Shown here one piece after another: positions 1 through 64,000 of a DNA stretch of 64,000 nt. Location: positions 5,946 through 69,945 of the forward strand of contig JANOAV010000044.1 of NCBI GenBank assembly GCA_031411295.1, given 5' to 3'. The position numbers and the translations under genes are program-made. Origin of the DNA: Verrucomicrobiales bacterium (lineage in GTDB: Bacteria; Verrucomicrobiota; Verrucomicrobiia; Verrucomicrobiales; V1-33). Position 1 is the first letter of the stretch, and each line of letters begins with the position of its first letter. Under the pieces are notes generated by a model that saw only the letters and a program-made list of their open reading frames with translations, was not told where the DNA came from and searched no databases.

Positions 1-24
1 CCACTGCTCGCGCGCTTCGGCATC

Positions 25-3000
25 GTGAGTTCCTCAGATGCACCAGCGGGCGCTCATCGTCGCTCCGCTTTGCCGCGGAGCTTCGCCACCGCAGCCAAGT
101 CCGTTCGCTCAATCGCTGGCGGCTTCACTCTTGCGCTGGCCCTGGCTTGCCTCTTCCTCTTCGCTGCGACCACTGCGCAGGCCGCCGGGGAGAAGGTGTT
201 GCTTATCTACGACACGCTCGCAGGTGACACGCCCAGTCTGAAGGCATACCTCCAGGCCAACGGCTGCATCGTCACCTACAGTGCGGCAGGGAAGACTGGC
301 TACAATGGAACCAACCCGAGTCCCACCGGCTTCAACACCATTATCCTGCTCAACGGCACCACTTATGGCCAGGTGATGCCTGCCGGTGGACGCACCGCCC
401 TGCTCAATTTCGTTTCCTTGGGCGGTGGTTACATCGGCGGCGAGTGGACTGCCTATGATATCGATAATGTTGGCGTTAATACGGATCTGGCCCCGATTAC
501 CCCGCTGACCCGCACGTCGTCCCAATCGACTCCAATCATCAATCCAGTTGCAGGGCAATCCGCGCACCCGGTGCTGGCTGGAGTAGCGTTTCCCATGTCG
601 GCGCCAGGCTGGTGGAATGTCGGTGGCCTTCGCACCTTTGCCACCAATCCCGCAGTCGCCTTGGCGATCGCGACCGGTGGATCAGTCGCCGTGGCTACTC
701 GCCAATATGGAAATGGGAAGGTCGTCGGTTTTGGTTCCGCCGGGAATTATACGAGCGGCGTTCTATCCAATGCCAATGTCCAACGCCTCTACCTGAACGC
801 AGTGCGTTGGACTTCCGGGACTTCCGGCAACACCCCGCCCATCGCCAACGCCGGACCGAGCCGCTCTGTCTTTGACACGGACAACAATGACGTGTCCACA
901 GTTGTCACGCTGAATGGCAGCGCGAGCAGTGATCCCGAGGGTGCCACGCTTACCTATTCCTGGACTCAGATACCCACGGCTACCGTGGCGTTAACAGGAG
1001 CGAACACCCCGATGCCGACTTTCACCGCCCCTGATCTGCACAACCACCCGAGCGGCCAGCCGCAACCCATCCCTCTCACGTTTCGCCTCGTTGTCAGCGA
1101 TGGTTCATTGACCAGCGCTGCGAACGTGACCATCACCGTGGTGCATAACAACCTGCCACCGGTGGCGAATGCTAGCGCAACGATTTCGCAGCAGGACGAG
1201 GGCACTATCACACTGAACGGTCAACTGAGCACCGATGCCGATCAGGATAGCCTGAGCTACACCTGGGCAACCGGAGCGCCGGGCGTGGTCATTACGCCGA
1301 ATGGCACGAATGCATTTGCCTCCATCTTCAATTACACGATCAACGCACCGCACTCGAATCCAGGCGAGACGCTCGGCTTCACCCTCACGGTGAGCGACGG
1401 CATCGCGAGCAGCAGCACACCTGTGCCGGTTTTTGTGCGGAACGTGAACCATGCACCCACGGCGAGCGCCGCTCCGGTGGACCCGGTCTTTGACAATGTG
1501 GGACTGGTCAGTCTCAGCGGCGAGGGCTTGGACTCCGATGGTGACACCGTGAACCTGCACTGGGTGCAAGTCGCCGGCCCGAGCGTGACGCTGAACGCCG
1601 ACACCACGGCGACTCCTTCCTTCACCGCGCCACCCGTCACCACAGCCCAGGGCAGCGTGACGCTCACCTTCCAATTGATCGCCAATGACTCGAACGGCCC
1701 CGGCGACACCGCCGCGCTGAGCAGCCTGCCCGCGAGCGTGGATGTGCTCGTGAAGCACGCCAATCGCGCACCCATCGCCGACGCCGGCCAGACCCGAGAT
1801 GTGCCCGAGCAATCCTCCGTCACACTCGACGGCTCCGGCAGTTACGATCCCGACCAGGATCCGCTGACCTATGCCTGGCAACAGGTCGGCACCCAGACCG
1901 TGACGCTCGACGTGACCGATCCGGTGCATCCGACATTCACAGCCCCGAACGTGGGACCTGCGGGAGAAACGCTGACCTTCCGACTCATCGTCACCGACAC
2001 CGCGCCGATAGGTTCCGGCGGCAATCTCAGCTCCAGTCCGAGCACCGTCGTGATCAACGTCAAGTATGTGAACCAGTCACCCGTGGCCGTAGCCGCAGCG
2101 ACACCACCAGCGAATGAAGGAAGCATAGTCACGCTCGATGGCTCGCAGAGTTCCGATCCCGATGGCAACGCCTTCACTTATCAATGGACACCGTCCGCCG
2201 GGTTGGACTTGACCGATCCCGCGCATCCCACCTTCACCGCTCCCGAGGTGGACCGCTTCGGCGGCACCGCGACCTTCACACTGCAAGTCACCGACGAGTT
2301 CGGCGCCGTGAGCAACGTCGCCACGACCTCCGTCGTGATCAACAACGTGAACCACGCGCCCACGGCTGATGCAGGTCTGCTGCAGAGCGTGCCGGAGAAC
2401 ACCGCGATCGGTCTCGGCGGTCTCGGCTATGATCTCGACAGCGAGGAGCAGCCGCTGCTCACCTATGCCTGGGTGCAGGTCGGCCCACCGACCGTGACAC
2501 TGGTCGGCGCAGACACGCCGACGCCCACCTTCACCACACCCACGGTGACCGCTGGCGGGGACCCGAATGCCTCCGTCACGCTGAAATTCAAACTCACGGT
2601 GACTGATCCGAACAACGCCTCCGGCAGTGCCGAGACCACCGTGGTCGTGAAGAACGAAGACCATGCCCCGCTCGCGAATGCTGGCGGCATTTCCGTTGCC
2701 AACGAAGCAACGGTCGTGACCCTCAACGGCAACGGCAGCAGCGATCCCGATGGCGACACACTCAGTTACTCATGGCAGCAGGTCCCCGCACCGCTGGTGC
2801 CGATGGTGACGCTGTCGAACGCGAACACCGCCACGCCTTCATTCACCGCGCCGTTTGTCAATGCCGCCGGACTCACACTCAAGTTCAGGCTCACCGTCAA
2901 CGACGGCTACGGCGGCACCTCCACCGACACCGCCACCGTGACGGTGGTGAACACCAACGACGCACCGACCTTGTCCAATCCGCAGGCCAGCCTCGGCAGC

Positions 3001-3354
3001 CTGTGGGCACCGGACCATCGCCTGGTCAAAGTGTCCATACTCGGAGTCGTGGACCCCAACAACAACGCCACCATCACCATCACCGGCGTGACGCAAGACG
3101 AAGCCACCAACGGCCTCGGCGATGGCGACACCGCGATCGACGCGATCATCAATGCCGATGGCACCGTGATGCTCCGCGCCGAGCGCTCCGGCAAAGGCAA
3201 CGGCCGCGTGTATCACATTCATTTCACCGCCTCCGACCCCGAGAGCCAGGCCCTCGGCACCAGCGTCTCAGGCATCGTGAAGGTGAGCGTGCCCCACAGC
3301 AAGAAGACCGACGCAGCCATCGACGGTGGCGAACTCTTCGACTCGACACACTAA
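25..3354 (+). CDS. Secreted surface protein with seven tandem PKD/Ig-like repeats of about 95 aa
   Basis: GTG start, with no nearby in-frame ATG. Signal-like hydrophobic N-terminus (FTLALALACLFLFAATTAQAAG). An N-domain of about 230 aa, tentatively a ThuA/GATase1-like fold. Seven repeats each open with N-x-[AP]-P-x-A (NHAPTA, NRAPIADAG, DHAPLANAG) and carry LDGS.S.DPDGD..(T/S)Y.W motifs. The C-terminal domain is distinct (PDHRLVKVSILGV...GRVYHIHF). Confidence 0.75.
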   Translation: MSSSDAPAGAHRRSALPRSFATAAKSVRSIAGGFTLALALACLFLFAATTAQAAGEKVLLIYDTLAGDTPSLKAYLQANGCIVTYSAAGKTGYNGTNPSPTGFNTIILLNGTTYGQVMPAGGRTALLNFVSLGGGYIGGEWTAYDIDNVGVNTDLAPITPLTRTSSQSTPIINPVAGQSAHPVLAGVAFPMSAPGWWNVGGLRTFATNPAVALAIATGGSVAVATRQYGNGKVVGFGSAGNYTSGVLSNANVQRLYLNAVRWTSGTSGNTPPIANAGPSRSVFDTDNNDVSTVVTLNGSASSDPEGATLTYSWTQIPTATVALTGANTPMPTFTAPDLHNHPSGQPQPIPLTFRLVVSDGSLTSAANVTITVVHNNLPPVANASATISQQDEGTITLNGQLSTDADQDSLSYTWATGAPGVVITPNGTNAFASIFNYTINAPHSNPGETLGFTLTVSDGIASSSTPVPVFVRNVNHAPTASAAPVDPVFDNVGLVSLSGEGLDSDGDTVNLHWVQVAGPSVTLNADTTATPSFTAPPVTTAQGSVTLTFQLIANDSNGPGDTAALSSLPASVDVLVKHANRAPIADAGQTRDVPEQSSVTLDGSGSYDPDQDPLTYAWQQVGTQTVTLDVTDPVHPTFTAPNVGPAGETLTFRLIVTDTAPIGSGGNLSSSPSTVVINVKYVNQSPVAVAAATPPANEGSIVTLDGSQSSDPDGNAFTYQWTPSAGLDLTDPAHPTFTAPEVDRFGGTATFTLQVTDEFGAVSNVATTSVVINNVNHAPTADAGLLQSVPENTAIGLGGLGYDLDSEEQPLLTYAWVQVGPPTVTLVGADTPTPTFTTPTVTAGGDPNASVTLKFKLTVTDPNNASGSAETTVVVKNEDHAPLANAGGISVANEATVVTLNGNGSSDPDGDTLSYSWQQVPAPLVPMVTLSNANTATPSFTAPFVNAAGLTLKFRLTVNDGYGGTSTDTATVTVVNTNDAPTLSNPQASLGSLWAPDHRLVKVSILGVVDPNNNATITITGVTQDEATNGLGDGDTAIDAIINADGTVMLRAERSGKGNGRVYHIHFTASDPESQALGTSVSGIVKVSVPHSKKTDAAIDGGELFDSTH

Positions 3355-3415
3355 CGTCGCCAACACGCGAGGCGCGGCAGGGTAAAATCCCCCGCCGCGC
3401 CCACCGCAACACTCA

Positions 3416-3446
3416 AGAGCGGGACTCGCAAGGGTCCCGCTCTTTT
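3416..3446 (+). terminator. Rho-independent terminator downstream of the repeat-protein gene
   Basis: A 10-bp stem AGAGCGGGAC / GTCCCGCTCT with an 8-nt loop, running into a T-tract, about 60 nt after the stop codon. Confidence 0.7.
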
Positions 3447-3695
3447 GCATCGTGACCGCGCCGTGTGACATGAGTTCCCCTCGGAGGAGGGGCCTCCCGG
3501 CTGGTCGCTGGATCGAGACTTTCCCTTCGGGACTGCGTAGCAGTCTTGCTCATGAGAAACCGAGGCTGAAACCCCAGGTCCGACTGACATTCCAGAGGCC
3601 TATCCTCCCTCTGAATTCACGCCCACGAAAAAAACTTTCGCCAATCTCGACATAAATTTCAGCGGCCGGGGTAAAGACCTTTGACTACACTCATT

Positions 3696-6600
3696 ATGAA
3701 ATCGAATACACCACACCGCCGTCGTCGCCATCACCTCTGTCTGCTCATGCTTCCCGCCCTCTGGCAGATTGGCCAGCCGTTGCGGGCCAACAACACTTGG
3801 GACGGCGGTGGCGGCGCGACTTTTCTTTGGAGCAACAACGCGAACTGGGGTTTGGACACCGCGCCCGGTTTCGGCACGCTGATTTTCACCGGGGCCGTGG
3901 GCAACACCAACATCATGGATGCGAACTACTCCATGAATCAGCTCAACTGGAACGGCAGCAGCGCGTGGGTGCTGAACAACTCCGGCGGTTCGGTGCTCAG
4001 CCTCTTCGACAACGGCGGCACCCAGGCGAAGCTCGAAAGCCTCGGCACGGGCGGCGTCACCATCAATGCGCCGGTCACCTTTGCCGCGACGGCGGGGGCG
4101 GCGTGGGGGAAAATCAACGCCGTCAGCAGCAGCATGACCTTTGGCAGCGGCGGGACGCTGACCGTCAATGGCTCGGCGGTGGCGGGCATCCGTTTGTTTG
4201 GCGGCAGCGGGGCGATCGCGACGACTTTCAACAACACGGTCAGCGCGACCGGCAAGTATTTCGCCACCTCCGCCACCGGACAGACGGTGAACATCGGCGG
4301 CTCCTTCACGGCGGCGAATTTCTACCTGATGAACACCGGCACGCTGAACCTCAACACCGGCGGCAATCTGAACGGCACCGCCGTCCGCCTCGGCGGTGAC
4401 TTCGCCACCACGGGCACGCAGAATCTGGCGCTCGGCGCGACGTTCAACCTCACGCCCGCGCCGGGCGGCCTCACCTTTGCCGGAGTCGTGAATTCGGTCG
4501 CGAGCAATACCTCGGGAGCCTTGGTGGTGAATTCGCAGAACACCAGCGGCACGAACACGCTGAGCAATCAGATCGCGCTCGACTCGGCGTTGAAGATCAC
4601 GCAAGCGGCGGGCGGCACGCTCGCCATCACGCAGGTCAAAGGCGGCGATAACACCACGGGCACGGACCTCAAGGGCAACACGCTGACGTTCGCGCCCGCC
4701 GCCACGGGCGCGATCAATCACAGCGGCACGATCTATAACTCCACGGGCACTGGCTCCGTGACGCTCAACGGCGCGGGCACCCTGACGCTCTCCGGCGCGA
4801 ATACTTACTCCGGCGCGACGACTGTGAGCGCGGGAACGCTCAGTGCCGCGAACATCGTGGTTTCCGCCGGAAACAGCAATCTGGGCAACACCAGCAGCGC
4901 GGTGGTGCTGGGGGACGCCAGCAATCAGGGCACACTGTCCTATACGGGCGGTGCGGCCACCTATACCCGCGGGTTCACGATCAATGCCGGCGGCGGGCAG
5001 TTGACCAATGCCGGCTCCGGCACGCTGACGGTCGCCACCGGCGGGATTGCCGCCGGCGGAGCGTTCACGGTGGGCGGTGCTTCCGGCAAAGACATCACGA
5101 TCTCCAGCGCGATCAGCAGCACCGGCGGCCTCATCAAGACCGGAGCGGATACCTTGACCCTGTCTAACACGGGTAACAGCTTTAGCGGTGGAGTAACGCT
5201 GGGCGCGAGCGTGGGCACCATCATTGCCAACGCAATCGGCGGCACCAATGCCACCGGGTTGGGCACCGGGGCCGTCGCCATCGGCACCGGATCTACGGTC
5301 GAGCTTAAGACTACCTCCGCCTCCACAGCTATCGTCATTAACAACACTTTCACCGGCACCGGTCTCCTCAAGGTGACCTCCACGGGAGATTCGGGGGCTC
5401 CGAATAACAACCTCAATGGCATCAATGGCTTTAGCGGAACCGTTGAGCTGGCTAACGACGGAGGCGCCGGCAGAGGCAAGCTGGCCGGCACCATCAACGC
5501 CCCCAACGCCACGCTCCAGATTGACAGCGGCAGTCAGATTTACGTCGGGTTCTTTGGTGCGCAGACCTACAAGGACATCAAGGTCAGCGGCGCTGGCAAC
5601 GGGGAAAATCTCGGTGCCATCCGGTTCGATTCCAACAGGACTCTCACGGTGAGCGGAAGCGTGAGTTTGCTCGGAGATACCACCATCGCCGCGGGCGGGT
5701 TCACGGGTGATGGCACGCTGAGCGGCAAAATCACCAGCGGGGCCGCGGGCACCCAGACGCTGACTCTCGGCACGGCCTCCGCAGTCAACAACGTCACGCT
5801 GAACGGGGATATCGGCGGGGGCACAGGCACCATTGCTCTGACGAAAACAACGGCGAGCACCGTTATTCTCCTCGGCGCCAACACCTACACCGGCGCCACC
5901 CTCATCAGCGCAGGCACGCTGCAACTTGGCAACGGAGCCACGACGGGTTCGCTCTCGACGAGCAGTGCCATCACCAACAACGGGACGCTGGCCTTCAACC
6001 GCAGTAACACTGTGACCCAGGGCACGGACTTCGCCAGCGTCATCAGCGGCAGTGGTGCGGTGACGCAGATCGGCACCGGCACAACGATCTTCTCCGGGGC
6101 GAATACCTACACCGGCGCGACGACGATCAGCGCTGGCACCCTGAGCGTGGCCACCATCGGCAACGGCGGAGTCAGTGGGAACCTCGGCGCGGCCAGCAAT
6201 GCGGCCGCGAACCTCGTCTTCGACGGAGGCACGCTGCAATACACCGGAGCTACGGCCAGCACGGATCGCAACTTCACGGTCAATGCCGGCAAGACTGCGA
6301 CCTTCGACATCACCACCAACAACCTCACCGTGAGCGGTGCCTCCACCGCCAGCAACGGCGCGCTGACCAAGACCGGCACCGGCACGCTCACGCTCTCCGG
6401 TGCGAATACTTACACGGGCGCGACGACTGTCAGCCAGGGCACGCTGGTCTTGAACAATAATTCCGCCGCCGGGGGTTTCGCGGCGGGCACCATCACTCTG
6501 GGGAACGGGGCTACCGGCAACAGCAACGTCGAGTTGCAGTTTGGCAGCGGCGTCAGCGGATTCGATCTCACTCTCCCCAACGGCAGCGGCGTCCGGCGCG

Positions 6601-9600
6601 TGAACCCCATCACCGTGGCCAACACGGGAAGCTCGGGGACGGCAACCATCGCTTTTAGGCAGGATGCATCCGCCTACATTTACACGGATCTGACACTCAA
6701 TCGAGCCACCGTCCTTACGTCCGACAGCTCCTCCCGCCAGGCTCGTGGTTGGGTGGGGCGGATCACCGGTTCAGGTGCGGGTGTCGGCAACGATACCGTC
6801 ATCTACGATGCCGGCGTTAACAATTGGCTGGAATTCGCCCCGAAGAGCACGGGGGTCTCAGGAACAACCCCCGCGAACACGTTCTCAGGCAATCTCCGCG
6901 TCAAGAGCGGCAACCTGGAAGTCGCGAATGTTTCCTACCTCGGCGACGTCCCCGCCAATTCCAACTTGATGATCCCCGACGCCGCCAGCGTGACGGTGGA
7001 CGCAGGGGCCGCGTTGATATTCGTGTGGGGCGATGAGACGTTCGATGCGCTCAACGGCGGCGGCAGTATCGCGCGGAACACCGGCGATGGCCAAGGCATC
7101 CGCACGCTGACGATCGGGGCCAGCGGCGGTTCGGGAAACTTCAGCGGCGCGATCGCAGCCACCACCTTGGGAGCCGAAACGTTCCAGCCGGGAGTCAACA
7201 TTACCAAGACCGGCAGCGGCACGCAGATCTTCTCCGGCGCGAATACTTACACCGGCGCGACGACGGTGAGCGCGGGCGTTCTGCGCCTCAACGGAGCCAC
7301 CTCCCTCCCGGGCGGGATCGATACCACGGTGGGGGCGGGTGAAAGTGCGCTGACCCTGAATGGCGGCGTGCTCGGCCTCGGTGCGGGCAATTTCACCCGC
7401 AACCTCGGCACCGGAGCCGGACAAGTGCAGATCAACGCAGGCGGCGGTGGCTTCGCGGCTTACACCGCGGACCGGCTCGTGAATCTCGGCGGCGCGACCG
7501 CAACGGTCACCTGGGCGAGCGGCAGCTTCGTGCCCACGGGCAGCAACCTCATCCTCGGCGCGGCCGATGCCACGCACACGGTCACTTTCCAAAACCCGAT
7601 CAACTTCAACGCCGCGACGCGCACCGTGCAGGTGGACAATGGTGCCGCCACCGTGGATGCGATCCTCTCCGGCGCCCTGAGCAACGGCGGCCTGACGAAG
7701 ACCGGCGAAGGCTCACTGACGCTCTCCGGTGCGAACACCTACACCGGCGCAACGACCATCAGTGCGGGCACGCTGAGCGTGGGCACGATTGGTAACGGTG
7801 GCGTGGCCAGCGGGAATCTCGGCTCGGCCTCCAGCGCGGCCGCGAACCTCGTCTTCGACGTCGGCACGCTGCAATACACCGGAGCTACGGCCAGCACGGA
7901 TCGCAACTTCACGATCAATGCCGGCAAGACGGCGACCTTCGACATCGCGACCGCCGCTACCAACCTCACCGTCAGCGGCGCCTCCACCGCCACGACCGGC
8001 GCTCTGACCAAGATCGGCGCGGGCACGCTTACCCTTTCCGGGTTCAATACTTTCACTGGAGCGGTGCAGGTGAATGCGGAGACGCTGAATATCTTCAACG
8101 ATGCCAACCTCGGGACGGGTATCACCGTCACCCTCGCGGGCGGCACGCTGCTATCCTCGTCCACCTGGTTGTCCCACCCGCTCGCCATCAGCACTGCCAG
8201 CACCATCGACACGGCCTATGGCTTCACCACGACCGATAATGCCGCGCTCACTGGCTCCGGCACGCTGACGAAAACGGGCGGCGGAACCTTTTCCCTCATC
8301 TCCGGCTCGGGCAATACTTTCAGCGGTAACATCACTCTCGCCACCAATGGCGGCACCCTTCAGATCGGCGGCACGCCGGCCAGCAATCCGGCGGGCGGGG
8401 CCACGCTCGGCAGCCTGACTTCAGCCAATACCCTCACGGTCAATCGCGGCGCCACCTTCAACATCGAGGACAATGCCAGCTTTACTTCATTTACCGACCG
8501 TCTTGGCTCGGCGGGTAACCGTCCGGCGGTGTCGTTGAATGGCGGCACCTTGAGCCTCAATGGTGTCAACTTCGCCGCCGTCACGACCCAGACCCTCGGC
8601 GCGCTGACCCTGGCCTCCGGTGCTTCCACGATCAATGTCACCCGCAACACCTCGGGCACGCCCGAGCTGATCTTCTCCAGCCTGAGCAAGACTTCGGGTG
8701 CCTTTGCCAACTACACCGGCACCGCGCTCGGCAACGGCACGAATGACGGACGGATTCTCTTCACCAGCGCGCCCACGCTCATCGGGGGCGGCGGCGCGGC
8801 GAACAGTCCGACCATCAGCATCCTGCCCGGCGCGCGATCGGGCAACGATCTGGTCACCTATGACGCGGTGAATGGCATCCGGCCTTTGGTCCTGGCGGAA
8901 TACAACGCGGTGGCCGGGAATAACATCACCGGCGCGGGTGCCACGCAGAATGTGAACATCTCCAACGCCACTCCGACGGCGTTCACCGCGCTTTCGGGAG
9001 CGAAGACCATCAACTCTCTCGTCATCACCGCCCCCGCTGTTTCGACTTGGGCGATGGGAAATACGCTGACACTCACCAGCGGCCAGTTCATTCACAGCGC
9101 GGCATCCGCACACACGCTCAACATCAGCAGCGGCACCCTCACCGCCGGCACCGGGGCCGTGGGCACGGTGGACCTCGACCTGTCGATCCTGAACAGCACG
9201 GTGACTCTCGGAGCCAATGTGAATAACAACGCCTCGACGGTCGTGGGCCTGGTCAAGAATGGGGCCGGCAGCCTCTCGCTGAATAACACAGCGGACAGCA
9301 CCTATTCCGGCAGCACCTTCGTCAACGAGGGAACGCTCACCACCGGCATCACGGCCAGCCGTCGTTATCTGGGCACGGGAGCGGTGACGGTCAACGCGGG
9401 TGGAATCCTGAGTCTGGGAGCGATCGGGGCCACATCTTTCAGCGGGAGCATTGGCTCACCGACCTACACGGCGAGGACCGGCGGGCAAATCCAGATCGCG
9501 AATGCCGTTCCCGCGGTCAATGAGTTTTTCAAGATCGAATCCGGCGCGGCCATCATCAATGCGGGCACCACCAGCGCGGGCGGACTGGATTTGAATACGA

Positions 9601-11855
9601 ACCTCAACGCCGCCGCGGGCGCGGTGCTGGCGGAGACGAGTGCCGGCTTTAACGCCGCCATCAAAAAAGGCGGCGTCGCCATCCAGACCGCCCTGACCAC
9701 GCCCACCTATCATTTTGGGCTGGCGTCCTCCATTAACGAAAACGTCACCGTGGGAACGGGGACGCCTTGGCTGGGGCTGAGCAGTCTCCCCGGCGTCGGG
9801 GTCAGCGGCGTAGTATACGGCGGGGCGACGGCGAATAACACCCTCACGGCCAACAGTGATTTCACTCTCCAAGGCATGACCCCTTCCGGCTCTGGAGGAA
9901 TCGGCCAGCCTAACTACTTATACCTCGGCTTCGGTGCAAGTGCGACGAACATCACCAAGATCGCCACACCCAATGGCAATGTGAACGCCAACATCGTGGG
10001 GGGCGTATTTCTGTGGAACGACAACAGCCAGTATGGCTCGGCCGGGAACAAGGTAACCTTCCAAGTCTCCTCCGGGGCCTCGCTAGGTGCTGCGACTGCG
10101 AATGCGCAAGGCGTCGTCGCTGGAGCGGCGACCGCCCCGGCCAGCATCGTGGTGCAAAATGGCGGCACGGTTTTCCCAAGCGATCCCAACGCCTTCAATG
10201 GCAGCGTGACGATCCAGCCCGGCGGCACATTCAGCCATGGCCAATCCACGCTCACCGGAACGGGAACCATCACCCACTCGAATGGCTCGATCCTCTCTTT
10301 GTCAAGCGCGACGGCGGTCAGCGGCGCTACCCAGTCCCTCGGCACCCTCCCCGGCACCATCGTGCGCATGTATAACTACTATGGGTATACGCCCGGAACG
10401 AGCACGCTGGGAGTCACGCAATTCGACAGCGGCCTGAACGATGCCGCCGTCTATAACGTCTTGAGTTTCGGAGCCATGGGGAATGCGGCGTCGGCGACCG
10501 ATTCCTTGTTCACGCTCAGTGCCAATGGTGGCATCGGGGGCGTGCTCACCGCTGCGCCGAACAGCGGCCTGAGTGCGGCGACGGGCGTCGTTGCGGTCGG
10601 CCCCGGAGGAGGGACGTTCGCCGGAGCCAACGGCAGTTCCTTCTATATGAATGAGAACTTCGCCCTCGGAGCCAACACGCTGACCATCGGTTCAGCGCAA
10701 TCCTACGATGGCTACCAGCGACTGGGCGGAGTTTATCTCTACTCCACTGCCGGCACCAACACCGGCAGCGCCGGGAGCGTCATCTCGGTCATCAATGGAG
10801 CCTACCTCCAGTTCGGCGATGCCGGGCAGATCCCCGACGCCACCCGCCTGACCGTCAATAGCGGCGGCTATGTGTATCTGAATGGCTCCGAAACCGTGGA
10901 GTCGCTGACCGGTGCGGGCTCCATCTACAACTACTACGGCCCCGCCACCCTGACGCTCGCTCCCACCACCACCGACGCCAACTTCTCCGGCACCCTCTAC
11001 TCCTCGACCCCGGCCAACCTCGCCCTGACCAAGACCGGCACCGGCACGCAGACCCTCTCCGGCGCGAACACTTATACTGGCGCGACCCTCATTCAAGGGG
11101 GGACACTGTTGCTGAGCGGAGCGGGAGCGCTGGCGGACACTACTGATGTTAGTTTGACCGCCAGTTCCTCGTTCAGCATTGCGGGCATCAACGCCGCCAG
11201 TGAAACGGTGGGCTCGCTGTCCGGCGTGAGTGGCTCCTCGGTGGATCTGGGAGGCAAAAATCTGACGGTCAGTAACAATGCGAATTTCACGTTTTCCGGA
11301 GTTGCCTCAGGTAGTGGCGGCAGTCTGACCAAAGCAGGCACGGGGATCATGACCCTGAGCGGAAACAACACTTACAGCGGAGGCACGAATCTGACCGGTG
11401 GCACCCTGCTGATGGGAGCCAGCAATGTGCTGCCGAATACCGCGACCCTGAACCTCAGCTCCGGCACCAAGCTGGACACTGGCGGCTTCAGCGACACCAC
11501 GGGCGCCCTCAGTGTCACCGGCCCTGCGGTGATGGATCTGGGAACTAGTGCTGGTTCCCAGCTAACATTTAGTAACGTGGGAACCTGGAGCAGTCTCCTC
11601 AGTGTCTGGAATTACACGGGTGCCCCGTGGACGCCGGGGACGGATAAGCTGATCTTTACCAGCGGAAGCAACACCATCAACCTCGCCAACGTCCAGTTCT
11701 TCAGCGACAACGGGCTGACGCAGATCGGCACCGGCGGCGGCGGGCTTATCGGCAATGAACTGGTGCCGGTGCCGGAGCCAGGAGCCGTGTTGGGTGGCGG
11801 GGTGCTGCTGGCCTTGGTAGGCTGGCGGGAACGGCGGCGGCGGGCCACTGTTTAA
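3696..11855 (+). CDS. Giant (2,719 aa) autotransporter-associated beta-strand-repeat (PATR) surface protein with a C-terminal PEP-CTERM anchor
   Basis: ATG at 3696, in frame inside ORF 3681..11855. Signal peptide MKSNTPHRRRRHHLCLLMLPALW. N-terminal W.GGG...W....NW motif. Dozens of copies of G(T/A)LTLSGANTY(T/S)GATT(V/I)SAGTL. C-terminus is VPVPEPGAVLGGGVLLALVGWRERRRR. Confidence 0.9.
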   Translation: MKSNTPHRRRRHHLCLLMLPALWQIGQPLRANNTWDGGGGATFLWSNNANWGLDTAPGFGTLIFTGAVGNTNIMDANYSMNQLNWNGSSAWVLNNSGGSVLSLFDNGGTQAKLESLGTGGVTINAPVTFAATAGAAWGKINAVSSSMTFGSGGTLTVNGSAVAGIRLFGGSGAIATTFNNTVSATGKYFATSATGQTVNIGGSFTAANFYLMNTGTLNLNTGGNLNGTAVRLGGDFATTGTQNLALGATFNLTPAPGGLTFAGVVNSVASNTSGALVVNSQNTSGTNTLSNQIALDSALKITQAAGGTLAITQVKGGDNTTGTDLKGNTLTFAPAATGAINHSGTIYNSTGTGSVTLNGAGTLTLSGANTYSGATTVSAGTLSAANIVVSAGNSNLGNTSSAVVLGDASNQGTLSYTGGAATYTRGFTINAGGGQLTNAGSGTLTVATGGIAAGGAFTVGGASGKDITISSAISSTGGLIKTGADTLTLSNTGNSFSGGVTLGASVGTIIANAIGGTNATGLGTGAVAIGTGSTVELKTTSASTAIVINNTFTGTGLLKVTSTGDSGAPNNNLNGINGFSGTVELANDGGAGRGKLAGTINAPNATLQIDSGSQIYVGFFGAQTYKDIKVSGAGNGENLGAIRFDSNRTLTVSGSVSLLGDTTIAAGGFTGDGTLSGKITSGAAGTQTLTLGTASAVNNVTLNGDIGGGTGTIALTKTTASTVILLGANTYTGATLISAGTLQLGNGATTGSLSTSSAITNNGTLAFNRSNTVTQGTDFASVISGSGAVTQIGTGTTIFSGANTYTGATTISAGTLSVATIGNGGVSGNLGAASNAAANLVFDGGTLQYTGATASTDRNFTVNAGKTATFDITTNNLTVSGASTASNGALTKTGTGTLTLSGANTYTGATTVSQGTLVLNNNSAAGGFAAGTITLGNGATGNSNVELQFGSGVSGFDLTLPNGSGVRRVNPITVANTGSSGTATIAFRQDASAYIYTDLTLNRATVLTSDSSSRQARGWVGRITGSGAGVGNDTVIYDAGVNNWLEFAPKSTGVSGTTPANTFSGNLRVKSGNLEVANVSYLGDVPANSNLMIPDAASVTVDAGAALIFVWGDETFDALNGGGSIARNTGDGQGIRTLTIGASGGSGNFSGAIAATTLGAETFQPGVNITKTGSGTQIFSGANTYTGATTVSAGVLRLNGATSLPGGIDTTVGAGESALTLNGGVLGLGAGNFTRNLGTGAGQVQINAGGGGFAAYTADRLVNLGGATATVTWASGSFVPTGSNLILGAADATHTVTFQNPINFNAATRTVQVDNGAATVDAILSGALSNGGLTKTGEGSLTLSGANTYTGATTISAGTLSVGTIGNGGVASGNLGSASSAAANLVFDVGTLQYTGATASTDRNFTINAGKTATFDIATAATNLTVSGASTATTGALTKIGAGTLTLSGFNTFTGAVQVNAETLNIFNDANLGTGITVTLAGGTLLSSSTWLSHPLAISTASTIDTAYGFTTTDNAALTGSGTLTKTGGGTFSLISGSGNTFSGNITLATNGGTLQIGGTPASNPAGGATLGSLTSANTLTVNRGATFNIEDNASFTSFTDRLGSAGNRPAVSLNGGTLSLNGVNFAAVTTQTLGALTLASGASTINVTRNTSGTPELIFSSLSKTSGAFANYTGTALGNGTNDGRILFTSAPTLIGGGGAANSPTISILPGARSGNDLVTYDAVNGIRPLVLAEYNAVAGNNITGAGATQNVNISNATPTAFTALSGAKTINSLVITAPAVSTWAMGNTLTLTSGQFIHSAASAHTLNISSGTLTAGTGAVGTVDLDLSILNSTVTLGANVNNNASTVVGLVKNGAGSLSLNNTADSTYSGSTFVNEGTLTTGITASRRYLGTGAVTVNAGGILSLGAIGATSFSGSIGSPTYTARTGGQIQIANAVPAVNEFFKIESGAAIINAGTTSAGGLDLNTNLNAAAGAVLAETSAGFNAAIKKGGVAIQTALTTPTYHFGLASSINENVTVGTGTPWLGLSSLPGVGVSGVVYGGATANNTLTANSDFTLQGMTPSGSGGIGQPNYLYLGFGASATNITKIATPNGNVNANIVGGVFLWNDNSQYGSAGNKVTFQVSSGASLGAATANAQGVVAGAATAPASIVVQNGGTVFPSDPNAFNGSVTIQPGGTFSHGQSTLTGTGTITHSNGSILSLSSATAVSGATQSLGTLPGTIVRMYNYYGYTPGTSTLGVTQFDSGLNDAAVYNVLSFGAMGNAASATDSLFTLSANGGIGGVLTAAPNSGLSAATGVVAVGPGGGTFAGANGSSFYMNENFALGANTLTIGSAQSYDGYQRLGGVYLYSTAGTNTGSAGSVISVINGAYLQFGDAGQIPDATRLTVNSGGYVYLNGSETVESLTGAGSIYNYYGPATLTLAPTTTDANFSGTLYSSTPANLALTKTGTGTQTLSGANTYTGATLIQGGTLLLSGAGALADTTDVSLTASSSFSIAGINAASETVGSLSGVSGSSVDLGGKNLTVSNNANFTFSGVASGSGGSLTKAGTGIMTLSGNNTYSGGTNLTGGTLLMGASNVLPNTATLNLSSGTKLDTGGFSDTTGALSVTGPAVMDLGTSAGSQLTFSNVGTWSSLLSVWNYTGAPWTPGTDKLIFTSGSNTINLANVQFFSDNGLTQIGTGGGGLIGNELVPVPEPGAVLGGGVLLALVGWRERRRRATV
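6095..6420 (+). repeat. Internal duplication within the PATR gene, copy 1
   Basis: A block of about 325 bp (…NLVFDGGTLQYTGATASTDRNFTVNAGKTATFDI…) recurs at 7725-8050. It contains runs of more than 50 identical nucleotides (ggcacgctgcaatacaccggagctacggccagcacggatcgcaacttcacg). Confidence 0.8.
7725..8050 (+). repeat. Internal duplication within the PATR gene, copy 2
   Basis: Partner of the 6095-6420 block. Same amino-acid block, with few substitutions. Confidence 0.8.
11760..11852 (+). other. PEP-CTERM sorting signal (predicted exosortase recognition region)
   Basis: LVPVPEPGAVLGGGVLLALVGWRERRRRATV: a VPEP motif, a hydrophobic helix and an Arg cluster at the extreme C-terminus. Confidence 0.85.
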
Positions 11856-12007
11856 ATCATTTCCAGTTTAAATTGAGTGAGCAGCCCAGCGGGCAGTTCC
11901 ACATTCTTCCTGACGTCGGCCGCCACGGTTTAGCTTGGATGTCTCCAAGCTTCCGTCAGAAATGCAAAGGCTTGACAGTGGGTGGAAATTTCGCCACTGA
12001 GTGGAGT

Positions 12008-12433
12008 ATGATTCCAGTTCGTCCAATTTCGTTCCTCGCTTTGTTGTGCGCTCTTCTGAGCGCCTCCTGTTCTGCCACCTACCATGCGGCGGGTAAGGTG
12101 ACCAAACGTGGCTCCGTGCAGGTGACGCATGATTCCAAGGATTCGGGCGATGCCAAGGTGAAGGCGGCCCTCCGGAAGGAATTTATCACACGTGGGTTCA
12201 CGCTAACGGAATCCAATCAGAGTGATTTTGTGGCCAGCTTCAAGGATGTCTGGCGTTTCGATGTGCTGATGTATTTGAGCCGACTGGAACTCCGGCTCAC
12301 GGAACGTCGTTCCGGGACGGTGCAGGCGGAAGCCTCGTATGGGAACTCGGGAGTGCATTTGGATCGCTCGGTGGAGAAGGTGGTTAGCAAACTTTTCGAG
12401 CAACTGGATCAACAAGGTGTTTTTGGTGGTTAG
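12008..12433 (+). CDS. Small secreted or lipoprotein-like hypothetical protein
   Basis: The internal ATG at 12008 gives MIPVRPISFLALLCALLSASCSATY, a signal peptide with Cys. No family recognised. Confidence 0.55.
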   Translation: MIPVRPISFLALLCALLSASCSATYHAAGKVTKRGSVQVTHDSKDSGDAKVKAALRKEFITRGFTLTESNQSDFVASFKDVWRFDVLMYLSRLELRLTERRSGTVQAEASYGNSGVHLDRSVEKVVSKLFEQLDQQGVFGG

Positions 12434-12453
12434 CGGACCACCTCCAAGGGTTC

Positions 12454-12969
12454 ATGATGCTATCCCTCATCGCTGCGGTCTCGGAGGATGGGTTCATCGG
12501 CCAGGATGGTAAAATCCCGTGGTCCCTGCCGCGCGATGTAGCTCATTTCCGGCAGTATTGTGCCGGGAAATGGTTGTTGCTAGGGAGGCGAACGTATGAG
12601 GAAATGAGCGGTTGGTTCCGGGATCATCATCCGCTGATTCTGACGCGCAATAAATCGTTCCAGCCGAGTGTGGGAACCCGGGTGGCGAGCGTGGGGGAGG
12701 CTCTGGAGTTGGCTCGGAAGCAGTCGGTGCCGGAGTTAGTGGTGCTTGGGGGTGGGGAAATTTTCGCGCTGGCAATGCCGTTGGCACAACGGTTGATTTT
12801 GACCACGGTGCATACTAAGGTGGGCCGCGGCACGCGATTTCCAGACTGGGTGGCCCCGGACTGGCGCTGTTTGCAGCAGGAAACTTTCCTGCCAGACGAC
12901 CAGCACGCGTTTCGGCATACCATCGCCACCTATCAACGAATCCCCCCTATCACCCCAGACCAAACATGA
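12454..12969 (+). CDS. folA: Dihydrofolate reductase
   Basis: LSLIAAVSEDGFIGQDGKIPWSLPRDVAHFRQYCAGKWLLLGRRTYEEM matches the DHFR N-terminal signature. The size of about 170 aa fits. Confidence 0.9.
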   Translation: MMLSLIAAVSEDGFIGQDGKIPWSLPRDVAHFRQYCAGKWLLLGRRTYEEMSGWFRDHHPLILTRNKSFQPSVGTRVASVGEALELARKQSVPELVVLGGGEIFALAMPLAQRLILTTVHTKVGRGTRFPDWVAPDWRCLQQETFLPDDQHAFRHTIATYQRIPPITPDQT

Positions 12970-13463
12970 AACGCCGCACCTTCCTAACCACCACTTCGCT
13001 TCTCGCAACGAGCCTTGCCGCTCAAGCGGCAGATCCCGCCAAGCCTGGCAAGCCCACCTCTGGCAAGGTGGTGAAGACCGAGGAAGAATGGAAGCAACAG
13101 CTCACCGAGTTGCAATTCAAAGTGACTCGCAAGCATGGCACCGAACCCGCTTTCAAAAATGAATACGCCGACAATCACGCCAAGGGCATCTACACCTGCG
13201 TGTGCTGTAGCCAGGAGCTTTATAGTTCCGAAGCCAAGTTTGAAAGCGGCACCGGTTGGCCCAGTTTCTTTCAACCGATCGCGCCCGAAAAAATCGGCAC
13301 CACGGTGGACAAGAAACTGTTCTACGAGCGCACCGAAGTTCATTGTTCGCGTTGTGATGCCCACTTGGGGCATGTCTTCAAGGATGCTCCTGCCACGCCC
13401 ACGGGCATGCGCTACTGCATGAATTCGGCAGCGATGAAATTTATCCCAGCCAAGGCGAAATAG
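12966..13463 (+). CDS. msrB: Peptide-methionine (R)-S-oxide reductase MsrB with a twin-arginine signal peptide
   Basis: ATGA start/stop overlap with folA. N-terminus MKRRTFLTTTSLLATSLAAQA is Tat-like. Two CxxC pairs (CVCC, CSRC). GTGWPSFF and RYCMNS MsrB motifs. Confidence 0.9.
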   Translation: MKRRTFLTTTSLLATSLAAQAADPAKPGKPTSGKVVKTEEEWKQQLTELQFKVTRKHGTEPAFKNEYADNHAKGIYTCVCCSQELYSSEAKFESGTGWPSFFQPIAPEKIGTTVDKKLFYERTEVHCSRCDAHLGHVFKDAPATPTGMRYCMNSAAMKFIPAKAK

Positions 13464-13475
13464 CGTTTCGCCTGC

Positions 13476-14339
13476 ATGGAGTTGCATTGTCGCCAGCGGA
13501 TCATCGCGTTTCCCCGTCGCCCTTTGGTGATGGGGATTGTCAATATCAACGACGACTCCTTTTGCGGAGACGGCACGCTGGATATTTCCGCAGCCATGGA
13601 GCAGGCCCAGCGCATGGTGGCGGATGGGGCGGATATCATTGATGTGGGCGCTGAGAGTGCCCGAACGAATCGGGGGCCCATCTCCGTAGCCGATGAAATT
13701 GCCCGCTTGGAACCATTCATCACAGCCTTCCATGCGGCCGAGTGGTCTGCTCCGGCGGATGCAGCGCAGGTCTATCCACCGTTGCTTTCCATTAATACCT
13801 GGCGACCTGAAGTAGCGGCTGCGCTGTTACCACTCGGAGTAGATATCCTCAATGATCTGAGCGCCCTGCCAGATCAGGTGCCTGCGCAACTTTGCCGGGA
13901 ACATCAGACGGCTTTGTTGATTATGCATACCGTGGGGCAGCCGAAAGTGGCTCACACGCACGTGGGGTATGAGGATATCTGGGCGACGTTGGTGGCCTTT
14001 TTCTCGGAGAAATTGGAGTTAGCTAGGTCGGCTGGCTTGACGAAATCGCAGGTGATACTCGATCCTGGCATCGATTTCGCGAAGCAACGCGATGATAATT
14101 TACGTATTTATGCCGGACTCCAACAGTTGCAGCAATTCGACGTGCCCGTGTTGCTGCCGGTTTCCCGTAAAAGTGTGATTGGTCACGTGCTGGGTATCTC
14201 CGCCCCCACCGAGCGGGATGCCGGCACCGTAGCCTGCATCCAAATGGGCCTTGCCAAGGGAGCCCACATTTTCCGGGTTCATAACGTGGCGGCAGCGTAT
14301 CAGTCGATTAAGCTGCTGGATTGGTTGGCGCGGGCTTGA
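13476..14339 (+). CDS. folP: Dihydropteroate synthase
   Basis: LVMGIVNINDDSFCGDG and DGADIIDVGAESARTN are pterin-binding DHPS motifs. About 287 aa. Confidence 0.88.
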   Translation: MELHCRQRIIAFPRRPLVMGIVNINDDSFCGDGTLDISAAMEQAQRMVADGADIIDVGAESARTNRGPISVADEIARLEPFITAFHAAEWSAPADAAQVYPPLLSINTWRPEVAAALLPLGVDILNDLSALPDQVPAQLCREHQTALLIMHTVGQPKVAHTHVGYEDIWATLVAFFSEKLELARSAGLTKSQVILDPGIDFAKQRDDNLRIYAGLQQLQQFDVPVLLPVSRKSVIGHVLGISAPTERDAGTVACIQMGLAKGAHIFRVHNVAAAYQSIKLLDWLARA

Positions 14340-14382
14340 AAATGAGGTTGCTTTGCCCGCAGCGGTGGACTTGATTTGGCCC

Positions 14383-15096
14383 ATGAAAAAATCTGCGCAT
14401 CTGCTCTGGGGATTGATGCTGGTGCTAATAGCCGGGCTGGTGGGGTGGGCCGTTCGTTCCCGTGGGCCCGCAGTTCCGACTGGCAGCGTGACTCGGGCGG
14501 AAGTGCTGGCGCTGGCGGAGCGTTATGTGCAGCATGTATGGCGGGGCGGTCCGGAGCACATTTTCCATGGCCTAGATCCACAAGGCGTGCGGGTGGATAC
14601 TCCGGATGCGGCCTTCCAACCTCAGAACGGTCAGGGTTGGTGGCGGACGGACGTGGAAAATGTCGGCATACCCTACAAGTGGGGAGGATTCGATTTACCC
14701 GAAGAATTCGCAACCGGACTGAGAGCCGGGCGCTATGCGGGGGACTGCGGCAGTGCGGAGAAACGCCGTTTGCTCGATGATGCGGTCAGTTCGTCCGCCG
14801 TGGGGATCGATTGCAGCGGTTTTGTTTCGCGTTGCTGGAAGTTGCCGCGGAGTTATTCCACGCGGGAGTTGCCGCAGCTGTGCGATCCCATCACGGATCT
14901 GACGAAATTAGAGCCGGGCGATATTTTCAATCGTCACAATGCCCACGTGATGCTCTTTGCAGGATGGGTGGACGCAGACCATACGCTGATCAGCGTTTAT
15001 GAGGCAAACGAGAAAGTCAGCCGCACCGAGCACGCAGTGGCGAAGCTGTTGCAGGATGGTTTCAGTGCCTGGCGTTACCGAGAGATGCGGGATTAG
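14383..15096 (+). CDS. NlpC/P60 (C40)-like cysteine peptidase, membrane-anchored
   Basis: Start chosen at MKKSAHLLWGLMLVLIAGLVGW (signal/anchor). IDCSGFVSRCW carries the catalytic-Cys motif. A downstream HVMLFAGW His motif is present. Confidence 0.6.
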   Translation: MKKSAHLLWGLMLVLIAGLVGWAVRSRGPAVPTGSVTRAEVLALAERYVQHVWRGGPEHIFHGLDPQGVRVDTPDAAFQPQNGQGWWRTDVENVGIPYKWGGFDLPEEFATGLRAGRYAGDCGSAEKRRLLDDAVSSSAVGIDCSGFVSRCWKLPRSYSTRELPQLCDPITDLTKLEPGDIFNRHNAHVMLFAGWVDADHTLISVYEANEKVSRTEHAVAKLLQDGFSAWRYREMRD

Positions 15097-16034
15097 GTTA
15101 GATTGGGCGCACTCCCACTCTCCCGCAATTCCCGCAGCGTGGTGCTGAAGGCACTCAAGTCGGAAATGATGCGGGCGTTCATCGCGATCAAGGTCGATTC
15201 GTAGTAGGCTAGATTAGGTCCGCCTACGAAGACTTTGACCGTTGCTGGCAGCAACTTGGCCAACTGCTGCAGGTCCTCCGCCAGAGCTGGGTCATCCAGT
15301 GGGTAAATGATGCTCAGTGCCAGAACGGAAGCGTTATTTCTCATGCAAGCATGGGCTAGTTCTTCAGACGGCAGACTGGGTCCCAGATAAATCACATCCC
15401 ATCCCGCCTTGCGGGCCAGGGCGGCGGAAATGACGGCACCCAACTCATGGAGTTGCCCCCGCGGCGTGCCCACCACCAGTCTGGGGGCAGAGGTGGAAGG
15501 AATCATCGACTGCGCCCGCTGCGCCAAGTAATCGCGGATCGCAGCGCTGGCAAAATGCTCCTGGCTTGCCGTCAAGTCACCAGCGGCCCACATTTCCCCG
15601 ATCTTCCTCAGAAAACGCAGCAACATTCGTTCCAAGACCCCGCTGGCCCCCAATTGCAGCATCGCTTCATCCAAGCAGCGCACCAAATCCTTGCTGGAGA
15701 AATTCCGGGTTGCCTTCAGCGCTTGGTCAATCAATGCATCCTCGTCGAGCAGAGGCTCGGTGGAGGTCGGAGCAGCCACCACCAAACCGCCGCCTTCGAG
15801 CAATCGCGTCAATTCAGGATCGCTCAGCGGCACCAAATTACTGATCGAGAAGCCCCGCTGCGTCAATTGACTCAACAGGGCGAGCCGGGCGACATCCTCC
15901 TCTGAATACATCCGTCGGGCACTCGCAGTGCGGGCAGGCGTGACTGCGCCATAGCGTTTTTCCCAGATTCGAATCACATGCGCACTGAGTCCAGTGCGCA
16001 TGCTAACTGCTTTGATGTTGTGCAAATAATCCAT
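15093..16034 (-). CDS. carH: MerR-family, B12-dependent light-sensing transcriptional regulator (CarH/LitR type)
   Basis: The N-terminal MerR HTH (IKAVSMRTGLSAHVIRIWEKRYG) favours the start at 16034. W-x9-E-H signature (MWAAGDLTASQEH). B12-binding Rossmann domain with an x-H-x-x-G motif (GQLHELGAVI). Longer alternative starts exist at 16097 and 16109. Confidence 0.8.
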   Translation of the reverse strand: MDYLHNIKAVSMRTGLSAHVIRIWEKRYGAVTPARTASARRMYSEEDVARLALLSQLTQRGFSISNLVPLSDPELTRLLEGGGLVVAAPTSTEPLLDEDALIDQALKATRNFSSKDLVRCLDEAMLQLGASGVLERMLLRFLRKIGEMWAAGDLTASQEHFASAAIRDYLAQRAQSMIPSTSAPRLVVGTPRGQLHELGAVISAALARKAGWDVIYLGPSLPSEELAHACMRNNASVLALSIIYPLDDPALAEDLQQLAKLLPATVKVFVGGPNLAYYESTLIAMNARIISDLSAFSTTLRELRESGSAPNLT

Positions 16035-16109
16035 TGGATGGTAGTATCTCGGGAGCCCCGCACCCGAAGGTGCTACGTCTAAATCACGATGTGGCATCCG
16101 TAAATCCAA

Positions 16110-16131
16110 AAATTCGACAAAAATTAGACAG
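16110..16131. promoter_or_regulatory. Candidate CarH operator: two tandem 11-bp direct repeats
   Basis: AAATTCGACAA and AAATTAGACAG are adjacent. Both fit nAnnTnnACAn, the CarH direct-repeat consensus as I recall it. A weaker CCA-containing copy lies just upstream. The site is in the divergent carH/desaturase intergenic region. Confidence 0.4.
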
Positions 16132-16235
16132 AGGTAGTCCGTTTGGGTTGCAAATCCGCTCTTGCTACCTGTCGTAAAGTAACTTAAAGGTCATGTAAGC
16201 CGCCTTTGCTTCGGCGGCCCTCGTTTCCTTTTTCC

Positions 16236-17351
16236 ATGATTACCGAAACCCTCGAATCTCCCACCGCTGTCGCTGCACAAGCCTCCGCTCCATCCCCAAC
16301 TACATCATCCGATCCCTTGAAAAACGGGGAATGGAAGAAAATCGTCTCCAAGTTCACCGTCCCCAGCCGAGGACGTGCCACGTGGCAATTGGTCAATACG
16401 CTGGTGCCATTCATCGCCTGCTGGGTGGCCATGTATTTCACCGTGGAAAAGTCGCTCCTCTTGACGGCCTTGTTCGTGCTCCTCGCAGGCGCGCTGTCGG
16501 TGCGGGTGTTCATCATTTTCCACGACTGTGGCCATGGCTCCTTCTTCAAATCGCGGAAGGTAAATGACGTGGTCGGATTCATCTGTGGCGTCTTTACCTT
16601 CACCCCCTACCTCCATTGGCGCTGGGAGCACGCGCTGCACCATGCTTCCTCTGGCGATCTGGATCGTCGTGGGGTGGGAGACATCTGGACGATGACCGTT
16701 GATGAGTATCTCAGCGCTTCGCGCGGCAAACGTCTGGCCTACCGCTTCATGCGTAATCCCATCATCCTGTTCGGCTTGGGCCCGCTTTATTTGTTCCTCG
16801 TGCAAATGCGCATTCCATCCAAGAAAGCCAGTCGGCGGGACCGCAATTCCGTCTGGTATATGAATATTGCCATTGCGCTCTTCATGATCCTCATGGGCAC
16901 CCTCTTCGGTTGGAAACATTATCTGCTGCTCCAAGTGGGCGTTACCCTGATTGCGGGAATCTCCGGCGTCTGGATGTTCTATGTGCAACATCAATACGAG
17001 GACGTTTACTGGGAGCACAATGACAACTGGGACTTCGCCACCGCCGCCCTCCACGGTAGTTCCTTCTACAAACTGCCCCGCATCCTCCAGTGGTTCACTG
17101 GCAACATCGGCTTCCACCACATTCACCACCTTAGCTCCCGGATCCCGAATTACCATCTGGAGCGCTGCCATAAGTCCCACCCACTTTTCAGCACCGTGGA
17201 GCCTCTCACCTTCTGGAAGAGCCTGAAATCTCTGACCTTCCGCCTGTTCGACGAATCCCAACGCAAGCTCGTGAGCTTCCGTCACATTCGCCATCTGCCG
17301 CGGAAACCCAAGTCTCAGGACACCACTGGCGGCACCCCCGCCAGCGCCTAG
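16236..17351 (+). CDS. Membrane fatty-acid desaturase (DesA-like, three His boxes)
   Basis: His boxes HDCGH, HALHH and HHIHH. Hydrophobic segments lie between the boxes. ATG at 16236, in frame within ORF 16206..17351. Confidence 0.88.
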   Translation: MITETLESPTAVAAQASAPSPTTSSDPLKNGEWKKIVSKFTVPSRGRATWQLVNTLVPFIACWVAMYFTVEKSLLLTALFVLLAGALSVRVFIIFHDCGHGSFFKSRKVNDVVGFICGVFTFTPYLHWRWEHALHHASSGDLDRRGVGDIWTMTVDEYLSASRGKRLAYRFMRNPIILFGLGPLYLFLVQMRIPSKKASRRDRNSVWYMNIAIALFMILMGTLFGWKHYLLLQVGVTLIAGISGVWMFYVQHQYEDVYWEHNDNWDFATAALHGSSFYKLPRILQWFTGNIGFHHIHHLSSRIPNYHLERCHKSHPLFSTVEPLTFWKSLKSLTFRLFDESQRKLVSFRHIRHLPRKPKSQDTTGGTPASA

Positions 17352-17354
17352 TTC

Positions 17355-18194
17355 ATGGCCATCGTTTCCCTGGGGCGGCGGAATTTACTGCCTATCATTA
17401 GGCAGTCTGTTTACGGCACCCACCTCGATGGCGGTAAGCTCGGGGAGATTCTTCTGCTGGCTCGCGAGTATGTGGACCCCGAGGAAACGTCGCTGGACGT
17501 GTTCGTTTACCTGAACTCCGAGGATCGGCTCACCGCCACCCGGGCCACTCCGTTGGCCATGGTGGGGGAATTCGCTTCTTTAAAAGTCATTGAATTCCAT
17601 CCCCAACTCGGAGCGTTTCTCGACTGGGGATTGAGCAAGGACTTGCTCCTGCCGATGCGGGAACAAGTCGGCCGTGTCCGTCCCGGCCAGCGGGTCGTCG
17701 TTTATATTAAAGTGGACGAACGCTCCCAGCGCATCAACGCCACCATGAAGCTGCATCCGTATTTGAATCGCATGGATTCCAATTACAGCGTGGGTCAGGA
17801 AGTAAACCTGCTCATCGCGAGTCGCACGGAATTAGGCTTCAACGCGCTGCTGCCCTCGGGCCATATCGGGCTGCTCTACCACAGCGAAACCAATACCCCG
17901 CTGGAAATTGGCGACAACATCATCGGCTACATCCGCACCGTTCGCGAGGATGGCAAAATCGATCTCGGTCTCGATCTAGCAGGCGCGCACCGCCTCCCGG
18001 AACTCGCTCAGCGCATCCTCAGCACGCTCAAGGCGGCCGGAGGCTCCCTGCCCTACGGAGACGACAGTTCCCCGCAGGACATCAGAGACTTCTTCTCCAT
18101 GAGCAAGAAGGCCTTCAAGCAAGCCCTGGGCACGCTGTATAAACAACGATTAGTGAAGATCGAGCCGGATGGGATCTCGCTGGCGAAAGATTAG
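17355..18194 (+). CDS. S1 RNA-binding-domain protein of the CvfB/YitL family
   Basis: GEFASLKVIEFHPQLGAFLDWGLSKDLLLP and later GYIRTVREDGKIDL resemble the repeated S1-like domains of YitL/CvfB. The gene starts 3 nt after the desaturase stop. Confidence 0.6.
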   Translation: MAIVSLGRRNLLPIIRQSVYGTHLDGGKLGEILLLAREYVDPEETSLDVFVYLNSEDRLTATRATPLAMVGEFASLKVIEFHPQLGAFLDWGLSKDLLLPMREQVGRVRPGQRVVVYIKVDERSQRINATMKLHPYLNRMDSNYSVGQEVNLLIASRTELGFNALLPSGHIGLLYHSETNTPLEIGDNIIGYIRTVREDGKIDLGLDLAGAHRLPELAQRILSTLKAAGGSLPYGDDSSPQDIRDFFSMSKKAFKQALGTLYKQRLVKIEPDGISLAKD

Positions 18195-18331
18195 TTTGTA
18201 ACGTGGCTTCGAAGACACAATTGATTTTGCCGATTTTGCCCTCCATCATTTAGAAGTTCCAGGCGACTGGAGCGAACAGTTTGAAAATCTTATCGTTTTG
18301 CTGGCCATAGATTACCCAGAGGTTTGCAGTT

Positions 18332-18700
18332 ATGAACCTCACTGAACTGAAATCGTCTGTCCGTGCTTTGCTACTTCTGATTGCGGTGGTCACGGTGCTG
18401 GTTGCATGGATCATTCCGGCAGGTCTTCATGTGGTGACCGCATGGAACGGGCAACAGTCACCCATGGTGAATCCTCTCAGCATAGAATCCAGCGCGGATT
18501 TCCACCAAGAGCCTGACCCTTTTTCCGATGACCCTAATGTAGTCCGACTGATCAACCCACAAAATCCGGTCCAGATTAGGACCAAGTTCGTTCAAGTTGG
18601 TTCCGGAACCGAAGAGCTCAACTTTGAAGAGTTGATCCAAGCATTTCAACCAGCCACTGATGCCAGTTTTCCCCACAGCCAAAATGCCCATGATGAATGA
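18332..18700 (+). CDS. Hypothetical single-pass membrane protein
   Basis: N-terminal TM segment LLLLIAVVTVLVAWIIPAGL. No recognisable family. Confidence 0.4.
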   Translation: MNLTELKSSVRALLLLIAVVTVLVAWIIPAGLHVVTAWNGQQSPMVNPLSIESSADFHQEPDPFSDDPNVVRLINPQNPVQIRTKFVQVGSGTEELNFEELIQAFQPATDASFPHSQNAHDE

Positions 18701-18746
18701 GGATCACCACGCTGGACCAGGCTACTTAAGAGTCGAGGATTATAAC

Positions 18747-18853
18747 CTGTGGCATGGGCGTCCCGCCCATCAGCCAAGGATCGGTGCGGGTGAAATGGAG
18801 ATGTGACCCAAAGGGAAGCTGCTGGGCTGATGGGCGGGACACCCATGCCACAG
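18747..18853. repeat. Long near-perfect inverted repeat: 29-bp arms and a 49-nt spacer
   Basis: CTGTGGCATGGGCGTCCCGCCCATCAGCC (18747-18775) against GGCTGATGGGCGGGACACCCATGCCACAG (18825-18853), matching at 28 of 29 positions. It lies in the intergenic region. Confidence 0.85.
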
Positions 18854-18933
18854 AAGCAGCGTTCCGTCAGTGCGTTGGGTTTGTGATTCCTCTGGGTTTG
18901 ACATTACGGAAATTTTCGTGAATTTCACCGGAT

Positions 18934-20601
18934 ATGAAATTTCCCTACTTCTTGAACCTCACAATGAGTGTTGCGTTGCTCTCGCCTGCTCTAGCCGAAG
19001 TAAAGCCAGCGTCTCCGCCGGCTCCCGCGCCTACTCCTAAAGATACCAAGGGGGCGCCTGCGGAGAACAAGGCTGCTGAGGCGAAGGACAAGAAGGCTGA
19101 GGCCGCTAAAGGAGGCAAGGATGCCAAGGAGGAGAAGAAAGATGCCAAGCCCGAAGGCCCAGCGAATCCGAAGGAGAAACTTAGTGTGACCCAGCATGTG
19201 CTGAAGGTGGGCGATAAACCGCTGCGCTATACGGCCACGGCGGGAACGTTAACGCTGAGCAAATCCGGTGGGGAACCACGCGCCAACGTGTTTTTCACCG
19301 CTTATACGATGAATTCCGGCGGTCATGGCAAACCTCAGAAGGAAGGCGGTCCCAAACCGGACGCAGTGGAACCTGCGAATCCTCGTCCGGTTACCTTTTG
19401 CTTCAATGGTGGGCCCGGATCATCTGCGGTGTGGCTGCACTTGGGAGCCTTCGGCCCGCGTCGGGTGCTGCTGCCAGAGGGCGGCACGGGCACGCCGAAA
19501 CCGCCATTTCAGTTAGTGGACAATGCCCATACGCTTTTAGAACAGACGGATTTGGTTTTCATCGATCCGGTTAGCACCGGCTACAGCCGTGCGGAGAAGG
19601 GGGAGGATGCCAAGCAATTCCATGGGTTCAGCGAGGACTTGGAAAGCGTCGGGGACTTTATCCGATTGTATGTTAGTAAAAACAAGCGCTGGGCTTCGCC
19701 TAAATTTCTCCTGGGTGAAAGCTATGGGGCCATCCGCGCAGCGGGGCTGGCCGGGCATTTACAAGAACGTTATGGGATGGCGTTGAATGGGATCGCCATC
19801 GTTTCCGGCTTGCTGGATTTCCAGACCTTGAGCGCCTCCGGCCCCAATGACCTGCCCTACGTGGTGTTCCTGCCCACGATGGCATCGGTGGCGTTCTATC
19901 ACCAGAAACTGAGTCCTGAACTACAGAAGGATCGCGCTGCGACCACGGCTGCAGCCACGGAGTTTGCGCATGGAGCCTATGCCAGCGCGCTGTTGCGCGG
20001 GGCGGCATTGCCGGCGGATGAGAAAGAAAAGATCGCGGAGACGTTGGCTAAATTTACCAGTCTGCCGAAGGATCTGATCCTGCGGGAGAATTTGCGGGTG
20101 GATGCCAGCATGTTCTTCCGCAAGCTGCTGGAAAAGGAAAACAAGACGATCGGCCGCTTTGATGGTCGGGTGGTGGGCGATCCGGAAATCGGGGATCCCT
20201 CCTACGCCAATGTTTACAGTGCATTCTCCTCCAGTCTTAATGCCTACATCCGCACGGAGTTGAAGGTGGAGAATGATCAGCCGTATGAGATCCTGACCAG
20301 CGAGGTGCATCCCTGGAGCTACAAGCAGTTCACCAATCGTTATGTGACCGTGGCGGAAACATTAAATGAGGCGATGAAATCCAATCCCAGCCTCAAGGTC
20401 TATGTGGCCTGTGGTCACTATGATCTGGCCACGCCAGCGGATGGGATTCGCTTTAGCTTCAACCATATGACGCTCTCCGACGCGCAGCGCAAGAATGTGC
20501 AATTCGGAGATTATGAAGGTGGTCACATGATGTATACGAATCTGCCGGAACTGGAGAAATTGTCCGACGCGCTCCGGAAATTTATTGATGCCGCCAAATA
20601 A
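18934..20601 (+). CDS. Serine carboxypeptidase, peptidase family S10
   Basis: Signal peptide, then a Lys/Ala/Glu-rich linker. FNGGPGSSAVW and LLGESYGAIRAAG (catalytic Ser) motifs. Confidence 0.85.
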   Translation: MKFPYFLNLTMSVALLSPALAEVKPASPPAPAPTPKDTKGAPAENKAAEAKDKKAEAAKGGKDAKEEKKDAKPEGPANPKEKLSVTQHVLKVGDKPLRYTATAGTLTLSKSGGEPRANVFFTAYTMNSGGHGKPQKEGGPKPDAVEPANPRPVTFCFNGGPGSSAVWLHLGAFGPRRVLLPEGGTGTPKPPFQLVDNAHTLLEQTDLVFIDPVSTGYSRAEKGEDAKQFHGFSEDLESVGDFIRLYVSKNKRWASPKFLLGESYGAIRAAGLAGHLQERYGMALNGIAIVSGLLDFQTLSASGPNDLPYVVFLPTMASVAFYHQKLSPELQKDRAATTAAATEFAHGAYASALLRGAALPADEKEKIAETLAKFTSLPKDLILRENLRVDASMFFRKLLEKENKTIGRFDGRVVGDPEIGDPSYANVYSAFSSSLNAYIRTELKVENDQPYEILTSEVHPWSYKQFTNRYVTVAETLNEAMKSNPSLKVYVACGHYDLATPADGIRFSFNHMTLSDAQRKNVQFGDYEGGHMMYTNLPELEKLSDALRKFIDAAK

Positions 20602-20620
20602 TCCAAACAGCCCTGCTTCC

Positions 20621-21718
20621 ATGTCCAAATCTTCCGCCACGGCCGTTCCGCTTCTGCAATCTCTGGCCGAGGCGGCGGGCGCCCCGGGTGCGGAATCGGA
20701 GGTGCGCGCTATTTTCCAGCAACAGTTGGCTCCCTGCGGCCCGCTGCGGGCAGATAAATTAGGAAGCGCCATCTGTGATCGGGCAGGGACGGGACCGCGC
20801 GTGATGCTGACGGCTCATTTCGATGAAGTGGCGTTTGCGGTGCAGAATATTACGAGCCGGGGGTTCCTGAAGTTGGTGGCCCTGGGCGGTTGGTGGACCC
20901 ATAATTTACTGGCGCAGCGGGTGCAGGTGATCACGGCCAAGGGGCGGAAAATTCTCGGCGTAATTGCTTCCACCCCACCGCATTTCCTCAGTGAAGGCCA
21001 GCGCGACAAGGTCATGGCGCTGGAGAATTTGTTCGTGGACATCGGAGCCAGCAGCGCCAAGGAGGTGACGGAGAAATTCGGCATCGCATTGGGTGATCCC
21101 ATCGTTCCGGTGTCTGAATTTACCCGCATGGAGAATCCGGATTTGGTATTGTGCAAGGCGTTCGATAACCGCGTGGGGTGTGCGGTTATGATTGAAACGA
21201 TGCTGCGGCTGCGCAAAGCGAAGCTGGCCTGTGCCCTAACAGCAGTGGGGACGGTGCAGGAGGAAATCGGGTGTCGGGGGGCCGTCACGGCTGCAGCCAT
21301 GGTGAAACCGGATCTGGCGCTGATCATGGAAGGCACTCCGGCTGACGATACGCCGGGAATGAGTGCTGAGGAGTCCCAGGGAGCCCTAGGCGCGGGGCCG
21401 CAGATTCGGTTGTTGGATCCTACAGCTCTGATGAATCGCCCGCTGGCCAAGTTCATTGCCAAAATTGCCGAACAAGAAAAAATTCCGCATCAAATTGCGG
21501 TGCGACGCTCTGGCGGGACCGACGCCAAGAGCATTCATCTGGCCGGGGAAGGTGTGCCCTGCGTGGTGGTCGGGGTGCCCGCCCGATATATCCACTCACA
21601 CAATGCCATCGTGAATTTGCAGGATTACGAGCACACGATTCGCCTGATGGTGTCGGTGATTCAGGCATTGAATGCCAAGGAGGTCGCGAAATTTACCGAC
21701 TTTGCGGCAGGTCGTTAG
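20621..21718 (+). CDS. M42 family metallo-aminopeptidase (FrvX/glutamyl aminopeptidase-like)
   Basis: LTAHFDEVAF, AFDNRVGCAV and VQEEIGCRGA are metal-ligand motifs typical of M42. Start taken at ATG 20621. Confidence 0.85.
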   Translation: MSKSSATAVPLLQSLAEAAGAPGAESEVRAIFQQQLAPCGPLRADKLGSAICDRAGTGPRVMLTAHFDEVAFAVQNITSRGFLKLVALGGWWTHNLLAQRVQVITAKGRKILGVIASTPPHFLSEGQRDKVMALENLFVDIGASSAKEVTEKFGIALGDPIVPVSEFTRMENPDLVLCKAFDNRVGCAVMIETMLRLRKAKLACALTAVGTVQEEIGCRGAVTAAAMVKPDLALIMEGTPADDTPGMSAEESQGALGAGPQIRLLDPTALMNRPLAKFIAKIAEQEKIPHQIAVRRSGGTDAKSIHLAGEGVPCVVVGVPARYIHSHNAIVNLQDYEHTIRLMVSVIQALNAKEVAKFTDFAAGR

Positions 21719-21804
21719 GTCGTGAGAAGCAGTTTGCAAAGCGGGGAAAATTACGCTCTGCTGAGCTACCGCAGGTCCGTTGACGCACCGTTCGGCAGTC
21801 AGTT

Positions 21805-23661
21805 ATGAAGCACAATCTCCCCCCCCAACCTCCTCCGCGGGAAAATCAGACTTGGTCTCCGCCCGTGAGCCGCACTTGGCCGCAACGTTTGTTGCGCGGC
21901 TGGGGATTGGTGGGCACGATTTTGTGCTTGCTGGTTTTGTATGGATTGATTCGTGGACGCCAGGACTACCGAAATTTCAAGTCTTTCCTCTCCCATCAGG
22001 AAGTGACTAAGGCCATGCAGTTGGCTGCTGCGGGTGATGACAACGGGGTGATCGCGTTGTTGGAAAAAGCCGGCGCGCGCACGCCGAATGATGCGATGGT
22101 CTTGCGGGCCTTGGCGGATTTCAATGAAACGAGGCAGGATCCGATGACGCTGTATGCGCTGCGCAAGTTGGTCAATAATGGTGATTCCGCCCCGGAGGAT
22201 CGGGAGCGATTGTGTCGGTTAGCGTTTGACTGGGGTCATGCCGAGCTGGCTGACACGGAGACGCTGCGGGACTGGGCGCTCTCAGAGACGACGAACTTGG
22301 GGCTGCGTCCGCTGGAATTAAGCGCCCGCTGGATGGCTTCGCGTGGCCAGGGAGCTGAAGCTGAAGGAAGACTGCGGAAGGCCTTGCAGATGGCGCAGGA
22401 CGATATGGCTACTCCCGCCATTGAAGTGGCGCTGGCGCGGCTGCTGCTGAATAGTCCACCTGCGCAGATGGGTAGTGCCGGGGTGATTCATGAATGTGTG
22501 GTCCTGCTAACAAAAGCCCTCGAAAGAACGTCTCCGCCCGTGCCCATCCATGGCGAGGCCGCGAAACTCCTCAGCGTGCTGGCGCTCAAGCCAGAATGGG
22601 CGGAGCACGTTACCGAGGCCACGATCGAGCGAACTCGCAAGGCCTTACTAGCCCAGTCGCAGGCTTCGGAGAGCCCGGTGCAGGCGATGGACTTCCGCCT
22701 GCAAGAGCGTGTGCTCCAGATGAAATATCGACCGTCGCAGAAGTCGGAAATTGTGGAAGAGGTCGTCAAACTGGCGCGGACCGCCAGCGAAAAGGAACGG
22801 ATGGTGATAGCGCGGTGGCTGCTCAGTAATGACTTTTCGCTGCGAGCCATGGAGATTTGTGAGACCATTGATCAGCAACTGACCAACCGGGAATGGTTCA
22901 CCCTGCGGTTGGATGCTCTCCATGCCTTAAAACGCTATGAGGAGGTCAAGCAATTACTGGCCGCGCCCGCACAACCGTTGCCACAAATCATTAAGGCGCA
23001 ATTTTTGTTAACCGAAGAGAAGTCACTCCAAGCTCCCGAGGCTGCGGTGGAAGCCAGTCGCAAGGCGGTGCGGGATGCGGCTTCGCGATCCGAATTTAAA
23101 GACACCTTGAATGCGGCCGGGGTATTGGAGCGAACGGGCGAGGTGACGCTGGCGATGGATCTTTTCCAAGGCCTACAGAACCATTCCCAAGCTGGTCTGC
23201 CCGCCCGCCTTGGCTTGGTGCGCTGTCTCAGCGTGCAATTGGAACGCACGCCGGAGCTGATCGAAGCACTGAATTCACTGTTAGTGCTCTGGCCTCATTC
23301 TGACGAAGCTCGCAGTGATCTGGCTTACCTCCGGTTACTGGATAAAACGCATCGCCAGGAAGACGTGGCCGCGGTGATTAGTCTGGCCCAACGCAATCAG
23401 TGGTATTTAGCGTATCGCATCCCCGCCGCGCTGGCGTTGTTGCGCATTAATGAATCGGCTAAAGCCCTCAAAATATTGGACTCCACCGATGTTCCATGGG
23501 CGCAGGCTCGCGCGGGCTGGCGGGCGGTCTTTGCGGCCACCCTGGCCGCGAATCAACGAATGGCAGATGCCCGCAAGTGGGGAGAGCAGCTTTCCTTGAA
23601 AGAGTTGCGTCCCGGGGAGCGACGATTGCTGGAGGATTATGCGATCACCCCCAAGCCATGA
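21805..23661 (+). CDS. Membrane-anchored alpha-helical (TPR-like) repeat protein, translationally coupled to the exosortase
   Basis: N-terminal TM LVGTILCLLVLYGLI followed by about 560 aa of helical repeat character. The stop overlaps the exosortase start (ATGA at 23658-23661). Confidence 0.65.
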   Translation: MKHNLPPQPPPRENQTWSPPVSRTWPQRLLRGWGLVGTILCLLVLYGLIRGRQDYRNFKSFLSHQEVTKAMQLAAAGDDNGVIALLEKAGARTPNDAMVLRALADFNETRQDPMTLYALRKLVNNGDSAPEDRERLCRLAFDWGHAELADTETLRDWALSETTNLGLRPLELSARWMASRGQGAEAEGRLRKALQMAQDDMATPAIEVALARLLLNSPPAQMGSAGVIHECVVLLTKALERTSPPVPIHGEAAKLLSVLALKPEWAEHVTEATIERTRKALLAQSQASESPVQAMDFRLQERVLQMKYRPSQKSEIVEEVVKLARTASEKERMVIARWLLSNDFSLRAMEICETIDQQLTNREWFTLRLDALHALKRYEEVKQLLAAPAQPLPQIIKAQFLLTEEKSLQAPEAAVEASRKAVRDAASRSEFKDTLNAAGVLERTGEVTLAMDLFQGLQNHSQAGLPARLGLVRCLSVQLERTPELIEALNSLLVLWPHSDEARSDLAYLRLLDKTHRQEDVAAVISLAQRNQWYLAYRIPAALALLRINESAKALKILDSTDVPWAQARAGWRAVFAATLAANQRMADARKWGEQLSLKELRPGERRLLEDYAITPKP

Positions 23662-25202
23662 GCGATTCCGTCCGTGAACGTCCGTTGCGCTTTTGGCTCT
23701 CGCTTAGCCCGGTGTTGTTGTGTTTCGCACTAGCCATTTGGCAAATGCGGTATGATTGGACGTATGATGAGACTTACAATTACGGCTGGGTGGTTACACC
23801 GCTCATGGCCTACCTGTTCTCGGTGAGATGGCGGGATCGGCCTGCTCCCCGGCCCCTCCCTCTGGCCCAGCGGGGCCTCTGGGCTTGGGTGACGATTGCG
23901 CTCCTGCTGCCCATGATCTGGCTTATCCGAGAGGCGAATCCAGAGTGGCGCCTGGTAGGCCTGGGCTTGGCCATGCTGGCCATGGCGGCATCTTTCTGCT
24001 GGATTCGAGAACTGGGTGGCCCCATCTGGATGCGGCATTTTGCTGGCGCCATACTTTTCTTTGCAGTTAGTGTGCCTTGGCCCAGCCAACTGGAGCGGAC
24101 GACGGCTGATTTTCTAATGCCGGTCAATGCCTCGGCGGCATTGGAAGTGTTGCAGTTGCTGGGGGTTCCCGCCACGCGCGCTGGAAATTTGATTCAATTG
24201 CCGGGCGGTGGTATTCTGGGGGTCGAAGAAGCCTGCAGTGGGGTGCGCTCGCTCCAAGCCACCTTGATGATGGCTTTGTTTCTTGGTGAATTGCATCGCC
24301 TGCGCTGGTTGCATCGGGGTGCGTTGTTGTTGATCGGCGTGGTCGTGGCCTTGATCACTAATGCCAGCCGCACCATTTGGCTCAGCACCATCGGAGCCAA
24401 AGCCGGGCTGAGCGCCACGCATCAGTGGCATGACCGGGCGGGCTTGATTGTGCTGGGCATCAATTCCGGCCTGCTCCTGCTGCTAGCCACCGTGCTGGAG
24501 AAGAAATTTCCCCGTCGCTCCGCACCTGCGCCCGCGCTGGAGGCACTGCGCGGATTCGCGCGTCGCTATACCCACGGACCGGCTTGGTGTCTGGCGGCCG
24601 GACTCTTGATGTTTCCCGTAACGGCTTATTGGTATGGTCGCAATGAGTTGAAGAACCCGGAGACTTGGACGCTCACTCCGCCTCAGGAAGCTCCCGGCTA
24701 TGCCGTCTCCTATATCAATGATCTCACCACAAAAATGCTGCGCTATACCAAAGGCTGGTCCGCCAAGTGGCAGACCGACAACCAACGGCCGCTGCATGGT
24801 TTCTACCTCGAGTGGGAAAAAGGAAAATCGCCCCCGGATAACATGAACGTCCACACCCCTGGCGGTTGTTTGATCAATCTGGGGATTGAACAAATGGAGG
24901 AGTATCCGCCGATGGTGCTCAACGTAAAGGGGCATGACATGCCGATCCGGTTTCTCCGCTTCCGGGACCGCAACCGTCCCCTCTTCCTGGCTTATTTCGT
25001 AGCCGAAAACAAAGTGCTGGGGGAAGCCGCTGATGTGGGCTCCTTCGATTTTTCCTACTGGAAACGCTTGCGCTCCGTAGTCGCAGGCCGCCGCAATCCC
25101 GGCCAGCGTTTAATCGAAATCGGCCTCTGGGATGAAGTCGATAAGGACACGGCCTGGAAGCATATTGCCGAATACTTAACGAAACATCTACAGTGGGAGT
25201 AG
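23658..25202 (+). CDS. Exosortase fused to a C-terminal EpsI-like domain
   Basis: Polytopic N-terminal half with EEACSGVRSL (catalytic Cys), NASRTIWL (Arg) and HQWHDRAG (His). The C-terminal ~200 aa carries HTPGGCL, as in EpsI-family proteins. Start at the ATG in the ATGA overlap. Confidence 0.85.
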   Translation: MSDSVRERPLRFWLSLSPVLLCFALAIWQMRYDWTYDETYNYGWVVTPLMAYLFSVRWRDRPAPRPLPLAQRGLWAWVTIALLLPMIWLIREANPEWRLVGLGLAMLAMAASFCWIRELGGPIWMRHFAGAILFFAVSVPWPSQLERTTADFLMPVNASAALEVLQLLGVPATRAGNLIQLPGGGILGVEEACSGVRSLQATLMMALFLGELHRLRWLHRGALLLIGVVVALITNASRTIWLSTIGAKAGLSATHQWHDRAGLIVLGINSGLLLLLATVLEKKFPRRSAPAPALEALRGFARRYTHGPAWCLAAGLLMFPVTAYWYGRNELKNPETWTLTPPQEAPGYAVSYINDLTTKMLRYTKGWSAKWQTDNQRPLHGFYLEWEKGKSPPDNMNVHTPGGCLINLGIEQMEEYPPMVLNVKGHDMPIRFLRFRDRNRPLFLAYFVAENKVLGEAADVGSFDFSYWKRLRSVVAGRRNPGQRLIEIGLWDEVDKDTAWKHIAEYLTKHLQWE

Positions 25203-25221
25203 GTGAGTTGGCGAATACCAT

Positions 25222-26490
25222 TTAGTCACCAGTGATTCCGAGCACGCTCGCCAACCGCTGCATGCCCGCAGTTTCGCTTTCGCGGATGAATTCATTGGCC
25301 TGCGCCAGGGTGCGGACTCTGGCTTCAGGGTTTTCTTTGATTTTGAGCAGGGCCTCTGCCAGTTGGATGGCATTGACTTGATCCAGTTCAAAGAACCAAT
25401 CCCGCAGGCCCAGATCCCGCCACATCTGACCTTGCGTGGCGTCCGTGGGCGGTCGCAGATGGATGGCTGGCGTGCCCACGGTTTGCGCCACCACTGCGGA
25501 GAGCAGTTCCATGGTTAGCACCCACTGGGCGCGTGCGAAAACGCCCGCCGCTTCGTCTGGCAACCACGCTTCCTCCCGCACCACGCAGCGGCTGCGAAGC
25601 GTTTTGGGAAACTTGTCTGAAAGCAACTCCTGACCCAATGCCACTTCATAGGGCATCTCCGCAGCACAAAGTAATTTGACGTTAGGATGCGCTGCGAGAT
25701 ACTTGACGATTGCTTCCCGCAACAACGAGAGATCCTCCTCCCGGCAACGTCGGTTCATCTGCTCCTGGGCGATCTCAGCATACTTGGGCGGCCTGTTAAA
25801 TATTTCCCAATACGGGGTGAAGCGCAATTTAGGCACCACGCAGATGAATTCCCCGGCCTTCAGATCGTGCGCCTCCAGCCAAGCCGCCGCGGTCTTGTCA
25901 TCCCGCAGATCTAATGCCAGGGCGGCATCCGGCACGAAGGAAATCCGGCCGACACTAATTCCCTGACGGACGGCCAGAGCCCTGGAAGCACCATCCCGCA
26001 GGAAAACGAAGGACGCCGCCTCCAGCATTCCTTTCAGCTTGGTGTCCACTTCATCCAGCGTCACTCCATAAATACCGAACGGCTTGCGAGCGTGGCGCTG
26101 CCAGGCTTCGATATGCTCACGTGCTATCACATGGGTGGCTGGACCATGGAGGAAGAAATCACCTTCCTCCCATGCCTCCTTGAGGTCCGGTTGATCCGGC
26201 TTGCCATCCCGACCGATAGTCCCCGTGATAAATTTCACCTTGGGAAACCGCTTCCTCAGCCACGGTTCCGCGCCATGAGCCAGCGAGGTGGCCCACACGG
26301 TTAATTTTGCGGAAGGCACCTCCCGCTGCAGCAGTTTCAACAAACCAGCCACTTGTGCCACCTCACCCATGCTGAAGGACTGCCAGCACGCCCGCACCAA
26401 CAGCCTCGGAGCACGCCTGCCCCTGGCCAGGCCTGCCTGAAGCAGCGGGACCCAAACCAAGCCGTGGAGGCATTTGCGACGCGAAATCAT
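25222..26490 (-). CDS. Polysaccharide pyruvyl-transferase-like protein (tentative)
   Basis: FLRDGASRALAVRQGISVGRISFVPDAALAL and VAQTVGTPAIHL resemble PS-pyruvyl-transferase motifs. Location next to the exosortase fits an exopolysaccharide role. Confidence 0.45.
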   Translation of the reverse strand: MISRRKCLHGLVWVPLLQAGLARGRRAPRLLVRACWQSFSMGEVAQVAGLLKLLQREVPSAKLTVWATSLAHGAEPWLRKRFPKVKFITGTIGRDGKPDQPDLKEAWEEGDFFLHGPATHVIAREHIEAWQRHARKPFGIYGVTLDEVDTKLKGMLEAASFVFLRDGASRALAVRQGISVGRISFVPDAALALDLRDDKTAAAWLEAHDLKAGEFICVVPKLRFTPYWEIFNRPPKYAEIAQEQMNRRCREEDLSLLREAIVKYLAAHPNVKLLCAAEMPYEVALGQELLSDKFPKTLRSRCVVREEAWLPDEAAGVFARAQWVLTMELLSAVVAQTVGTPAIHLRPPTDATQGQMWRDLGLRDWFFELDQVNAIQLAEALLKIKENPEARVRTLAQANEFIRESETAGMQRLASVLGITGD

Positions 26491-26637
26491 CCTAGCAACT
26501 CACCGCAAGTGTCAGGACTGTCAAATCCCTAAAGTTTAAAAAATAACGGAAAACCTGTTGTAAATTTGCAAAAATGAAGCTAATCTTGATTATCAAGCTA
26601 TCTTAATTAAAATATTCTCTCCAACTTCCGTCAAGCC

Positions 26638-26937
26638 ATGCCTCCACAAGCCGTTTTTAACCGTCGTCCTGCCTCTTGGATCAAAGCTGAGATGGGTGAA
26701 AACACTTGGAACGGGGAAATCTTATCAATCTATCCCAAGCCACTGAGTTACGCTTCCTTGGCCATCGGCTTGGAGGCTCAGCAGCCGGATCCTTGGTATT
26801 CCGGTGGACATCGCGTCATGTCAATGTTGGCTACTTTGGCGGTGATTGCCATCGGGTGGGCGTTGTCTGCGTGGTCGCATAATGGCCATGGCAGCACCGG
26901 GGCCAGTGGCAGTCTTCTGGGCGTGTTGATGCGTTAA
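26638..26937 (+). CDS. Small hypothetical membrane protein
   Basis: 99-aa ORF with one TM (MLATLAVIAIGWALSAW). It follows an AT-rich promoter-like stretch. No homology recognised. Confidence 0.3.
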   Translation: MPPQAVFNRRPASWIKAEMGENTWNGEILSIYPKPLSYASLAIGLEAQQPDPWYSGGHRVMSMLATLAVIAIGWALSAWSHNGHGSTGASGSLLGVLMR

Positions 26938-27140
26938 ATAAATGTCCTAAGGGATTCCCGATACAATTTGGGAGTGAGAGCGCTCCCGCTACGCTGCGTT
27001 AAATGCCCGCTAACCTTCCCGTTGGGAGGACGTAACATGCGCGAGTAATTACCATGAAAATTATTTTCAGCTTTTTTACCCCTATGGATTTCAATGAATG
27101 AAGCCCGGCCTATCCATCAAGCCGCCCGCCCCTCGGCTAT

Positions 27141-28619
27141 TTGGTCTCACAAATCTACCTCGGGACGCAAGCTTTTACTGGCGAGACTGGCATGGGCCGC
27201 TATCCTCACCCTATGGATGGTCAATTCTTAACCTGCACCCGACAAACCGGGCTCACTGTTGCTTCCTACCGGATGGACCACGCGGCGGCAGCGGCTAATG
27301 GTGCGGTAGCGGTGCCAAGATTAAAGCAAAGCTACGTTTGGGGCTTGGATGTGAGCGGGACGTATCAGGGCGCGGGTGGAGCGGGTGGCTTGTTGTCCGA
27401 GACGGAGTGGAGGCAGGAGATGCAGACGGACCCCAATACCAGCATCGTGACGGAGGTGACCACTGCGTCCACGTTCATGCCTGCTTATGATGGCAATGGT
27501 AATGTGATGGCGTTGGTGGACACGGTGGGTGACATCAGTGCCACTTACGAATACGATCCCTTCGGCCGCCCGATCCGCGCCACGGGCTCCATGGCCCAGA
27601 CTAACCCCTTCCGCTTCAGCACCAAGTTCACCGATGATGAGACCGGCTTGGTGTATTACGGCTACCGGTATTACGATGCCGCGCAGGGAAGGTGGCTGGG
27701 GCGGGATCCTATCGGAGAGCGCGGGGGACCGAATTTGTTTGGAATGTGTTGGAACAATCTAATGCTGTTTATCGACGACACAGGCTTACAAGCAACCATT
27801 GCGCCCCCTCGTCAAATTACTCCTAAGCCTTGGCCGCCAGGAGTCAATCCCAGGCCAGGGTTCGGCCCGGATGGCCCAGGGAGTGGAAGCACACCTGGCA
27901 GGCCGCGTCCAAGGCCAGGCTCCGGCAGACCTCGTCCAGGTGGAGGAGGAATCGGCGGGGCCGCTGACCTGATTGAAAGATATCAAGTGATAAAGATTGT
28001 TGAGGAAGACCCGTTAGACCCGATGAATTTACCGCTCCTAGAAATCTATGGTGGAGCTCCCATCCAGCCCACGCCTGTAGAGCCTGTTGAACCAGTCGAA
28101 GAACCTGCGCCGGAACCGGGTAGTGATATCAATAAAACGCTTACAGAGGTTCAGCGTGAATCAACTAAGGACGGATGCTGTTTGATTTGGTATAACCATC
28201 AAAAAGGAGGGTCTACAGTCCACAATGATTACGCGGCCTACGTAAGTGAGTCCATGAATAGATTCTTAGGTGGGCCACTCGGGAGCAACCTTCGCTATGA
28301 GGTGGTGGTGGTTCCTAAGCTAAAAGATGTAAAGGAGAAGGGGCTGATTCCAACGCGCTACGATGGAGGAGCGAGATTTCCAGATGCCCAATGGGTCTTC
28401 GAAGCTAAGACAGGGCATGGATGGCTGGGAACTGATCCGGATAAGCCTGAGCCTTGGTGGACATTTCAATACCCCAGGCTCCTCGCCAAATCGAAAGACC
28501 AATTGAAGGTGGCAGAATCATGCAAGCTAACATTTTGGATTGCTTTTAAACACGATTTCGCTAGGAAAAGCTGGGAGCGATTGGTGGGCGATACGCATGG
28601 CAGGGTTTTTCAGCCATGA
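27141..28619 (+). CDS. RHS repeat-associated core protein with a variable C-terminal toxin domain (cassette 1), possibly a PD-(D/E)xK nuclease
   Basis: WGLDVSGTYQGAGGAGGLL, YDGNGNV, YEYDPFGRPI, FRFSTKFTDDETGLVYYGYRYYDAAQGRWLGRDPIGERGGPNLF…FIDDTGL form the RHS core ending in DxxGL. A Pro/Gly-rich linker and a ~200-aa C-terminal domain follow, with ...FPDAQWVFEAKTG (D…E-x-K). The start is uncertain: TTG at 27141, first ATG at 27192. Only about 130 aa precede the core. Confidence 0.75.
   Translation: MVSQIYLGTQAFTGETGMGRYPHPMDGQFLTCTRQTGLTVASYRMDHAAAAANGAVAVPRLKQSYVWGLDVSGTYQGAGGAGGLLSETEWRQEMQTDPNTSIVTEVTTASTFMPAYDGNGNVMALVDTVGDISATYEYDPFGRPIRATGSMAQTNPFRFSTKFTDDETGLVYYGYRYYDAAQGRWLGRDPIGERGGPNLFGMCWNNLMLFIDDTGLQATIAPPRQITPKPWPPGVNPRPGFGPDGPGSGSTPGRPRPRPGSGRPRPGGGGIGGAADLIERYQVIKIVEEDPLDPMNLPLLEIYGGAPIQPTPVEPVEPVEEPAPEPGSDINKTLTEVQRESTKDGCCLIWYNHQKGGSTVHNDYAAYVSESMNRFLGGPLGSNLRYEVVVVPKLKDVKEKGLIPTRYDGGARFPDAQWVFEAKTGHGWLGTDPDKPEPWWTFQYPRLLAKSKDQLKVAESCKLTFWIAFKHDFARKSWERLVGDTHGRVFQP
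27388..27643 (+). repeat. Conserved RHS-core DNA block, copy 1
   Basis: About 255 bp, nearly identical to 29750-30004 with only a scattering of mismatches by eye. Confidence 0.9.
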
Positions 28620-29307
28620 GTCGGGGTATAGCGAAATTACATGCGTATTAAAATATATGATAGAAACACGATTTAAGCTTAGTTTGTCCGGCGGAGAGCG
28701 TCAGATCAGTTCTTTGCACGGTTCTGAGGACGAGATTGATCGTCTGATATCGGAATTCTGTGATCAGAAACCGGTAGGAGCAGTTTGGGCGTTCCATACT
28801 CCACGCAAAATGCATTGGGGCGATAGAGGGGGGGGGCCAGAGTTAATTGAGTCAAATCCTACTGCATTGCATGAAGCGTGGCGGGTCGAAAATTTCACGG
28901 CCACAGATTTCGTTGATTTGATCGATCATTTTAGGATCTACAATGACCCCGAAGATGCTGATTTCTTCCCAGATGGATTCTGGGAGAGGATTAGGTCTGA
29001 ATTCAGAGCAGCTATGCTAAACTTGCTGCATACCCACGATTTACTTGTATTGGTGTATAGGAGAGCTTTGGGGCTGACAATGGTGCCCAGGAGATTACTA
29101 GAGCGGAAGGAGTTTATGAAGGCAGCACTTGCTTGCCATGAAATAACCAAACGCTTTTTCTGGTCTCCCTATATCCCATCCCCACGTGCGCGGCACATGT
29201 TGGACGCGATGATGATCCATCAATTCATCCATATTGGTTTCCTACATACGCCTTATTTCAAGGGCTACCGCGGAGATCCGATAAAATGGCATGTGAAAAA
29301 TGAATAA
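28597..29307 (+). CDS. Putative cognate immunity protein for cassette 1 (cytoplasmic)
   Basis: AT-rich ORF immediately after, and slightly overlapping, the toxin gene. No signal peptide. Alternative start at 28657. No family recognised; the role is assigned from position. Confidence 0.5.
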   Translation: MAGFFSHESGYSEITCVLKYMIETRFKLSLSGGERQISSLHGSEDEIDRLISEFCDQKPVGAVWAFHTPRKMHWGDRGGGPELIESNPTALHEAWRVENFTATDFVDLIDHFRIYNDPEDADFFPDGFWERIRSEFRAAMLNLLHTHDLLVLVYRRALGLTMVPRRLLERKEFMKAALACHEITKRFFWSPYIPSPRARHMLDAMMIHQFIHIGFLHTPYFKGYRGDPIKWHVKNE

Positions 29308-29323
29308 ATCAGTATAGTGGAGA

Positions 29324-29590
29324 GTGAAGGCAAGAAGGGCCAGTCTTAATACAGACTCACGTAGGTTTCAAAGTTGAATCACCCTGATTTCTACAGCCCT
29401 CTCGTTTTTGCCCCCCCTCGACACGAGCACTGGACTTGATGGCACCAAGAGTTACCTTGGCTAAAGCTTCTGCTGACTCATTTTACAGTGCATCAATGAT
29501 ATCTACTCTCAATCCCGACACGGTTCCAAGGTCCATGCCTAATTGCGGCCCTGGCGCCCTTTGGTGTTTGGATGAGAGTGGGACGTATCA
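29324..29590 (+). repeat. Cassette leader repeat, copy A
   Basis: Similar to 31570-31835, roughly 70-75% by eye. Conserved blocks are gtgaaggcaaga, gttgaatcacc, tggacttga, caagagttacctt, cttctgctgactcattttaca and gtgcatcaatga. The leader encodes FYSASM(I/T)STL(N/D)P.TVP. Confidence 0.75.
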
Positions 29591-30911
29591 GGGCGCGGGT
29601 GGAACGGCGGCTTTTTGCACGGAGGTGGAAACGCGCTGCTGCGCGTTTCTGAGAGGGGGAAGCCCAATGACGCGCAGCAGCGCGTCACCACCGCATGATC
29701 TGTTGATAATCAAAAGTTTACACCGTGCAAATATCCGCCCCAGCGCGGGCTTGTTGTCCGAGACGGAGTGGAGGCAGGAGATGCAGACGGACCCCAATAC
29801 CAGCATCGTGACGGAGGTGACTACCGCGTCCACGTTCCTGCCGGCCTATGATGGCAATGGTAATGTGATGGCGTTGGTGGACACGGTGGGTGACATCAGT
29901 GCCACTTACGAATACGATCCCTTCGGTCGCCCGATCCGCGCCACAGGACCCGCTGCGCAGACCAACCCCTTCCGCTTCAGCACCAAGTTCACCGATGATG
30001 AGACAGGGCTCTGCTATTATGGTTATCGGTATTATGATGCGACGCTAGGACGGTGGCTAGGGCGAGACCCTCTTCGGGAAAAGGGCGGGCTGAACCTGTA
30101 TAGTATTTGTCGTAATAATACCACGTCAAAAATCGATAAATTAGGATTGGAAATTGTTATGGATTGTAATTTCACGGAGCTATTCAAGGAAAAGTTCAAA
30201 CTCACATTTAAAACTGATTTTACGAACGGTTTGTATCACTATAAGGAGGCAAAGGATCCGACTGAGTCGAGAGGGTCATACGCGGAGAAGCACATACAGG
30301 CCCTCATAATTGCAAGAATGATGGCTTCGCCAACATCGTTCGCTATAGGTGACACCGACAACAAAGAGGAGCTTAAAAATCTCGGTAAACACATCCAAGT
30401 AAGGGTTCAAAGCGTGCTTAATTCTATTAACAAGAAGTTCAATTTTGGGCCGTCGAAAATTGTCCATACTGTAAAGCCCCCCCCAGATGATTTGATTAAT
30501 CCTGGAGGATACTACAATTCAATTAATAACCCAGACACTTCCTTGGGCTGCTTCGACGCTACGACAGCACTTTTTTTTGCGGCGATTGGAAGCCTCCATG
30601 ATGCGACTCAGAGGAATCACAATGACATTTGGATACCTGGTGATTGGGGTTATATCGCAAATTTAAATGCTAAAAAGGGAGCATGGGATCCCGGGCACGA
30701 AGGGGAGAATATAATCCACCACGGGATAGGTCAGGATGGGAAGAATGTTTTTTGGGGGCACTTCAATTCTGCTCTTAGTGTTGGCACCCTGGAGGAGTGG
30801 CGTGGCGAGATCAGCAGGTGGGAAAATAAGGTCGGGTTAGCAGGATCTCCAAGCGTGGATGGGCGGGTCTATTATTACCCAACAACCGGTCTTGAAAAGG
30901 CAAAATCATGA
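29436..30911 (+). CDS. RHS repeat-associated core protein with a different C-terminal toxin domain (cassette 2)
   Basis: Same core as cassette 1 (YEYDPFGRPIRATG…FRFSTKFTDDETGLCYYGYRYYDATLGRWLGRDPLREKGGLNLY…KIDKLGL). An unrelated, AT-rich C-terminal domain of about 250 aa follows. The conserved ATG at 29496 is a plausible alternative start. Confidence 0.75.
   Translation: MMAPRVTLAKASADSFYSASMISTLNPDTVPRSMPNCGPGALWCLDESGTYQGAGGTAAFCTEVETRCCAFLRGGSPMTRSSASPPHDLLIIKSLHRANIRPSAGLLSETEWRQEMQTDPNTSIVTEVTTASTFLPAYDGNGNVMALVDTVGDISATYEYDPFGRPIRATGPAAQTNPFRFSTKFTDDETGLCYYGYRYYDATLGRWLGRDPLREKGGLNLYSICRNNTTSKIDKLGLEIVMDCNFTELFKEKFKLTFKTDFTNGLYHYKEAKDPTESRGSYAEKHIQALIIARMMASPTSFAIGDTDNKEELKNLGKHIQVRVQSVLNSINKKFNFGPSKIVHTVKPPPDDLINPGGYYNSINNPDTSLGCFDATTALFFAAIGSLHDATQRNHNDIWIPGDWGYIANLNAKKGAWDPGHEGENIIHHGIGQDGKNVFWGHFNSALSVGTLEEWRGEISRWENKVGLAGSPSVDGRVYYYPTTGLEKAKS
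29614..29731. repeat. Palindromic element inside the cassette-2 ORF, within an in-frame 138-nt extra segment
   Basis: 9-bp terminal inverted repeat TTTGCACGG (29614-29622) / CCGTGCAAA (29723-29731). Two internal hairpins, GAAACGCG-ctgctg-CGCGTTTC (29628-29649) and GACGCG-cagcag-CGCGTC (29669-29686). The flanks GTYQGAGG and GLLSETEW are nearly contiguous in cassette 1. Confidence 0.7.
29750..30004 (+). repeat. Conserved RHS-core DNA block, copy 2
   Basis: Partner of 27388-27643. Confidence 0.9.
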
Positions 30912-31564
30912 AATCACAACGCAATCGCTTAGTTTTGCTTGCTCTAGCGTGTGTGTTAGCTTGTATTTATTTTAAAATAAATTTTTGCAGGCCTTTTCCA
31001 AGCCCGTCAAATGGAATAAGTCCAATTTTGCGGATCGATATCTATATGTCTGGAAAAGGCGAGGATGCATTCGTTGTAAAAGCCGACCATCGTGTTATTG
31101 AGCTAGGTATTGATGAAGTCCGTTCATTACTAAACGACCGGATTCGTGCCGCTGATTATATGGTTATATTGTTAACAAAATCCCTACTCTGTTCGCGTGC
31201 GCGATTAATAGCAAAACAACTTGGTGAGCTTCGAACTTCATTCAATGGAAAATGCTTCTACGTTGATGTGGGAGCGCTGGACAACAATGAAAGGGCAGCT
31301 TTCGTGGCCATCAAGGAGTCTGCGCAATCAAAGAACCTGCAGTATTTGGTAGGAGGAGAATCATTTTCTGATCTCGATACATTGGGCTCATATTTGGATT
31401 CTCATCAAATTACGCATTTGGCTTTATCAACTGAACCACAATCAGAATTAATATCGTTCATTCACCTAAAAGGGTATACGGTTATCAAATCTATACAAAG
31501 TGCCGACATTGATATTAAACATTACCCTGTCGAGACTAATGCGACAAATCCATTCGCGGACTGA
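30908..31564 (+). CDS. Putative cognate immunity protein for cassette 2 (signal/anchor, envelope-located)
   Basis: ATGA overlap with the toxin stop. N-terminus MKSQRNRLVLLALACVLACIYF is a signal peptide or membrane anchor. AT-rich. No family recognised. Confidence 0.55.
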   Translation: MKSQRNRLVLLALACVLACIYFKINFCRPFPSPSNGISPILRIDIYMSGKGEDAFVVKADHRVIELGIDEVRSLLNDRIRAADYMVILLTKSLLCSRARLIAKQLGELRTSFNGKCFYVDVGALDNNERAAFVAIKESAQSKNLQYLVGGESFSDLDTLGSYLDSHQITHLALSTEPQSELISFIHLKGYTVIKSIQSADIDIKHYPVETNATNPFAD

Positions 31565-31569
31565 CTGCT

Positions 31570-31835
31570 GTGAAGGCAAGACGGTCCGGTCTTAGTAAAC
31601 ACTCAAGAGGGATCGAGGTTGAATCACCGTAATTTCTATATCCCCCTCATTTTGAGCCTCTCTACATGAGCGTTGGACTTGACGGCGGCAAGAGTTACCT
31701 TTGGCCAAAACTTCTGCTGACTCATTTTACATTTTACAGTGCATCAATGACATCTACCCTCGATCCCTACACCGTTCCAACGGCCAGGCCTAGTTGCATC
31801 CGTGCCGTCCCCTGGGGTTTGATGGACGAAAGAGC
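31570..31835 (+). repeat. Cassette leader repeat, copy B (truncated third cassette)
   Basis: Homologous to 29324-29590, including the conserved ATG (31747) and the SASMTSTLDPYTVP peptide. No RHS core or toxin follows. Confidence 0.75.
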
Positions 31836-31850
31836 TACCCAAGTGGCGGA
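31666..31850 (+). pseudogene. Remnant of a third cassette: leader only, with core and toxin missing
   Basis: The ORF continues into the antisense of the DUF1552 gene without any YD/core motif. Homology to cassette 2 stops near W.L.DE. Confidence 0.5.
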
Positions 31851-31869
31851 GTCCTTCCGCCATCCTACT

Positions 31870-33240
31870 CTAAATATCGGCCAACCGTCCCGTGGAATCG
31901 CCAAAACGCTCCAAGCCGGTTACCCCCATGCGGTCCGCCATGCTGAGGAACATGTTACACGTTGGGGTGGGGGAGTGTTTGGTGTAGCGCCCAGGAGTCA
32001 GCGTGCCACCACCATGACCAGCCAGCACGAATGGCAGGTCGTTGTGGTTGTGGCGGTTAGGGTCTGCATTGCCCCCGCCGTAAACTAACATTGAGTTGTA
32101 GAGCAGCGAGTTCCCATCCGAGTCCTTGATGGCGTCCATTTTCTGGAGGATCTGCGTGAACTGCTTGGCATACCAGAGGTCGATCTGGGCTACTTTTTCC
32201 ATCAGGTCCGCTTTATTTTGATGGTGGGAAATGTCGTGGTGACCTTCGGAAACGCCGATGTCGGCAAAGGAGCGGTTGCTGCCATCATGCGCTAGCATGA
32301 ACGAGGCGACGCGCGTGGAATCCGTCTGGAAGGCGGCAATCATGAGATCGCCCATCAGTTGGATGTGGTCACCATAGTTGTCCGGCACGCCTGCGGGGAC
32401 ATCTTGGCGGGGGGAGGTGGCAGGTCCGAATTTCTCCGCCTTTTCGATGCGCAGTTCGATCTCCCGAACCCCCGTGAGGTATTGATCCAACTTGGCATTA
32501 TCATGGGGATCGAGCCGCCGCTGCATCGCGCGGGCATCCTCCAGCACGAAGTCCAAGACGGAATGCTGCTCGGCTTGGCGACGTTTCAGATTCTGGGCGC
32601 GCAACTCCGCTGGCCCGGTGCCGAAGAGACGTTCGAAGAGCAGGCGGGGGTTGACCTCGGGCGTCATGGGGGTCGTGGGCGAATTCCAGGACAGGTTGAA
32701 TTGATAGGCACAAGCGTAACCCGAGTCGCAGGCTCCAGCCTTGCGGACCGCATCACAGCTCATTTCCAGCGATGAGTGACGCGTGAGATGACCCACTTGG
32801 CGGGCCATCACTTGATCGATCGAGACGCCTGCCTGAATATCGGTGGCGCTCTTTTTCACGCGCACTCCGGTGAGAAACGTGCCCACGCCACGGGCGTGAT
32901 CGCCAGCGCCATCCGGGCCGCCCTCTCCGTTGAGATTTTCCATGCCGCCCATGATTTGCACGTGGCTGCGCAGTTCCTCCAAGGGCTTCAACGTGGGGCT
33001 CGCCACGTAGTCGGAGCCGGGTTTTTCCGGCCACCAGTAAGACGGGATGGAGCCGTTCGGGAAAAAGAAAAAGGCCGAGCGCAGCGGGGCCCCGGTGCGA
33101 GTTACGGCCAGTCGTGTGGCCTCTGCTTGGGCCAGCAATTTCATGCCGCCCAGCGACTCAAATGTGGGCACGGAAATCAACGCGCCCAGCCCACGCAGGA
33201 AATGGCGACGTCCGAGGGGAGAGAATTGGGAGGATTTCAT
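31870..33240 (-). CDS. DUF1552-family protein with a Tat-type signal
   Basis: RRHFLRGLGALISVP N-terminus. FFFFPNGSIPSYWWP, GDHARGVGTFLTG and SIDQVMARQVG match my recollection of DUF1552 proteins, which pair with DUF1592-type proteins in PVC genomes. Confidence 0.75.
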   Translation of the reverse strand: MKSSQFSPLGRRHFLRGLGALISVPTFESLGGMKLLAQAEATRLAVTRTGAPLRSAFFFFPNGSIPSYWWPEKPGSDYVASPTLKPLEELRSHVQIMGGMENLNGEGGPDGAGDHARGVGTFLTGVRVKKSATDIQAGVSIDQVMARQVGHLTRHSSLEMSCDAVRKAGACDSGYACAYQFNLSWNSPTTPMTPEVNPRLLFERLFGTGPAELRAQNLKRRQAEQHSVLDFVLEDARAMQRRLDPHDNAKLDQYLTGVREIELRIEKAEKFGPATSPRQDVPAGVPDNYGDHIQLMGDLMIAAFQTDSTRVASFMLAHDGSNRSFADIGVSEGHHDISHHQNKADLMEKVAQIDLWYAKQFTQILQKMDAIKDSDGNSLLYNSMLVYGGGNADPNRHNHNDLPFVLAGHGGGTLTPGRYTKHSPTPTCNMFLSMADRMGVTGLERFGDSTGRLADI

Positions 33241-33245
33241 AAATG

Positions 33246-35768
33246 TTATTGCTGCGCGGTTTTGGGTTTATCGACGGAGGCGGGGCGACGTTTCAGGAAG
33301 GCGTCCGATTCCACTATGGCTTGCAGCAGGCTGCCCGCATGGCCTTCATTTTGTTGCAGCCGTTGCAGGATCAGGTCCACCGTGGTCTCATCATGGAAAT
33401 CCAGGCCGCGTCCCAGGGCATACGTTAGCAGCTTCTGGGTAACGCACCGTTCAAAGGATTCCCGATGATTACTAACCAGAATCTGCTTCAACTCCCGGGC
33501 CGAGGAGAACTGCTCCGTGGCGCTGAGTTGGCCTTGTGATTCAATGGGTTTGCCGCGTTCGAACTCCCGCCACTTGCCCATGGCATTGAAATTCTCCAAG
33601 GCCAGTCCGATGGGGTCCATGCGGTTATGGCAGGAGGCGCACTTGGCGTCCGCCCGGTGCTTGGCTAAATTTTCCCGCAGGGTGCCTTCAATGCCTTTGC
33701 CGGCGGAGAAGTCTTCCAGCGGGGGCACGTTGGCGGGCGGCGGCGGCGGGGGCGATCCCAGAATGTTATCGAGAATGAAGAGTCCACGTTTCACCGGAGA
33801 AGTGCGCGTGGGATTGGAGGTTACTGCCAGCACCGTGCCTTGCGTCAGCAGGCCTCCGCGGGGACTATCTGCGGCTAGGGTGACTCGGCGGATTTCGTCA
33901 CCCTGAACCTCGGGGATGCCATAGTGGTCGGCCAGACGTTGATTAACGAAAGTATAGTCACTGGAAATCAATTCCGTTAGCGGGCGATCTTGCCGCAGCA
34001 CATACTCAAAATATTTCTCCGTCTCCCGTCGCATATCCCGCCGCAGATCACCCCGGAATTCCTGATTCTTGAATCGGTCGAAGCGCTTCTTGAAAATCGC
34101 CCGCCCCCGCTCCAGGTCGTCTCTTTCCACCTGGGTTAGGGTGGCGGTGTCCTTCCGCCGCAGTTCGAAATAACGTTTCCGGGCCTCCTCCAATTCCGGA
34201 TCCGGCGGCTGCTCGCGTTGCAGCACAAAGCGCACATCGATCGGGACTTCCTCAATGTCTCGGGCCTCCAGCCACTGTCCCACGAAATTGCGAATGAAGG
34301 CTTGCGAGCGCTCATGCTTGAACAGTCGGGCAAATTGTTCCCCCAGCTGCGCCCGCAGTTTCTTCTCTCCTGCCAGACGAAGCAATTCCTCATCCGGCAT
34401 GGTGCTCCAGAGAAAATAGGAAAGGCGCGAAGCCAGCGCATACTCATCAATATACGGGAATCCATTCGCAACTTCCGACTCTACGGGTTCCTCACGGAAA
34501 ATGAAGCGAGGGGAGGCCAGCACCGCTTCCATGGCCCGGCCAATTCCGGCCTCGAAATTTTTGTCAGGCTGCGTATAGACGCTTTCCGCCAACCTTGCCA
34601 GCCGCACTGACGTGGGTTCGTCAGTTGGCCGTCGAAACGCGCGCGTGGCAAATTTTCCCAACATTTCCTGCGCCAACGCCAATCTGGCAGCGGGTTCGGA
34701 CGGAATGGTCTGCGGGAACCACCGGTCATAGTTGGCGGGCTTGATCCAATGCTCCGGCTCCAGCGGTCCGGCCACCACCACCGCATCGATGCGCAGCCGC
34801 AGCTTGCGCGCCTGCTTTTCATTCGGCGTCAGCGGCTGAACCTCCAGCGTCAGCCGATGCTCTCCCGCGCTCCAAGTGGCGGGAAAATCATAACCGAATT
34901 CCCGGCCCGCCATCGTGCTCAGCTCACGTTCTCCAACCTCGGTGCCGTCGAATTTGAAGATAACCTTGCACCGATTCCCGTCCGGCTCGCCTTCGACGAA
35001 ATCCTCATGCCCGGAAAGTTTAAAATTTACCGTATAGTGCCCGTCATGCTTCACCTGAGTCTTGGCTGTGGTCACTGCGGCTTGGTTGTAACTCAGCATC
35101 GGGAGCGGCTCATGCGGCTCCTCCCGGAAAAAGCTCTCCCCCTTGACGGTGAATTCCGGCATGCTCTTGCCTTGAATGGGAACGGCCTTCGCTACGATCG
35201 TCTTGGCCGCCGCGAGATATTTTTCCAGCAGCATCGGGGAAATGTTGAGCACTTCACCGATATTATCGAAGCCATGGCCGGTATCATCGGCCGGAAACTC
35301 CTCGTCCGTGCGAAATTCCACATCCAAGAGATCCCGAATGGTGTTGCGATACTCCACCCGATTCAACCGCCGCAAGGTAACCCGTCCTGGATCGGGCGAC
35401 TGAGGATTCAACTGAAAGACGTCACGCTTAATGAAGGCAGCCAACGCGGTGCGTTCCGCCGGAGTCGGTTGCTCCTTGTCTGGCGGAGGCATCAAGCCGT
35501 CCCGCACGTTCTTCAGCGCCCGATACCAAAGGTCCTTTTCCCCGATCAGGGCTTCATCCGAGGCAAAACTATCGAAACTCACCCCGCCCTTCTTGGCTCC
35601 GTCCGCGTGACAGTCGAAACACTTCGCTTTCAGCACCGGCAGGATATCTCCACGATAAGCCGCCACCGAGGCGGCATCCTCGGCCGTAGCCGAAGCGCTA
35701 AGCGCGAATGAAAAAGCTCCAGCCCACCAAAGGCTGAGGCATTGATGAGTGGGGAGGAATCTCAACAT
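33246..35768 (-). CDS. DUF1587/DUF1592/DUF1595/DUF1588/DUF1585-family protein with cytochrome-c-like CxxCH motifs
   Basis: Signal peptide. CFDCHADGAKKGG (CxxCH), RRLNRVEYRNTIRDLLDV (DUF1587-like) and CASCHNRMDPIGLALENF (DUF1588-like). 840 aa. Separated by 5 nt from the DUF1552 gene. Confidence 0.8.
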   Translation of the reverse strand: MLRFLPTHQCLSLWWAGAFSFALSASATAEDAASVAAYRGDILPVLKAKCFDCHADGAKKGGVSFDSFASDEALIGEKDLWYRALKNVRDGLMPPPDKEQPTPAERTALAAFIKRDVFQLNPQSPDPGRVTLRRLNRVEYRNTIRDLLDVEFRTDEEFPADDTGHGFDNIGEVLNISPMLLEKYLAAAKTIVAKAVPIQGKSMPEFTVKGESFFREEPHEPLPMLSYNQAAVTTAKTQVKHDGHYTVNFKLSGHEDFVEGEPDGNRCKVIFKFDGTEVGERELSTMAGREFGYDFPATWSAGEHRLTLEVQPLTPNEKQARKLRLRIDAVVVAGPLEPEHWIKPANYDRWFPQTIPSEPAARLALAQEMLGKFATRAFRRPTDEPTSVRLARLAESVYTQPDKNFEAGIGRAMEAVLASPRFIFREEPVESEVANGFPYIDEYALASRLSYFLWSTMPDEELLRLAGEKKLRAQLGEQFARLFKHERSQAFIRNFVGQWLEARDIEEVPIDVRFVLQREQPPDPELEEARKRYFELRRKDTATLTQVERDDLERGRAIFKKRFDRFKNQEFRGDLRRDMRRETEKYFEYVLRQDRPLTELISSDYTFVNQRLADHYGIPEVQGDEIRRVTLAADSPRGGLLTQGTVLAVTSNPTRTSPVKRGLFILDNILGSPPPPPPANVPPLEDFSAGKGIEGTLRENLAKHRADAKCASCHNRMDPIGLALENFNAMGKWREFERGKPIESQGQLSATEQFSSARELKQILVSNHRESFERCVTQKLLTYALGRGLDFHDETTVDLILQRLQQNEGHAGSLLQAIVESDAFLKRRPASVDKPKTAQQ

Positions 35769-35926
35769 GGGTGAGACAAGCTGTAACGGCTCGCCCCCGG
35801 GAGCAAATTAAAACCCTCAGTCATGCCCAAAGGCGTATGCACGCCCCGGGATGGGTGCTCGCACCAAGCTCGGCTTGTCGGAGACGGCTAAATTTCAAAA
35901 AAATCACCCGCTAGGTTAAAATTTAG

Positions 35927-35954
35927 TTGAAATTAATAAATTAAACCATAGAAT
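35927..35954 (+). promoter_or_regulatory. Possible sigma-70-like promoter for the 35982 gene
   Basis: TTGAAA, a 16-nt spacer, then TAGAAT, in an AT-rich intergenic stretch about 28 nt upstream of the ATG. Confidence 0.3.
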
Positions 35955-35981
35955 CCATAATCAGAACAATTATTGAGAGAA

Positions 35982-36566
35982 ATGAAATCCAACTTATTCC
36001 GTCAGCCGCTCAATTTCCCAAACTCCCGCGCTACGCGTGAAGTCATCCGTCCACTTGCTACTACCATGATCTACACCGACTCGCAAAAGAATGTCTTCAC
36101 CGTCAGTAAAGTGGACTCCGCTGCCCCGCCAAATTATCAGGGAGACGTGCGTTTCGAGGTGGATGTGACACTGGGAGCAGAAGGACAACTAATTTTCGTC
36201 GGACTGTTGGAAACGGCAGCCCTCTCAATTCGGGAAAACAGCCCCGGAATCGGCATTTCCCTGGACCCCTGCACGGGAGCCATCACCGATGTCGTCAACG
36301 ACCAAGGCATCATCGGCTACCTGGAAGATGAAGATTTGCATCCTGGCCGCCAACTCACTGTGCAAATCGAAATCGAAGTGCTGAACGAGGTCTGCATCCC
36401 ACGCATCACCATCAGCGGAGAGCAATTCCTGCACCCCGCCCTGCTCATGGGCCACCCGAGCCAACTCACCGCCCTCGTGGGATCCGCCGTCATGGGCACC
36501 TCCAGAGCGCTCTTCGGCCGCAGTCAATTGCAAGTCAATCAACGCTCCCAAGGCCTGCCCGCCTAA
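35982..36566 (+). CDS. Hypothetical protein
   Basis: 194-aa ORF with the ATG at 35982. No recognisable motif. Confidence 0.45.
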   Translation: MKSNLFRQPLNFPNSRATREVIRPLATTMIYTDSQKNVFTVSKVDSAAPPNYQGDVRFEVDVTLGAEGQLIFVGLLETAALSIRENSPGIGISLDPCTGAITDVVNDQGIIGYLEDEDLHPGRQLTVQIEIEVLNEVCIPRITISGEQFLHPALLMGHPSQLTALVGSAVMGTSRALFGRSQLQVNQRSQGLPA

Positions 36567-36644
36567 CAGGTCGAATCGCAATTAGACCTGGCCCTGGGCC
36601 GCGACGTTGCTTCCTTTAGCTGCCTGCTTTGCGCCATGCCCGCA

Positions 36645-37982
36645 TTACTGCAACCAGCTCCAAGCCAGCGCAGCAACGCATGCTAGGATTAGTGCAATAC
36701 TGATCCAGCCAGCGGCTCGAACCCAGCGTGGCGAGCGTGCGGAGCCCATGATAGAGGCGTCGTTTCCCAGTAATTGCAGGGCGATCACATGCAGCGGCAG
36801 CAGCACGGCATTCACCACTTGGCTGCTGTAGATGAGCGGAATCAACGGCAGGCTGGGGAGGGATACCACACTCACGGCAGCGATGGTCAGGCCTATGAAG
36901 GCTGCGTAAAACCATTGGAAGTGATGCGAATCCAAGTCCAGTGAAGCAGGTTCCCCCACGCCTTCGGCAATGGAATAGGCAGTGGCAATCGGGACGATGG
37001 CAGCAGCTAGTAAGGAGGCACCTAGCAGACCCACACCGAAGAGCACGGTGGCAAACTTTCCCGCCAACGGGCGCAGCGCCACGGCCGCGTCCCCTGCATC
37101 CGTGATGTGGATGCCGGCTCTGTTCAAGGTGGCCGCGCAAGCCACGGCAATGGCCAACCCGATGACTCCGGTTAGGATGGAACCGATCACCACGTCCGCT
37201 CGCGCCCAGCGCAAAGTTGCTAGAGAGATCTTCTTATCCACCGCATACGATTGGATGAACGCCAGTCCCCACGGAGCCAGCGTCGTGCCCAGCGCGGCTG
37301 CGATGGCGATCCAGCCCGCGGCATTGCTGGGGAAATGAGGCACGACCGAATGGTGCCAGACCGCGTTCCAATCGGGGTCTGCCAGCAAGCCGTCCACAAT
37401 ATACAAGGCCAGGGTGGCCGAAATCACCAGCAGCACTCGCTCGACGCGATGAAACGAGCCGAGCACGACTACCAGGGAAATCAAGACTCCCGCCACGGGC
37501 GCACTAATCCACGAGGGAATCCCGATCAAGCCGCCTGCCGCCGAGATTCCGGCATACTCCGCGCAGATGGTCCCGAAGTTTGCCAGCAGTAGTCCGCCCA
37601 CGGCAAAGTAACCCGCCTTGCGTCCCCAACGCTCCCGAATTAGGCCTACGAATCCTTTGCCGGTGGCTGCGCCCAGCCGCACCGCCAGAAGATGGAATTG
37701 CACTAATAGGATGGTTGAGGCTGGAATGATCCACAGCAGTTTATAGCCAAAATCCGCTCCCAACACCGAGTAAGTCGTGATGCCCGCCGGGTCATCATCG
37801 GACAGTCCCGCCAACAACCCCGGCCCCAGCACCGCTAGGAATGCCACCCAAGCGCCACGACCGGACTGCAATAGTTGCGCAAAGCGCAATCCAATGCCTC
37901 GATGGTGATGTGCCACGGCGTGCGGGGGCGCGGCTTGCTTTTGCCGCACGTGATGGGTCGCACGGTGCCAAGCTTTAAACAT
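36645..37982 (-). CDS. mntH: NRAMP-family divalent metal (Mn2+/Fe2+) transporter
   Basis: GPGLLAGLSDDDPAGITTYSVLGADFGYKLLW is an Nramp signature region. About 11 hydrophobic segments. Start taken at MFKAWH (37982); the ORF extends to 38147. Confidence 0.8.
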   Translation of the reverse strand: MFKAWHRATHHVRQKQAAPPHAVAHHHRGIGLRFAQLLQSGRGAWVAFLAVLGPGLLAGLSDDDPAGITTYSVLGADFGYKLLWIIPASTILLVQFHLLAVRLGAATGKGFVGLIRERWGRKAGYFAVGGLLLANFGTICAEYAGISAAGGLIGIPSWISAPVAGVLISLVVVLGSFHRVERVLLVISATLALYIVDGLLADPDWNAVWHHSVVPHFPSNAAGWIAIAAALGTTLAPWGLAFIQSYAVDKKISLATLRWARADVVIGSILTGVIGLAIAVACAATLNRAGIHITDAGDAAVALRPLAGKFATVLFGVGLLGASLLAAAIVPIATAYSIAEGVGEPASLDLDSHHFQWFYAAFIGLTIAAVSVVSLPSLPLIPLIYSSQVVNAVLLPLHVIALQLLGNDASIMGSARSPRWVRAAGWISIALILACVAALAWSWLQ

Positions 37983-38174
37983 TGGGGCGGTCCTCTCGAT
38001 CAGTTGTTGGTGAATTCGCAATCGCTTCCATGAGAGCAGAACGTCGAACCGAAATACCGACATGCAAGTCCCATAGGTTGATGAAGTTTCAAGCCAGGCC
38101 TGGCCGCTACTTTTGCGAGGAAGATCCACCTGCTCGCGTGCGTGCATTTCGCGATTTATGAAATACGCTCTGCC

Positions 38175-39872
38175 ATGCTTTCACGTTGGTTATCGATTTT
38201 GGTGCTGCCGCTCTCGCTTTCAGCGGGGGTGGTTGTTTTGCCGGAACGTAGGGCGGAGGCTCGGACGGGGGCAGCGGTGGCGGAGGCCGTCTCGGGCATG
38301 AATTTAAATGATCGTGAGGATTTATTGGTGCGGGAGATTTCCCAGGGAAATGTGCCTAACTGGTGGCGGAAATTTGTGCCAGTGACGGTGCATTTGGAAA
38401 TTGATGGCACGCCGCAGACGCTGGTTTATGAAGTTTCCCCAGACGTGGTCATGGTGGGTGATGATGTCGATGCCATGCGAGTTCCATTATCTCCGGTGGC
38501 CGCCCAGACGTTGGCAGGTTCATTGGATTGCCTTCTGCCAACCTCGCAAATGTCCGCGCAGATCTATGCGGCTGCGGAAGTGAAATTAACGCCCCATCCG
38601 CTGACTCCCGGACCTGACATGACGGGCTTCGCCAAGTTTTTGGCGCACGAAAAGATCGTCGATTCCCAACGCGCTGAAAACCCCGCTCTGCCCGGAACCC
38701 TGGTGGCTGGACACAAAAAGGATGTGGTCGTAAGCGCCAAGCTCTGTGAAGCCACGGGAAAAGTTGCGATATTCGGTTGGCACAAGACTTCAGCGCAACC
38801 GATTCAGCCGCTTTATCTCGGTCACACCGAGAACTGGGTGGACTACAGTCATGGGGTGCGGCTGGTAAGACGGCAAATGCAACTGAATGGGAAGTCTGTC
38901 TTCATGGAGGATCTGTTGGCTGATGCTAAACTGAGCAAGCTCTTGGGCGCTGAAGGCCCGCTGTTGAATCCGCGTTATGACACGGATCGGACCACGACGA
39001 TGAAGCTGGACCCTGGCGTGCGCGTGGTCATCAAGGCTCCATTTGCTTGGGTGAAAACTGAGCCGGTGCGCTTGGTCATCTATGCCACGCCAAATGGAAG
39101 CACGGCGGAACAAACGATTGGGCGCATCGTAGCTTCCGGTGGGGACTGGCATTACCAGATTCAGAACATCGGAGCGCAAACCCATTGGTTGCGCGACCAT
39201 GCCAACTTAAGGAATCTGGTGGTGGCTTACCTCGAGCCGGAAGGGAAATCCTGGTCTGCCTGGCGGAAGAAATTTGATGCCCAAAACCAGCTGATTCCTC
39301 GCCTTATCGAGGCGATTTCGCAGCAATTCAAAGGTCAGGACGTGCGGCTCACACTGACCGGCCACAGTGGTGGGGGAAGTTTTATTTTCGGTTACTTCAA
39401 TGCCGTGTCGGAGATTCCAGCCGCCATCGAACGGATTGCTTTTCTGGATAGCAATTATAATTGGGAAACCGAACGTCACGTCGTCAAGTTCAGCAATTGG
39501 CTCAAAGGTTCCCCTGAGCACCGACTTTGCGTCCTCGCTTACGAAGATTGCGTGGCGCTGCTCAATGGAAAGACGTTTGTCAGTGAATCCGGCGGCACCT
39601 GGGGCCGCAGTCTGCAGATGCTTCAGGATCTGGGCAAATCGTTTCCATTGGAGCGGAAGGAGGATGATGATTTCATCCGTGCCAACTCCGCCGCTGGCCA
39701 GATTCAGTTTCTCCTGCGCAAGAATCCTGCAAAGAAAGTCCTCCATTCTGTGCTGGTGGAGCGCAACGGCTTCATCCAAGGGATCATCGGAGGAACGAAT
39801 TCCGAGGGACAGGGGTATGAGTATTTCGGTCCACGGGCGTATGCTCCCGGTCTGCCGCAGTCCCCCCAGTAG
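38175..39872 (+). CDS. Secreted hypothetical protein with a C-terminal serine-hydrolase-like domain
   Basis: Signal peptide MLSRWLSILVLPLSLSAG. LTLTGHSGGGSF is a GxSxG nucleophile elbow. The N-terminal ~300 aa are unassigned. Confidence 0.55.
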   Translation: MLSRWLSILVLPLSLSAGVVVLPERRAEARTGAAVAEAVSGMNLNDREDLLVREISQGNVPNWWRKFVPVTVHLEIDGTPQTLVYEVSPDVVMVGDDVDAMRVPLSPVAAQTLAGSLDCLLPTSQMSAQIYAAAEVKLTPHPLTPGPDMTGFAKFLAHEKIVDSQRAENPALPGTLVAGHKKDVVVSAKLCEATGKVAIFGWHKTSAQPIQPLYLGHTENWVDYSHGVRLVRRQMQLNGKSVFMEDLLADAKLSKLLGAEGPLLNPRYDTDRTTTMKLDPGVRVVIKAPFAWVKTEPVRLVIYATPNGSTAEQTIGRIVASGGDWHYQIQNIGAQTHWLRDHANLRNLVVAYLEPEGKSWSAWRKKFDAQNQLIPRLIEAISQQFKGQDVRLTLTGHSGGGSFIFGYFNAVSEIPAAIERIAFLDSNYNWETERHVVKFSNWLKGSPEHRLCVLAYEDCVALLNGKTFVSESGGTWGRSLQMLQDLGKSFPLERKEDDDFIRANSAAGQIQFLLRKNPAKKVLHSVLVERNGFIQGIIGGTNSEGQGYEYFGPRAYAPGLPQSPQ

Positions 39873-39989
39873 CGGCCACGAGCCCGAGGATGATCAGACA
39901 AGATCCCAGTCGGCTCACGTGATGGGTTGACGCGTGGACAATTCGCGGAGAGAGAAGCTAATAAAATCCATCTCCCATCCGCCCCTTCC

Positions 39990-40766
39990 ATGCTTACCAT
40001 CGCAGATCGCCAATTCTCTTCCCGACTTTTCCTCGGAACGGGTAAATTTTCCTCACCCGCCACCATGCGCGATGCGCTGGATGCCTCCGGCACTCAGATC
40101 GTGACGGTAGCATTGCGGCGGGCGGATCTCACGGGTCAGCAGGATCCGTTTGCGAACATCCTGGAGTTTATCGATCCAAAGAAATACTTGCTCCTGCCCA
40201 ACACCAGCGGAGCCAACACCGCTGAAGAAGCCGTGCGCCTGGCCCGCTTGGCGGAGGCCGCAGGGTTGCCCAAGTGGGTGAAATTGGAAATTCACCCAGA
40301 TCCAAAATATTTGCTACCCGATCCTATCGAGACGCTGAAGGCGGCGGAGATCTTGGTGAAAGAAGGTTTCGTGGTCCTGCCGTATATCAACGCTGACCCC
40401 GTGCTGGCCAAACGGCTCCAAGACGTGGGCACGGCCACCGTGATGCCTCTGGGGGCTCCCATCGGTTCCAATCGGGGACTGGAAACGCGCCGACAGTTGG
40501 AAATTATCATCGAGCAAGCAATCGTGCCCGTAGTGGTGGATGCCGGAATCGGTGCGCCCAGCCACGCTGCCGAAGCCTTGGAAATGGGGGCTGATGCCGT
40601 GTTGGTAAATACCGCCATTGCCATTTCCCACGATCCCTGTCAGATGGCGCGGGCTTTCAAGATGGCGGTGGAGGCTGGACGAATGGCGTTTGATTTAGGA
40701 TTGCCGCGGGCGTCCGGCCAGGCCTCAGCGACAAGCCCGCTGGGGGCTTTCCTAGATAGTTTATAA
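39990..40766 (+). CDS. thiG: Thiazole synthase
   Basis: [35 protein letters not shown] and [14 protein letters not shown] match ThiG. About 258 aa. Confidence 0.9.
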
Positions 40767-40892
40767 GTTCCAACCACCGGATTCCGCTGGGCCGCGCTAA
40801 TTCGCCTGTTTTGAGCCGTTTCCGCAATTGACGAGCACCCGCCTCAGCCTACGTTCCGCGCAGCTAACCCCTCAAATTTTTACTTCCATCTC

Positions 40893-42080
40893 ATGAATAT
40901 CCACGAATACCAAGCCAAAGAACTGTTCCTCAAATACGGCGTGCCCACCCCGGCCGGCAGCGTCGCCTCCACCAAGGCAGAAGCTGCTGCTGCCGCCACT
41001 GCCTTGGGCGGAGAGGGATTGGTAGTGAAGGCACAAGTCCACGCTGGCGGACGCGGCAAAGGAACCTTTAAGAACGGGTTCAAGGGCGGCGTGCAACTTG
41101 CCGACACAGTGGCGCAAGCAGCTGATTTTGCTGAGAAAATGCTCGGCCAAGTCCTCGTGACCCACCAAACTGGTCCGGAAGGCAAGCTCGTCAGCAAAGT
41201 GCTTATCGCGAAGGGCATCGATATCAAGAAGGAATACTATCTCGCCATCCTCATGGATCGGGCCACGGAGCGCCCGGTCATCGTCATCAGCAGCGAAGGC
41301 GGAATGAACATCGAAGAAGTGGCCGAACACACCCCTGAAAAGATCATCAACGAGCCCGTGAATCCTGCGCTCGGTCTGCAATCCTACCAATGCAAAAAAC
41401 TGGCCAAGCTCGTGGGTCTGGGTTCCGACAAGCTGCGCTCCTTTGAAAAAGTCCTCACTTCGCTCTACAAATTATTCATCGCTTGCGATTGCTCCATGGT
41501 GGAAATTAATCCATTAGTCGAGACGCCCGCCGGAGAGATCCTGGCGCTGGATGCCAAGTTTAACTTCGACGACAACGCCCTCTATCGTCATCCCGAGATT
41601 TCCGCCATGCGTGACATCACCGAAGAGGATCCGCGCGAAGTGGAAGCATCTAAATTCGATCTCAATTACATCGGGCTGGATGGAAACATCGCCTGCATGG
41701 TGAATGGAGCCGGGTTGGCCATGGCCACTATGGACATCATCAAACATTGCGGTGGTGATCCCGCCAATTTCCTCGACGTGGGTGGTGGCGCGAAGGAAGA
41801 TCAGGTGCGCGAAGCATTCCGTATCCTCTGTGCCGACCCTAAAGTGGAGGCCATTCTGGTAAATATCTTTGGTGGTATCATGAAGTGCGACGTCATCGCC
41901 CAAGGGATCATTAACGCAGCCAAGACTATCGAACTCCGCGTCCCGCTCGTCGTCCGACTCGAAGGAACGAACGTCGCGTTAGGCCGACAATTGCTGCAGG
42001 ACAGTGGTTTGCCGATCATCACTGCCACCGACTTGGCCGACGCTGCCGCCAAGGCAGTGCAGGCAGCCAAGGCGGCATAG
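40893..42080 (+). CDS. sucC: Succinyl-CoA synthetase beta subunit
   Basis: [20 protein letters not shown], the ATP-grasp region, and [13 protein letters not shown]…FLDVGGGA. Confidence 0.92.
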
Positions 42081-42105
42081 TCCGCTAAAGCACCTTCCTG
42101 AATTT

Positions 42106-42148
42106 GCCGCCAAGCAAAGATCCCGTAACGGGCTCTCAGCTTGGCGGC
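42106..42148. terminator. Bidirectional terminator-like hairpin between the convergent sucC and fic genes
   Basis: A 10-bp stem GCCGCCAAGC / GCTTGGCGGC encloses a smaller CCCG-taa-CGGG hairpin and is followed by TTCATTT. Confidence 0.5.
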
Positions 42149-42154
42149 TTCATT

Positions 42155-43654
42155 TCAGGGGTGGAGTTTACGCTGCCAAATCGCCTGCCAAGCGGCAAAC
42201 TCAGACGGTCGAATCCGCAAGCGGGCGTAGTTTCCTTCGTGCAGTGCTAGCAGATCATTTTCCGCCATTTCGGTCGCACGGGCACGGTCCACCGCGGCCA
42301 CCTGATCCATCGCCCAGCGACGCACATGCTGCGCGGCCAATGCCTTGTCCATATGGCCCAGCACGATTTCCCGCACCACTTGCTTCAAGGCTTCGTGATA
42401 CTGGAGTCCGACCGGATCCGGCTGGGTGGTGGTCTGACACACTGCGGCATATTTCGCTGCGGAAATGCGATAGGCTTTTGCGAATACCTCCCGCAGCAAT
42501 TCAATCCGATTCAGCTCATAGACTGCAAGGATGGCATCCGTGTAGTCTCGCACAGGCACGCCAGTGAAAGAGATGGGAGCCAAGTTCTCACGAATCAAGG
42601 GCAAGTTAGCAGCCACCCGCGAAACCCGTTTGTTGACGTCATCGAACGCTTGCAGGTAGGGGAAATGAACCATGGCGAAGAACGCCTGCTCCAGCGGATC
42701 ATTGATCGCTTGGGCCTTTTCCAATATTTCCATGAAGCATTCCTCGATCACCTGCGGCACCTCTAACGGATGGTAGGATGATCCGCCAATACCCACCGCA
42801 ATTTTACGCAGCCGACCTTCCGCCATCTGATCGTGCATCAAGCCTCGGGCCAGCATGGCATGGAGATTCAAAATGGTGTAGCGATTAAATCCCACATCAT
42901 CCTGGGCCTCAATGAGGAACTCGATGGCTTCTTTGTGATTGAGAATCATCCGCGCTTCCAGATAGCGCGAAGGATCTGCCTCTCGCCCCATTTCGAGGAG
43001 TCGCTCTGTTTCCAGCAGTGAGTAGGTATTACCCTCCAAGCGACTGGAGTTCCAAGACAGATCTATCAGAACGCGTTGAAAAACGTTCTTCACGTAGGTC
43101 CCTGCCGGCAGCTGTGCCATCTGGTCTGACTGGCCAGCCAAGCGGAGTTCATCCCGCAGGGCTGCTGGCAGGTAATAGGTTACATTGGGTTGATACGAAC
43201 GAAGAAATTCCCGTTGATAGCCTACGGGGGGCCGCTGATTCAACGGCCGTCGAATCAAGGCGCGGAGGTGCTCGATTTCCTCTTCGTTTTCAGCCAGCAC
43301 ATCCCCGCCCGCTGTTTCACGGAGCACGCTGGTGAAATTTCCCCACTCAGCAGATGGGCTACATGGGGGTATGCGCGGATTGTTGACTGGTGGTGCCGGC
43401 GTAATTCCCCCAAACTCTTGCCGTCCTTGCGAGGTTAGGTAATAGCGCGTGGCCCGCGCTTTCCCGACTCGTTCTAACCAGCCAGCTCGATGGAATTCAT
43501 CGAGTCTCCGCAGGATTGTGGCCCGGGAAATTTTCACACCGCTGAGGCGGATGAGTTCCTCAATTCCCAACGTGACTTGGGCTTGGAGTAGTGCAGATAT
43601 GATTCGATTCGATTCAATATCAAGATGATTTGACGGGATATTCTGTGTTTTCAT
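42155..43654 (-). CDS. Fic/DOC-family protein with an N-terminal wHTH and a degenerate active-site motif
   Basis: SWNSSRLEGNTYSLLETERLL and NRYTILNLHAML are Fic-fold motifs. The canonical HPFx(D/E)GNGRxxR position reads QAFDDVNKRVSR, so the catalytic His is Gln and the NKR is Doc-like. The N-terminus has an IEELIRLSGVKISRATILRRLDEF HTH. Confidence 0.75.
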   Translation of the reverse strand: MKTQNIPSNHLDIESNRIISALLQAQVTLGIEELIRLSGVKISRATILRRLDEFHRAGWLERVGKARATRYYLTSQGRQEFGGITPAPPVNNPRIPPCSPSAEWGNFTSVLRETAGGDVLAENEEEIEHLRALIRRPLNQRPPVGYQREFLRSYQPNVTYYLPAALRDELRLAGQSDQMAQLPAGTYVKNVFQRVLIDLSWNSSRLEGNTYSLLETERLLEMGREADPSRYLEARMILNHKEAIEFLIEAQDDVGFNRYTILNLHAMLARGLMHDQMAEGRLRKIAVGIGGSSYHPLEVPQVIEECFMEILEKAQAINDPLEQAFFAMVHFPYLQAFDDVNKRVSRVAANLPLIRENLAPISFTGVPVRDYTDAILAVYELNRIELLREVFAKAYRISAAKYAAVCQTTTQPDPVGLQYHEALKQVVREIVLGHMDKALAAQHVRRWAMDQVAAVDRARATEMAENDLLALHEGNYARLRIRPSEFAAWQAIWQRKLHP

Positions 43655-43901
43655 TCCTCAATGTCTCACAGCTGATTTGATTTGCAACTTAATTCGCTCC
43701 GGAAAGCATTGTTATGACCGGATTTGACTCTATTAAGCCTTTCAGTTAAGGCGTTTTGTCGATTATTGCGTCACATCGCGTCATCACGGGGATGCCAGGA
43801 TGGTTGCTGCGTTTTGGGTATTTGCAATTTGAGTGCGCCTGATGGATGAACTCTTTCGGTTTTCCATGTAAGAACTGGCCGCGGGATTCGTATCCTCGGC
43901 A

Positions 43902-44900
43902 ATGAAACGTTCGCTCCCTCGTCTTTTGCTCCGTTTATCGCTTTGTCTGCTGGTCCTGAGCGGCACTTTGCTGGCCTATGTAAGTCATCAGGGGGTGCAG
44001 GCGTTGTTGTATCCTGCTCGTCGAGGGCTGGATGATTACCATCGCAGTGTGGTGGCTCAGCCGAAGGATTTCGGGTTTGAGTTGACGTCATTATCCGTCG
44101 AGCGGCCGGGGGGCGTGACGATTGCCGCGCAATACCTCTCGCCACGCCCCGAAATTCTTCCGCAGGTGCAGGCGGATTATCAGCGCCAACTTACCGCTGC
44201 GGGGATGGGTAACCTTCTCCAGTGGGTTCGGCCCCGGGGCACGCTGGTGTTGTTGCACGGGCGGAATTCCTGCAAGGAACACTGGTATCCTGCCGCCGAG
44301 CGTTTTGCCCGCATTGGTTTCAACATCATTCTACTGGACAATCGGGCTCATGGGCAGACTCAAGGCGGTTGCTGCACCTTCGGTTCTCAGGAAGCCGCAG
44401 ACGTTAGTGCGGTGCTGGACGCGGTGGCCGCCCGCTGGGGGCTCCCAGCGGAGGTGGGTGTCATGGGCTACTCGCTGGGTGGTGCCGCAGCCGTTTCCCT
44501 GTTGCCGCACGAGCCACGCGTGAAGTGTGCGGTGCTGGTCAGCGTGTTTGCTGATCTGGAGGAGATCATCGCAGGACCAGCTCGGGCTCGTTTTGGCAGT
44601 TGGAGCGGACTGGCGATGCCCTTTGTGCGGCTGGAAACGCGGTGGCGTGCCGGATTTAGCATGAGTGAAATTTGCCCCTGCCACACCGCTGCGCAGATCA
44701 CCGTGCCGTGCTTGCTGTTCCATGGCGCGCAGGATCAGTTTGTAAAGCCGGAGCATAGTCAGCGGATCCTCGCTGCGCTGAGCAGCAAGCAGAAGCACCT
44801 AACGGAAATTCCAGATGCCGCCCACGCGGACGTCTTCATCAAGGGTGGCAACAAGCTCTATCTGGAAATCACGGCCTTTCTTAAGGAAACGCTCCTATAG
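43902..44900 (+). CDS. Alpha/beta hydrolase, membrane-anchored
   Basis: N-terminal TM segment. LLHGRNS oxyanion region, GYSLGG nucleophile elbow, and a late HGAQDQF…H. Confidence 0.7.
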   Translation: MKRSLPRLLLRLSLCLLVLSGTLLAYVSHQGVQALLYPARRGLDDYHRSVVAQPKDFGFELTSLSVERPGGVTIAAQYLSPRPEILPQVQADYQRQLTAAGMGNLLQWVRPRGTLVLLHGRNSCKEHWYPAAERFARIGFNIILLDNRAHGQTQGGCCTFGSQEAADVSAVLDAVAARWGLPAEVGVMGYSLGGAAAVSLLPHEPRVKCAVLVSVFADLEEIIAGPARARFGSWSGLAMPFVRLETRWRAGFSMSEICPCHTAAQITVPCLLFHGAQDQFVKPEHSQRILAALSSKQKHLTEIPDAAHADVFIKGGNKLYLEITAFLKETLL

Positions 44901-45159
44901 CCTTAGCTTGGGGCCTCGCAATCGTGCCTGTCGTTGACGGTAGGGAAACCCGTGGTCAGCCCAAATCACCACTTTGTGTAAATTTTTTCACTTTTTTACG
45001 AATAAAAACTATTGGGCAACGCTCTAATCAGTAGAGACGAGAGTCTCATCCAACTTAAACCAGCCGCCGCGGCTCATGCCGCGACCGGCCCGGAGCCAAG
45101 ATACGAATCTTCCCCCCGAGATCGGTCACGCGCAGAGAGTCAAGGCAGCATCGCCAGCC

Positions 45160-46110
45160 ATGAATGATCTGCCAATGTATCAAAGATTCCCCACCCGGCC
45201 TCGCATTGGATTGGCTCTGTCCTGCGGAGGTGCTCGTGGTTTGGCTCATGTCGGAGTGATTCAGGTATTGGAGGAAAACGACATTCCGGTCGATGTCATT
45301 GCTGGCACCAGCATGGGAGCCTATGTCGGTTGCTTGTGGGCTGCCGGCTATGATGGGAAGGACCTACAGCGTTTTGCGGCCGAGATCGGCAGCCCGAAGG
45401 ATCTTTGGCGGCGGTTGGATTTGGTGATTCCACCAGTGAAAGGATTGTTCCAAGGCAACGGCATTCGCGAGCGCTTGGAAGCGGCTTTGAAGGGGGCTAC
45501 GTTTGATTGCCTACAGCGGGAACTTCATGTGGTGGCGGCCAATATCGACACCCTGGAACGCAAGGTTTTCTCCGCTGGCGATGTAGCCAGGGCGGTGCAC
45601 GCCAGCTTCGCGATTCCCGGCATTTGTGTCCCGCTGGAAATAGATGGTTTCCGTTATGTGGACGGTGGCATCGTGGATCCATTACCAGTGGGCATTCTCA
45701 CTGGAGCGGGGTGCGATCTAACCATTGCTGTGAGTGTCGTCCCCTCTATTTCCGATGTGCAAATGGCGGGCACGACGGTGGCGGAGGAGGCGCTGCCAAA
45801 CATGCTGGTGCGCAGCCTCCGAGCGATTAATCGTTCGTTCAACGTCTTCGCCCATGGCAACGTCATCGACACCCTCCGACGCTCCATTACCGCTGCGGAA
45901 ATTCGCATGGCGCACACCTCCGCGCGACGCGCCTCCCTAGTGATTCGGCCTGCCGTCACCGGCTCAGCCTGGCATGATTACCATCGGTATCCGAACTACA
46001 TCGAATTGGGGCGGCGGGCGGCGGAAGCCAGCCTCCCAGCCTTGTTTGAACTGCTTTCCAACTATCAACCGAAAGGAGATCGTCATGAAACTACACTCAT
46101 CACCCACTGA
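45160..46110 (+). CDS. Patatin-like phospholipase
   Basis: SCGGARG (oxyanion hole), GTSMG (GxSxG) and VDGG (catalytic Asp) motifs. Start at ATG 45160. Confidence 0.88.
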   Translation: MNDLPMYQRFPTRPRIGLALSCGGARGLAHVGVIQVLEENDIPVDVIAGTSMGAYVGCLWAAGYDGKDLQRFAAEIGSPKDLWRRLDLVIPPVKGLFQGNGIRERLEAALKGATFDCLQRELHVVAANIDTLERKVFSAGDVARAVHASFAIPGICVPLEIDGFRYVDGGIVDPLPVGILTGAGCDLTIAVSVVPSISDVQMAGTTVAEEALPNMLVRSLRAINRSFNVFAHGNVIDTLRRSITAAEIRMAHTSARRASLVIRPAVTGSAWHDYHRYPNYIELGRRAAEASLPALFELLSNYQPKGDRHETTLITH

Positions 46111-47569
46111 TTCATTCCCCGCTCTGGCGCAACATCAGGTCCACCAACTGCGGCATTATTTGAAGACCCGTGTGCTGCCATTTTCCGCGCACTATGGAAA
46201 GCTCATTGCTGAGCATGGCCTGAATGCAGATGACCTGCGCACGGCGGAGGGTTTGGCGGAGATTCCCTTGACTTCGAAACTGGATTTGCTGGGCAATCCT
46301 CGTGAGTTCGTCCTCATCCCTGATCCGCAAATTCTGCGCCACCAACCCGCCACCCTCTGGCGCGCCCTAACGCATGGCAAAGCCTCCACGCTGGCCAGTT
46401 TCGAGCACGAATTCCGTCCGCTGCTGATGACCAGCACCACGGGACGCTCCAGTTCCCCAGTGCCATTTCTTTACACCGCCCATGATTTGGAAATTCTGAC
46501 CATCGCAGGCCGCCGCATCATGGAAAATGGCGGCACGCAGATCGACTGGCGGCATGCCAATTTGTTCCCCTTCGCCCCGCACCTGGCGTTCTGGCAGGCG
46601 CACTATTGCTCCATGGGCTTCGGGGCCTTCATGGTCGGCACCGGCGGTGGTAAGAGCATGGGCACGGAGGGCAACATCGCTCTGATTGACAAGGTGAAAC
46701 CTGAAGTGCTCATCGGCATGCCAACGTTTCTCTATCACATTCTGACCCTCGCAGTGGCAGCTGATCATCATTGGCCACAGTTGCGAATTCTCGTGTTAGG
46801 CGGAGAGAAAGTTCCGCCTGGCATGAGGCGCAAACTGCGGGGACTCTGCGCGGAATTAGGAGCCGGGAAAGTTTCCGTCGTGGTCACCTATGCCTTCACG
46901 GAAGCCAAGATGGCGTGGATCGAATGTCCTACCCCCGAAGGTGCAACACCCGCTGGCTATCATCTGTCCCCTGATCTCGGAATCATGGAAATCATCGATC
47001 CCATGACCGGTGAGAAACAAGGACTCAATCAGCCGGGAGAGATCGTTTACACGCCGCTGGATGCGCGTGGCACCGTCGTCATTCGCTATCGCACCGGGGA
47101 TCGCACGGACGGCGGATTGGCCTACGGAAAATGCCCGCACTGTGGTCGCGTGAGTTTGCGACTAACCGGAAACATTTCTCGCGTCAGCGAAATCCGTTCA
47201 CTGCGGATGGATAAACTCAAGGGCACGCTGGTGGACTTCAATGCCTTGGAGCATGTGCTCGATGACATTGATGGCATTGGGGCCTGGCAGATTGAATTGC
47301 GCAAAGCCAATGACGATCCCTACGAGCAGGACCAAGTCATCGTCCACGCTTCCGCCAGTCCCCAGGCGCAACGCACGGGCTTGGAGCATGAAATTTTAAC
47401 CCGCTTCCTCACCACCGCCGAACTTCGGCCGAACCGCATCGAATGGCACAGCAATGATACCATGAGCGAGCTTCAAGGCGTTGGTCGTGCGCTGAAGGAA
47501 GAGAAACTCGTCGATCACCGACCTGCCGTATCCAGTCCTCGGCCAGAGATCCTAACACCCCATTCCTAG
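46085..47569 (+). CDS. Adenylate-forming enzyme of the PaaK / coenzyme F390 synthetase-like family
   Basis: GGAG Shine-Dalgarno before ATG 46085. TSTTGRSSSPVPF (P-loop variant), YRTGD, and an inserted CPHCGR zinc-ribbon-like element. Confidence 0.7.
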   Translation: MKLHSSPTDSFPALAQHQVHQLRHYLKTRVLPFSAHYGKLIAEHGLNADDLRTAEGLAEIPLTSKLDLLGNPREFVLIPDPQILRHQPATLWRALTHGKASTLASFEHEFRPLLMTSTTGRSSSPVPFLYTAHDLEILTIAGRRIMENGGTQIDWRHANLFPFAPHLAFWQAHYCSMGFGAFMVGTGGGKSMGTEGNIALIDKVKPEVLIGMPTFLYHILTLAVAADHHWPQLRILVLGGEKVPPGMRRKLRGLCAELGAGKVSVVVTYAFTEAKMAWIECPTPEGATPAGYHLSPDLGIMEIIDPMTGEKQGLNQPGEIVYTPLDARGTVVIRYRTGDRTDGGLAYGKCPHCGRVSLRLTGNISRVSEIRSLRMDKLKGTLVDFNALEHVLDDIDGIGAWQIELRKANDDPYEQDQVIVHASASPQAQRTGLEHEILTRFLTTAELRPNRIEWHSNDTMSELQGVGRALKEEKLVDHRPAVSSPRPEILTPHS

Positions 47570-47596
47570 TTCATTTCACTTCACCCCTAATTAATC

Positions 47597-48808
47597 ATGA
47601 AAACCGCAGTCATCGTCGATGGACTCCGCACTCCCTTCTGCAAGGCCGGCAGCGCCTATGCGGGACTGAGTGCGGCTGATCTTGGCCGTCAGGTCACAGT
47701 CGCTTTACTCGCCCGCACCGGCTTGGATCCGGCCATGATTGACCATGTCATCTTCGGATGCGTCAGCCAGCCTGCCGATACCGCTAACATCGCCCGTATT
47801 ATCGCGCTGCGCAGTGGTATCCCGGAGCACGTTCCAGCGCTCACCGTGCATCGCAATTGCGCGTCCGGCATGGAAGCCGTGACCACCGCCGTGGAAAAAC
47901 TCGCGGCCGGACAGGGCGAAATTTTCCTGATTGGCGGAACGGAAAGCATGAGTCATCTGCCGCTCCTGTATAACGCCAGCAGCACTGCGAAATTTAGTAA
48001 ACTCGCGCGCGCCAAATCGCGCAGCAATCGGCTGCGGGCACTGGCGGGATTTCGTCCAAGCGATTTCTCGCCCATCCCTGCCCTGAAGCTAGGCCTGACA
48101 GATCCAGTCGCTGGGCTGAACATGGGGGAAACGGCCGAGATCCTCGCACGCGAATTTTCCCTCACACGACACGATCAGGATGCCTACGCCATGCGCTCCC
48201 ATCACCGCGCCAGTGCGGCCGTCGCCCAACTAGCTGCGGAGATCACGCCAGTCTTCGTGAACGGCCAAGCCATTACAGCCGATAACGGCATCCGGCCAGA
48301 TTCAAGCATGGAAGCCCTCGCGAAGCTTTCTCCCGTCTTCACGAAAGATTGTGGCACGGTCACGGCGGGCAACTCCTCCCAGATCAGCGATGGTGCTGTC
48401 GCGCTGTTAGTTATGAGTGAAGATCGCGCCAACGCCTTGGGATTGGAACCGCTGGGCCGCATCGAACGCTACGCCTATGCTGGTTGCGATCCCCGCCGCA
48501 TGGGCCTCGGCCCCGTTCATGCCATCGCCAAAGCGGGGCGCTTACTAGCGGATGCGGAAGTCATCGAAATCAACGAGGCCTTTGCCGCGCAAACGTTGGC
48601 CGTCGTGAAGGCTCTCGGTGGGCTGCCGGAGGAAATTTACAATCCCAACGGCGGAGCCATCGCGCTGGGGCATCCGGTCGGTGCCAGTGGGGCCCGCCTC
48701 ATTCTCACTTGTCTCCATGAACTCAAACGCCGTCAAGCTCACACCGGACTCGCCACGCTGTGCGTGGGCGGAGGTCAGGGTGGGGCCGTGTGGCTCGAAA
48801 GGAACTAA
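47597..48808 (+). CDS. Acetyl-CoA acyltransferase (thiolase)
   Basis: NCASGMEAV (Cys nucleophile), GGAIALGHPVGASG and CVGGGQG motifs. Confidence 0.9.
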   Translation: MKTAVIVDGLRTPFCKAGSAYAGLSAADLGRQVTVALLARTGLDPAMIDHVIFGCVSQPADTANIARIIALRSGIPEHVPALTVHRNCASGMEAVTTAVEKLAAGQGEIFLIGGTESMSHLPLLYNASSTAKFSKLARAKSRSNRLRALAGFRPSDFSPIPALKLGLTDPVAGLNMGETAEILAREFSLTRHDQDAYAMRSHHRASAAVAQLAAEITPVFVNGQAITADNGIRPDSSMEALAKLSPVFTKDCGTVTAGNSSQISDGAVALLVMSEDRANALGLEPLGRIERYAYAGCDPRRMGLGPVHAIAKAGRLLADAEVIEINEAFAAQTLAVVKALGGLPEEIYNPNGGAIALGHPVGASGARLILTCLHELKRRQAHTGLATLCVGGGQGGAVWLERN

Positions 48809-48812
48809 CCCT

Positions 48813-51029
48813 ATGAAAACAACCCTAACTACTGCTTCCGTGATCACGCCCGATGCCTTGCAACGTTTGGTGGATGATCAAGGAATCTGCCATCTCATCT
48901 TCGACACGCCCGGCAGTGTCGCCAATATTTTCACCCGGGAAACCATGGCCCAACTGGAAAGCCATCTCCGCTGGGTGGCGCAACAGCAGGATCTCAAAGG
49001 ACTGCTGCTGCGCAGTGCCAAGCCTAAGATCTTCATTGCGGGAGCGGACCTCAACACCATGCTGGCCAGCTCGCCAGAGTCGTTAGGTGAACTGATCACC
49101 ACAGGGCAACGGGTGTTCTCACTGCTGGCCAATCTTTCCCTGCCCAAAGCCGCCGCCATTCACGGAGCCTGCCTCGGAGGCGGCTTCGAGCTGGCCTTGG
49201 CGTGTGATTACCGCATCGCCAGCGATGACCCAGCCACCCGCATCGGCCTGCCGGAAACCCAACTGGGCCTAGTGCCGGCATGGGGCGGATGCACGCGCCT
49301 GCCCCGCCTCATCGGAGTGCGTGGGGCTTGCCAGGTCATTCTTAAAGGGACCGCTTTCACGGCCTTTATGGCGCAGAAGCATGGTTTGATTGATGCCGTG
49401 GTGCCCGCCCATTGCTTGCTGCAACGCGCCATCCAATGGCTGTTGCATCCGGTTAGTGCAAATCGCCACGGCACCATGGATCGTTTTGTGGCCCCGGTGA
49501 TTCGCAGTCTTACCCGAGGCCATTTACAACGCAGCACGCATGGAAATTATCCCGCCCTGCCCGCTGCGCTGGATCTCATCAGCAAGGCCCCGTGGCGCTC
49601 CGTCGAAGCATCCCTGGCCGCAGAGCGCAAGACCTTTGAGACCCTGATGGCCTTGCCTGGCAGTCGTAATTTGATCCGCCTGTTCTTCGCCAGAGAACGC
49701 GCCAAGAAGTTGCGCGTGCCTGGGGTGGCGCGGAAAATTCAGCACGTGGCCATCTTGGGCGCTGGGGTCATGGGATGCGGCATTGCTTACTGGCTCAGCT
49801 CGCGCGGCTTGTCCGTGCAACTCACAGACATCAATGCCGCCGCGCTGGCCAAAGCGGAAGCCCGCCTGCGCCAATCCTGCACCGAAGCGGTCAGTCGTCA
49901 TTTACGGACCCGCACTGAAGCGCAGGCGGTGATGGATCGCATCGTGCTCGCGACCAATGAGGTTTCCTTTAAAAAGGTGGACCTTATCATCGAAGCCGCC
50001 GTGGAAGATCCCGCCATCAAACGCGCTCTCTTTACCAGCCTGAGACCACACCTAAGCCCCACCGCATTGATCGCGACCAACACATCTGCGATCCCACTGG
50101 GAGGCTTGTGGGACAGCACTCAGGCCGTGGAGGGCGACGTTAGGAGACCCGCGCCACGCCAAGCTGATTCTCCTGTGCCTGATTCCGGTCTCGTGACCTC
50201 GCCCTCCACGGAGCGAGCCCTCAAACCAATTGCAGGGATCGCCAACTTCCTTGGACTGCATTTCTTCAATCCAGTTCACGCCATGCCGCTGGTGGAAATT
50301 GTCCGCCCCCCTCACACCAGCGACGATGCCGTCGCCACCGCCGTGGAGTTTGTGAAAGCGATCGGGAAATTGCCAATCGTCGTAAAAGATAGTCCCGGAT
50401 TCCTCGTCAATCGCGTGCTCATGCCCTGCCTGCTGGAAGCCGCCCGCATGGTGGAAAACGGTGCCAGCATCGCCAGCGTGGACAGTGGCATGCTGACCTT
50501 TGGCATGCCCATGGGGCCGCTGCGCTTGCTGGATGAAGTGGGCTTGGATGTCGCCCTGCATGTGGTGAAAACTCTGGCCGCAGCCTTTCCCCATACTGCC
50601 AACGTGCCCGCTTGGATCGAGCAACGCGTGCAATCGGGGGCGCTTGGTCGCAAGAGTGGTCATGGATACTATTTATATAGTGAAGGCAAGGAACCGGTGC
50701 CCGCTGATCATGCCAAAATTCGCCCGCGCGATATTACGGAAGCGCAACGTCGTTTACCCTTGCTCCTTACAAATGAAGCCGCGCGTTGTCTCGACGAAGG
50801 GATTGCCGCCACCGCTGAGGACATTGATCTCGGCATGGTGTTAGGCACGGGCTACGCTCCATTTCGCGGAGGCCCGCTGCGTCATGCTGATGCGCTGGGC
50901 CTGGAAACTACGCTGCGCTCCCTGCAAGCCTTGGAGGCTGAATCTGGATCGCTCTACACTCCGGCCCACGGTCTGGTGACCCGGGCCCTGAACCACCTCA
51001 CCTATTACCCAGAGGACCCCACAAAATGA
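48813..51029 (+). CDS. Bifunctional enoyl-CoA hydratase / 3-hydroxyacyl-CoA dehydrogenase (FadB/FadJ-like)
   Basis: Crotonase region FIAGADL…GGGFELALACD. NAD-binding VAILGAGVMGCGIA. HFFNPVHAMPLVEIV. Start at ATG 48813. Confidence 0.9.
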   Translation: MKTTLTTASVITPDALQRLVDDQGICHLIFDTPGSVANIFTRETMAQLESHLRWVAQQQDLKGLLLRSAKPKIFIAGADLNTMLASSPESLGELITTGQRVFSLLANLSLPKAAAIHGACLGGGFELALACDYRIASDDPATRIGLPETQLGLVPAWGGCTRLPRLIGVRGACQVILKGTAFTAFMAQKHGLIDAVVPAHCLLQRAIQWLLHPVSANRHGTMDRFVAPVIRSLTRGHLQRSTHGNYPALPAALDLISKAPWRSVEASLAAERKTFETLMALPGSRNLIRLFFARERAKKLRVPGVARKIQHVAILGAGVMGCGIAYWLSSRGLSVQLTDINAAALAKAEARLRQSCTEAVSRHLRTRTEAQAVMDRIVLATNEVSFKKVDLIIEAAVEDPAIKRALFTSLRPHLSPTALIATNTSAIPLGGLWDSTQAVEGDVRRPAPRQADSPVPDSGLVTSPSTERALKPIAGIANFLGLHFFNPVHAMPLVEIVRPPHTSDDAVATAVEFVKAIGKLPIVVKDSPGFLVNRVLMPCLLEAARMVENGASIASVDSGMLTFGMPMGPLRLLDEVGLDVALHVVKTLAAAFPHTANVPAWIEQRVQSGALGRKSGHGYYLYSEGKEPVPADHAKIRPRDITEAQRRLPLLLTNEAARCLDEGIAATAEDIDLGMVLGTGYAPFRGGPLRHADALGLETTLRSLQALEAESGSLYTPAHGLVTRALNHLTYYPEDPTK
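50125..50211. repeat. Inverted-repeat-bounded segment inside the fadB/J-like gene
   Basis: CCGTGGAGGGCGA (50125-50137) against TCGCCCTCCACGG (50199-50211), a perfect 13-bp inverted repeat. It lies within a P/S/T-rich stretch of about 37 aa that is absent from E. coli FadB as I recall it. Confidence 0.65.
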
Positions 51030-52855
51030 AAACCATCCCTGAATCCACCACTGTCATCGACACCTCGAAAATGTCCACCGGCCAACGCGCGGCGTTGGAA
51101 ACTGCCGAGGCAGCACGTGAAAGCATCAGCGGACGCAGCTTTGCGGCATCGCTCTTTCTGGGCCGACCCAATTTCGCCAAAGCGATGATTTTTCCCACGC
51201 AATCATTGGAAGATCGCGATCAAGGGGACGCGTTCCTAACGCGCCTTGAAGGCATCCTCCAAACGGCCGATCCTGACATGATTGATCGCGAGGGCGAAAT
51301 CCCAGATCACGTGCTGCAAGGACTGGCGGGCATCGGGGCCTTTGGCATCAAGATCCCTCGCTGCTACGGCGGACTGGGACTCTCACAAACCAACTACAGC
51401 CGGGCCGCCATGCGCCTGGGTGCCTTCTGTGGCAATCTCACTGCCCTGCTCTCCGCGCACCAATCCATCGGCGTGCCCCAACCGCTGTTAATGTTCGGCA
51501 CGTCAGAGCAAAAGCAACAATTTCTGCCACGCTGTGCCGCAGGGGAAATCAGCGCCTTTGCGCTTACAGAGCCCGATGTCGGCAGCGATCCCGCCCGCAT
51601 GAAGACCACTGCCATTCCCACGGAAGATGGATCTGCGTTTCTCATCAATGGCGAGAAACTCTGGTGCACCAACGGCACCAAGGCTGGCCTGCTGGTCGTC
51701 ATGGCCCGCACGCCAGCCTCGGATACGGACTTGGCCAGTGGCAAGACGCCCATCACCGCGTTTATTGTGGAAGCCAACTCACCGGGACTCAAAATCGTGC
51801 GGCGTTGTCGTTTCATGGGCCTGCGGGCGCTTTACAATGCGGTTATTGAGTTTCGTGACGTCCGGGTGCCACGAGAGAATATTGTGCTAGGCGAAGGCAA
51901 GGGCCTCCGCGTGGCGCTGAGCACCTTGAACATCGGCCGCATCACCCTGCCCGCTGCCTGTGCCGGGGCCGCGCGACGCTGTTTGGAAATCGCCACCCGC
52001 TGGGCCAGCCAGCGCGAACAATGGGGTGCCCGCATCGGAGATCACGCGGCCATTGCGGGGAAAATCGCCCGCATGTCCGCGCACACCTTCGCGATGGAGA
52101 GCTTGGTTTACTACGTTAGCGCACTGGCGGAACAAAAAGCGGACGTCCGCCTGGAAGCCGCTCTCGCCAAGCTTTGGGGCACCGAGCGCGCCTGGGAGAT
52201 CGTCAATGACACCATGCAAATCCGCGGTGGCCGTGGCTACGAAACTGCCGACAGTCTCCGCGCCCGAGGCGAAGCCCCGGAACCCGTGGAGCGTTTCCTA
52301 CGCGATGCCCGCATCAACACCATCTTCGAAGGCAGCAGCGAAATCATGCGTCTGTTCATCGCCCGGGAAGCTCTCGATCCCCATCTGCAAGCTGGAGCTC
52401 CGTTGCTGGATACTCGCTTGCCGTGGAAACAACGCCTGGCCGCCGTGCCTGCGGCAGTGAAATTTTACCTACCTCATCTCGCCAGTATTTTCTTTCCCTA
52501 CCAAGGCATTCCCGAGGTCGGCCCCTTCCGTGCCGAAGCCCGCAAGATCGCCAAACTCAGCCGTCGCCTAGCCCGCGCCATGCTTATGGCCCTGGCGAAA
52601 TTCGGCCCCAAACTCGACCGTCAACAACTCGTGTTAGCCCGACTCGTCGATGCCGCCGCCGAACTCCTCGCAGCCACTGCCAGCATTGCCCACGGCAAAT
52701 ATTTGCTGGAAACCAAGGAGGAGGAATCCACGCTCCCAACCGTCAAACACCTCTGCCATCTGGCCTTCCAAAAGGCCGAAGAGTTGCTGCAACACCCCAC
52801 GCTCCCGAGTGATGGCGAGGGATACAAACTGGCGCAGGGGTTACTGCGGGGGTGA
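51026..52855 (+). CDS. Long acyl-CoA dehydrogenase (FadE-like)
   Basis: ATGA overlap with the upstream gene. YGGLGLS, ALTEPDVGSDPARMKT and QIRGGRGYET motifs. Confidence 0.88.
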   Translation: MKTIPESTTVIDTSKMSTGQRAALETAEAARESISGRSFAASLFLGRPNFAKAMIFPTQSLEDRDQGDAFLTRLEGILQTADPDMIDREGEIPDHVLQGLAGIGAFGIKIPRCYGGLGLSQTNYSRAAMRLGAFCGNLTALLSAHQSIGVPQPLLMFGTSEQKQQFLPRCAAGEISAFALTEPDVGSDPARMKTTAIPTEDGSAFLINGEKLWCTNGTKAGLLVVMARTPASDTDLASGKTPITAFIVEANSPGLKIVRRCRFMGLRALYNAVIEFRDVRVPRENIVLGEGKGLRVALSTLNIGRITLPAACAGAARRCLEIATRWASQREQWGARIGDHAAIAGKIARMSAHTFAMESLVYYVSALAEQKADVRLEAALAKLWGTERAWEIVNDTMQIRGGRGYETADSLRARGEAPEPVERFLRDARINTIFEGSSEIMRLFIAREALDPHLQAGAPLLDTRLPWKQRLAAVPAAVKFYLPHLASIFFPYQGIPEVGPFRAEARKIAKLSRRLARAMLMALAKFGPKLDRQQLVLARLVDAAAELLAATASIAHGKYLLETKEEESTLPTVKHLCHLAFQKAEELLQHPTLPSDGEGYKLAQGLLRG

Positions 52856-52973
52856 ACAATAAAGCGAGGGATTCGATCTTGGCATCGCGAACAAATTTTC
52901 TACCAAAGTTGCAATTTGGGTCTCGACCCTGCCCAAGGAATACAGCAAAACTGAGGACAAAGAAAAGTAAACC

Positions 52974-54377
52974 ATGCCTCAACAAACATTTCCAATCCTA
53001 CTCCTGCGCCTTTGCGCCATCATCGTCACCAGCTTCAGTCAAATGATTGCCGCAGAGCGTCCCAACGTCCTGCTCATCATGGCTGATGACCTGCGCGACT
53101 ACGGTGGGGCATTTACGCGTGAGGCGGTCAAGACGCCGAACTTGGATCGCCTGCGGGCCCGCGGGACCACCTTCGAGCGAGCCTATGTGCAATACCCAGT
53201 CTGCAACCCCAGTCGTTGTTCCATGCTGACGGGGCTGCGGGCCGAGCAAACGGGCATCGTCGGCAACGACCTCAAACTGCGCGCGAAGCAGCCCGACATC
53301 ATCACCCTGCCACAACTTTGCAAAACCGCTGGATGGCAGTCGCATGCCTTCGGCAAAATTTATCATCTCGGGGGAGGCAAAGACCCAGAAGCCAAACAGG
53401 CGTGGATGGACTCCGGAAAATCCTGGCACACGGCGCAAGCATTTGAAGCCACCAAGGCAGGGAAGCAAATGCTCGCTGGACGGAATGTTACTGGCGGCTC
53501 TCTCAACTGGTGCCAGTGGGGAGCCGCCGATGGCACTGATGACGACCAACCTGACGGCCAAATCGCTGCGGCCACAGTGGCCATGATTGAGAAGCTTGGT
53601 GATGCGCCATGGTTCATCGGCTGTGGATTCATGAAACCGCATGATCCCTTCATTGCCCCCAAGAAATATTTTGATCAGTATCCCCCAGAGTCCGTTAAGC
53701 CTTGGCGTGATCCGACTGACATGTCTCCGGCTCCCAAGGAAGCTGTGGGATTTGGCGCTTATGGTGAGGCCTTCGGCAAGTTTTCCGAGAAAGAATGGGG
53801 TGAGTTGTTCCGCGCTTATTGTGCCGCCACGACTTTCATGGACGCCCAACTCGGACGAGTGTTGGATGCGCTGGATAAAGGCAAGCTTTGGGATAAGACG
53901 CTCGTCATTTTCGTGGGTGACCACGGCTACCACACAGGCGAGCGGCATTGGTGGAATAAGAACACGTTGTTCGAGCGCGCTTGTCGCGCCCCGCTGATCA
54001 TTGCGGCACCGAAGATGAAGGGCGCGCAAGTTAGTAAATCCCTCGTCGAGTTCGTGGATCTTTACCCCACCGTCACTGACTTCTGTGGCCTGCAACCGCC
54101 CCACGCCACCGCCGGAGTGAGTTTGCGTCCGGTATTGGTAAAGCCAGATGCACTTCTGAAACAGGCCGCCTTCACACTTGTCACTCGGGGGCCGAAACTT
54201 TATGGGCAAAGCGTGCGCACTGCGCGCTGGCGATTCACGCGTTGGAGCGATGGTCAGTCAGAACTCTATGATCACGATCAGGACCCTGAGGAACTGCACA
54301 ATGTTGCCGACCAACATCCTAGCATTATCAACGAACTCACCCTGCACGTGCAAACCCTGCCGAAACTTAAACTATGA
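52974..54377 (+). CDS. Cys-type sulfatase (iduronate-2-sulfatase-like)
   Basis: Signal peptide. RPNVLLIMADDLRDYG and CNPSRCSMLTG (formylglycine motif). Confidence 0.88.
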   Translation: MPQQTFPILLLRLCAIIVTSFSQMIAAERPNVLLIMADDLRDYGGAFTREAVKTPNLDRLRARGTTFERAYVQYPVCNPSRCSMLTGLRAEQTGIVGNDLKLRAKQPDIITLPQLCKTAGWQSHAFGKIYHLGGGKDPEAKQAWMDSGKSWHTAQAFEATKAGKQMLAGRNVTGGSLNWCQWGAADGTDDDQPDGQIAAATVAMIEKLGDAPWFIGCGFMKPHDPFIAPKKYFDQYPPESVKPWRDPTDMSPAPKEAVGFGAYGEAFGKFSEKEWGELFRAYCAATTFMDAQLGRVLDALDKGKLWDKTLVIFVGDHGYHTGERHWWNKNTLFERACRAPLIIAAPKMKGAQVSKSLVEFVDLYPTVTDFCGLQPPHATAGVSLRPVLVKPDALLKQAAFTLVTRGPKLYGQSVRTARWRFTRWSDGQSELYDHDQDPEELHNVADQHPSIINELTLHVQTLPKLKL

Positions 54378-57076
54378 AGTGCACGATCACACTCATTACC
54401 GGCCTGCTCGCGCCGCTGGCCGCGCTGCACGCAGCCGACAACGCCAGGAAGTCCGGCCAGGAAAACGGGTCGCCCGTTCACAAAAATGGTCCCGGGACGA
54501 TCAACCGCGATGGCGATGCGGTCGAGTTGGGCAACGGTTTGGTGAAAGCGCGGTGCGAACCGCAGGCTGGCGCGGTCCGGCAAAGATTCTTCGCCCGTCG
54601 GGAGGGGGGCTGGGTCTTGGTGGCCGAGTCCTTTCGCCCGCCCCGTCCGTTTCCCGAAGGCGGCAACAAGCTCTTCCAAAGCGATGCCGCCGCGGCGCGC
54701 TGGCTCGTCAGCGAGGTTTTGACGAACGTCGAAGCAGCCACCGCAGCGGATGGCACGCCGCTCATCCGACTCAGCGGGCTGCAACGGGAGGCTTCCGTGG
54801 AGCAAACGATCCGTTTGCCATCAAGCGGACGGAATTTCCATATCGAAGTCTCCGCCCGCATCCCCGGCACCGCCCCGAAGCTCGACTACCTGCTCTCGAC
54901 CTTCACCTTCGAATTGGATCGCGTGCCGGAGTTCGTCCACACGCCGACGCTCAAATACACCGAGCCGCGCTGGCCCGGCGCGGGTCGCGATCAGGTGCTC
55001 GGGGACCGCTCCTTCCACGCTCCGGCGGTAATCCTCCAGGATGCGGGGCTCTTCGCCGCCCTCGTGCCCGACCTCGCGGCAATCAACGCCTATCGCGTCG
55101 TCTCGCCAGATGCGCGTCGCACGATGAATGTGCCGCGAAACCAATTCTCGGTTCCCGTAGAACCAGACAAATACACCATGCCAACTGCGCTGGACCTGAA
55201 TGCCGCCTCCGGCCTCACCGCAAAGCGAATTATGTCCTTCGGCATGATGGATAACGTCGTCTCGCACCATGTTCGGTATTTGCGGTCGAATGATGGCGCG
55301 ATGGCCCGCACGTTGGCGCAGTCGGATGTGCGTTACGCATTCGATATTTTCGTTAGTGCCGATGCGCCTGCGCAGCGCGGCTATCAGGACATCACACGGT
55401 TTCAGTGGGAGCGTTACGGTCACAAAGTTTTTGCCGAACGACCACATCTGGCGATGCCCTTTGCCGAGTATGTGCGCGTCACCACCGCAGCGAACCTCAA
55501 GCCACTCGGCAAGGTGCATCCGCCCGTGGCCGGCGTGCCCGACACCGGTTCGTTCCTTTCTTTCGACCTGCAAGGGCAGCCCGTGGGCGGCTATGGCAGC
55601 CCGGTTCCCTCCATGCACGACATGTTGAGCAATAGCGAATTCTGGAACAACGTCCGGGATGCCGTGGGGATGTATGAATGGGGCAAACGCTGCGGCAATG
55701 CACAGTTCGTGGACATGGCACAACGCACCATCAACCTCGCGTTGCTCGCGCCACAGGATGCGCGCGGCATGTTCCCGCTGAACTACCGGGTCGGTTCGGG
55801 AAAGTGGGTGAAGTCGATGTTCACCGCCGCGCCGGGCAAACCGTCGCAACTCTTCTCCGCCGTGAATGACGAGGGCGACACCTACGACGTGGTGGCCATG
55901 AGCCGCACCGCAGCCCACCTGCTGAATTACTACCAGCGCTGTGGGCAGGACGCGCGCATCTTGGACTTTGCGACCCGATACGCGGATGGCTTGCTGCTGC
56001 TGGTGGATGCCGAGGGTGCCGTGCCCTCGTATGTCTCGGCCACCAACCACACGCCCTACGCTCCACTCGCCCGCAGCGCTCAGGACGCCACCACCATGCA
56101 GTTCCTGGCCGAACTTTCCCGCATCACCAAACAACCGCGCTATCTTGAAGCCGCGCGACGCATCGGTGACCGGCTGATCCGCGAAGTCCTACCGAACCAA
56201 TTGTGGAAGGATCTCGAGCAATACTACTCCTGCGGTGCCAAACCGCTGGACTTCGCTGGCGACACCGAACAGGGCCAGCCCGCGCAGGGTAACCTCTCGA
56301 CTTATTGGGCGGCCGATGGTTTCGCGGCGCTCTACCGCGCCACCGAGGACAAACGATACCTCGACGCCGGCGAGCGCTGCGTGGACTACCTCACGTTCAG
56401 CCAGTGCTGCTGGGAGCCGCATTTCATCTACACCGCGTTTCCCTTCGGCGGCATCACCGCGGACAACGCCGACACCGCAAATTTCCTGGACGCGCGCCAG
56501 TGTGAAGCGGTCGCGCCGCTGGCGTGGTATGGGCGCACGCTGGGCCGGCAGGATTTGCTGGAGCGGGCCGTCGCCGCCGCGCGCTCGTCGGTGGTGCTCA
56601 TCAACCATCCGCGTCACCAGGGCGCGAACAACATCTACCGGCACACAAACCTTTACCCGGTCGGGCTTGGCCCGGAGAACATTGACCACGAAGGCCACCC
56701 GCAATCCGCCATGCGCACCCACCCAAGCTGGGGCGAAGCCTCGGGAGTGTTCACCGGTTTGGCCGAAGCCCTCGCGCAACTGGGCGGCGCGTATGTGGAC
56801 CTGGAGCGGAAGCTCGCCGTCGGTGTTGACGGGCTGCGCATTGACTCGGCTGCGCTCGACGGCCGGAGCCTCGGACTCGCCGTTGTCGCGTCGCTCGCCA
56901 AACTGTCACAACCTTGGGATCAAGCCTACCAAACGGAACTGCGCGTCGTGGGATTGAAGCCGGGGAAATACCAACTGGTGATCAACGATGAACCGGCGGT
57001 CGAAATGACCGCGGAAGAGCTAAGCCACTGTTCGCTGACCGTGCCACCCGATGGAAAGGTGCGGGCAGGACGATGA
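54374..57076 (+). CDS. Secreted 900-aa protein of unknown function; the C-terminal half looks like an (alpha/alpha) toroid (possible glycoside hydrolase or lyase)
   Basis: ATGA overlap with the upstream sulfatase. Signal peptide MKCTITLITGLLAPLAALHA. Repeated helix-hairpin segments (AAHLLNYYQRCG…, MQFLAELSRITKQPRYLEAARRIGDRL, DGFAALYRATEDKRYLDAGERCVDYL, APLAWYGRTLGRQDLLERAVAAA). No family recognised. Confidence 0.6.
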   Translation: MKCTITLITGLLAPLAALHAADNARKSGQENGSPVHKNGPGTINRDGDAVELGNGLVKARCEPQAGAVRQRFFARREGGWVLVAESFRPPRPFPEGGNKLFQSDAAAARWLVSEVLTNVEAATAADGTPLIRLSGLQREASVEQTIRLPSSGRNFHIEVSARIPGTAPKLDYLLSTFTFELDRVPEFVHTPTLKYTEPRWPGAGRDQVLGDRSFHAPAVILQDAGLFAALVPDLAAINAYRVVSPDARRTMNVPRNQFSVPVEPDKYTMPTALDLNAASGLTAKRIMSFGMMDNVVSHHVRYLRSNDGAMARTLAQSDVRYAFDIFVSADAPAQRGYQDITRFQWERYGHKVFAERPHLAMPFAEYVRVTTAANLKPLGKVHPPVAGVPDTGSFLSFDLQGQPVGGYGSPVPSMHDMLSNSEFWNNVRDAVGMYEWGKRCGNAQFVDMAQRTINLALLAPQDARGMFPLNYRVGSGKWVKSMFTAAPGKPSQLFSAVNDEGDTYDVVAMSRTAAHLLNYYQRCGQDARILDFATRYADGLLLLVDAEGAVPSYVSATNHTPYAPLARSAQDATTMQFLAELSRITKQPRYLEAARRIGDRLIREVLPNQLWKDLEQYYSCGAKPLDFAGDTEQGQPAQGNLSTYWAADGFAALYRATEDKRYLDAGERCVDYLTFSQCCWEPHFIYTAFPFGGITADNADTANFLDARQCEAVAPLAWYGRTLGRQDLLERAVAAARSSVVLINHPRHQGANNIYRHTNLYPVGLGPENIDHEGHPQSAMRTHPSWGEASGVFTGLAEALAQLGGAYVDLERKLAVGVDGLRIDSAALDGRSLGLAVVASLAKLSQPWDQAYQTELRVVGLKPGKYQLVINDEPAVEMTAEELSHCSLTVPPDGKVRAGR

Positions 57077-57138
57077 GCACGCACTCTCCTTTCGGGGAAA
57101 CCCCATACAGCGTGAAATACATCAACCAAAAAAAACAC

Positions 57139-58740
57139 ATGAATAGGCTCGTATTCCTAACTTATCTCACAGCTCTGCTCCTTGCGCCGCTGGCTGCGCT
57201 GGCAGCCTCCGACTCACTACAGCCTGCCTCGGCGGCAAAGCCGAACATTGTCTTCATCCTCATCAATGACATGCCGTGGTTCGGCACGCCGGTGCGGATG
57301 GAGGCGGACAATCCGGCCTCGGCCATGGCTTTTAGGAACATGCCCAATGTCCAGAAACTGGCCGCCCAAGGCATGACCTTCCGCAATGCGCGGGCTGCCG
57401 CTGGGATGTGCGCCCCCTCGCGCTGCTCCCTCATGACCGGGATGATGACGGCGCATCACCTCTACAGCGGCAATGGTGGATTTGGAGAGAAGACGGATGG
57501 CACCGTCAAATACATGTCCCGCAAAGCAGATGCCACGCTGCCACTGCTCTATCCGGAACCGCAGGGCAACATTCGGTTTCCGTCCATTGGCGAGGTGTTG
57601 AAAACCTCGGGTTACGCCACGGCCCACTTTGGTAAATGGCATCTCTATGGCGGCGGTCCTGAAAAACACGGCTTCGACGAAAGTGATGGTGAAACCGACA
57701 ACAAAACTTTCCGCCCGAATGACCCGGTGATCGGAAAGAAGACTGATACTTCCGAAGATCCGAAGTTCATCTTCAGTATTACCAAGCGCAGTGTGGACTT
57801 CATGGAACGCCAGACCAAGGCGGGCAAACCTTTCTTTGTGCAACTTTCCCACTATGCGACACATGCCGCCTATCAGGCCCGCAAGGCCACGTTGGAGAAA
57901 AACGAAAAGAACCCGGTGTTCGCGAAGATCGAGAGCAAACGCGAGCGGGCGAATGCCATTCTTTGCGCAGCCATGGCCGAAGACCTCGATACCTCCATCG
58001 GCATGGTGATGGCAAAGTTGGATGAACTGGGCATTGCCCAGAACACGATCGTCGTGTTTACTGCTGACAACGGCTACCAAGGTTGGAACGAAACGCATGA
58101 TCCTCTGCGCGGTGGCAAGTGGTGGCTCTGGGAAGATGGCGTGCGGGTGCCGCTCATCATCCGTGGGCCGGGCATTCCGGCCGCTTCACGCAGTGCGTTC
58201 AACGTGGCTGGCTACGATTTCCTGCCCACCTTCGCTGATTTTGCGGGAGCCGCGAGCCATCAATCCAAGGACGTGGACGGCATTAGTCTAAAGCCCGTGT
58301 TGCTGAATCAGCCACTGCCGGAAAGTCTGACCAATCGCGCGCTCTACTTCCACTATCCGCACTATCGCGTCTCGCCACCCTGCTCAGCCATTGTGCAGGG
58401 CGACATGAAATTACTGCACTTCTACGAGTGGCCGGACGAGTCCTTTCTTTACAACCTAACGAGCGATCTGGGAGAGCGCAGCAATCTGGCCAAAGCCAAA
58501 CCCGAGGTCGCAGCCAAGATGCAACAGGACCTGATGGAACGACTAAAGTCCGTCGGCGGTTACTTCCCGAAACCCAATCCGCAGGCTGATCCGCAAGCCA
58601 AGCGCTACGATCCAAATAACCTTGCCGATCAAGGTGAAGCAGGCGATCCCGATGCTGACGGAGATGAGAATAAACCCGCTGTAAAACCCCAGAAGGAGAA
58701 GCCGAAAAAGAAAGCAGGAAAAACTGAAACCAGTAAGTGA
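57139..58740 (+). CDS. Cys-type sulfatase
   Basis: Signal peptide. KPNIVFILINDM and CAPSRCSLMTG. Lys/Pro-rich C-terminal tail. Confidence 0.88.
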   Translation: MNRLVFLTYLTALLLAPLAALAASDSLQPASAAKPNIVFILINDMPWFGTPVRMEADNPASAMAFRNMPNVQKLAAQGMTFRNARAAAGMCAPSRCSLMTGMMTAHHLYSGNGGFGEKTDGTVKYMSRKADATLPLLYPEPQGNIRFPSIGEVLKTSGYATAHFGKWHLYGGGPEKHGFDESDGETDNKTFRPNDPVIGKKTDTSEDPKFIFSITKRSVDFMERQTKAGKPFFVQLSHYATHAAYQARKATLEKNEKNPVFAKIESKRERANAILCAAMAEDLDTSIGMVMAKLDELGIAQNTIVVFTADNGYQGWNETHDPLRGGKWWLWEDGVRVPLIIRGPGIPAASRSAFNVAGYDFLPTFADFAGAASHQSKDVDGISLKPVLLNQPLPESLTNRALYFHYPHYRVSPPCSAIVQGDMKLLHFYEWPDESFLYNLTSDLGERSNLAKAKPEVAAKMQQDLMERLKSVGGYFPKPNPQADPQAKRYDPNNLADQGEAGDPDADGDENKPAVKPQKEKPKKKAGKTETSK

Positions 58741-58781
58741 CTGCGGCAACAAGTCTTGATTATCCTAACGATTGAATCCAA

Positions 58782-60287
58782 ATGAAGAACCCCATTATCC
58801 TACTCACCGCCCTGCTGCTGACATCGCTGCCCGCCGCCGAGGGCCAGCCTGCAAAGCCTGTCGCCAAGCCGAACATCATCTTTATCATGGCGGATGATCT
58901 TGGATGGACGGACACCGCAACCTACGGCAGCAAATACTACGAAACGCCAAATATTGACCGGCTCGCGACGCAGGGCATTCAGCTCCTGAGCCATCATCAT
59001 TGTCAGAATTGCACCCCCACCCGCGCGGCCTTGATGAGCGGGCAGTATGGTGCCCGCACCGGCGTATATACTGTCGGTGGCATCGGTCGCTTCGACTGGA
59101 GCGCGCGTCCCCTGCGGCCCGTGGACAACGTCACCGAACTGCCCCTCGACCGTGATATCATTGCGAAGCAACTGAAGGCCGGCGGATACGCGACGGGGAT
59201 GTTTGGCAAATGGCACATTGGCGAAAGCGGCGAGTTTCATCCAGGCAACCGGGGCTTCGATGAAGCCATCGTCAGTATGGGCGTCCATTTCAATTTCAAA
59301 ACCAACCCGAAGACCGATTATCCGAAGGGCGAATACCTCGCGGACTTCCTCACTGACAAAGCGGTGGATTTCATCACTCGTCACAAGGACGAACCGTTCT
59401 TCCTCTACCTGCCGCATTTCGGCGTGCATTCGCCACACCAAGCGAAGGCGGATCTCATCGCGAAGTTCAAGCCCAAGCCCGGTGTCGGCGGTCACAACGA
59501 TCCGACTTACGCTGCCATGATCGCCAGCGTGGACGAGAGCGTGGGCCGCGTGATGAAGACGCTCGATGATTTGAAACTTGCCGACAACACCGTGCTCATC
59601 TTCACGAGCGACAACGGCGGCGTGGGTGGTTACGATCGCCCCGACGGCGTCATTCGTGAGCCGGGCAAGGAGGTTAAGCCCAAGCAGAAAGCGGACGACG
59701 AAGACGGCGGAGGGATCACCGACAACGCCCCGCTCCGCAGCGGCAAGGGCAGCCTCTACGAAGGCGGCACGCGCGAGCCGTTCATCGTCCGCTGGCCGGG
59801 TGTGACGAAACCCGGCTCCACATGCGAAGTGCCGACTGCTCACGTGGATATCTTTCCCACCTTCCTTGAACTGGGCTCCGCGCCAAAACCGCGTCAGGTG
59901 CTCGACGGTGAGAGTTTGGTGAAACTCTTCCGCGATCCAGCAGCGAAGCTCCAGCGCGACGCCATTTTCCAGCATTTCCCAGGCTATCTCGGTTACGGCG
60001 CTAACAGCTGGCGGACCACGCCAGTCAGCCTGATTCAAATGGGCGATTGGAAACTCATGGAGTATCTTGAGGACGGAAAGCTGGAGCTTTATAACCTCCA
60101 TGACGACATTGGCGAAACGAAGAACCTCGCGATGGAAATGCCAGACAAAGCAAAAGAACTCCACGTCCGTCTCGTCGCTTGGCGCAAGGAAGTCAACGCG
60201 CCGATGCCGACCAAGAACGACGGAGCCGCAGCCGGTGATCCTGCGAAGAAAAAGGGGAAGGGCAAAGGGAAGGCGAAGGAGGAGTAA
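58782..60287 (+). CDS. Cys-type sulfatase (arylsulfatase A-like)
   Basis: Signal peptide. KPNIIFIMADDLGWTD and CTPTRAALMSG. Lys/Gly-rich tail. Confidence 0.9.
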   Translation: MKNPIILLTALLLTSLPAAEGQPAKPVAKPNIIFIMADDLGWTDTATYGSKYYETPNIDRLATQGIQLLSHHHCQNCTPTRAALMSGQYGARTGVYTVGGIGRFDWSARPLRPVDNVTELPLDRDIIAKQLKAGGYATGMFGKWHIGESGEFHPGNRGFDEAIVSMGVHFNFKTNPKTDYPKGEYLADFLTDKAVDFITRHKDEPFFLYLPHFGVHSPHQAKADLIAKFKPKPGVGGHNDPTYAAMIASVDESVGRVMKTLDDLKLADNTVLIFTSDNGGVGGYDRPDGVIREPGKEVKPKQKADDEDGGGITDNAPLRSGKGSLYEGGTREPFIVRWPGVTKPGSTCEVPTAHVDIFPTFLELGSAPKPRQVLDGESLVKLFRDPAAKLQRDAIFQHFPGYLGYGANSWRTTPVSLIQMGDWKLMEYLEDGKLELYNLHDDIGETKNLAMEMPDKAKELHVRLVAWRKEVNAPMPTKNDGAAAGDPAKKKGKGKGKAKEE

Positions 60288-60345
60288 ATCTTTTAGACCA
60301 AGCCAGCCAGACCACGTTCCCATACCACTTATCCCTAACTGCATC

Positions 60346-61902
60346 ATGAAACACCTCCTAACGCTCGCTCTGCTGTTCGTTTCCCTAGCCGCGCTCAATG
60401 CCGCTGACCGCAAGCCGAACGTCGTCCTGATCCTCATCGACGACTTCGGCTACGAATGCGTTACGGCCAACGGGGGTGAAAGCTACCGGACGCCCGTGAT
60501 GGACAAGCTCACTGCGACTGGTGTGCGCTTCGAGCAATGCCATGCGCAGCCGCTCTGCACGCCGACGCGTGCGCAGTTGATGACCGGAATTGGCAATTGT
60601 CGCAATTACACACGCTTCGGCCATCTCGATCCCTCGCAAAAGACGTTTGGTAATCTGCTCAAGGGTGCTGGTTACGCGACTTGCATCACGGGTAAGTGGC
60701 AACTCAAGGGAGATTTCGAAGGCCCCGCGCATTTCGGCTTCGATGAATACGCGCTTTGGCAACTCACGCGTCGTCCGGGTCGCTACCAGAATCCTGGCCT
60801 CGAGATCAACGGCAAGCTCCACGACTACACGCAGAACGAATACGGTCCCGATATCGTGAACGATTACGCGCTTGATTTCATCACGCGCAAGAAAGACGCG
60901 CCGTTTTTCCTGTATTACCCGATGATGCTCACGCACTCGCCTTATGATGCGACGCCCGACAGTCCGGATTATCTGGAAGCAAAGGCTCGCAAAGAAAAGG
61001 GCAAGGGAGGTTCGGGACATTTCCCGGACATGGTTGCCTACACTGACAAACTCATCGGCAAGCTGGTCGCCAAACTGGAAGAACTGAAGCTGCGCGACAA
61101 CACGCTCATCCTCATCCTCGGGGACAACGGCACGGGCAAGGGCACGCCGTCTCGTTTCAAGGGGCGCGATGTTGTCGGCGGCAAAAGCACGCCCACGATG
61201 TGGGGCACGCATGTGCCAGGCATCGGCAACTGGCCCGGCCAATTCGCCAACGGCAAGGTCTCTACTGACATGATCGACACTACGGATTTTCTGCCAACTA
61301 TTTGCGAGGCCACCGGCACCGCGGTTCCCGCAGAGTTGAAAATTGACGGCCGCAGTTTCCTGCCGCAACTGCGCGGGGAAAAAGGCAATCCGCGCGACGG
61401 GCTTTATGTTTGGTATAATCCCAGTGGCGGACCAACTGCCAAGTTCGAGTTCGCGCACGACCAGAACTACAAGCTCTACAGCGACGGCAAGTTCTTCCAT
61501 GTGGCGAAGGATGATCTCGAAAAATTCCCTCTCGCAGCCGACGCGCTCGATGACAACGCCAAGGCCGCCAAGGTGAAACTGCAAGCCTTACTCGATCAGC
61601 ACAAGGGCCCACGGGCCGCAGATTTCGCGAAGCAGGGTGAAGCCTTCGGCGGTGAAACAAGCGAGGATGCAGCTGCAAAAAAGACGCCGCAAGGTGCGAC
61701 GAAAACGCAACCCAAGGAGGAGGCCGATCCCATGGTGGCTCGTTTCGGACAACGGGATCTCAATCACGATAACAAATTGAGTTGGGACGAATTCGAGAAA
61801 ACTGCGTCAGGCAAGAGTGGTGTCAAAGCACGGTTTGAAATGTTCGATTCCGACAAGGATGGATTCGTCTCGCGCGAGGAATTCTTGAAACCCAGCAAAT
61901 AA
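60346..61902 (+). CDS. Cys-type sulfatase with a C-terminal EF-hand pair
   Basis: Signal peptide MKHLLTLALLFVSLAALNA. KPNVVLILIDDFG and CTPTRAQLMTG. The C-terminus carries DLNHDNKLSWDEF and DSDKDGFVSREEF calcium-binding loops. Confidence 0.88.
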   Translation: MKHLLTLALLFVSLAALNAADRKPNVVLILIDDFGYECVTANGGESYRTPVMDKLTATGVRFEQCHAQPLCTPTRAQLMTGIGNCRNYTRFGHLDPSQKTFGNLLKGAGYATCITGKWQLKGDFEGPAHFGFDEYALWQLTRRPGRYQNPGLEINGKLHDYTQNEYGPDIVNDYALDFITRKKDAPFFLYYPMMLTHSPYDATPDSPDYLEAKARKEKGKGGSGHFPDMVAYTDKLIGKLVAKLEELKLRDNTLILILGDNGTGKGTPSRFKGRDVVGGKSTPTMWGTHVPGIGNWPGQFANGKVSTDMIDTTDFLPTICEATGTAVPAELKIDGRSFLPQLRGEKGNPRDGLYVWYNPSGGPTAKFEFAHDQNYKLYSDGKFFHVAKDDLEKFPLAADALDDNAKAAKVKLQALLDQHKGPRAADFAKQGEAFGGETSEDAAAKKTPQGATKTQPKEEADPMVARFGQRDLNHDNKLSWDEFEKTASGKSGVKARFEMFDSDKDGFVSREEFLKPSK

Positions 61903-61936
61903 CGGCACCCGGTCCAAACCAATTCAATTTGATCAG

Positions 61937-63856
61937 ATGAAACAACCCATCACACTGCTCCTCTCCCTGCTGCTGTCATCGATAACCGCAATCCACGCAG
62001 CGGATGCAGCCAAGCCCAATGTGGTCTATCTGTTAGCCGATGATCTTGGCTGGAGTGACCTCAGCGTGCATCCGGGCGGCAGCATTCCGACTCCTAATAT
62101 CGATAAACTTTTCAAACAGGGCGTTGAGTTACAGAACTTCATGGGTTGGTGCGTTTGTTCACCAACCCGTGCGATGCTCCTCACAGGCCGCCATCCCTAT
62201 CGGGTCGGCACCGGACCGGAGGTCGGAGGGGAACTGGCGAAGGAGGAAACGACGATTGCCGAGGGATTCAAGGCAAATGGCTATCGCACGGGCGTGTTTG
62301 GCAAATGGCACAATGGCGATGATCCCGACACGCCGGAGTATCGCGCGGCCTTTACCGAGGCGTTCAAGGACATGCCGAATAAGAAAGTTTCCGGTGGATT
62401 CGGGGCGAATGAACACGGCTTCGATGAAGCGTGGATCTATTATGGCGGCGGGGCGGATTACTTCACGCGTCGCACCGTCAGTGGCAGGGGGCCAGTGAGT
62501 TGGTGGCATAATCGGGAGTTCCGCGCGCAGGATGCAGGCTATACGGAGGACTTCATCGTGCAGCATGCCGTGGAGTTCATTCGTGAAAACAAGGCGCGGC
62601 CGTTCTTCTGCTACGTGCCATTTCACATCGTTCATGCGCCGTTGCAGGCCAAGGAATCCGACCTCAAAGACGTGGACCCGAAGGTGACCGATGAAACCAA
62701 ACGAACCTACGCAGCGATGGTGCAGGCCTTGGACAAGAATGTTGGCATCCTCCTCCACGAACTCGACCAACTGGGCCTGCGGGAGAACACCATCGTCGTC
62801 CTAACGAGCGACAACGGTGCGACCAAAGATGGCTGCAATCTCCCGTTCAAAGGCGGCAAGCACAGCGTTTACGAAGGTGGCACGCACCTGCCAACCGTGA
62901 TTCATTGGCCGCAGGGCAAAGTAGCCGAACGCCCATGGAACGGTCTCTGCGGAGCGCTCGATATGTTTCCCACCTTGATGGCGATGGCGGATTTGAAAAT
63001 GCCCGCAACGCGCCCGCTCGATGGCAAGAACATTTGGCCTGCGCTGCGTGAGAACGCCAACAGCCCGGTGGATAGCTACTATTGGACTTGGCGCGATGAG
63101 GACACCATCCGGACGGCAGACTGGCGCATGCATCGTTTCTTCGATCGCAGCGAACTCTTCGACATCCGCACCGACCTTGGCGAAACGAAGAACGTCGCAG
63201 ACGCGCATCCTGACGTCGTGAAATCACTCACCTCCAAGATGACCACCTGGGCGGATTCCTTGGGCGCGGCCCTGAGCCACCAACCAGCCTCCGCCAAGCT
63301 CGATAACAAACCGACGCCTGCAGGAGAAGTGCTCGAAGTCACCGTGACCGTGACGGCACAGGCAAAGCCAAAGGATCAAGTGATCGTGCCCATCGCGAAC
63401 CTTCAAGCCAATCAACTTGCCACTGACTACATCGAGTATGACATCGCCACGGCACCGGATAGCCTGCGTCGGGGCTTCTACTATTCCCCATTCAAAGGCA
63501 ACGACGCGAAATCCATGGCCCTTAATTTCAAACGAGGCGAAGGTATTGACCAGTTCGGTCGCGAGCAATCCACGGGTCCCGAAATCAAAGGCGGCCCGGG
63601 TGTGTGGGAACATCGTGTCATCGGTCTTTGCAGCAGCGCCCCAGGCATCCTGCCTCGTCACGCTCTCGTCTGCAAAGGCGGCAAACCCGGCACCTACAAA
63701 GTTTATTTGGACAACCTCCGCATCCGCCACGCGGACGGCACCACCACTCCAATCTGGACCACTGGCAAAGACACAAAATTCAAAGCCATCCCCGATAGCG
63801 AAATGTTTACCAATGTAAACGTGCGGGCCGTGGCAGCCTCTGATGTTCATCCATAG
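61937..63856 (+). CDS. Cys-type sulfatase with an extra ~190-aa C-terminal beta-rich domain
   Basis: Signal peptide. KPNVVYLLADDLGWSD and CSPTRAMLLTG. The C-terminal domain is unassigned. Confidence 0.88.
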   Translation: MKQPITLLLSLLLSSITAIHAADAAKPNVVYLLADDLGWSDLSVHPGGSIPTPNIDKLFKQGVELQNFMGWCVCSPTRAMLLTGRHPYRVGTGPEVGGELAKEETTIAEGFKANGYRTGVFGKWHNGDDPDTPEYRAAFTEAFKDMPNKKVSGGFGANEHGFDEAWIYYGGGADYFTRRTVSGRGPVSWWHNREFRAQDAGYTEDFIVQHAVEFIRENKARPFFCYVPFHIVHAPLQAKESDLKDVDPKVTDETKRTYAAMVQALDKNVGILLHELDQLGLRENTIVVLTSDNGATKDGCNLPFKGGKHSVYEGGTHLPTVIHWPQGKVAERPWNGLCGALDMFPTLMAMADLKMPATRPLDGKNIWPALRENANSPVDSYYWTWRDEDTIRTADWRMHRFFDRSELFDIRTDLGETKNVADAHPDVVKSLTSKMTTWADSLGAALSHQPASAKLDNKPTPAGEVLEVTVTVTAQAKPKDQVIVPIANLQANQLATDYIEYDIATAPDSLRRGFYYSPFKGNDAKSMALNFKRGEGIDQFGREQSTGPEIKGGPGVWEHRVIGLCSSAPGILPRHALVCKGGKPGTYKVYLDNLRIRHADGTTTPIWTTGKDTKFKAIPDSEMFTNVNVRAVAASDVHP

Positions 63857-64000
63857 GAGTCTAAAGTGGATTCGCTGCGCAGCGCTTCGCTAAATGATGG
63901 CCTCGGTTCTGTTCTGCGTTATCCGGCCCGTGAATCCTCATGGCTCGATGCCCGCGCGGTTGCGTAACAGAAGGACCGATACCGCAGGAAGAATATTGCA

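Follow-up and report, generated by a model that had tools for sequence, protein, structure and literature searches.

A CarH/LitR-type candidate photoreceptor divergent from a Des-type membrane desaturase in Verrucomicrobiota, with a putative operator shared within a narrow clade

In a 64-kb stretch of bacterial DNA (the window), a gene for a 313-aa regulator with a MerR helix-turn-helix and a B12-binding domain (15093-16034, minus strand) lies divergent from a gene for a 371-aa membrane acyl-lipid desaturase (16236-17351, plus strand), which is followed by a gene for a 279-aa CvfB-like protein (17355-18194, plus strand). The divergent genes are separated by a control region of 201 bp. Within it, two 11-bp direct repeats on the plus strand, DR1 (AAATTCGACAA, 16110-16120, core TCGACA) and DR2 (AAATTAGACAG, 16121-16131, core TAGACA), lie upstream of both genes, 75 nt from the regulator start codon and 104 nt from the desaturase ATG at 16236. 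A regulator start at TTG 16109 (338 aa) was rejected in favor of ATG 16034 because the extension is unconserved and interrupted by an in-frame stop in the related locus L082, homologs are 308-320 aa long, and an independent gene call agrees on 313 aa. A first-pass annotation, made from the letters alone, had placed the organism in the PVC group, and its Verrucomicrobiota type bears this out. An Rfam scan of the window returned no matches, and the window thus appears to be without a cobalamin riboswitch.

The regulator comprises a MerR winged helix, a four-helix bundle with a Wx9EH motif, and a Rossmann B12-binding domain, and it matches the Pfam families MerR_1 (E 4e-16), B12-binding_2, and B12-binding. 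Its score against the NCBIfam CarH model NF052513 (124 bits, E 7e-36, positions 8-268 of 274) is far below the cutoff of 400 bits, making it a clear homolog outside the curated equivalog. Thermus thermophilus CarH (TtCarH, 5c8d) aligns over its full length (E 2e-28), with W131, E141, H142, and H177 aligned, and the top Foldseek matches of the AF2 model (pLDDT 88.6) are all TtCarH, with a TM of ~0.8 for the CBD. Motifs were checked by regex, with conservation counted over 38 homologs, and compared with published criteria for light-responsive B12 domains (PMC9304148, PMC11796333). The recognition helix RIWEKRY spans residues 22-28, and its R, W, E, R, and Y are invariant. The Wx9EH motif (MWAAGDLTASQEH; W149, E159, and H160, equivalent to TtCarH W131, E141, and H142) is also invariant. 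The SignatureFinder criterion comprises GxxW, EH, GxxH, and GxxxP (PMC11796333), and the regulator has all four elements (G146xxW149, E159H160, G193xxH196, and G218xxxP222); the first three and G218 are invariant, while P222 is found in 37 of the 38 homologs. Overall, the invariant positions are RxWE[RK]RY, Wx9EH, GxxW, EH, GxxH, Sx[VI], and GG.

The lower-ligand region reads G193-Q-L-H196-E-L-G. Its Rossmann motif, QLHELG-x41-SII-x27-GG, agrees with the published D/ExHxxG-x41-SxT/V-x22-27-GG in spacing and in the His, Gly, Ser, and GG residues, but has Gln for Asp/Glu, as in 38/38 homologs, and Ile or Val for Thr/Val. The MerR helix-turn-helix and W-x9-E-H reported by the first-pass annotation are therefore present, whereas its H-x-x-G cobalamin-ligand motif (QLHELG) is present in a QxHxxG form, with Gln where the classic motif has an acidic residue. 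With these signatures invariant and TtCarH the best match in both sequence and fold, the regulator is, as had been proposed, a candidate CarH/LitR class I-type AdoCbl photoreceptor and a new member of the CarH family. It probably binds AdoCbl and is light-sensitive.

The protein departs from TtCarH at several positions. The equivalent of His132, the upper ligand, is Ala150 (A, R, or E across the family, with His in one of 38 homologs), the Glu175 position is an invariant Gln (38/38), and Leu/Ser replace the Arg176-Asp201 dimer salt bridge. Because of these substitutions, the oligomerization and photochemistry of the regulator may differ from those of TtCarH. The missing upper-ligand His and the missing acidic residue of the B12 motif also allow for a B12-binding protein that does not serve as a light switch in vivo but reports cobalamin availability or redox/oxygen state, or acts constitutively like the B12-independent CarA. 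In TtCarH, His132 is needed for light-driven disassembly, and the H132A variant largely stays tetrameric after illumination (PMC10442372). However, CtMerR, a validated photoreceptor, has Arg at this position (PMC11796333); the upper-ligand His is not universal among validated photoreceptors and bears on mechanism, not on family membership. The Trp of Wx9EH, missing from CarA-type proteins (PMC9304148), is invariant here along with the E and H, all four SignatureFinder elements are in place, and crtI, the classic target of light induction, is a recurrent partner of the family. We consider a regulator indifferent to light very unlikely.

The divergent gene product matches Pfam FA_desaturase (E 6e-31) and covers 319 of 328 positions of the NCBIfam Delta(5) desaturase DesA model NF052548 (432 bits, E 2e-129); the cutoff of 500 bits is not reached, so that it is a close relative whose regiospecificity is not assured. 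Judged by the pattern HxxxH, HxxHH, HxxHH, the three His boxes are HDCGH (96), HWRWEHALHH (127-136, with HALHH at 132), and HHIHH (294), and hydrophobic segments span 52-99 and 175-250. The only other NCBIfam match is GntB (E 7e-10), and no carotenoid enzyme model matches. We regard the protein as a candidate acyl-lipid desaturase of the Bacillus Des type, its Delta5 type being predicted from the profile. CrtR- and CrtW-type enzymes have the same membrane His-box fold and belong to the same Pfam superfamily, FA_desaturase, and the protein could on that ground be a carotenoid-modifying di-iron enzyme, related to the CrtW ketolase or CrtR hydroxylase, in an ordinary CarH-carotenoid pair. Given the near-full-length match to the Des model and the silence of the carotenoid models, this explanation is extremely unlikely. 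In addition, tblastn of the window with the neighbor proteins of related regulators as queries found no crtI, sigma-factor, other family-neighbor, or crt genes. The first-pass description of a three-His-box desaturase that is not a carotenoid gene therefore stands, as does the apparent operon with a CvfB-like S1 gene. The CvfB-like protein, an S1 and winged-helix RNA-binding protein (Pfam S1_2 and CvfB_WH), starts at an ATG 3 nt past the desaturase stop, with no terminator-like site between, and the two genes are also adjacent in the related locus L084. They are apparently co-transcribed.

The published CarH repeat consensus is nnnnTnnACAn (PMC9304148), and DR1 fits both this and nAnnTnnACAn. 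On both strands of the window, DR1-DR2 is the sole tandem match to two nAnnTnnACAn units, where shuffles expect 0.03. A weight matrix built from the sites of distant relatives only gives the pair 26.9 bits, against a 95th percentile of 19.2 for shuffle maxima; the next best site in the window (11848-11869, 16.2 bits) is inside the shuffle range. No third repeat is apparent, the flanking 11-mers (16099-16109 and 16132-16142) being degenerate and without a TnnACA match, nor does a second pair at an 8-nt gap (16140-16161) have a TnnACA match. A TAGTCC at a 10-nt offset is only weakly conserved. An inverted repeat, GACAGAGGTAG / CTACCTGTC (16127-16174), was put down to chance, as L082, L084, and L085 do not preserve it; the repeat search reported no inverted repeat.

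The repeats stand out in related loci. The DR1 core is invariant in L081, L082, L084, and L085, and the repeat block is 17-18/22 identical to those of L084 and L085, where the surrounding intergenic DNA is 35-40% identical; aligned across the orthologous intergenic regions, the repeats are conserved as a footprint in five desaturase-linked contigs. Among Verrucomicrobiota, 29 of 89 loci have a strict repeat pair no more than 300 nt upstream of the regulator gene, where shuffles give 0.08, and of the 36 strict pairs in 904 kb, 33 are so placed. By the literature consensus, 111 pairs point away from the regulator, compared with 5 that run along it. The first-pass annotation had matched the repeats to a CarH operator, and both their uniqueness in 64 kb and their enrichment upstream of the regulator family agree. 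Because DR1-DR2 is the only tandem match in the window and repeat pairs occur family-wide upstream of regulator genes, it is almost certainly the operator of the regulator.

The family consensus is AAnnTAGACAa, and in most relatives the operator at the target promoter has a TTGACA repeat and a second pair at an 8-nt gap, giving four repeats in all. The window pair is single and of the TAGACA type, has neither a TTGACA repeat nor a second pair, and reads toward the desaturase; it looks most like the regulator-proximal autoregulatory operator of the family. Beyond it, 16 nt past DR2, lies the palindromic TTGCAA (16148-16153), a candidate -35 for the regulator. This hexamer is found at the same distance in L081 and L082, is not conserved in L084 or L085, and has a counterpart in distant loci, where T[TG]GCAA lies 11-13 nt beyond 6 of 35 regulator-proximal pairs. 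The regulator likely represses its own promoter, with the repeats over the -10/+1 region and TTGCAA as the -35.

On the desaturase side, a sigma-70 consensus promoter scan of 15800-18500 gave nothing at threshold, and the manual options are ambiguous. Candidate A, TAGACA-19-GCAAAT, would use the DR2 core, which in the direction of the desaturase matches a -35 hexamer at 5/6 positions; the reverse complement of DR2 contains TAATTT. Candidate B (16162-16190, plus strand) would pair TTGCTA (16162-16167) with TAAAGG (16185-16190) over 17 nt, and all five aligned intergenic regions retain its hexamers and a spacing of 16-17 nt (by eye, TTGCCA-16-TAAACT in L084). It sits 31 nt downstream of the repeats, and a repressor bound to them might not occlude RNA polymerase. 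A 14-nt block, AAATCCGCTCTTGC (16152-16165, plus strand), is conserved in the clade and is possibly a promoter/discriminator element or a second-factor site: L081, L084, and L085 match it at 14/14 positions and L082 at 13/14, against the 35-40% identity given above for the flanking intergenic DNA of L084 and L085. The idea of an ancestral desaturase-upstream element was dropped, as no copy of the block turned up upstream of desaturase relatives. The desaturase leader has a GC-rich hairpin, GCCGCC-N8-GGCGGC (16199-16219, plus strand), then a T/C-rich tract up to the ATG, and the MFE of 16150-16250 is -23.7 kcal/mol (z = -2.8). The hairpin is kept in L081, weakened in L082, and absent in L084 and L085.

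These features bear on a rival account, in which the repeat pair is purely autoregulatory, the desaturase-cvfB operon has its own promoter (16162-16190) under other control, for example by temperature through the hairpin or the 14-mer, and the adjacency is a neutral rearrangement. A TAGACA-type pair with TTGCAA beyond it resembles regulator-proximal operators elsewhere, nothing of the four-repeat design faces the desaturase, and the 14-mer and the -35/-10-like hexamers between the repeats and the desaturase are separately conserved. However, the crtI loci L021 and L040 likewise make do with one TAGACA/TAGACA pair, which lies 79-92 nt from the ATG of the regulator. CarH footprints of 33-55 bp have been published (PMC9304148), and with the two candidate -35s only 8 nt apart, an oligomer spanning pseudo-repeats would reach both.

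Gene neighborhoods speak to the same question. Among 58 divergent neighbors of family regulators are 10 CrtI-family phytoene desaturases (TIGR02734, 536 bits) and 18 RpoS/RpoD-like sigma factors with regions 1.2-4, and a repeat pair occupies the intergenic region in 9/10 and 13/18 of these loci, respectively. Linkage to carotenoid genes, replaced by a lipid desaturase in the window, is thus found in the wider family. Many family regulators adjoin unrelated genes, such as mutS, selB, and rplS, as the autoregulation-only account would have it. Only a narrow clade, represented by five distinct contigs, has the desaturase as partner: a divergent desaturase and conserved operator are seen in L082/L083, L084, and L085, and the L081 contig ends ~30 codons into the desaturase, leaving its first codons alone visible. 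This synteny is conserved among close relatives, with regulators 67-93% identical, and common descent might by itself account for it. The regulator was found beside more distant desaturase relatives in 0 of 80 metagenome loci, whose upstream genes are heterogeneous (six are LytTR regulators), and outside the clade no linkage of the desaturase family to the regulator appears. On the other hand, regulator and desaturase share one 201-bp control region in every sampled clade member. The desaturase holds the position that crtI or a sigma-factor gene has in relatives, which points to a lineage-specific rewiring of photoreceptor output. We consider purely autoregulatory repeats rather unlikely.

The best explanation as a whole, and in our view a fairly probable one, is a CarH-type photoreceptor-repressor acting through DR1-DR2 in the divergent control region. 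The sequence itself shows how the domains are arranged, which motifs they carry, what the operator is, and that it is tied to the regulator gene across the family. In the dark, the regulator would bind AdoCbl, with the upper ligand capped by W149, E159, and H160 and H196 as the lower ligand, and oligomerize; its MerR-type heads would then bind the tandem repeats at 16110-16131 through the recognition helix. Light below ~530 nm would cleave the Co-C bond, the oligomer would lose DNA affinity, and transcription would be released. The divergent desaturase-cvfB operon may be co-repressed, with light raising membrane lipid unsaturation together with the S1 RNA-binding protein; we put the chances of this at about even. 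The light-controlled desaturation proposed by the first-pass annotation gains from the synteny and operator conserved in the clade and from the crtI/sigma position of the desaturase, and it loses from the single autoregulatory-like pair, the absence of a TTGACA repeat, the conserved promoter B downstream, and the lack of a His132 equivalent. Light control of membrane lipid unsaturation instead of the usual carotenoids is plausible.

Work on CarH/LitR photoreceptors has dealt almost solely with their switching of carotenoid synthesis and their use in optogenetics. The locus offers a concrete test case for a different output, light-dependent acyl-chain remodeling in a non-phototroph, and, if true, membrane unsaturation would be a new physiological output of the family. 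More tentatively, a non-phototrophic Verrucomicrobiota clade may have rewired a B12 photoreceptor from carotenoid or sigma control to direct light control of a Des-type desaturase and a CvfB-like protein, within a subfamily that would function without a bis-His light state and has Ala in place of His132 and a Gln-x-His B12 motif. The analysis also exposes this subfamily as large and uncharacterized, with an invariant Gln-x-His B12 motif, no upper-ligand His, and a readable two-operator layout: one repeat pair where the regulator gene begins and a 2+2 operator covering the target promoter, in many cases that of an RpoS/RpoD-like sigma factor. Such features are relevant to the current discussion of whether CarH activation needs ligation by His132, and they make light regulons easier to predict in Verrucomicrobiota, which are abundant in water and soil.

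Several known systems offer comparisons. Bacillus subtilis Des, a Delta5 acyl-lipid desaturase also with three His boxes, belongs to the closest curated enzyme family to the window desaturase. It is cold-induced through DesK-DesR, a two-component system that senses membrane thickness, whereas the window desaturase has no adjacent kinase or response regulator, and the B12 photoreceptor homolog is the only regulator linked to it. Our literature searches on CarH in Verrucomicrobia, or on CarH over a fatty-acid desaturase, found nothing beyond Myxococcus CarF / PEDS1, a His-box membrane desaturase tied to the bacterial light response (PMC8156234), which belongs to a different family from the window desaturase. 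A His-box desaturase as a LitR/CarH target was likewise not found in these searches.

TtCarH (LitR; PDB 5C8A/5C8D/5C8E/5C8F) has the same three-module architecture as the regulator and shares its Wx9EH motif, His lower ligand, GxxxP, and RxWERRY recognition helix, but identity is only ~28%, with the substitutions for His132, Glu175, and the salt bridge described above. TtCarH is autoregulated, and its operator of tandem 11-bp nnnnTnnACAn repeats overlaps promoter elements (PMC9304148); the operator has three repeats, compared with two clear ones in the window, and the neighbors of TtCarH are crtB/carotenoid genes and not a lipid desaturase. Operator designs with direct and pseudo-direct repeats are plastic, with four repeats for Bacillus megaterium CarH and a need for two tandem repeats by Cystobacter CarH dimers (PMC9304148). 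The 2+2 operators over target promoters in the Verrucomicrobial family resemble the B. megaterium design, while the window has one two-repeat site; B. megaterium and myxobacterial CarH proteins (Cystobacter, Sorangium) target crt genes. In Streptomyces, a LitR-family regulator adjoins the gene for the sigma factor LitS (PMC9758184, PMC11519972), which is an ECF factor, unlike the RpoS/RpoD-like neighbors here. Finally, Streptomyces LitR-LitS and the class II/III LitR regulons of Pseudomonas and Burkholderia together show light-induced genes beyond carotenoids, among them a lipid-modifying enzyme, the furan fatty-acid synthase UfaM, as well as photolyase and folE (PMC9758184, PMC11519972); class II/III LitRs are without the B12 Rossmann domain that the present regulator has.

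We identified a CarH/LitR-type regulator gene on the minus strand, with its ATG at position 16034 and its end at 15093, encoding a 313-aa protein with MerR_1, B12-binding_2, and B12-binding domains. A TTG at 16109 was rejected as the start: regulator homologues are 308-320 aa long, the 25-codon N-terminal extension is unconserved and carries an in-frame stop in L082 (one of the close relatives with a desaturase-linked regulator, L081-L085), and an independent gene call on an identical contig also gives 313 aa. The first-pass annotation had read two light-sensor motifs from the sequence, and both are present, as MWAAGDLTASQEH (W149-x9-E159-H160) and QLHELG, the cobalamin-ligand motif with H196. 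The latter is Q-x-H-x-x-G, with Gln in place of the Asp or Glu of the classic motif. The closest solved structure is full-length Thermus thermophilus CarH (TtCarH; E 2e-28); both domains align, with TtCarH W131/E141/H142/H177 matching W149/E159/H160/H196. The top Foldseek matches of an AlphaFold model of the regulator (38 homologues, pLDDT 88.6) are TtCarH structures only (full length E 2e-18; B12 domain TM about 0.8 at about 3 A).

Light-sensing CarH proteins are told apart from CarA-type and enzymatic B12 binders by an RxWERRY helix, Wx9EH, and D/ExHxxG-x41-SxT/V-x22-27-GG (PMC9304148), and a further light-response signature comprises GxxW / EH / GxxH / GxxxP (PMC11796333). A motif check found these published motifs in the regulator, the last of the first three in an altered form (QLHELG-x41-SII-x27-GG, with Gln for Asp/Glu and Ile for Thr/Val), and their positions, including the W, E, and H of Wx9EH, are invariant in 38 aligned homologues except P222, kept in 37 of 38. 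This Gln, at the position of TtCarH Glu175, occurs in 38/38. Gly160 of TtCarH is Pro here, a common substitution (PMC9304148), and its Arg176-Asp201 dimer bridge is Leu/Ser. At the position of TtCarH His132 the regulator has Ala (A/R/E in the family, His in 1/38). TtCarH H132A is largely still tetrameric after light, and His132 thus matters for the mechanism (PMC10442372); CtMerR, a validated photoreceptor, has Arg at this position (PMC11796333). The regulator thus belongs to the CarH family, with a light-state chemistry that probably differs from the Thermus one. Its score against the NCBIfam CarH equivalog is 124 bits, far under the 400-bit cutoff. By sequence, the regulator belongs to, and is predicted to work like, class I LitR/CarH.

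With the regulator starting at ATG 16034, the region between it and the divergent desaturase spans 16035-16235 (201 bp). Tandem 11-bp repeats fitting nAnnTnnACAn had been claimed there, and the pair, AAATTCGACAA (DR1, 16110-16120) and AAATTAGACAG (DR2, 16121-16131), is the sole tandem match in the 64 kb of the window when both strands are counted (0.03 expected). The pair is separated by 75 nt from the ATG of the regulator and by 104 nt from that of the desaturase (16236). Scanning genomes with the family alignment supplied 80 loci among the matches listed, nearly all from Verrucomicrobiota and at most 46% identical, and closer relatives were added by exact-protein look-ups. In 29 of 89 loci, the 300 nt upstream of the regulator gene contain a strict repeat pair (0.08 in shuffles); the locus DNA totals 904 kb and has 36 strict pairs, 33 of them in that zone. 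A weight matrix built from distant sites only scores the window pair at 26.9 bits (training range 22-34); the next-best match in the window reaches 16.2 bits, and the 95th percentile of shuffle maxima is 19.2. This second match, AAACTGGAAAT GATTTAAACAG at 11848-11869 on the minus strand, between a giant ORF and a 186-aa ORF, is probably due to chance, since its score is inside the range of shuffled sequence. Of the pairs that fit the literature consensus (nnnnTnnACAn x2), 111 point away from the regulator gene, as the window pair does, and 5 run along it. The sequence observation is real and statistically strong, and comparative evidence makes the predicted regulator and operator assignments well supported.

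Repeat pairs in the family take two positions. A proximal pair (35 cases) lies no more than 20 nt (as a rule 4-11 nt) from the regulator start codon, and TTGACA is absent from all of these pairs; a two-repeat operator abutting the start codon suggests that the regulator mRNAs may be near-leaderless. The distal operator is on the side of the divergent gene, with TTGACA as second repeat in 32 of 76 cases. Usually another pair comes 8 nt later, giving four repeats spanning -35 to +1. In such 2+2 target operators (e.g., L049 5827-5878, L070 about 2167-2218, and L073 5809-5860, all loci with regulator homologues), the second repeat is TTGACA, a perfect -35, the 8-nt gap leads to DR3 and DR4, and a -10-like CATAAT/CATATT lies between these two.

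Among 58 distant verrucomicrobial loci with classified divergent neighbours, 18 have an RpoS/RpoD-like sigma factor (regions 1.2-4), 10 a CrtI-family phytoene desaturase (TIGR02734, 536 bits; cutoff 238), five a Fasciclin protein, and four SelB. An intergenic repeat pair is found in 9/10 crtI loci and 13/18 sigma loci, and the regulator family is therefore tied to a canonical light-induced target. In the sigma-linked loci (L009, L017, L018, L023, L025, L026, L033, L034, L042, L047, L051, L057, L060, L063, L066, L071, L076, and L080), the sigma gene diverges from the regulator and in most of them lies at about locus position 4.7-5.9 kb. These loci predict a light-induced sigma cascade like that of Streptomyces, where the sigma factor LitS adjoins LitR (PMC11519972), but with a non-ECF sigma.

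Within 6 kb of the regulator, none of the 80 distant loci listed has the membrane lipid desaturase. This partner occurs only in the closest relatives: L081 (regulator 93% identical to that of the window; operator and desaturase start), L082 and L083 (regulator 80%, desaturase 90%), L084 (67% and 88%, with cvfB), and L085 (67%, desaturase fragment). Neither the regulator nor an upstream repeat pair was present in 80 metagenome loci listed with desaturase relatives (44-65% identity), whose upstream genes are heterogeneous. L084 belongs to assembly GCA_031409635.1. The regulator-desaturase pairing is a lineage-specific rearrangement.

The desaturase (16236-17351, plus strand) is an FA_desaturase with His boxes HDCGH, HALHH, and HHIHH, and its nearest NCBIfam model is the Bacillus Delta5 Des (432 bits, under the 500-bit cutoff; E 2e-129; 319/328 profile positions). 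No NCBIfam carotenoid ketolase or hydroxylase model matches it. Because the Des match is strong and the carotenoid models find no match, the locus as a disguised carotenoid pair is excluded, in agreement with the initial view that the neighbour is not a carotenoid gene. The proposed co-transcription with a CvfB-like S1 gene (17355-18194, plus strand; S1_2 and CvfB_WH) is likewise supported by a gap of 3 nt, no terminator-like site between the genes, and the same adjoining pair in L084.

Over most of the intergenic region, the window shares 35-40% identity with L084 and L085. In the repeat block, 17-18/22 positions match and neither TnnACA core varies, and GTAAATC is 8/9 identical. Better kept than the repeats is a 14-mer, AAATCCGCTCTTGC (16152-16165), 14/14 identical in L081, L084, and L085, which could be a promoter/discriminator element or bind a second regulator of the desaturase. 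The desaturase leader has a hairpin at 16199-16219 (GCCGCC-N8-GGCGGC; z = -2.8), which AAAGG/CCUUU pairing immediately ahead of the AUG lengthens to 16186-16232. The hairpin is unconserved in L084 and L085 and kept only in the closest relatives, and its role might be that of an attenuator or RNA thermometer.

Whether the regulator controls the desaturase is more evenly poised. One conserved control region is common to the two genes, the repeats point to the desaturase, which occupies the crtI/sigma position of relatives, and the crtI loci L021 and L040 also make do with one TAGACA/TAGACA pair, placed 79-92 nt from the ATG of the regulator. Against this, the window pair (TCGACA/TAGACA, followed 16 nt further on by TTGCAA) looks like an autoregulatory operator, the desaturase side of the control region has neither a TTGACA repeat nor a second pair, and a conserved -35/-10-like TTGCTA-17-TAAAGG lies downstream of the repeats (TTGCCA-16-TAAACT in L084). 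With that as the desaturase promoter, the repeats would fall at about -66 to -87; with TAGACA-19-GCAAAT instead, DR2 would be at -35. A consensus promoter scan found neither, and promoter rules for Verrucomicrobia are not established. Given this mixed evidence and the uncertain promoters, we regard autoregulation through the repeat pair as quite likely and regulation of the desaturase as a near coin-toss. The original proposal of light-controlled membrane desaturation thus remains a reasonable hypothesis with roughly balanced prospects.

The description of the organism as a PVC bacterium agrees with PSCyt/PSD "planctomycete cytochrome" proteins, DUF1552, several sulfatases, and a PATR giant protein in the window, and with close regulator homologues all from Verrucomicrobiota. 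A folA (DHFR), msrB (SelR), and folP (pterin-binding DHPS) cluster (12454-14339, plus strand) converges on the regulator, directly adjoining it in L081 and L082. The folate/pterin genes folE, folX, and folM belong to Pseudomonas LitR light regulons (PMC9758184). No operator was seen upstream of the window's cluster, and an Rfam scan found no families in the window, including the cobalamin riboswitch. Relative to L081 and L082, a 237-aa ORF without a Pfam match (14383-15096, plus strand) is inserted between folP and the regulator, its stop overlapping the regulator stop by 4 nt. Its GIDCSGFV motif recalls NlpC/P60 cysteine peptidases. Giant surface-protein genes (25-11855, plus strand) encode a 1109-aa PKD/cadherin/Big_9 protein and a 2724-aa protein with at least 10 passenger-associated transport repeats (PATR). 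An ORF run at 27141-31564, including an RHS-repeat protein, has a third-position GC of 0.35-0.57 versus about 0.65 elsewhere and may be a toxin/immunity cassette gained by horizontal transfer. A fatty-acid beta-oxidation cluster some 30 kb from the desaturase (45974-52855, plus strand) encodes an AMP-binding ligase, a FadB-like enoyl-CoA hydratase/3-hydroxyacyl-CoA dehydrogenase, and an acyl-CoA dehydrogenase; no operator-like site was found there.

Literature searches gave no report that describes a verrucomicrobial CarH or a His-box fatty-acid desaturase under CarH control. In Pseudomonas, the lipid-modifying gene ufaM is light-induced under a B12-independent class II LitR (PMC9758184). The regulator is a new member of the known CarH family with a possibly new output. 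The operator grammar of its family matches the plasticity of known CarH operators, where the repeats number three in Thermus and four in B. megaterium and a Cystobacter dimer uses two in tandem (PMC9304148).
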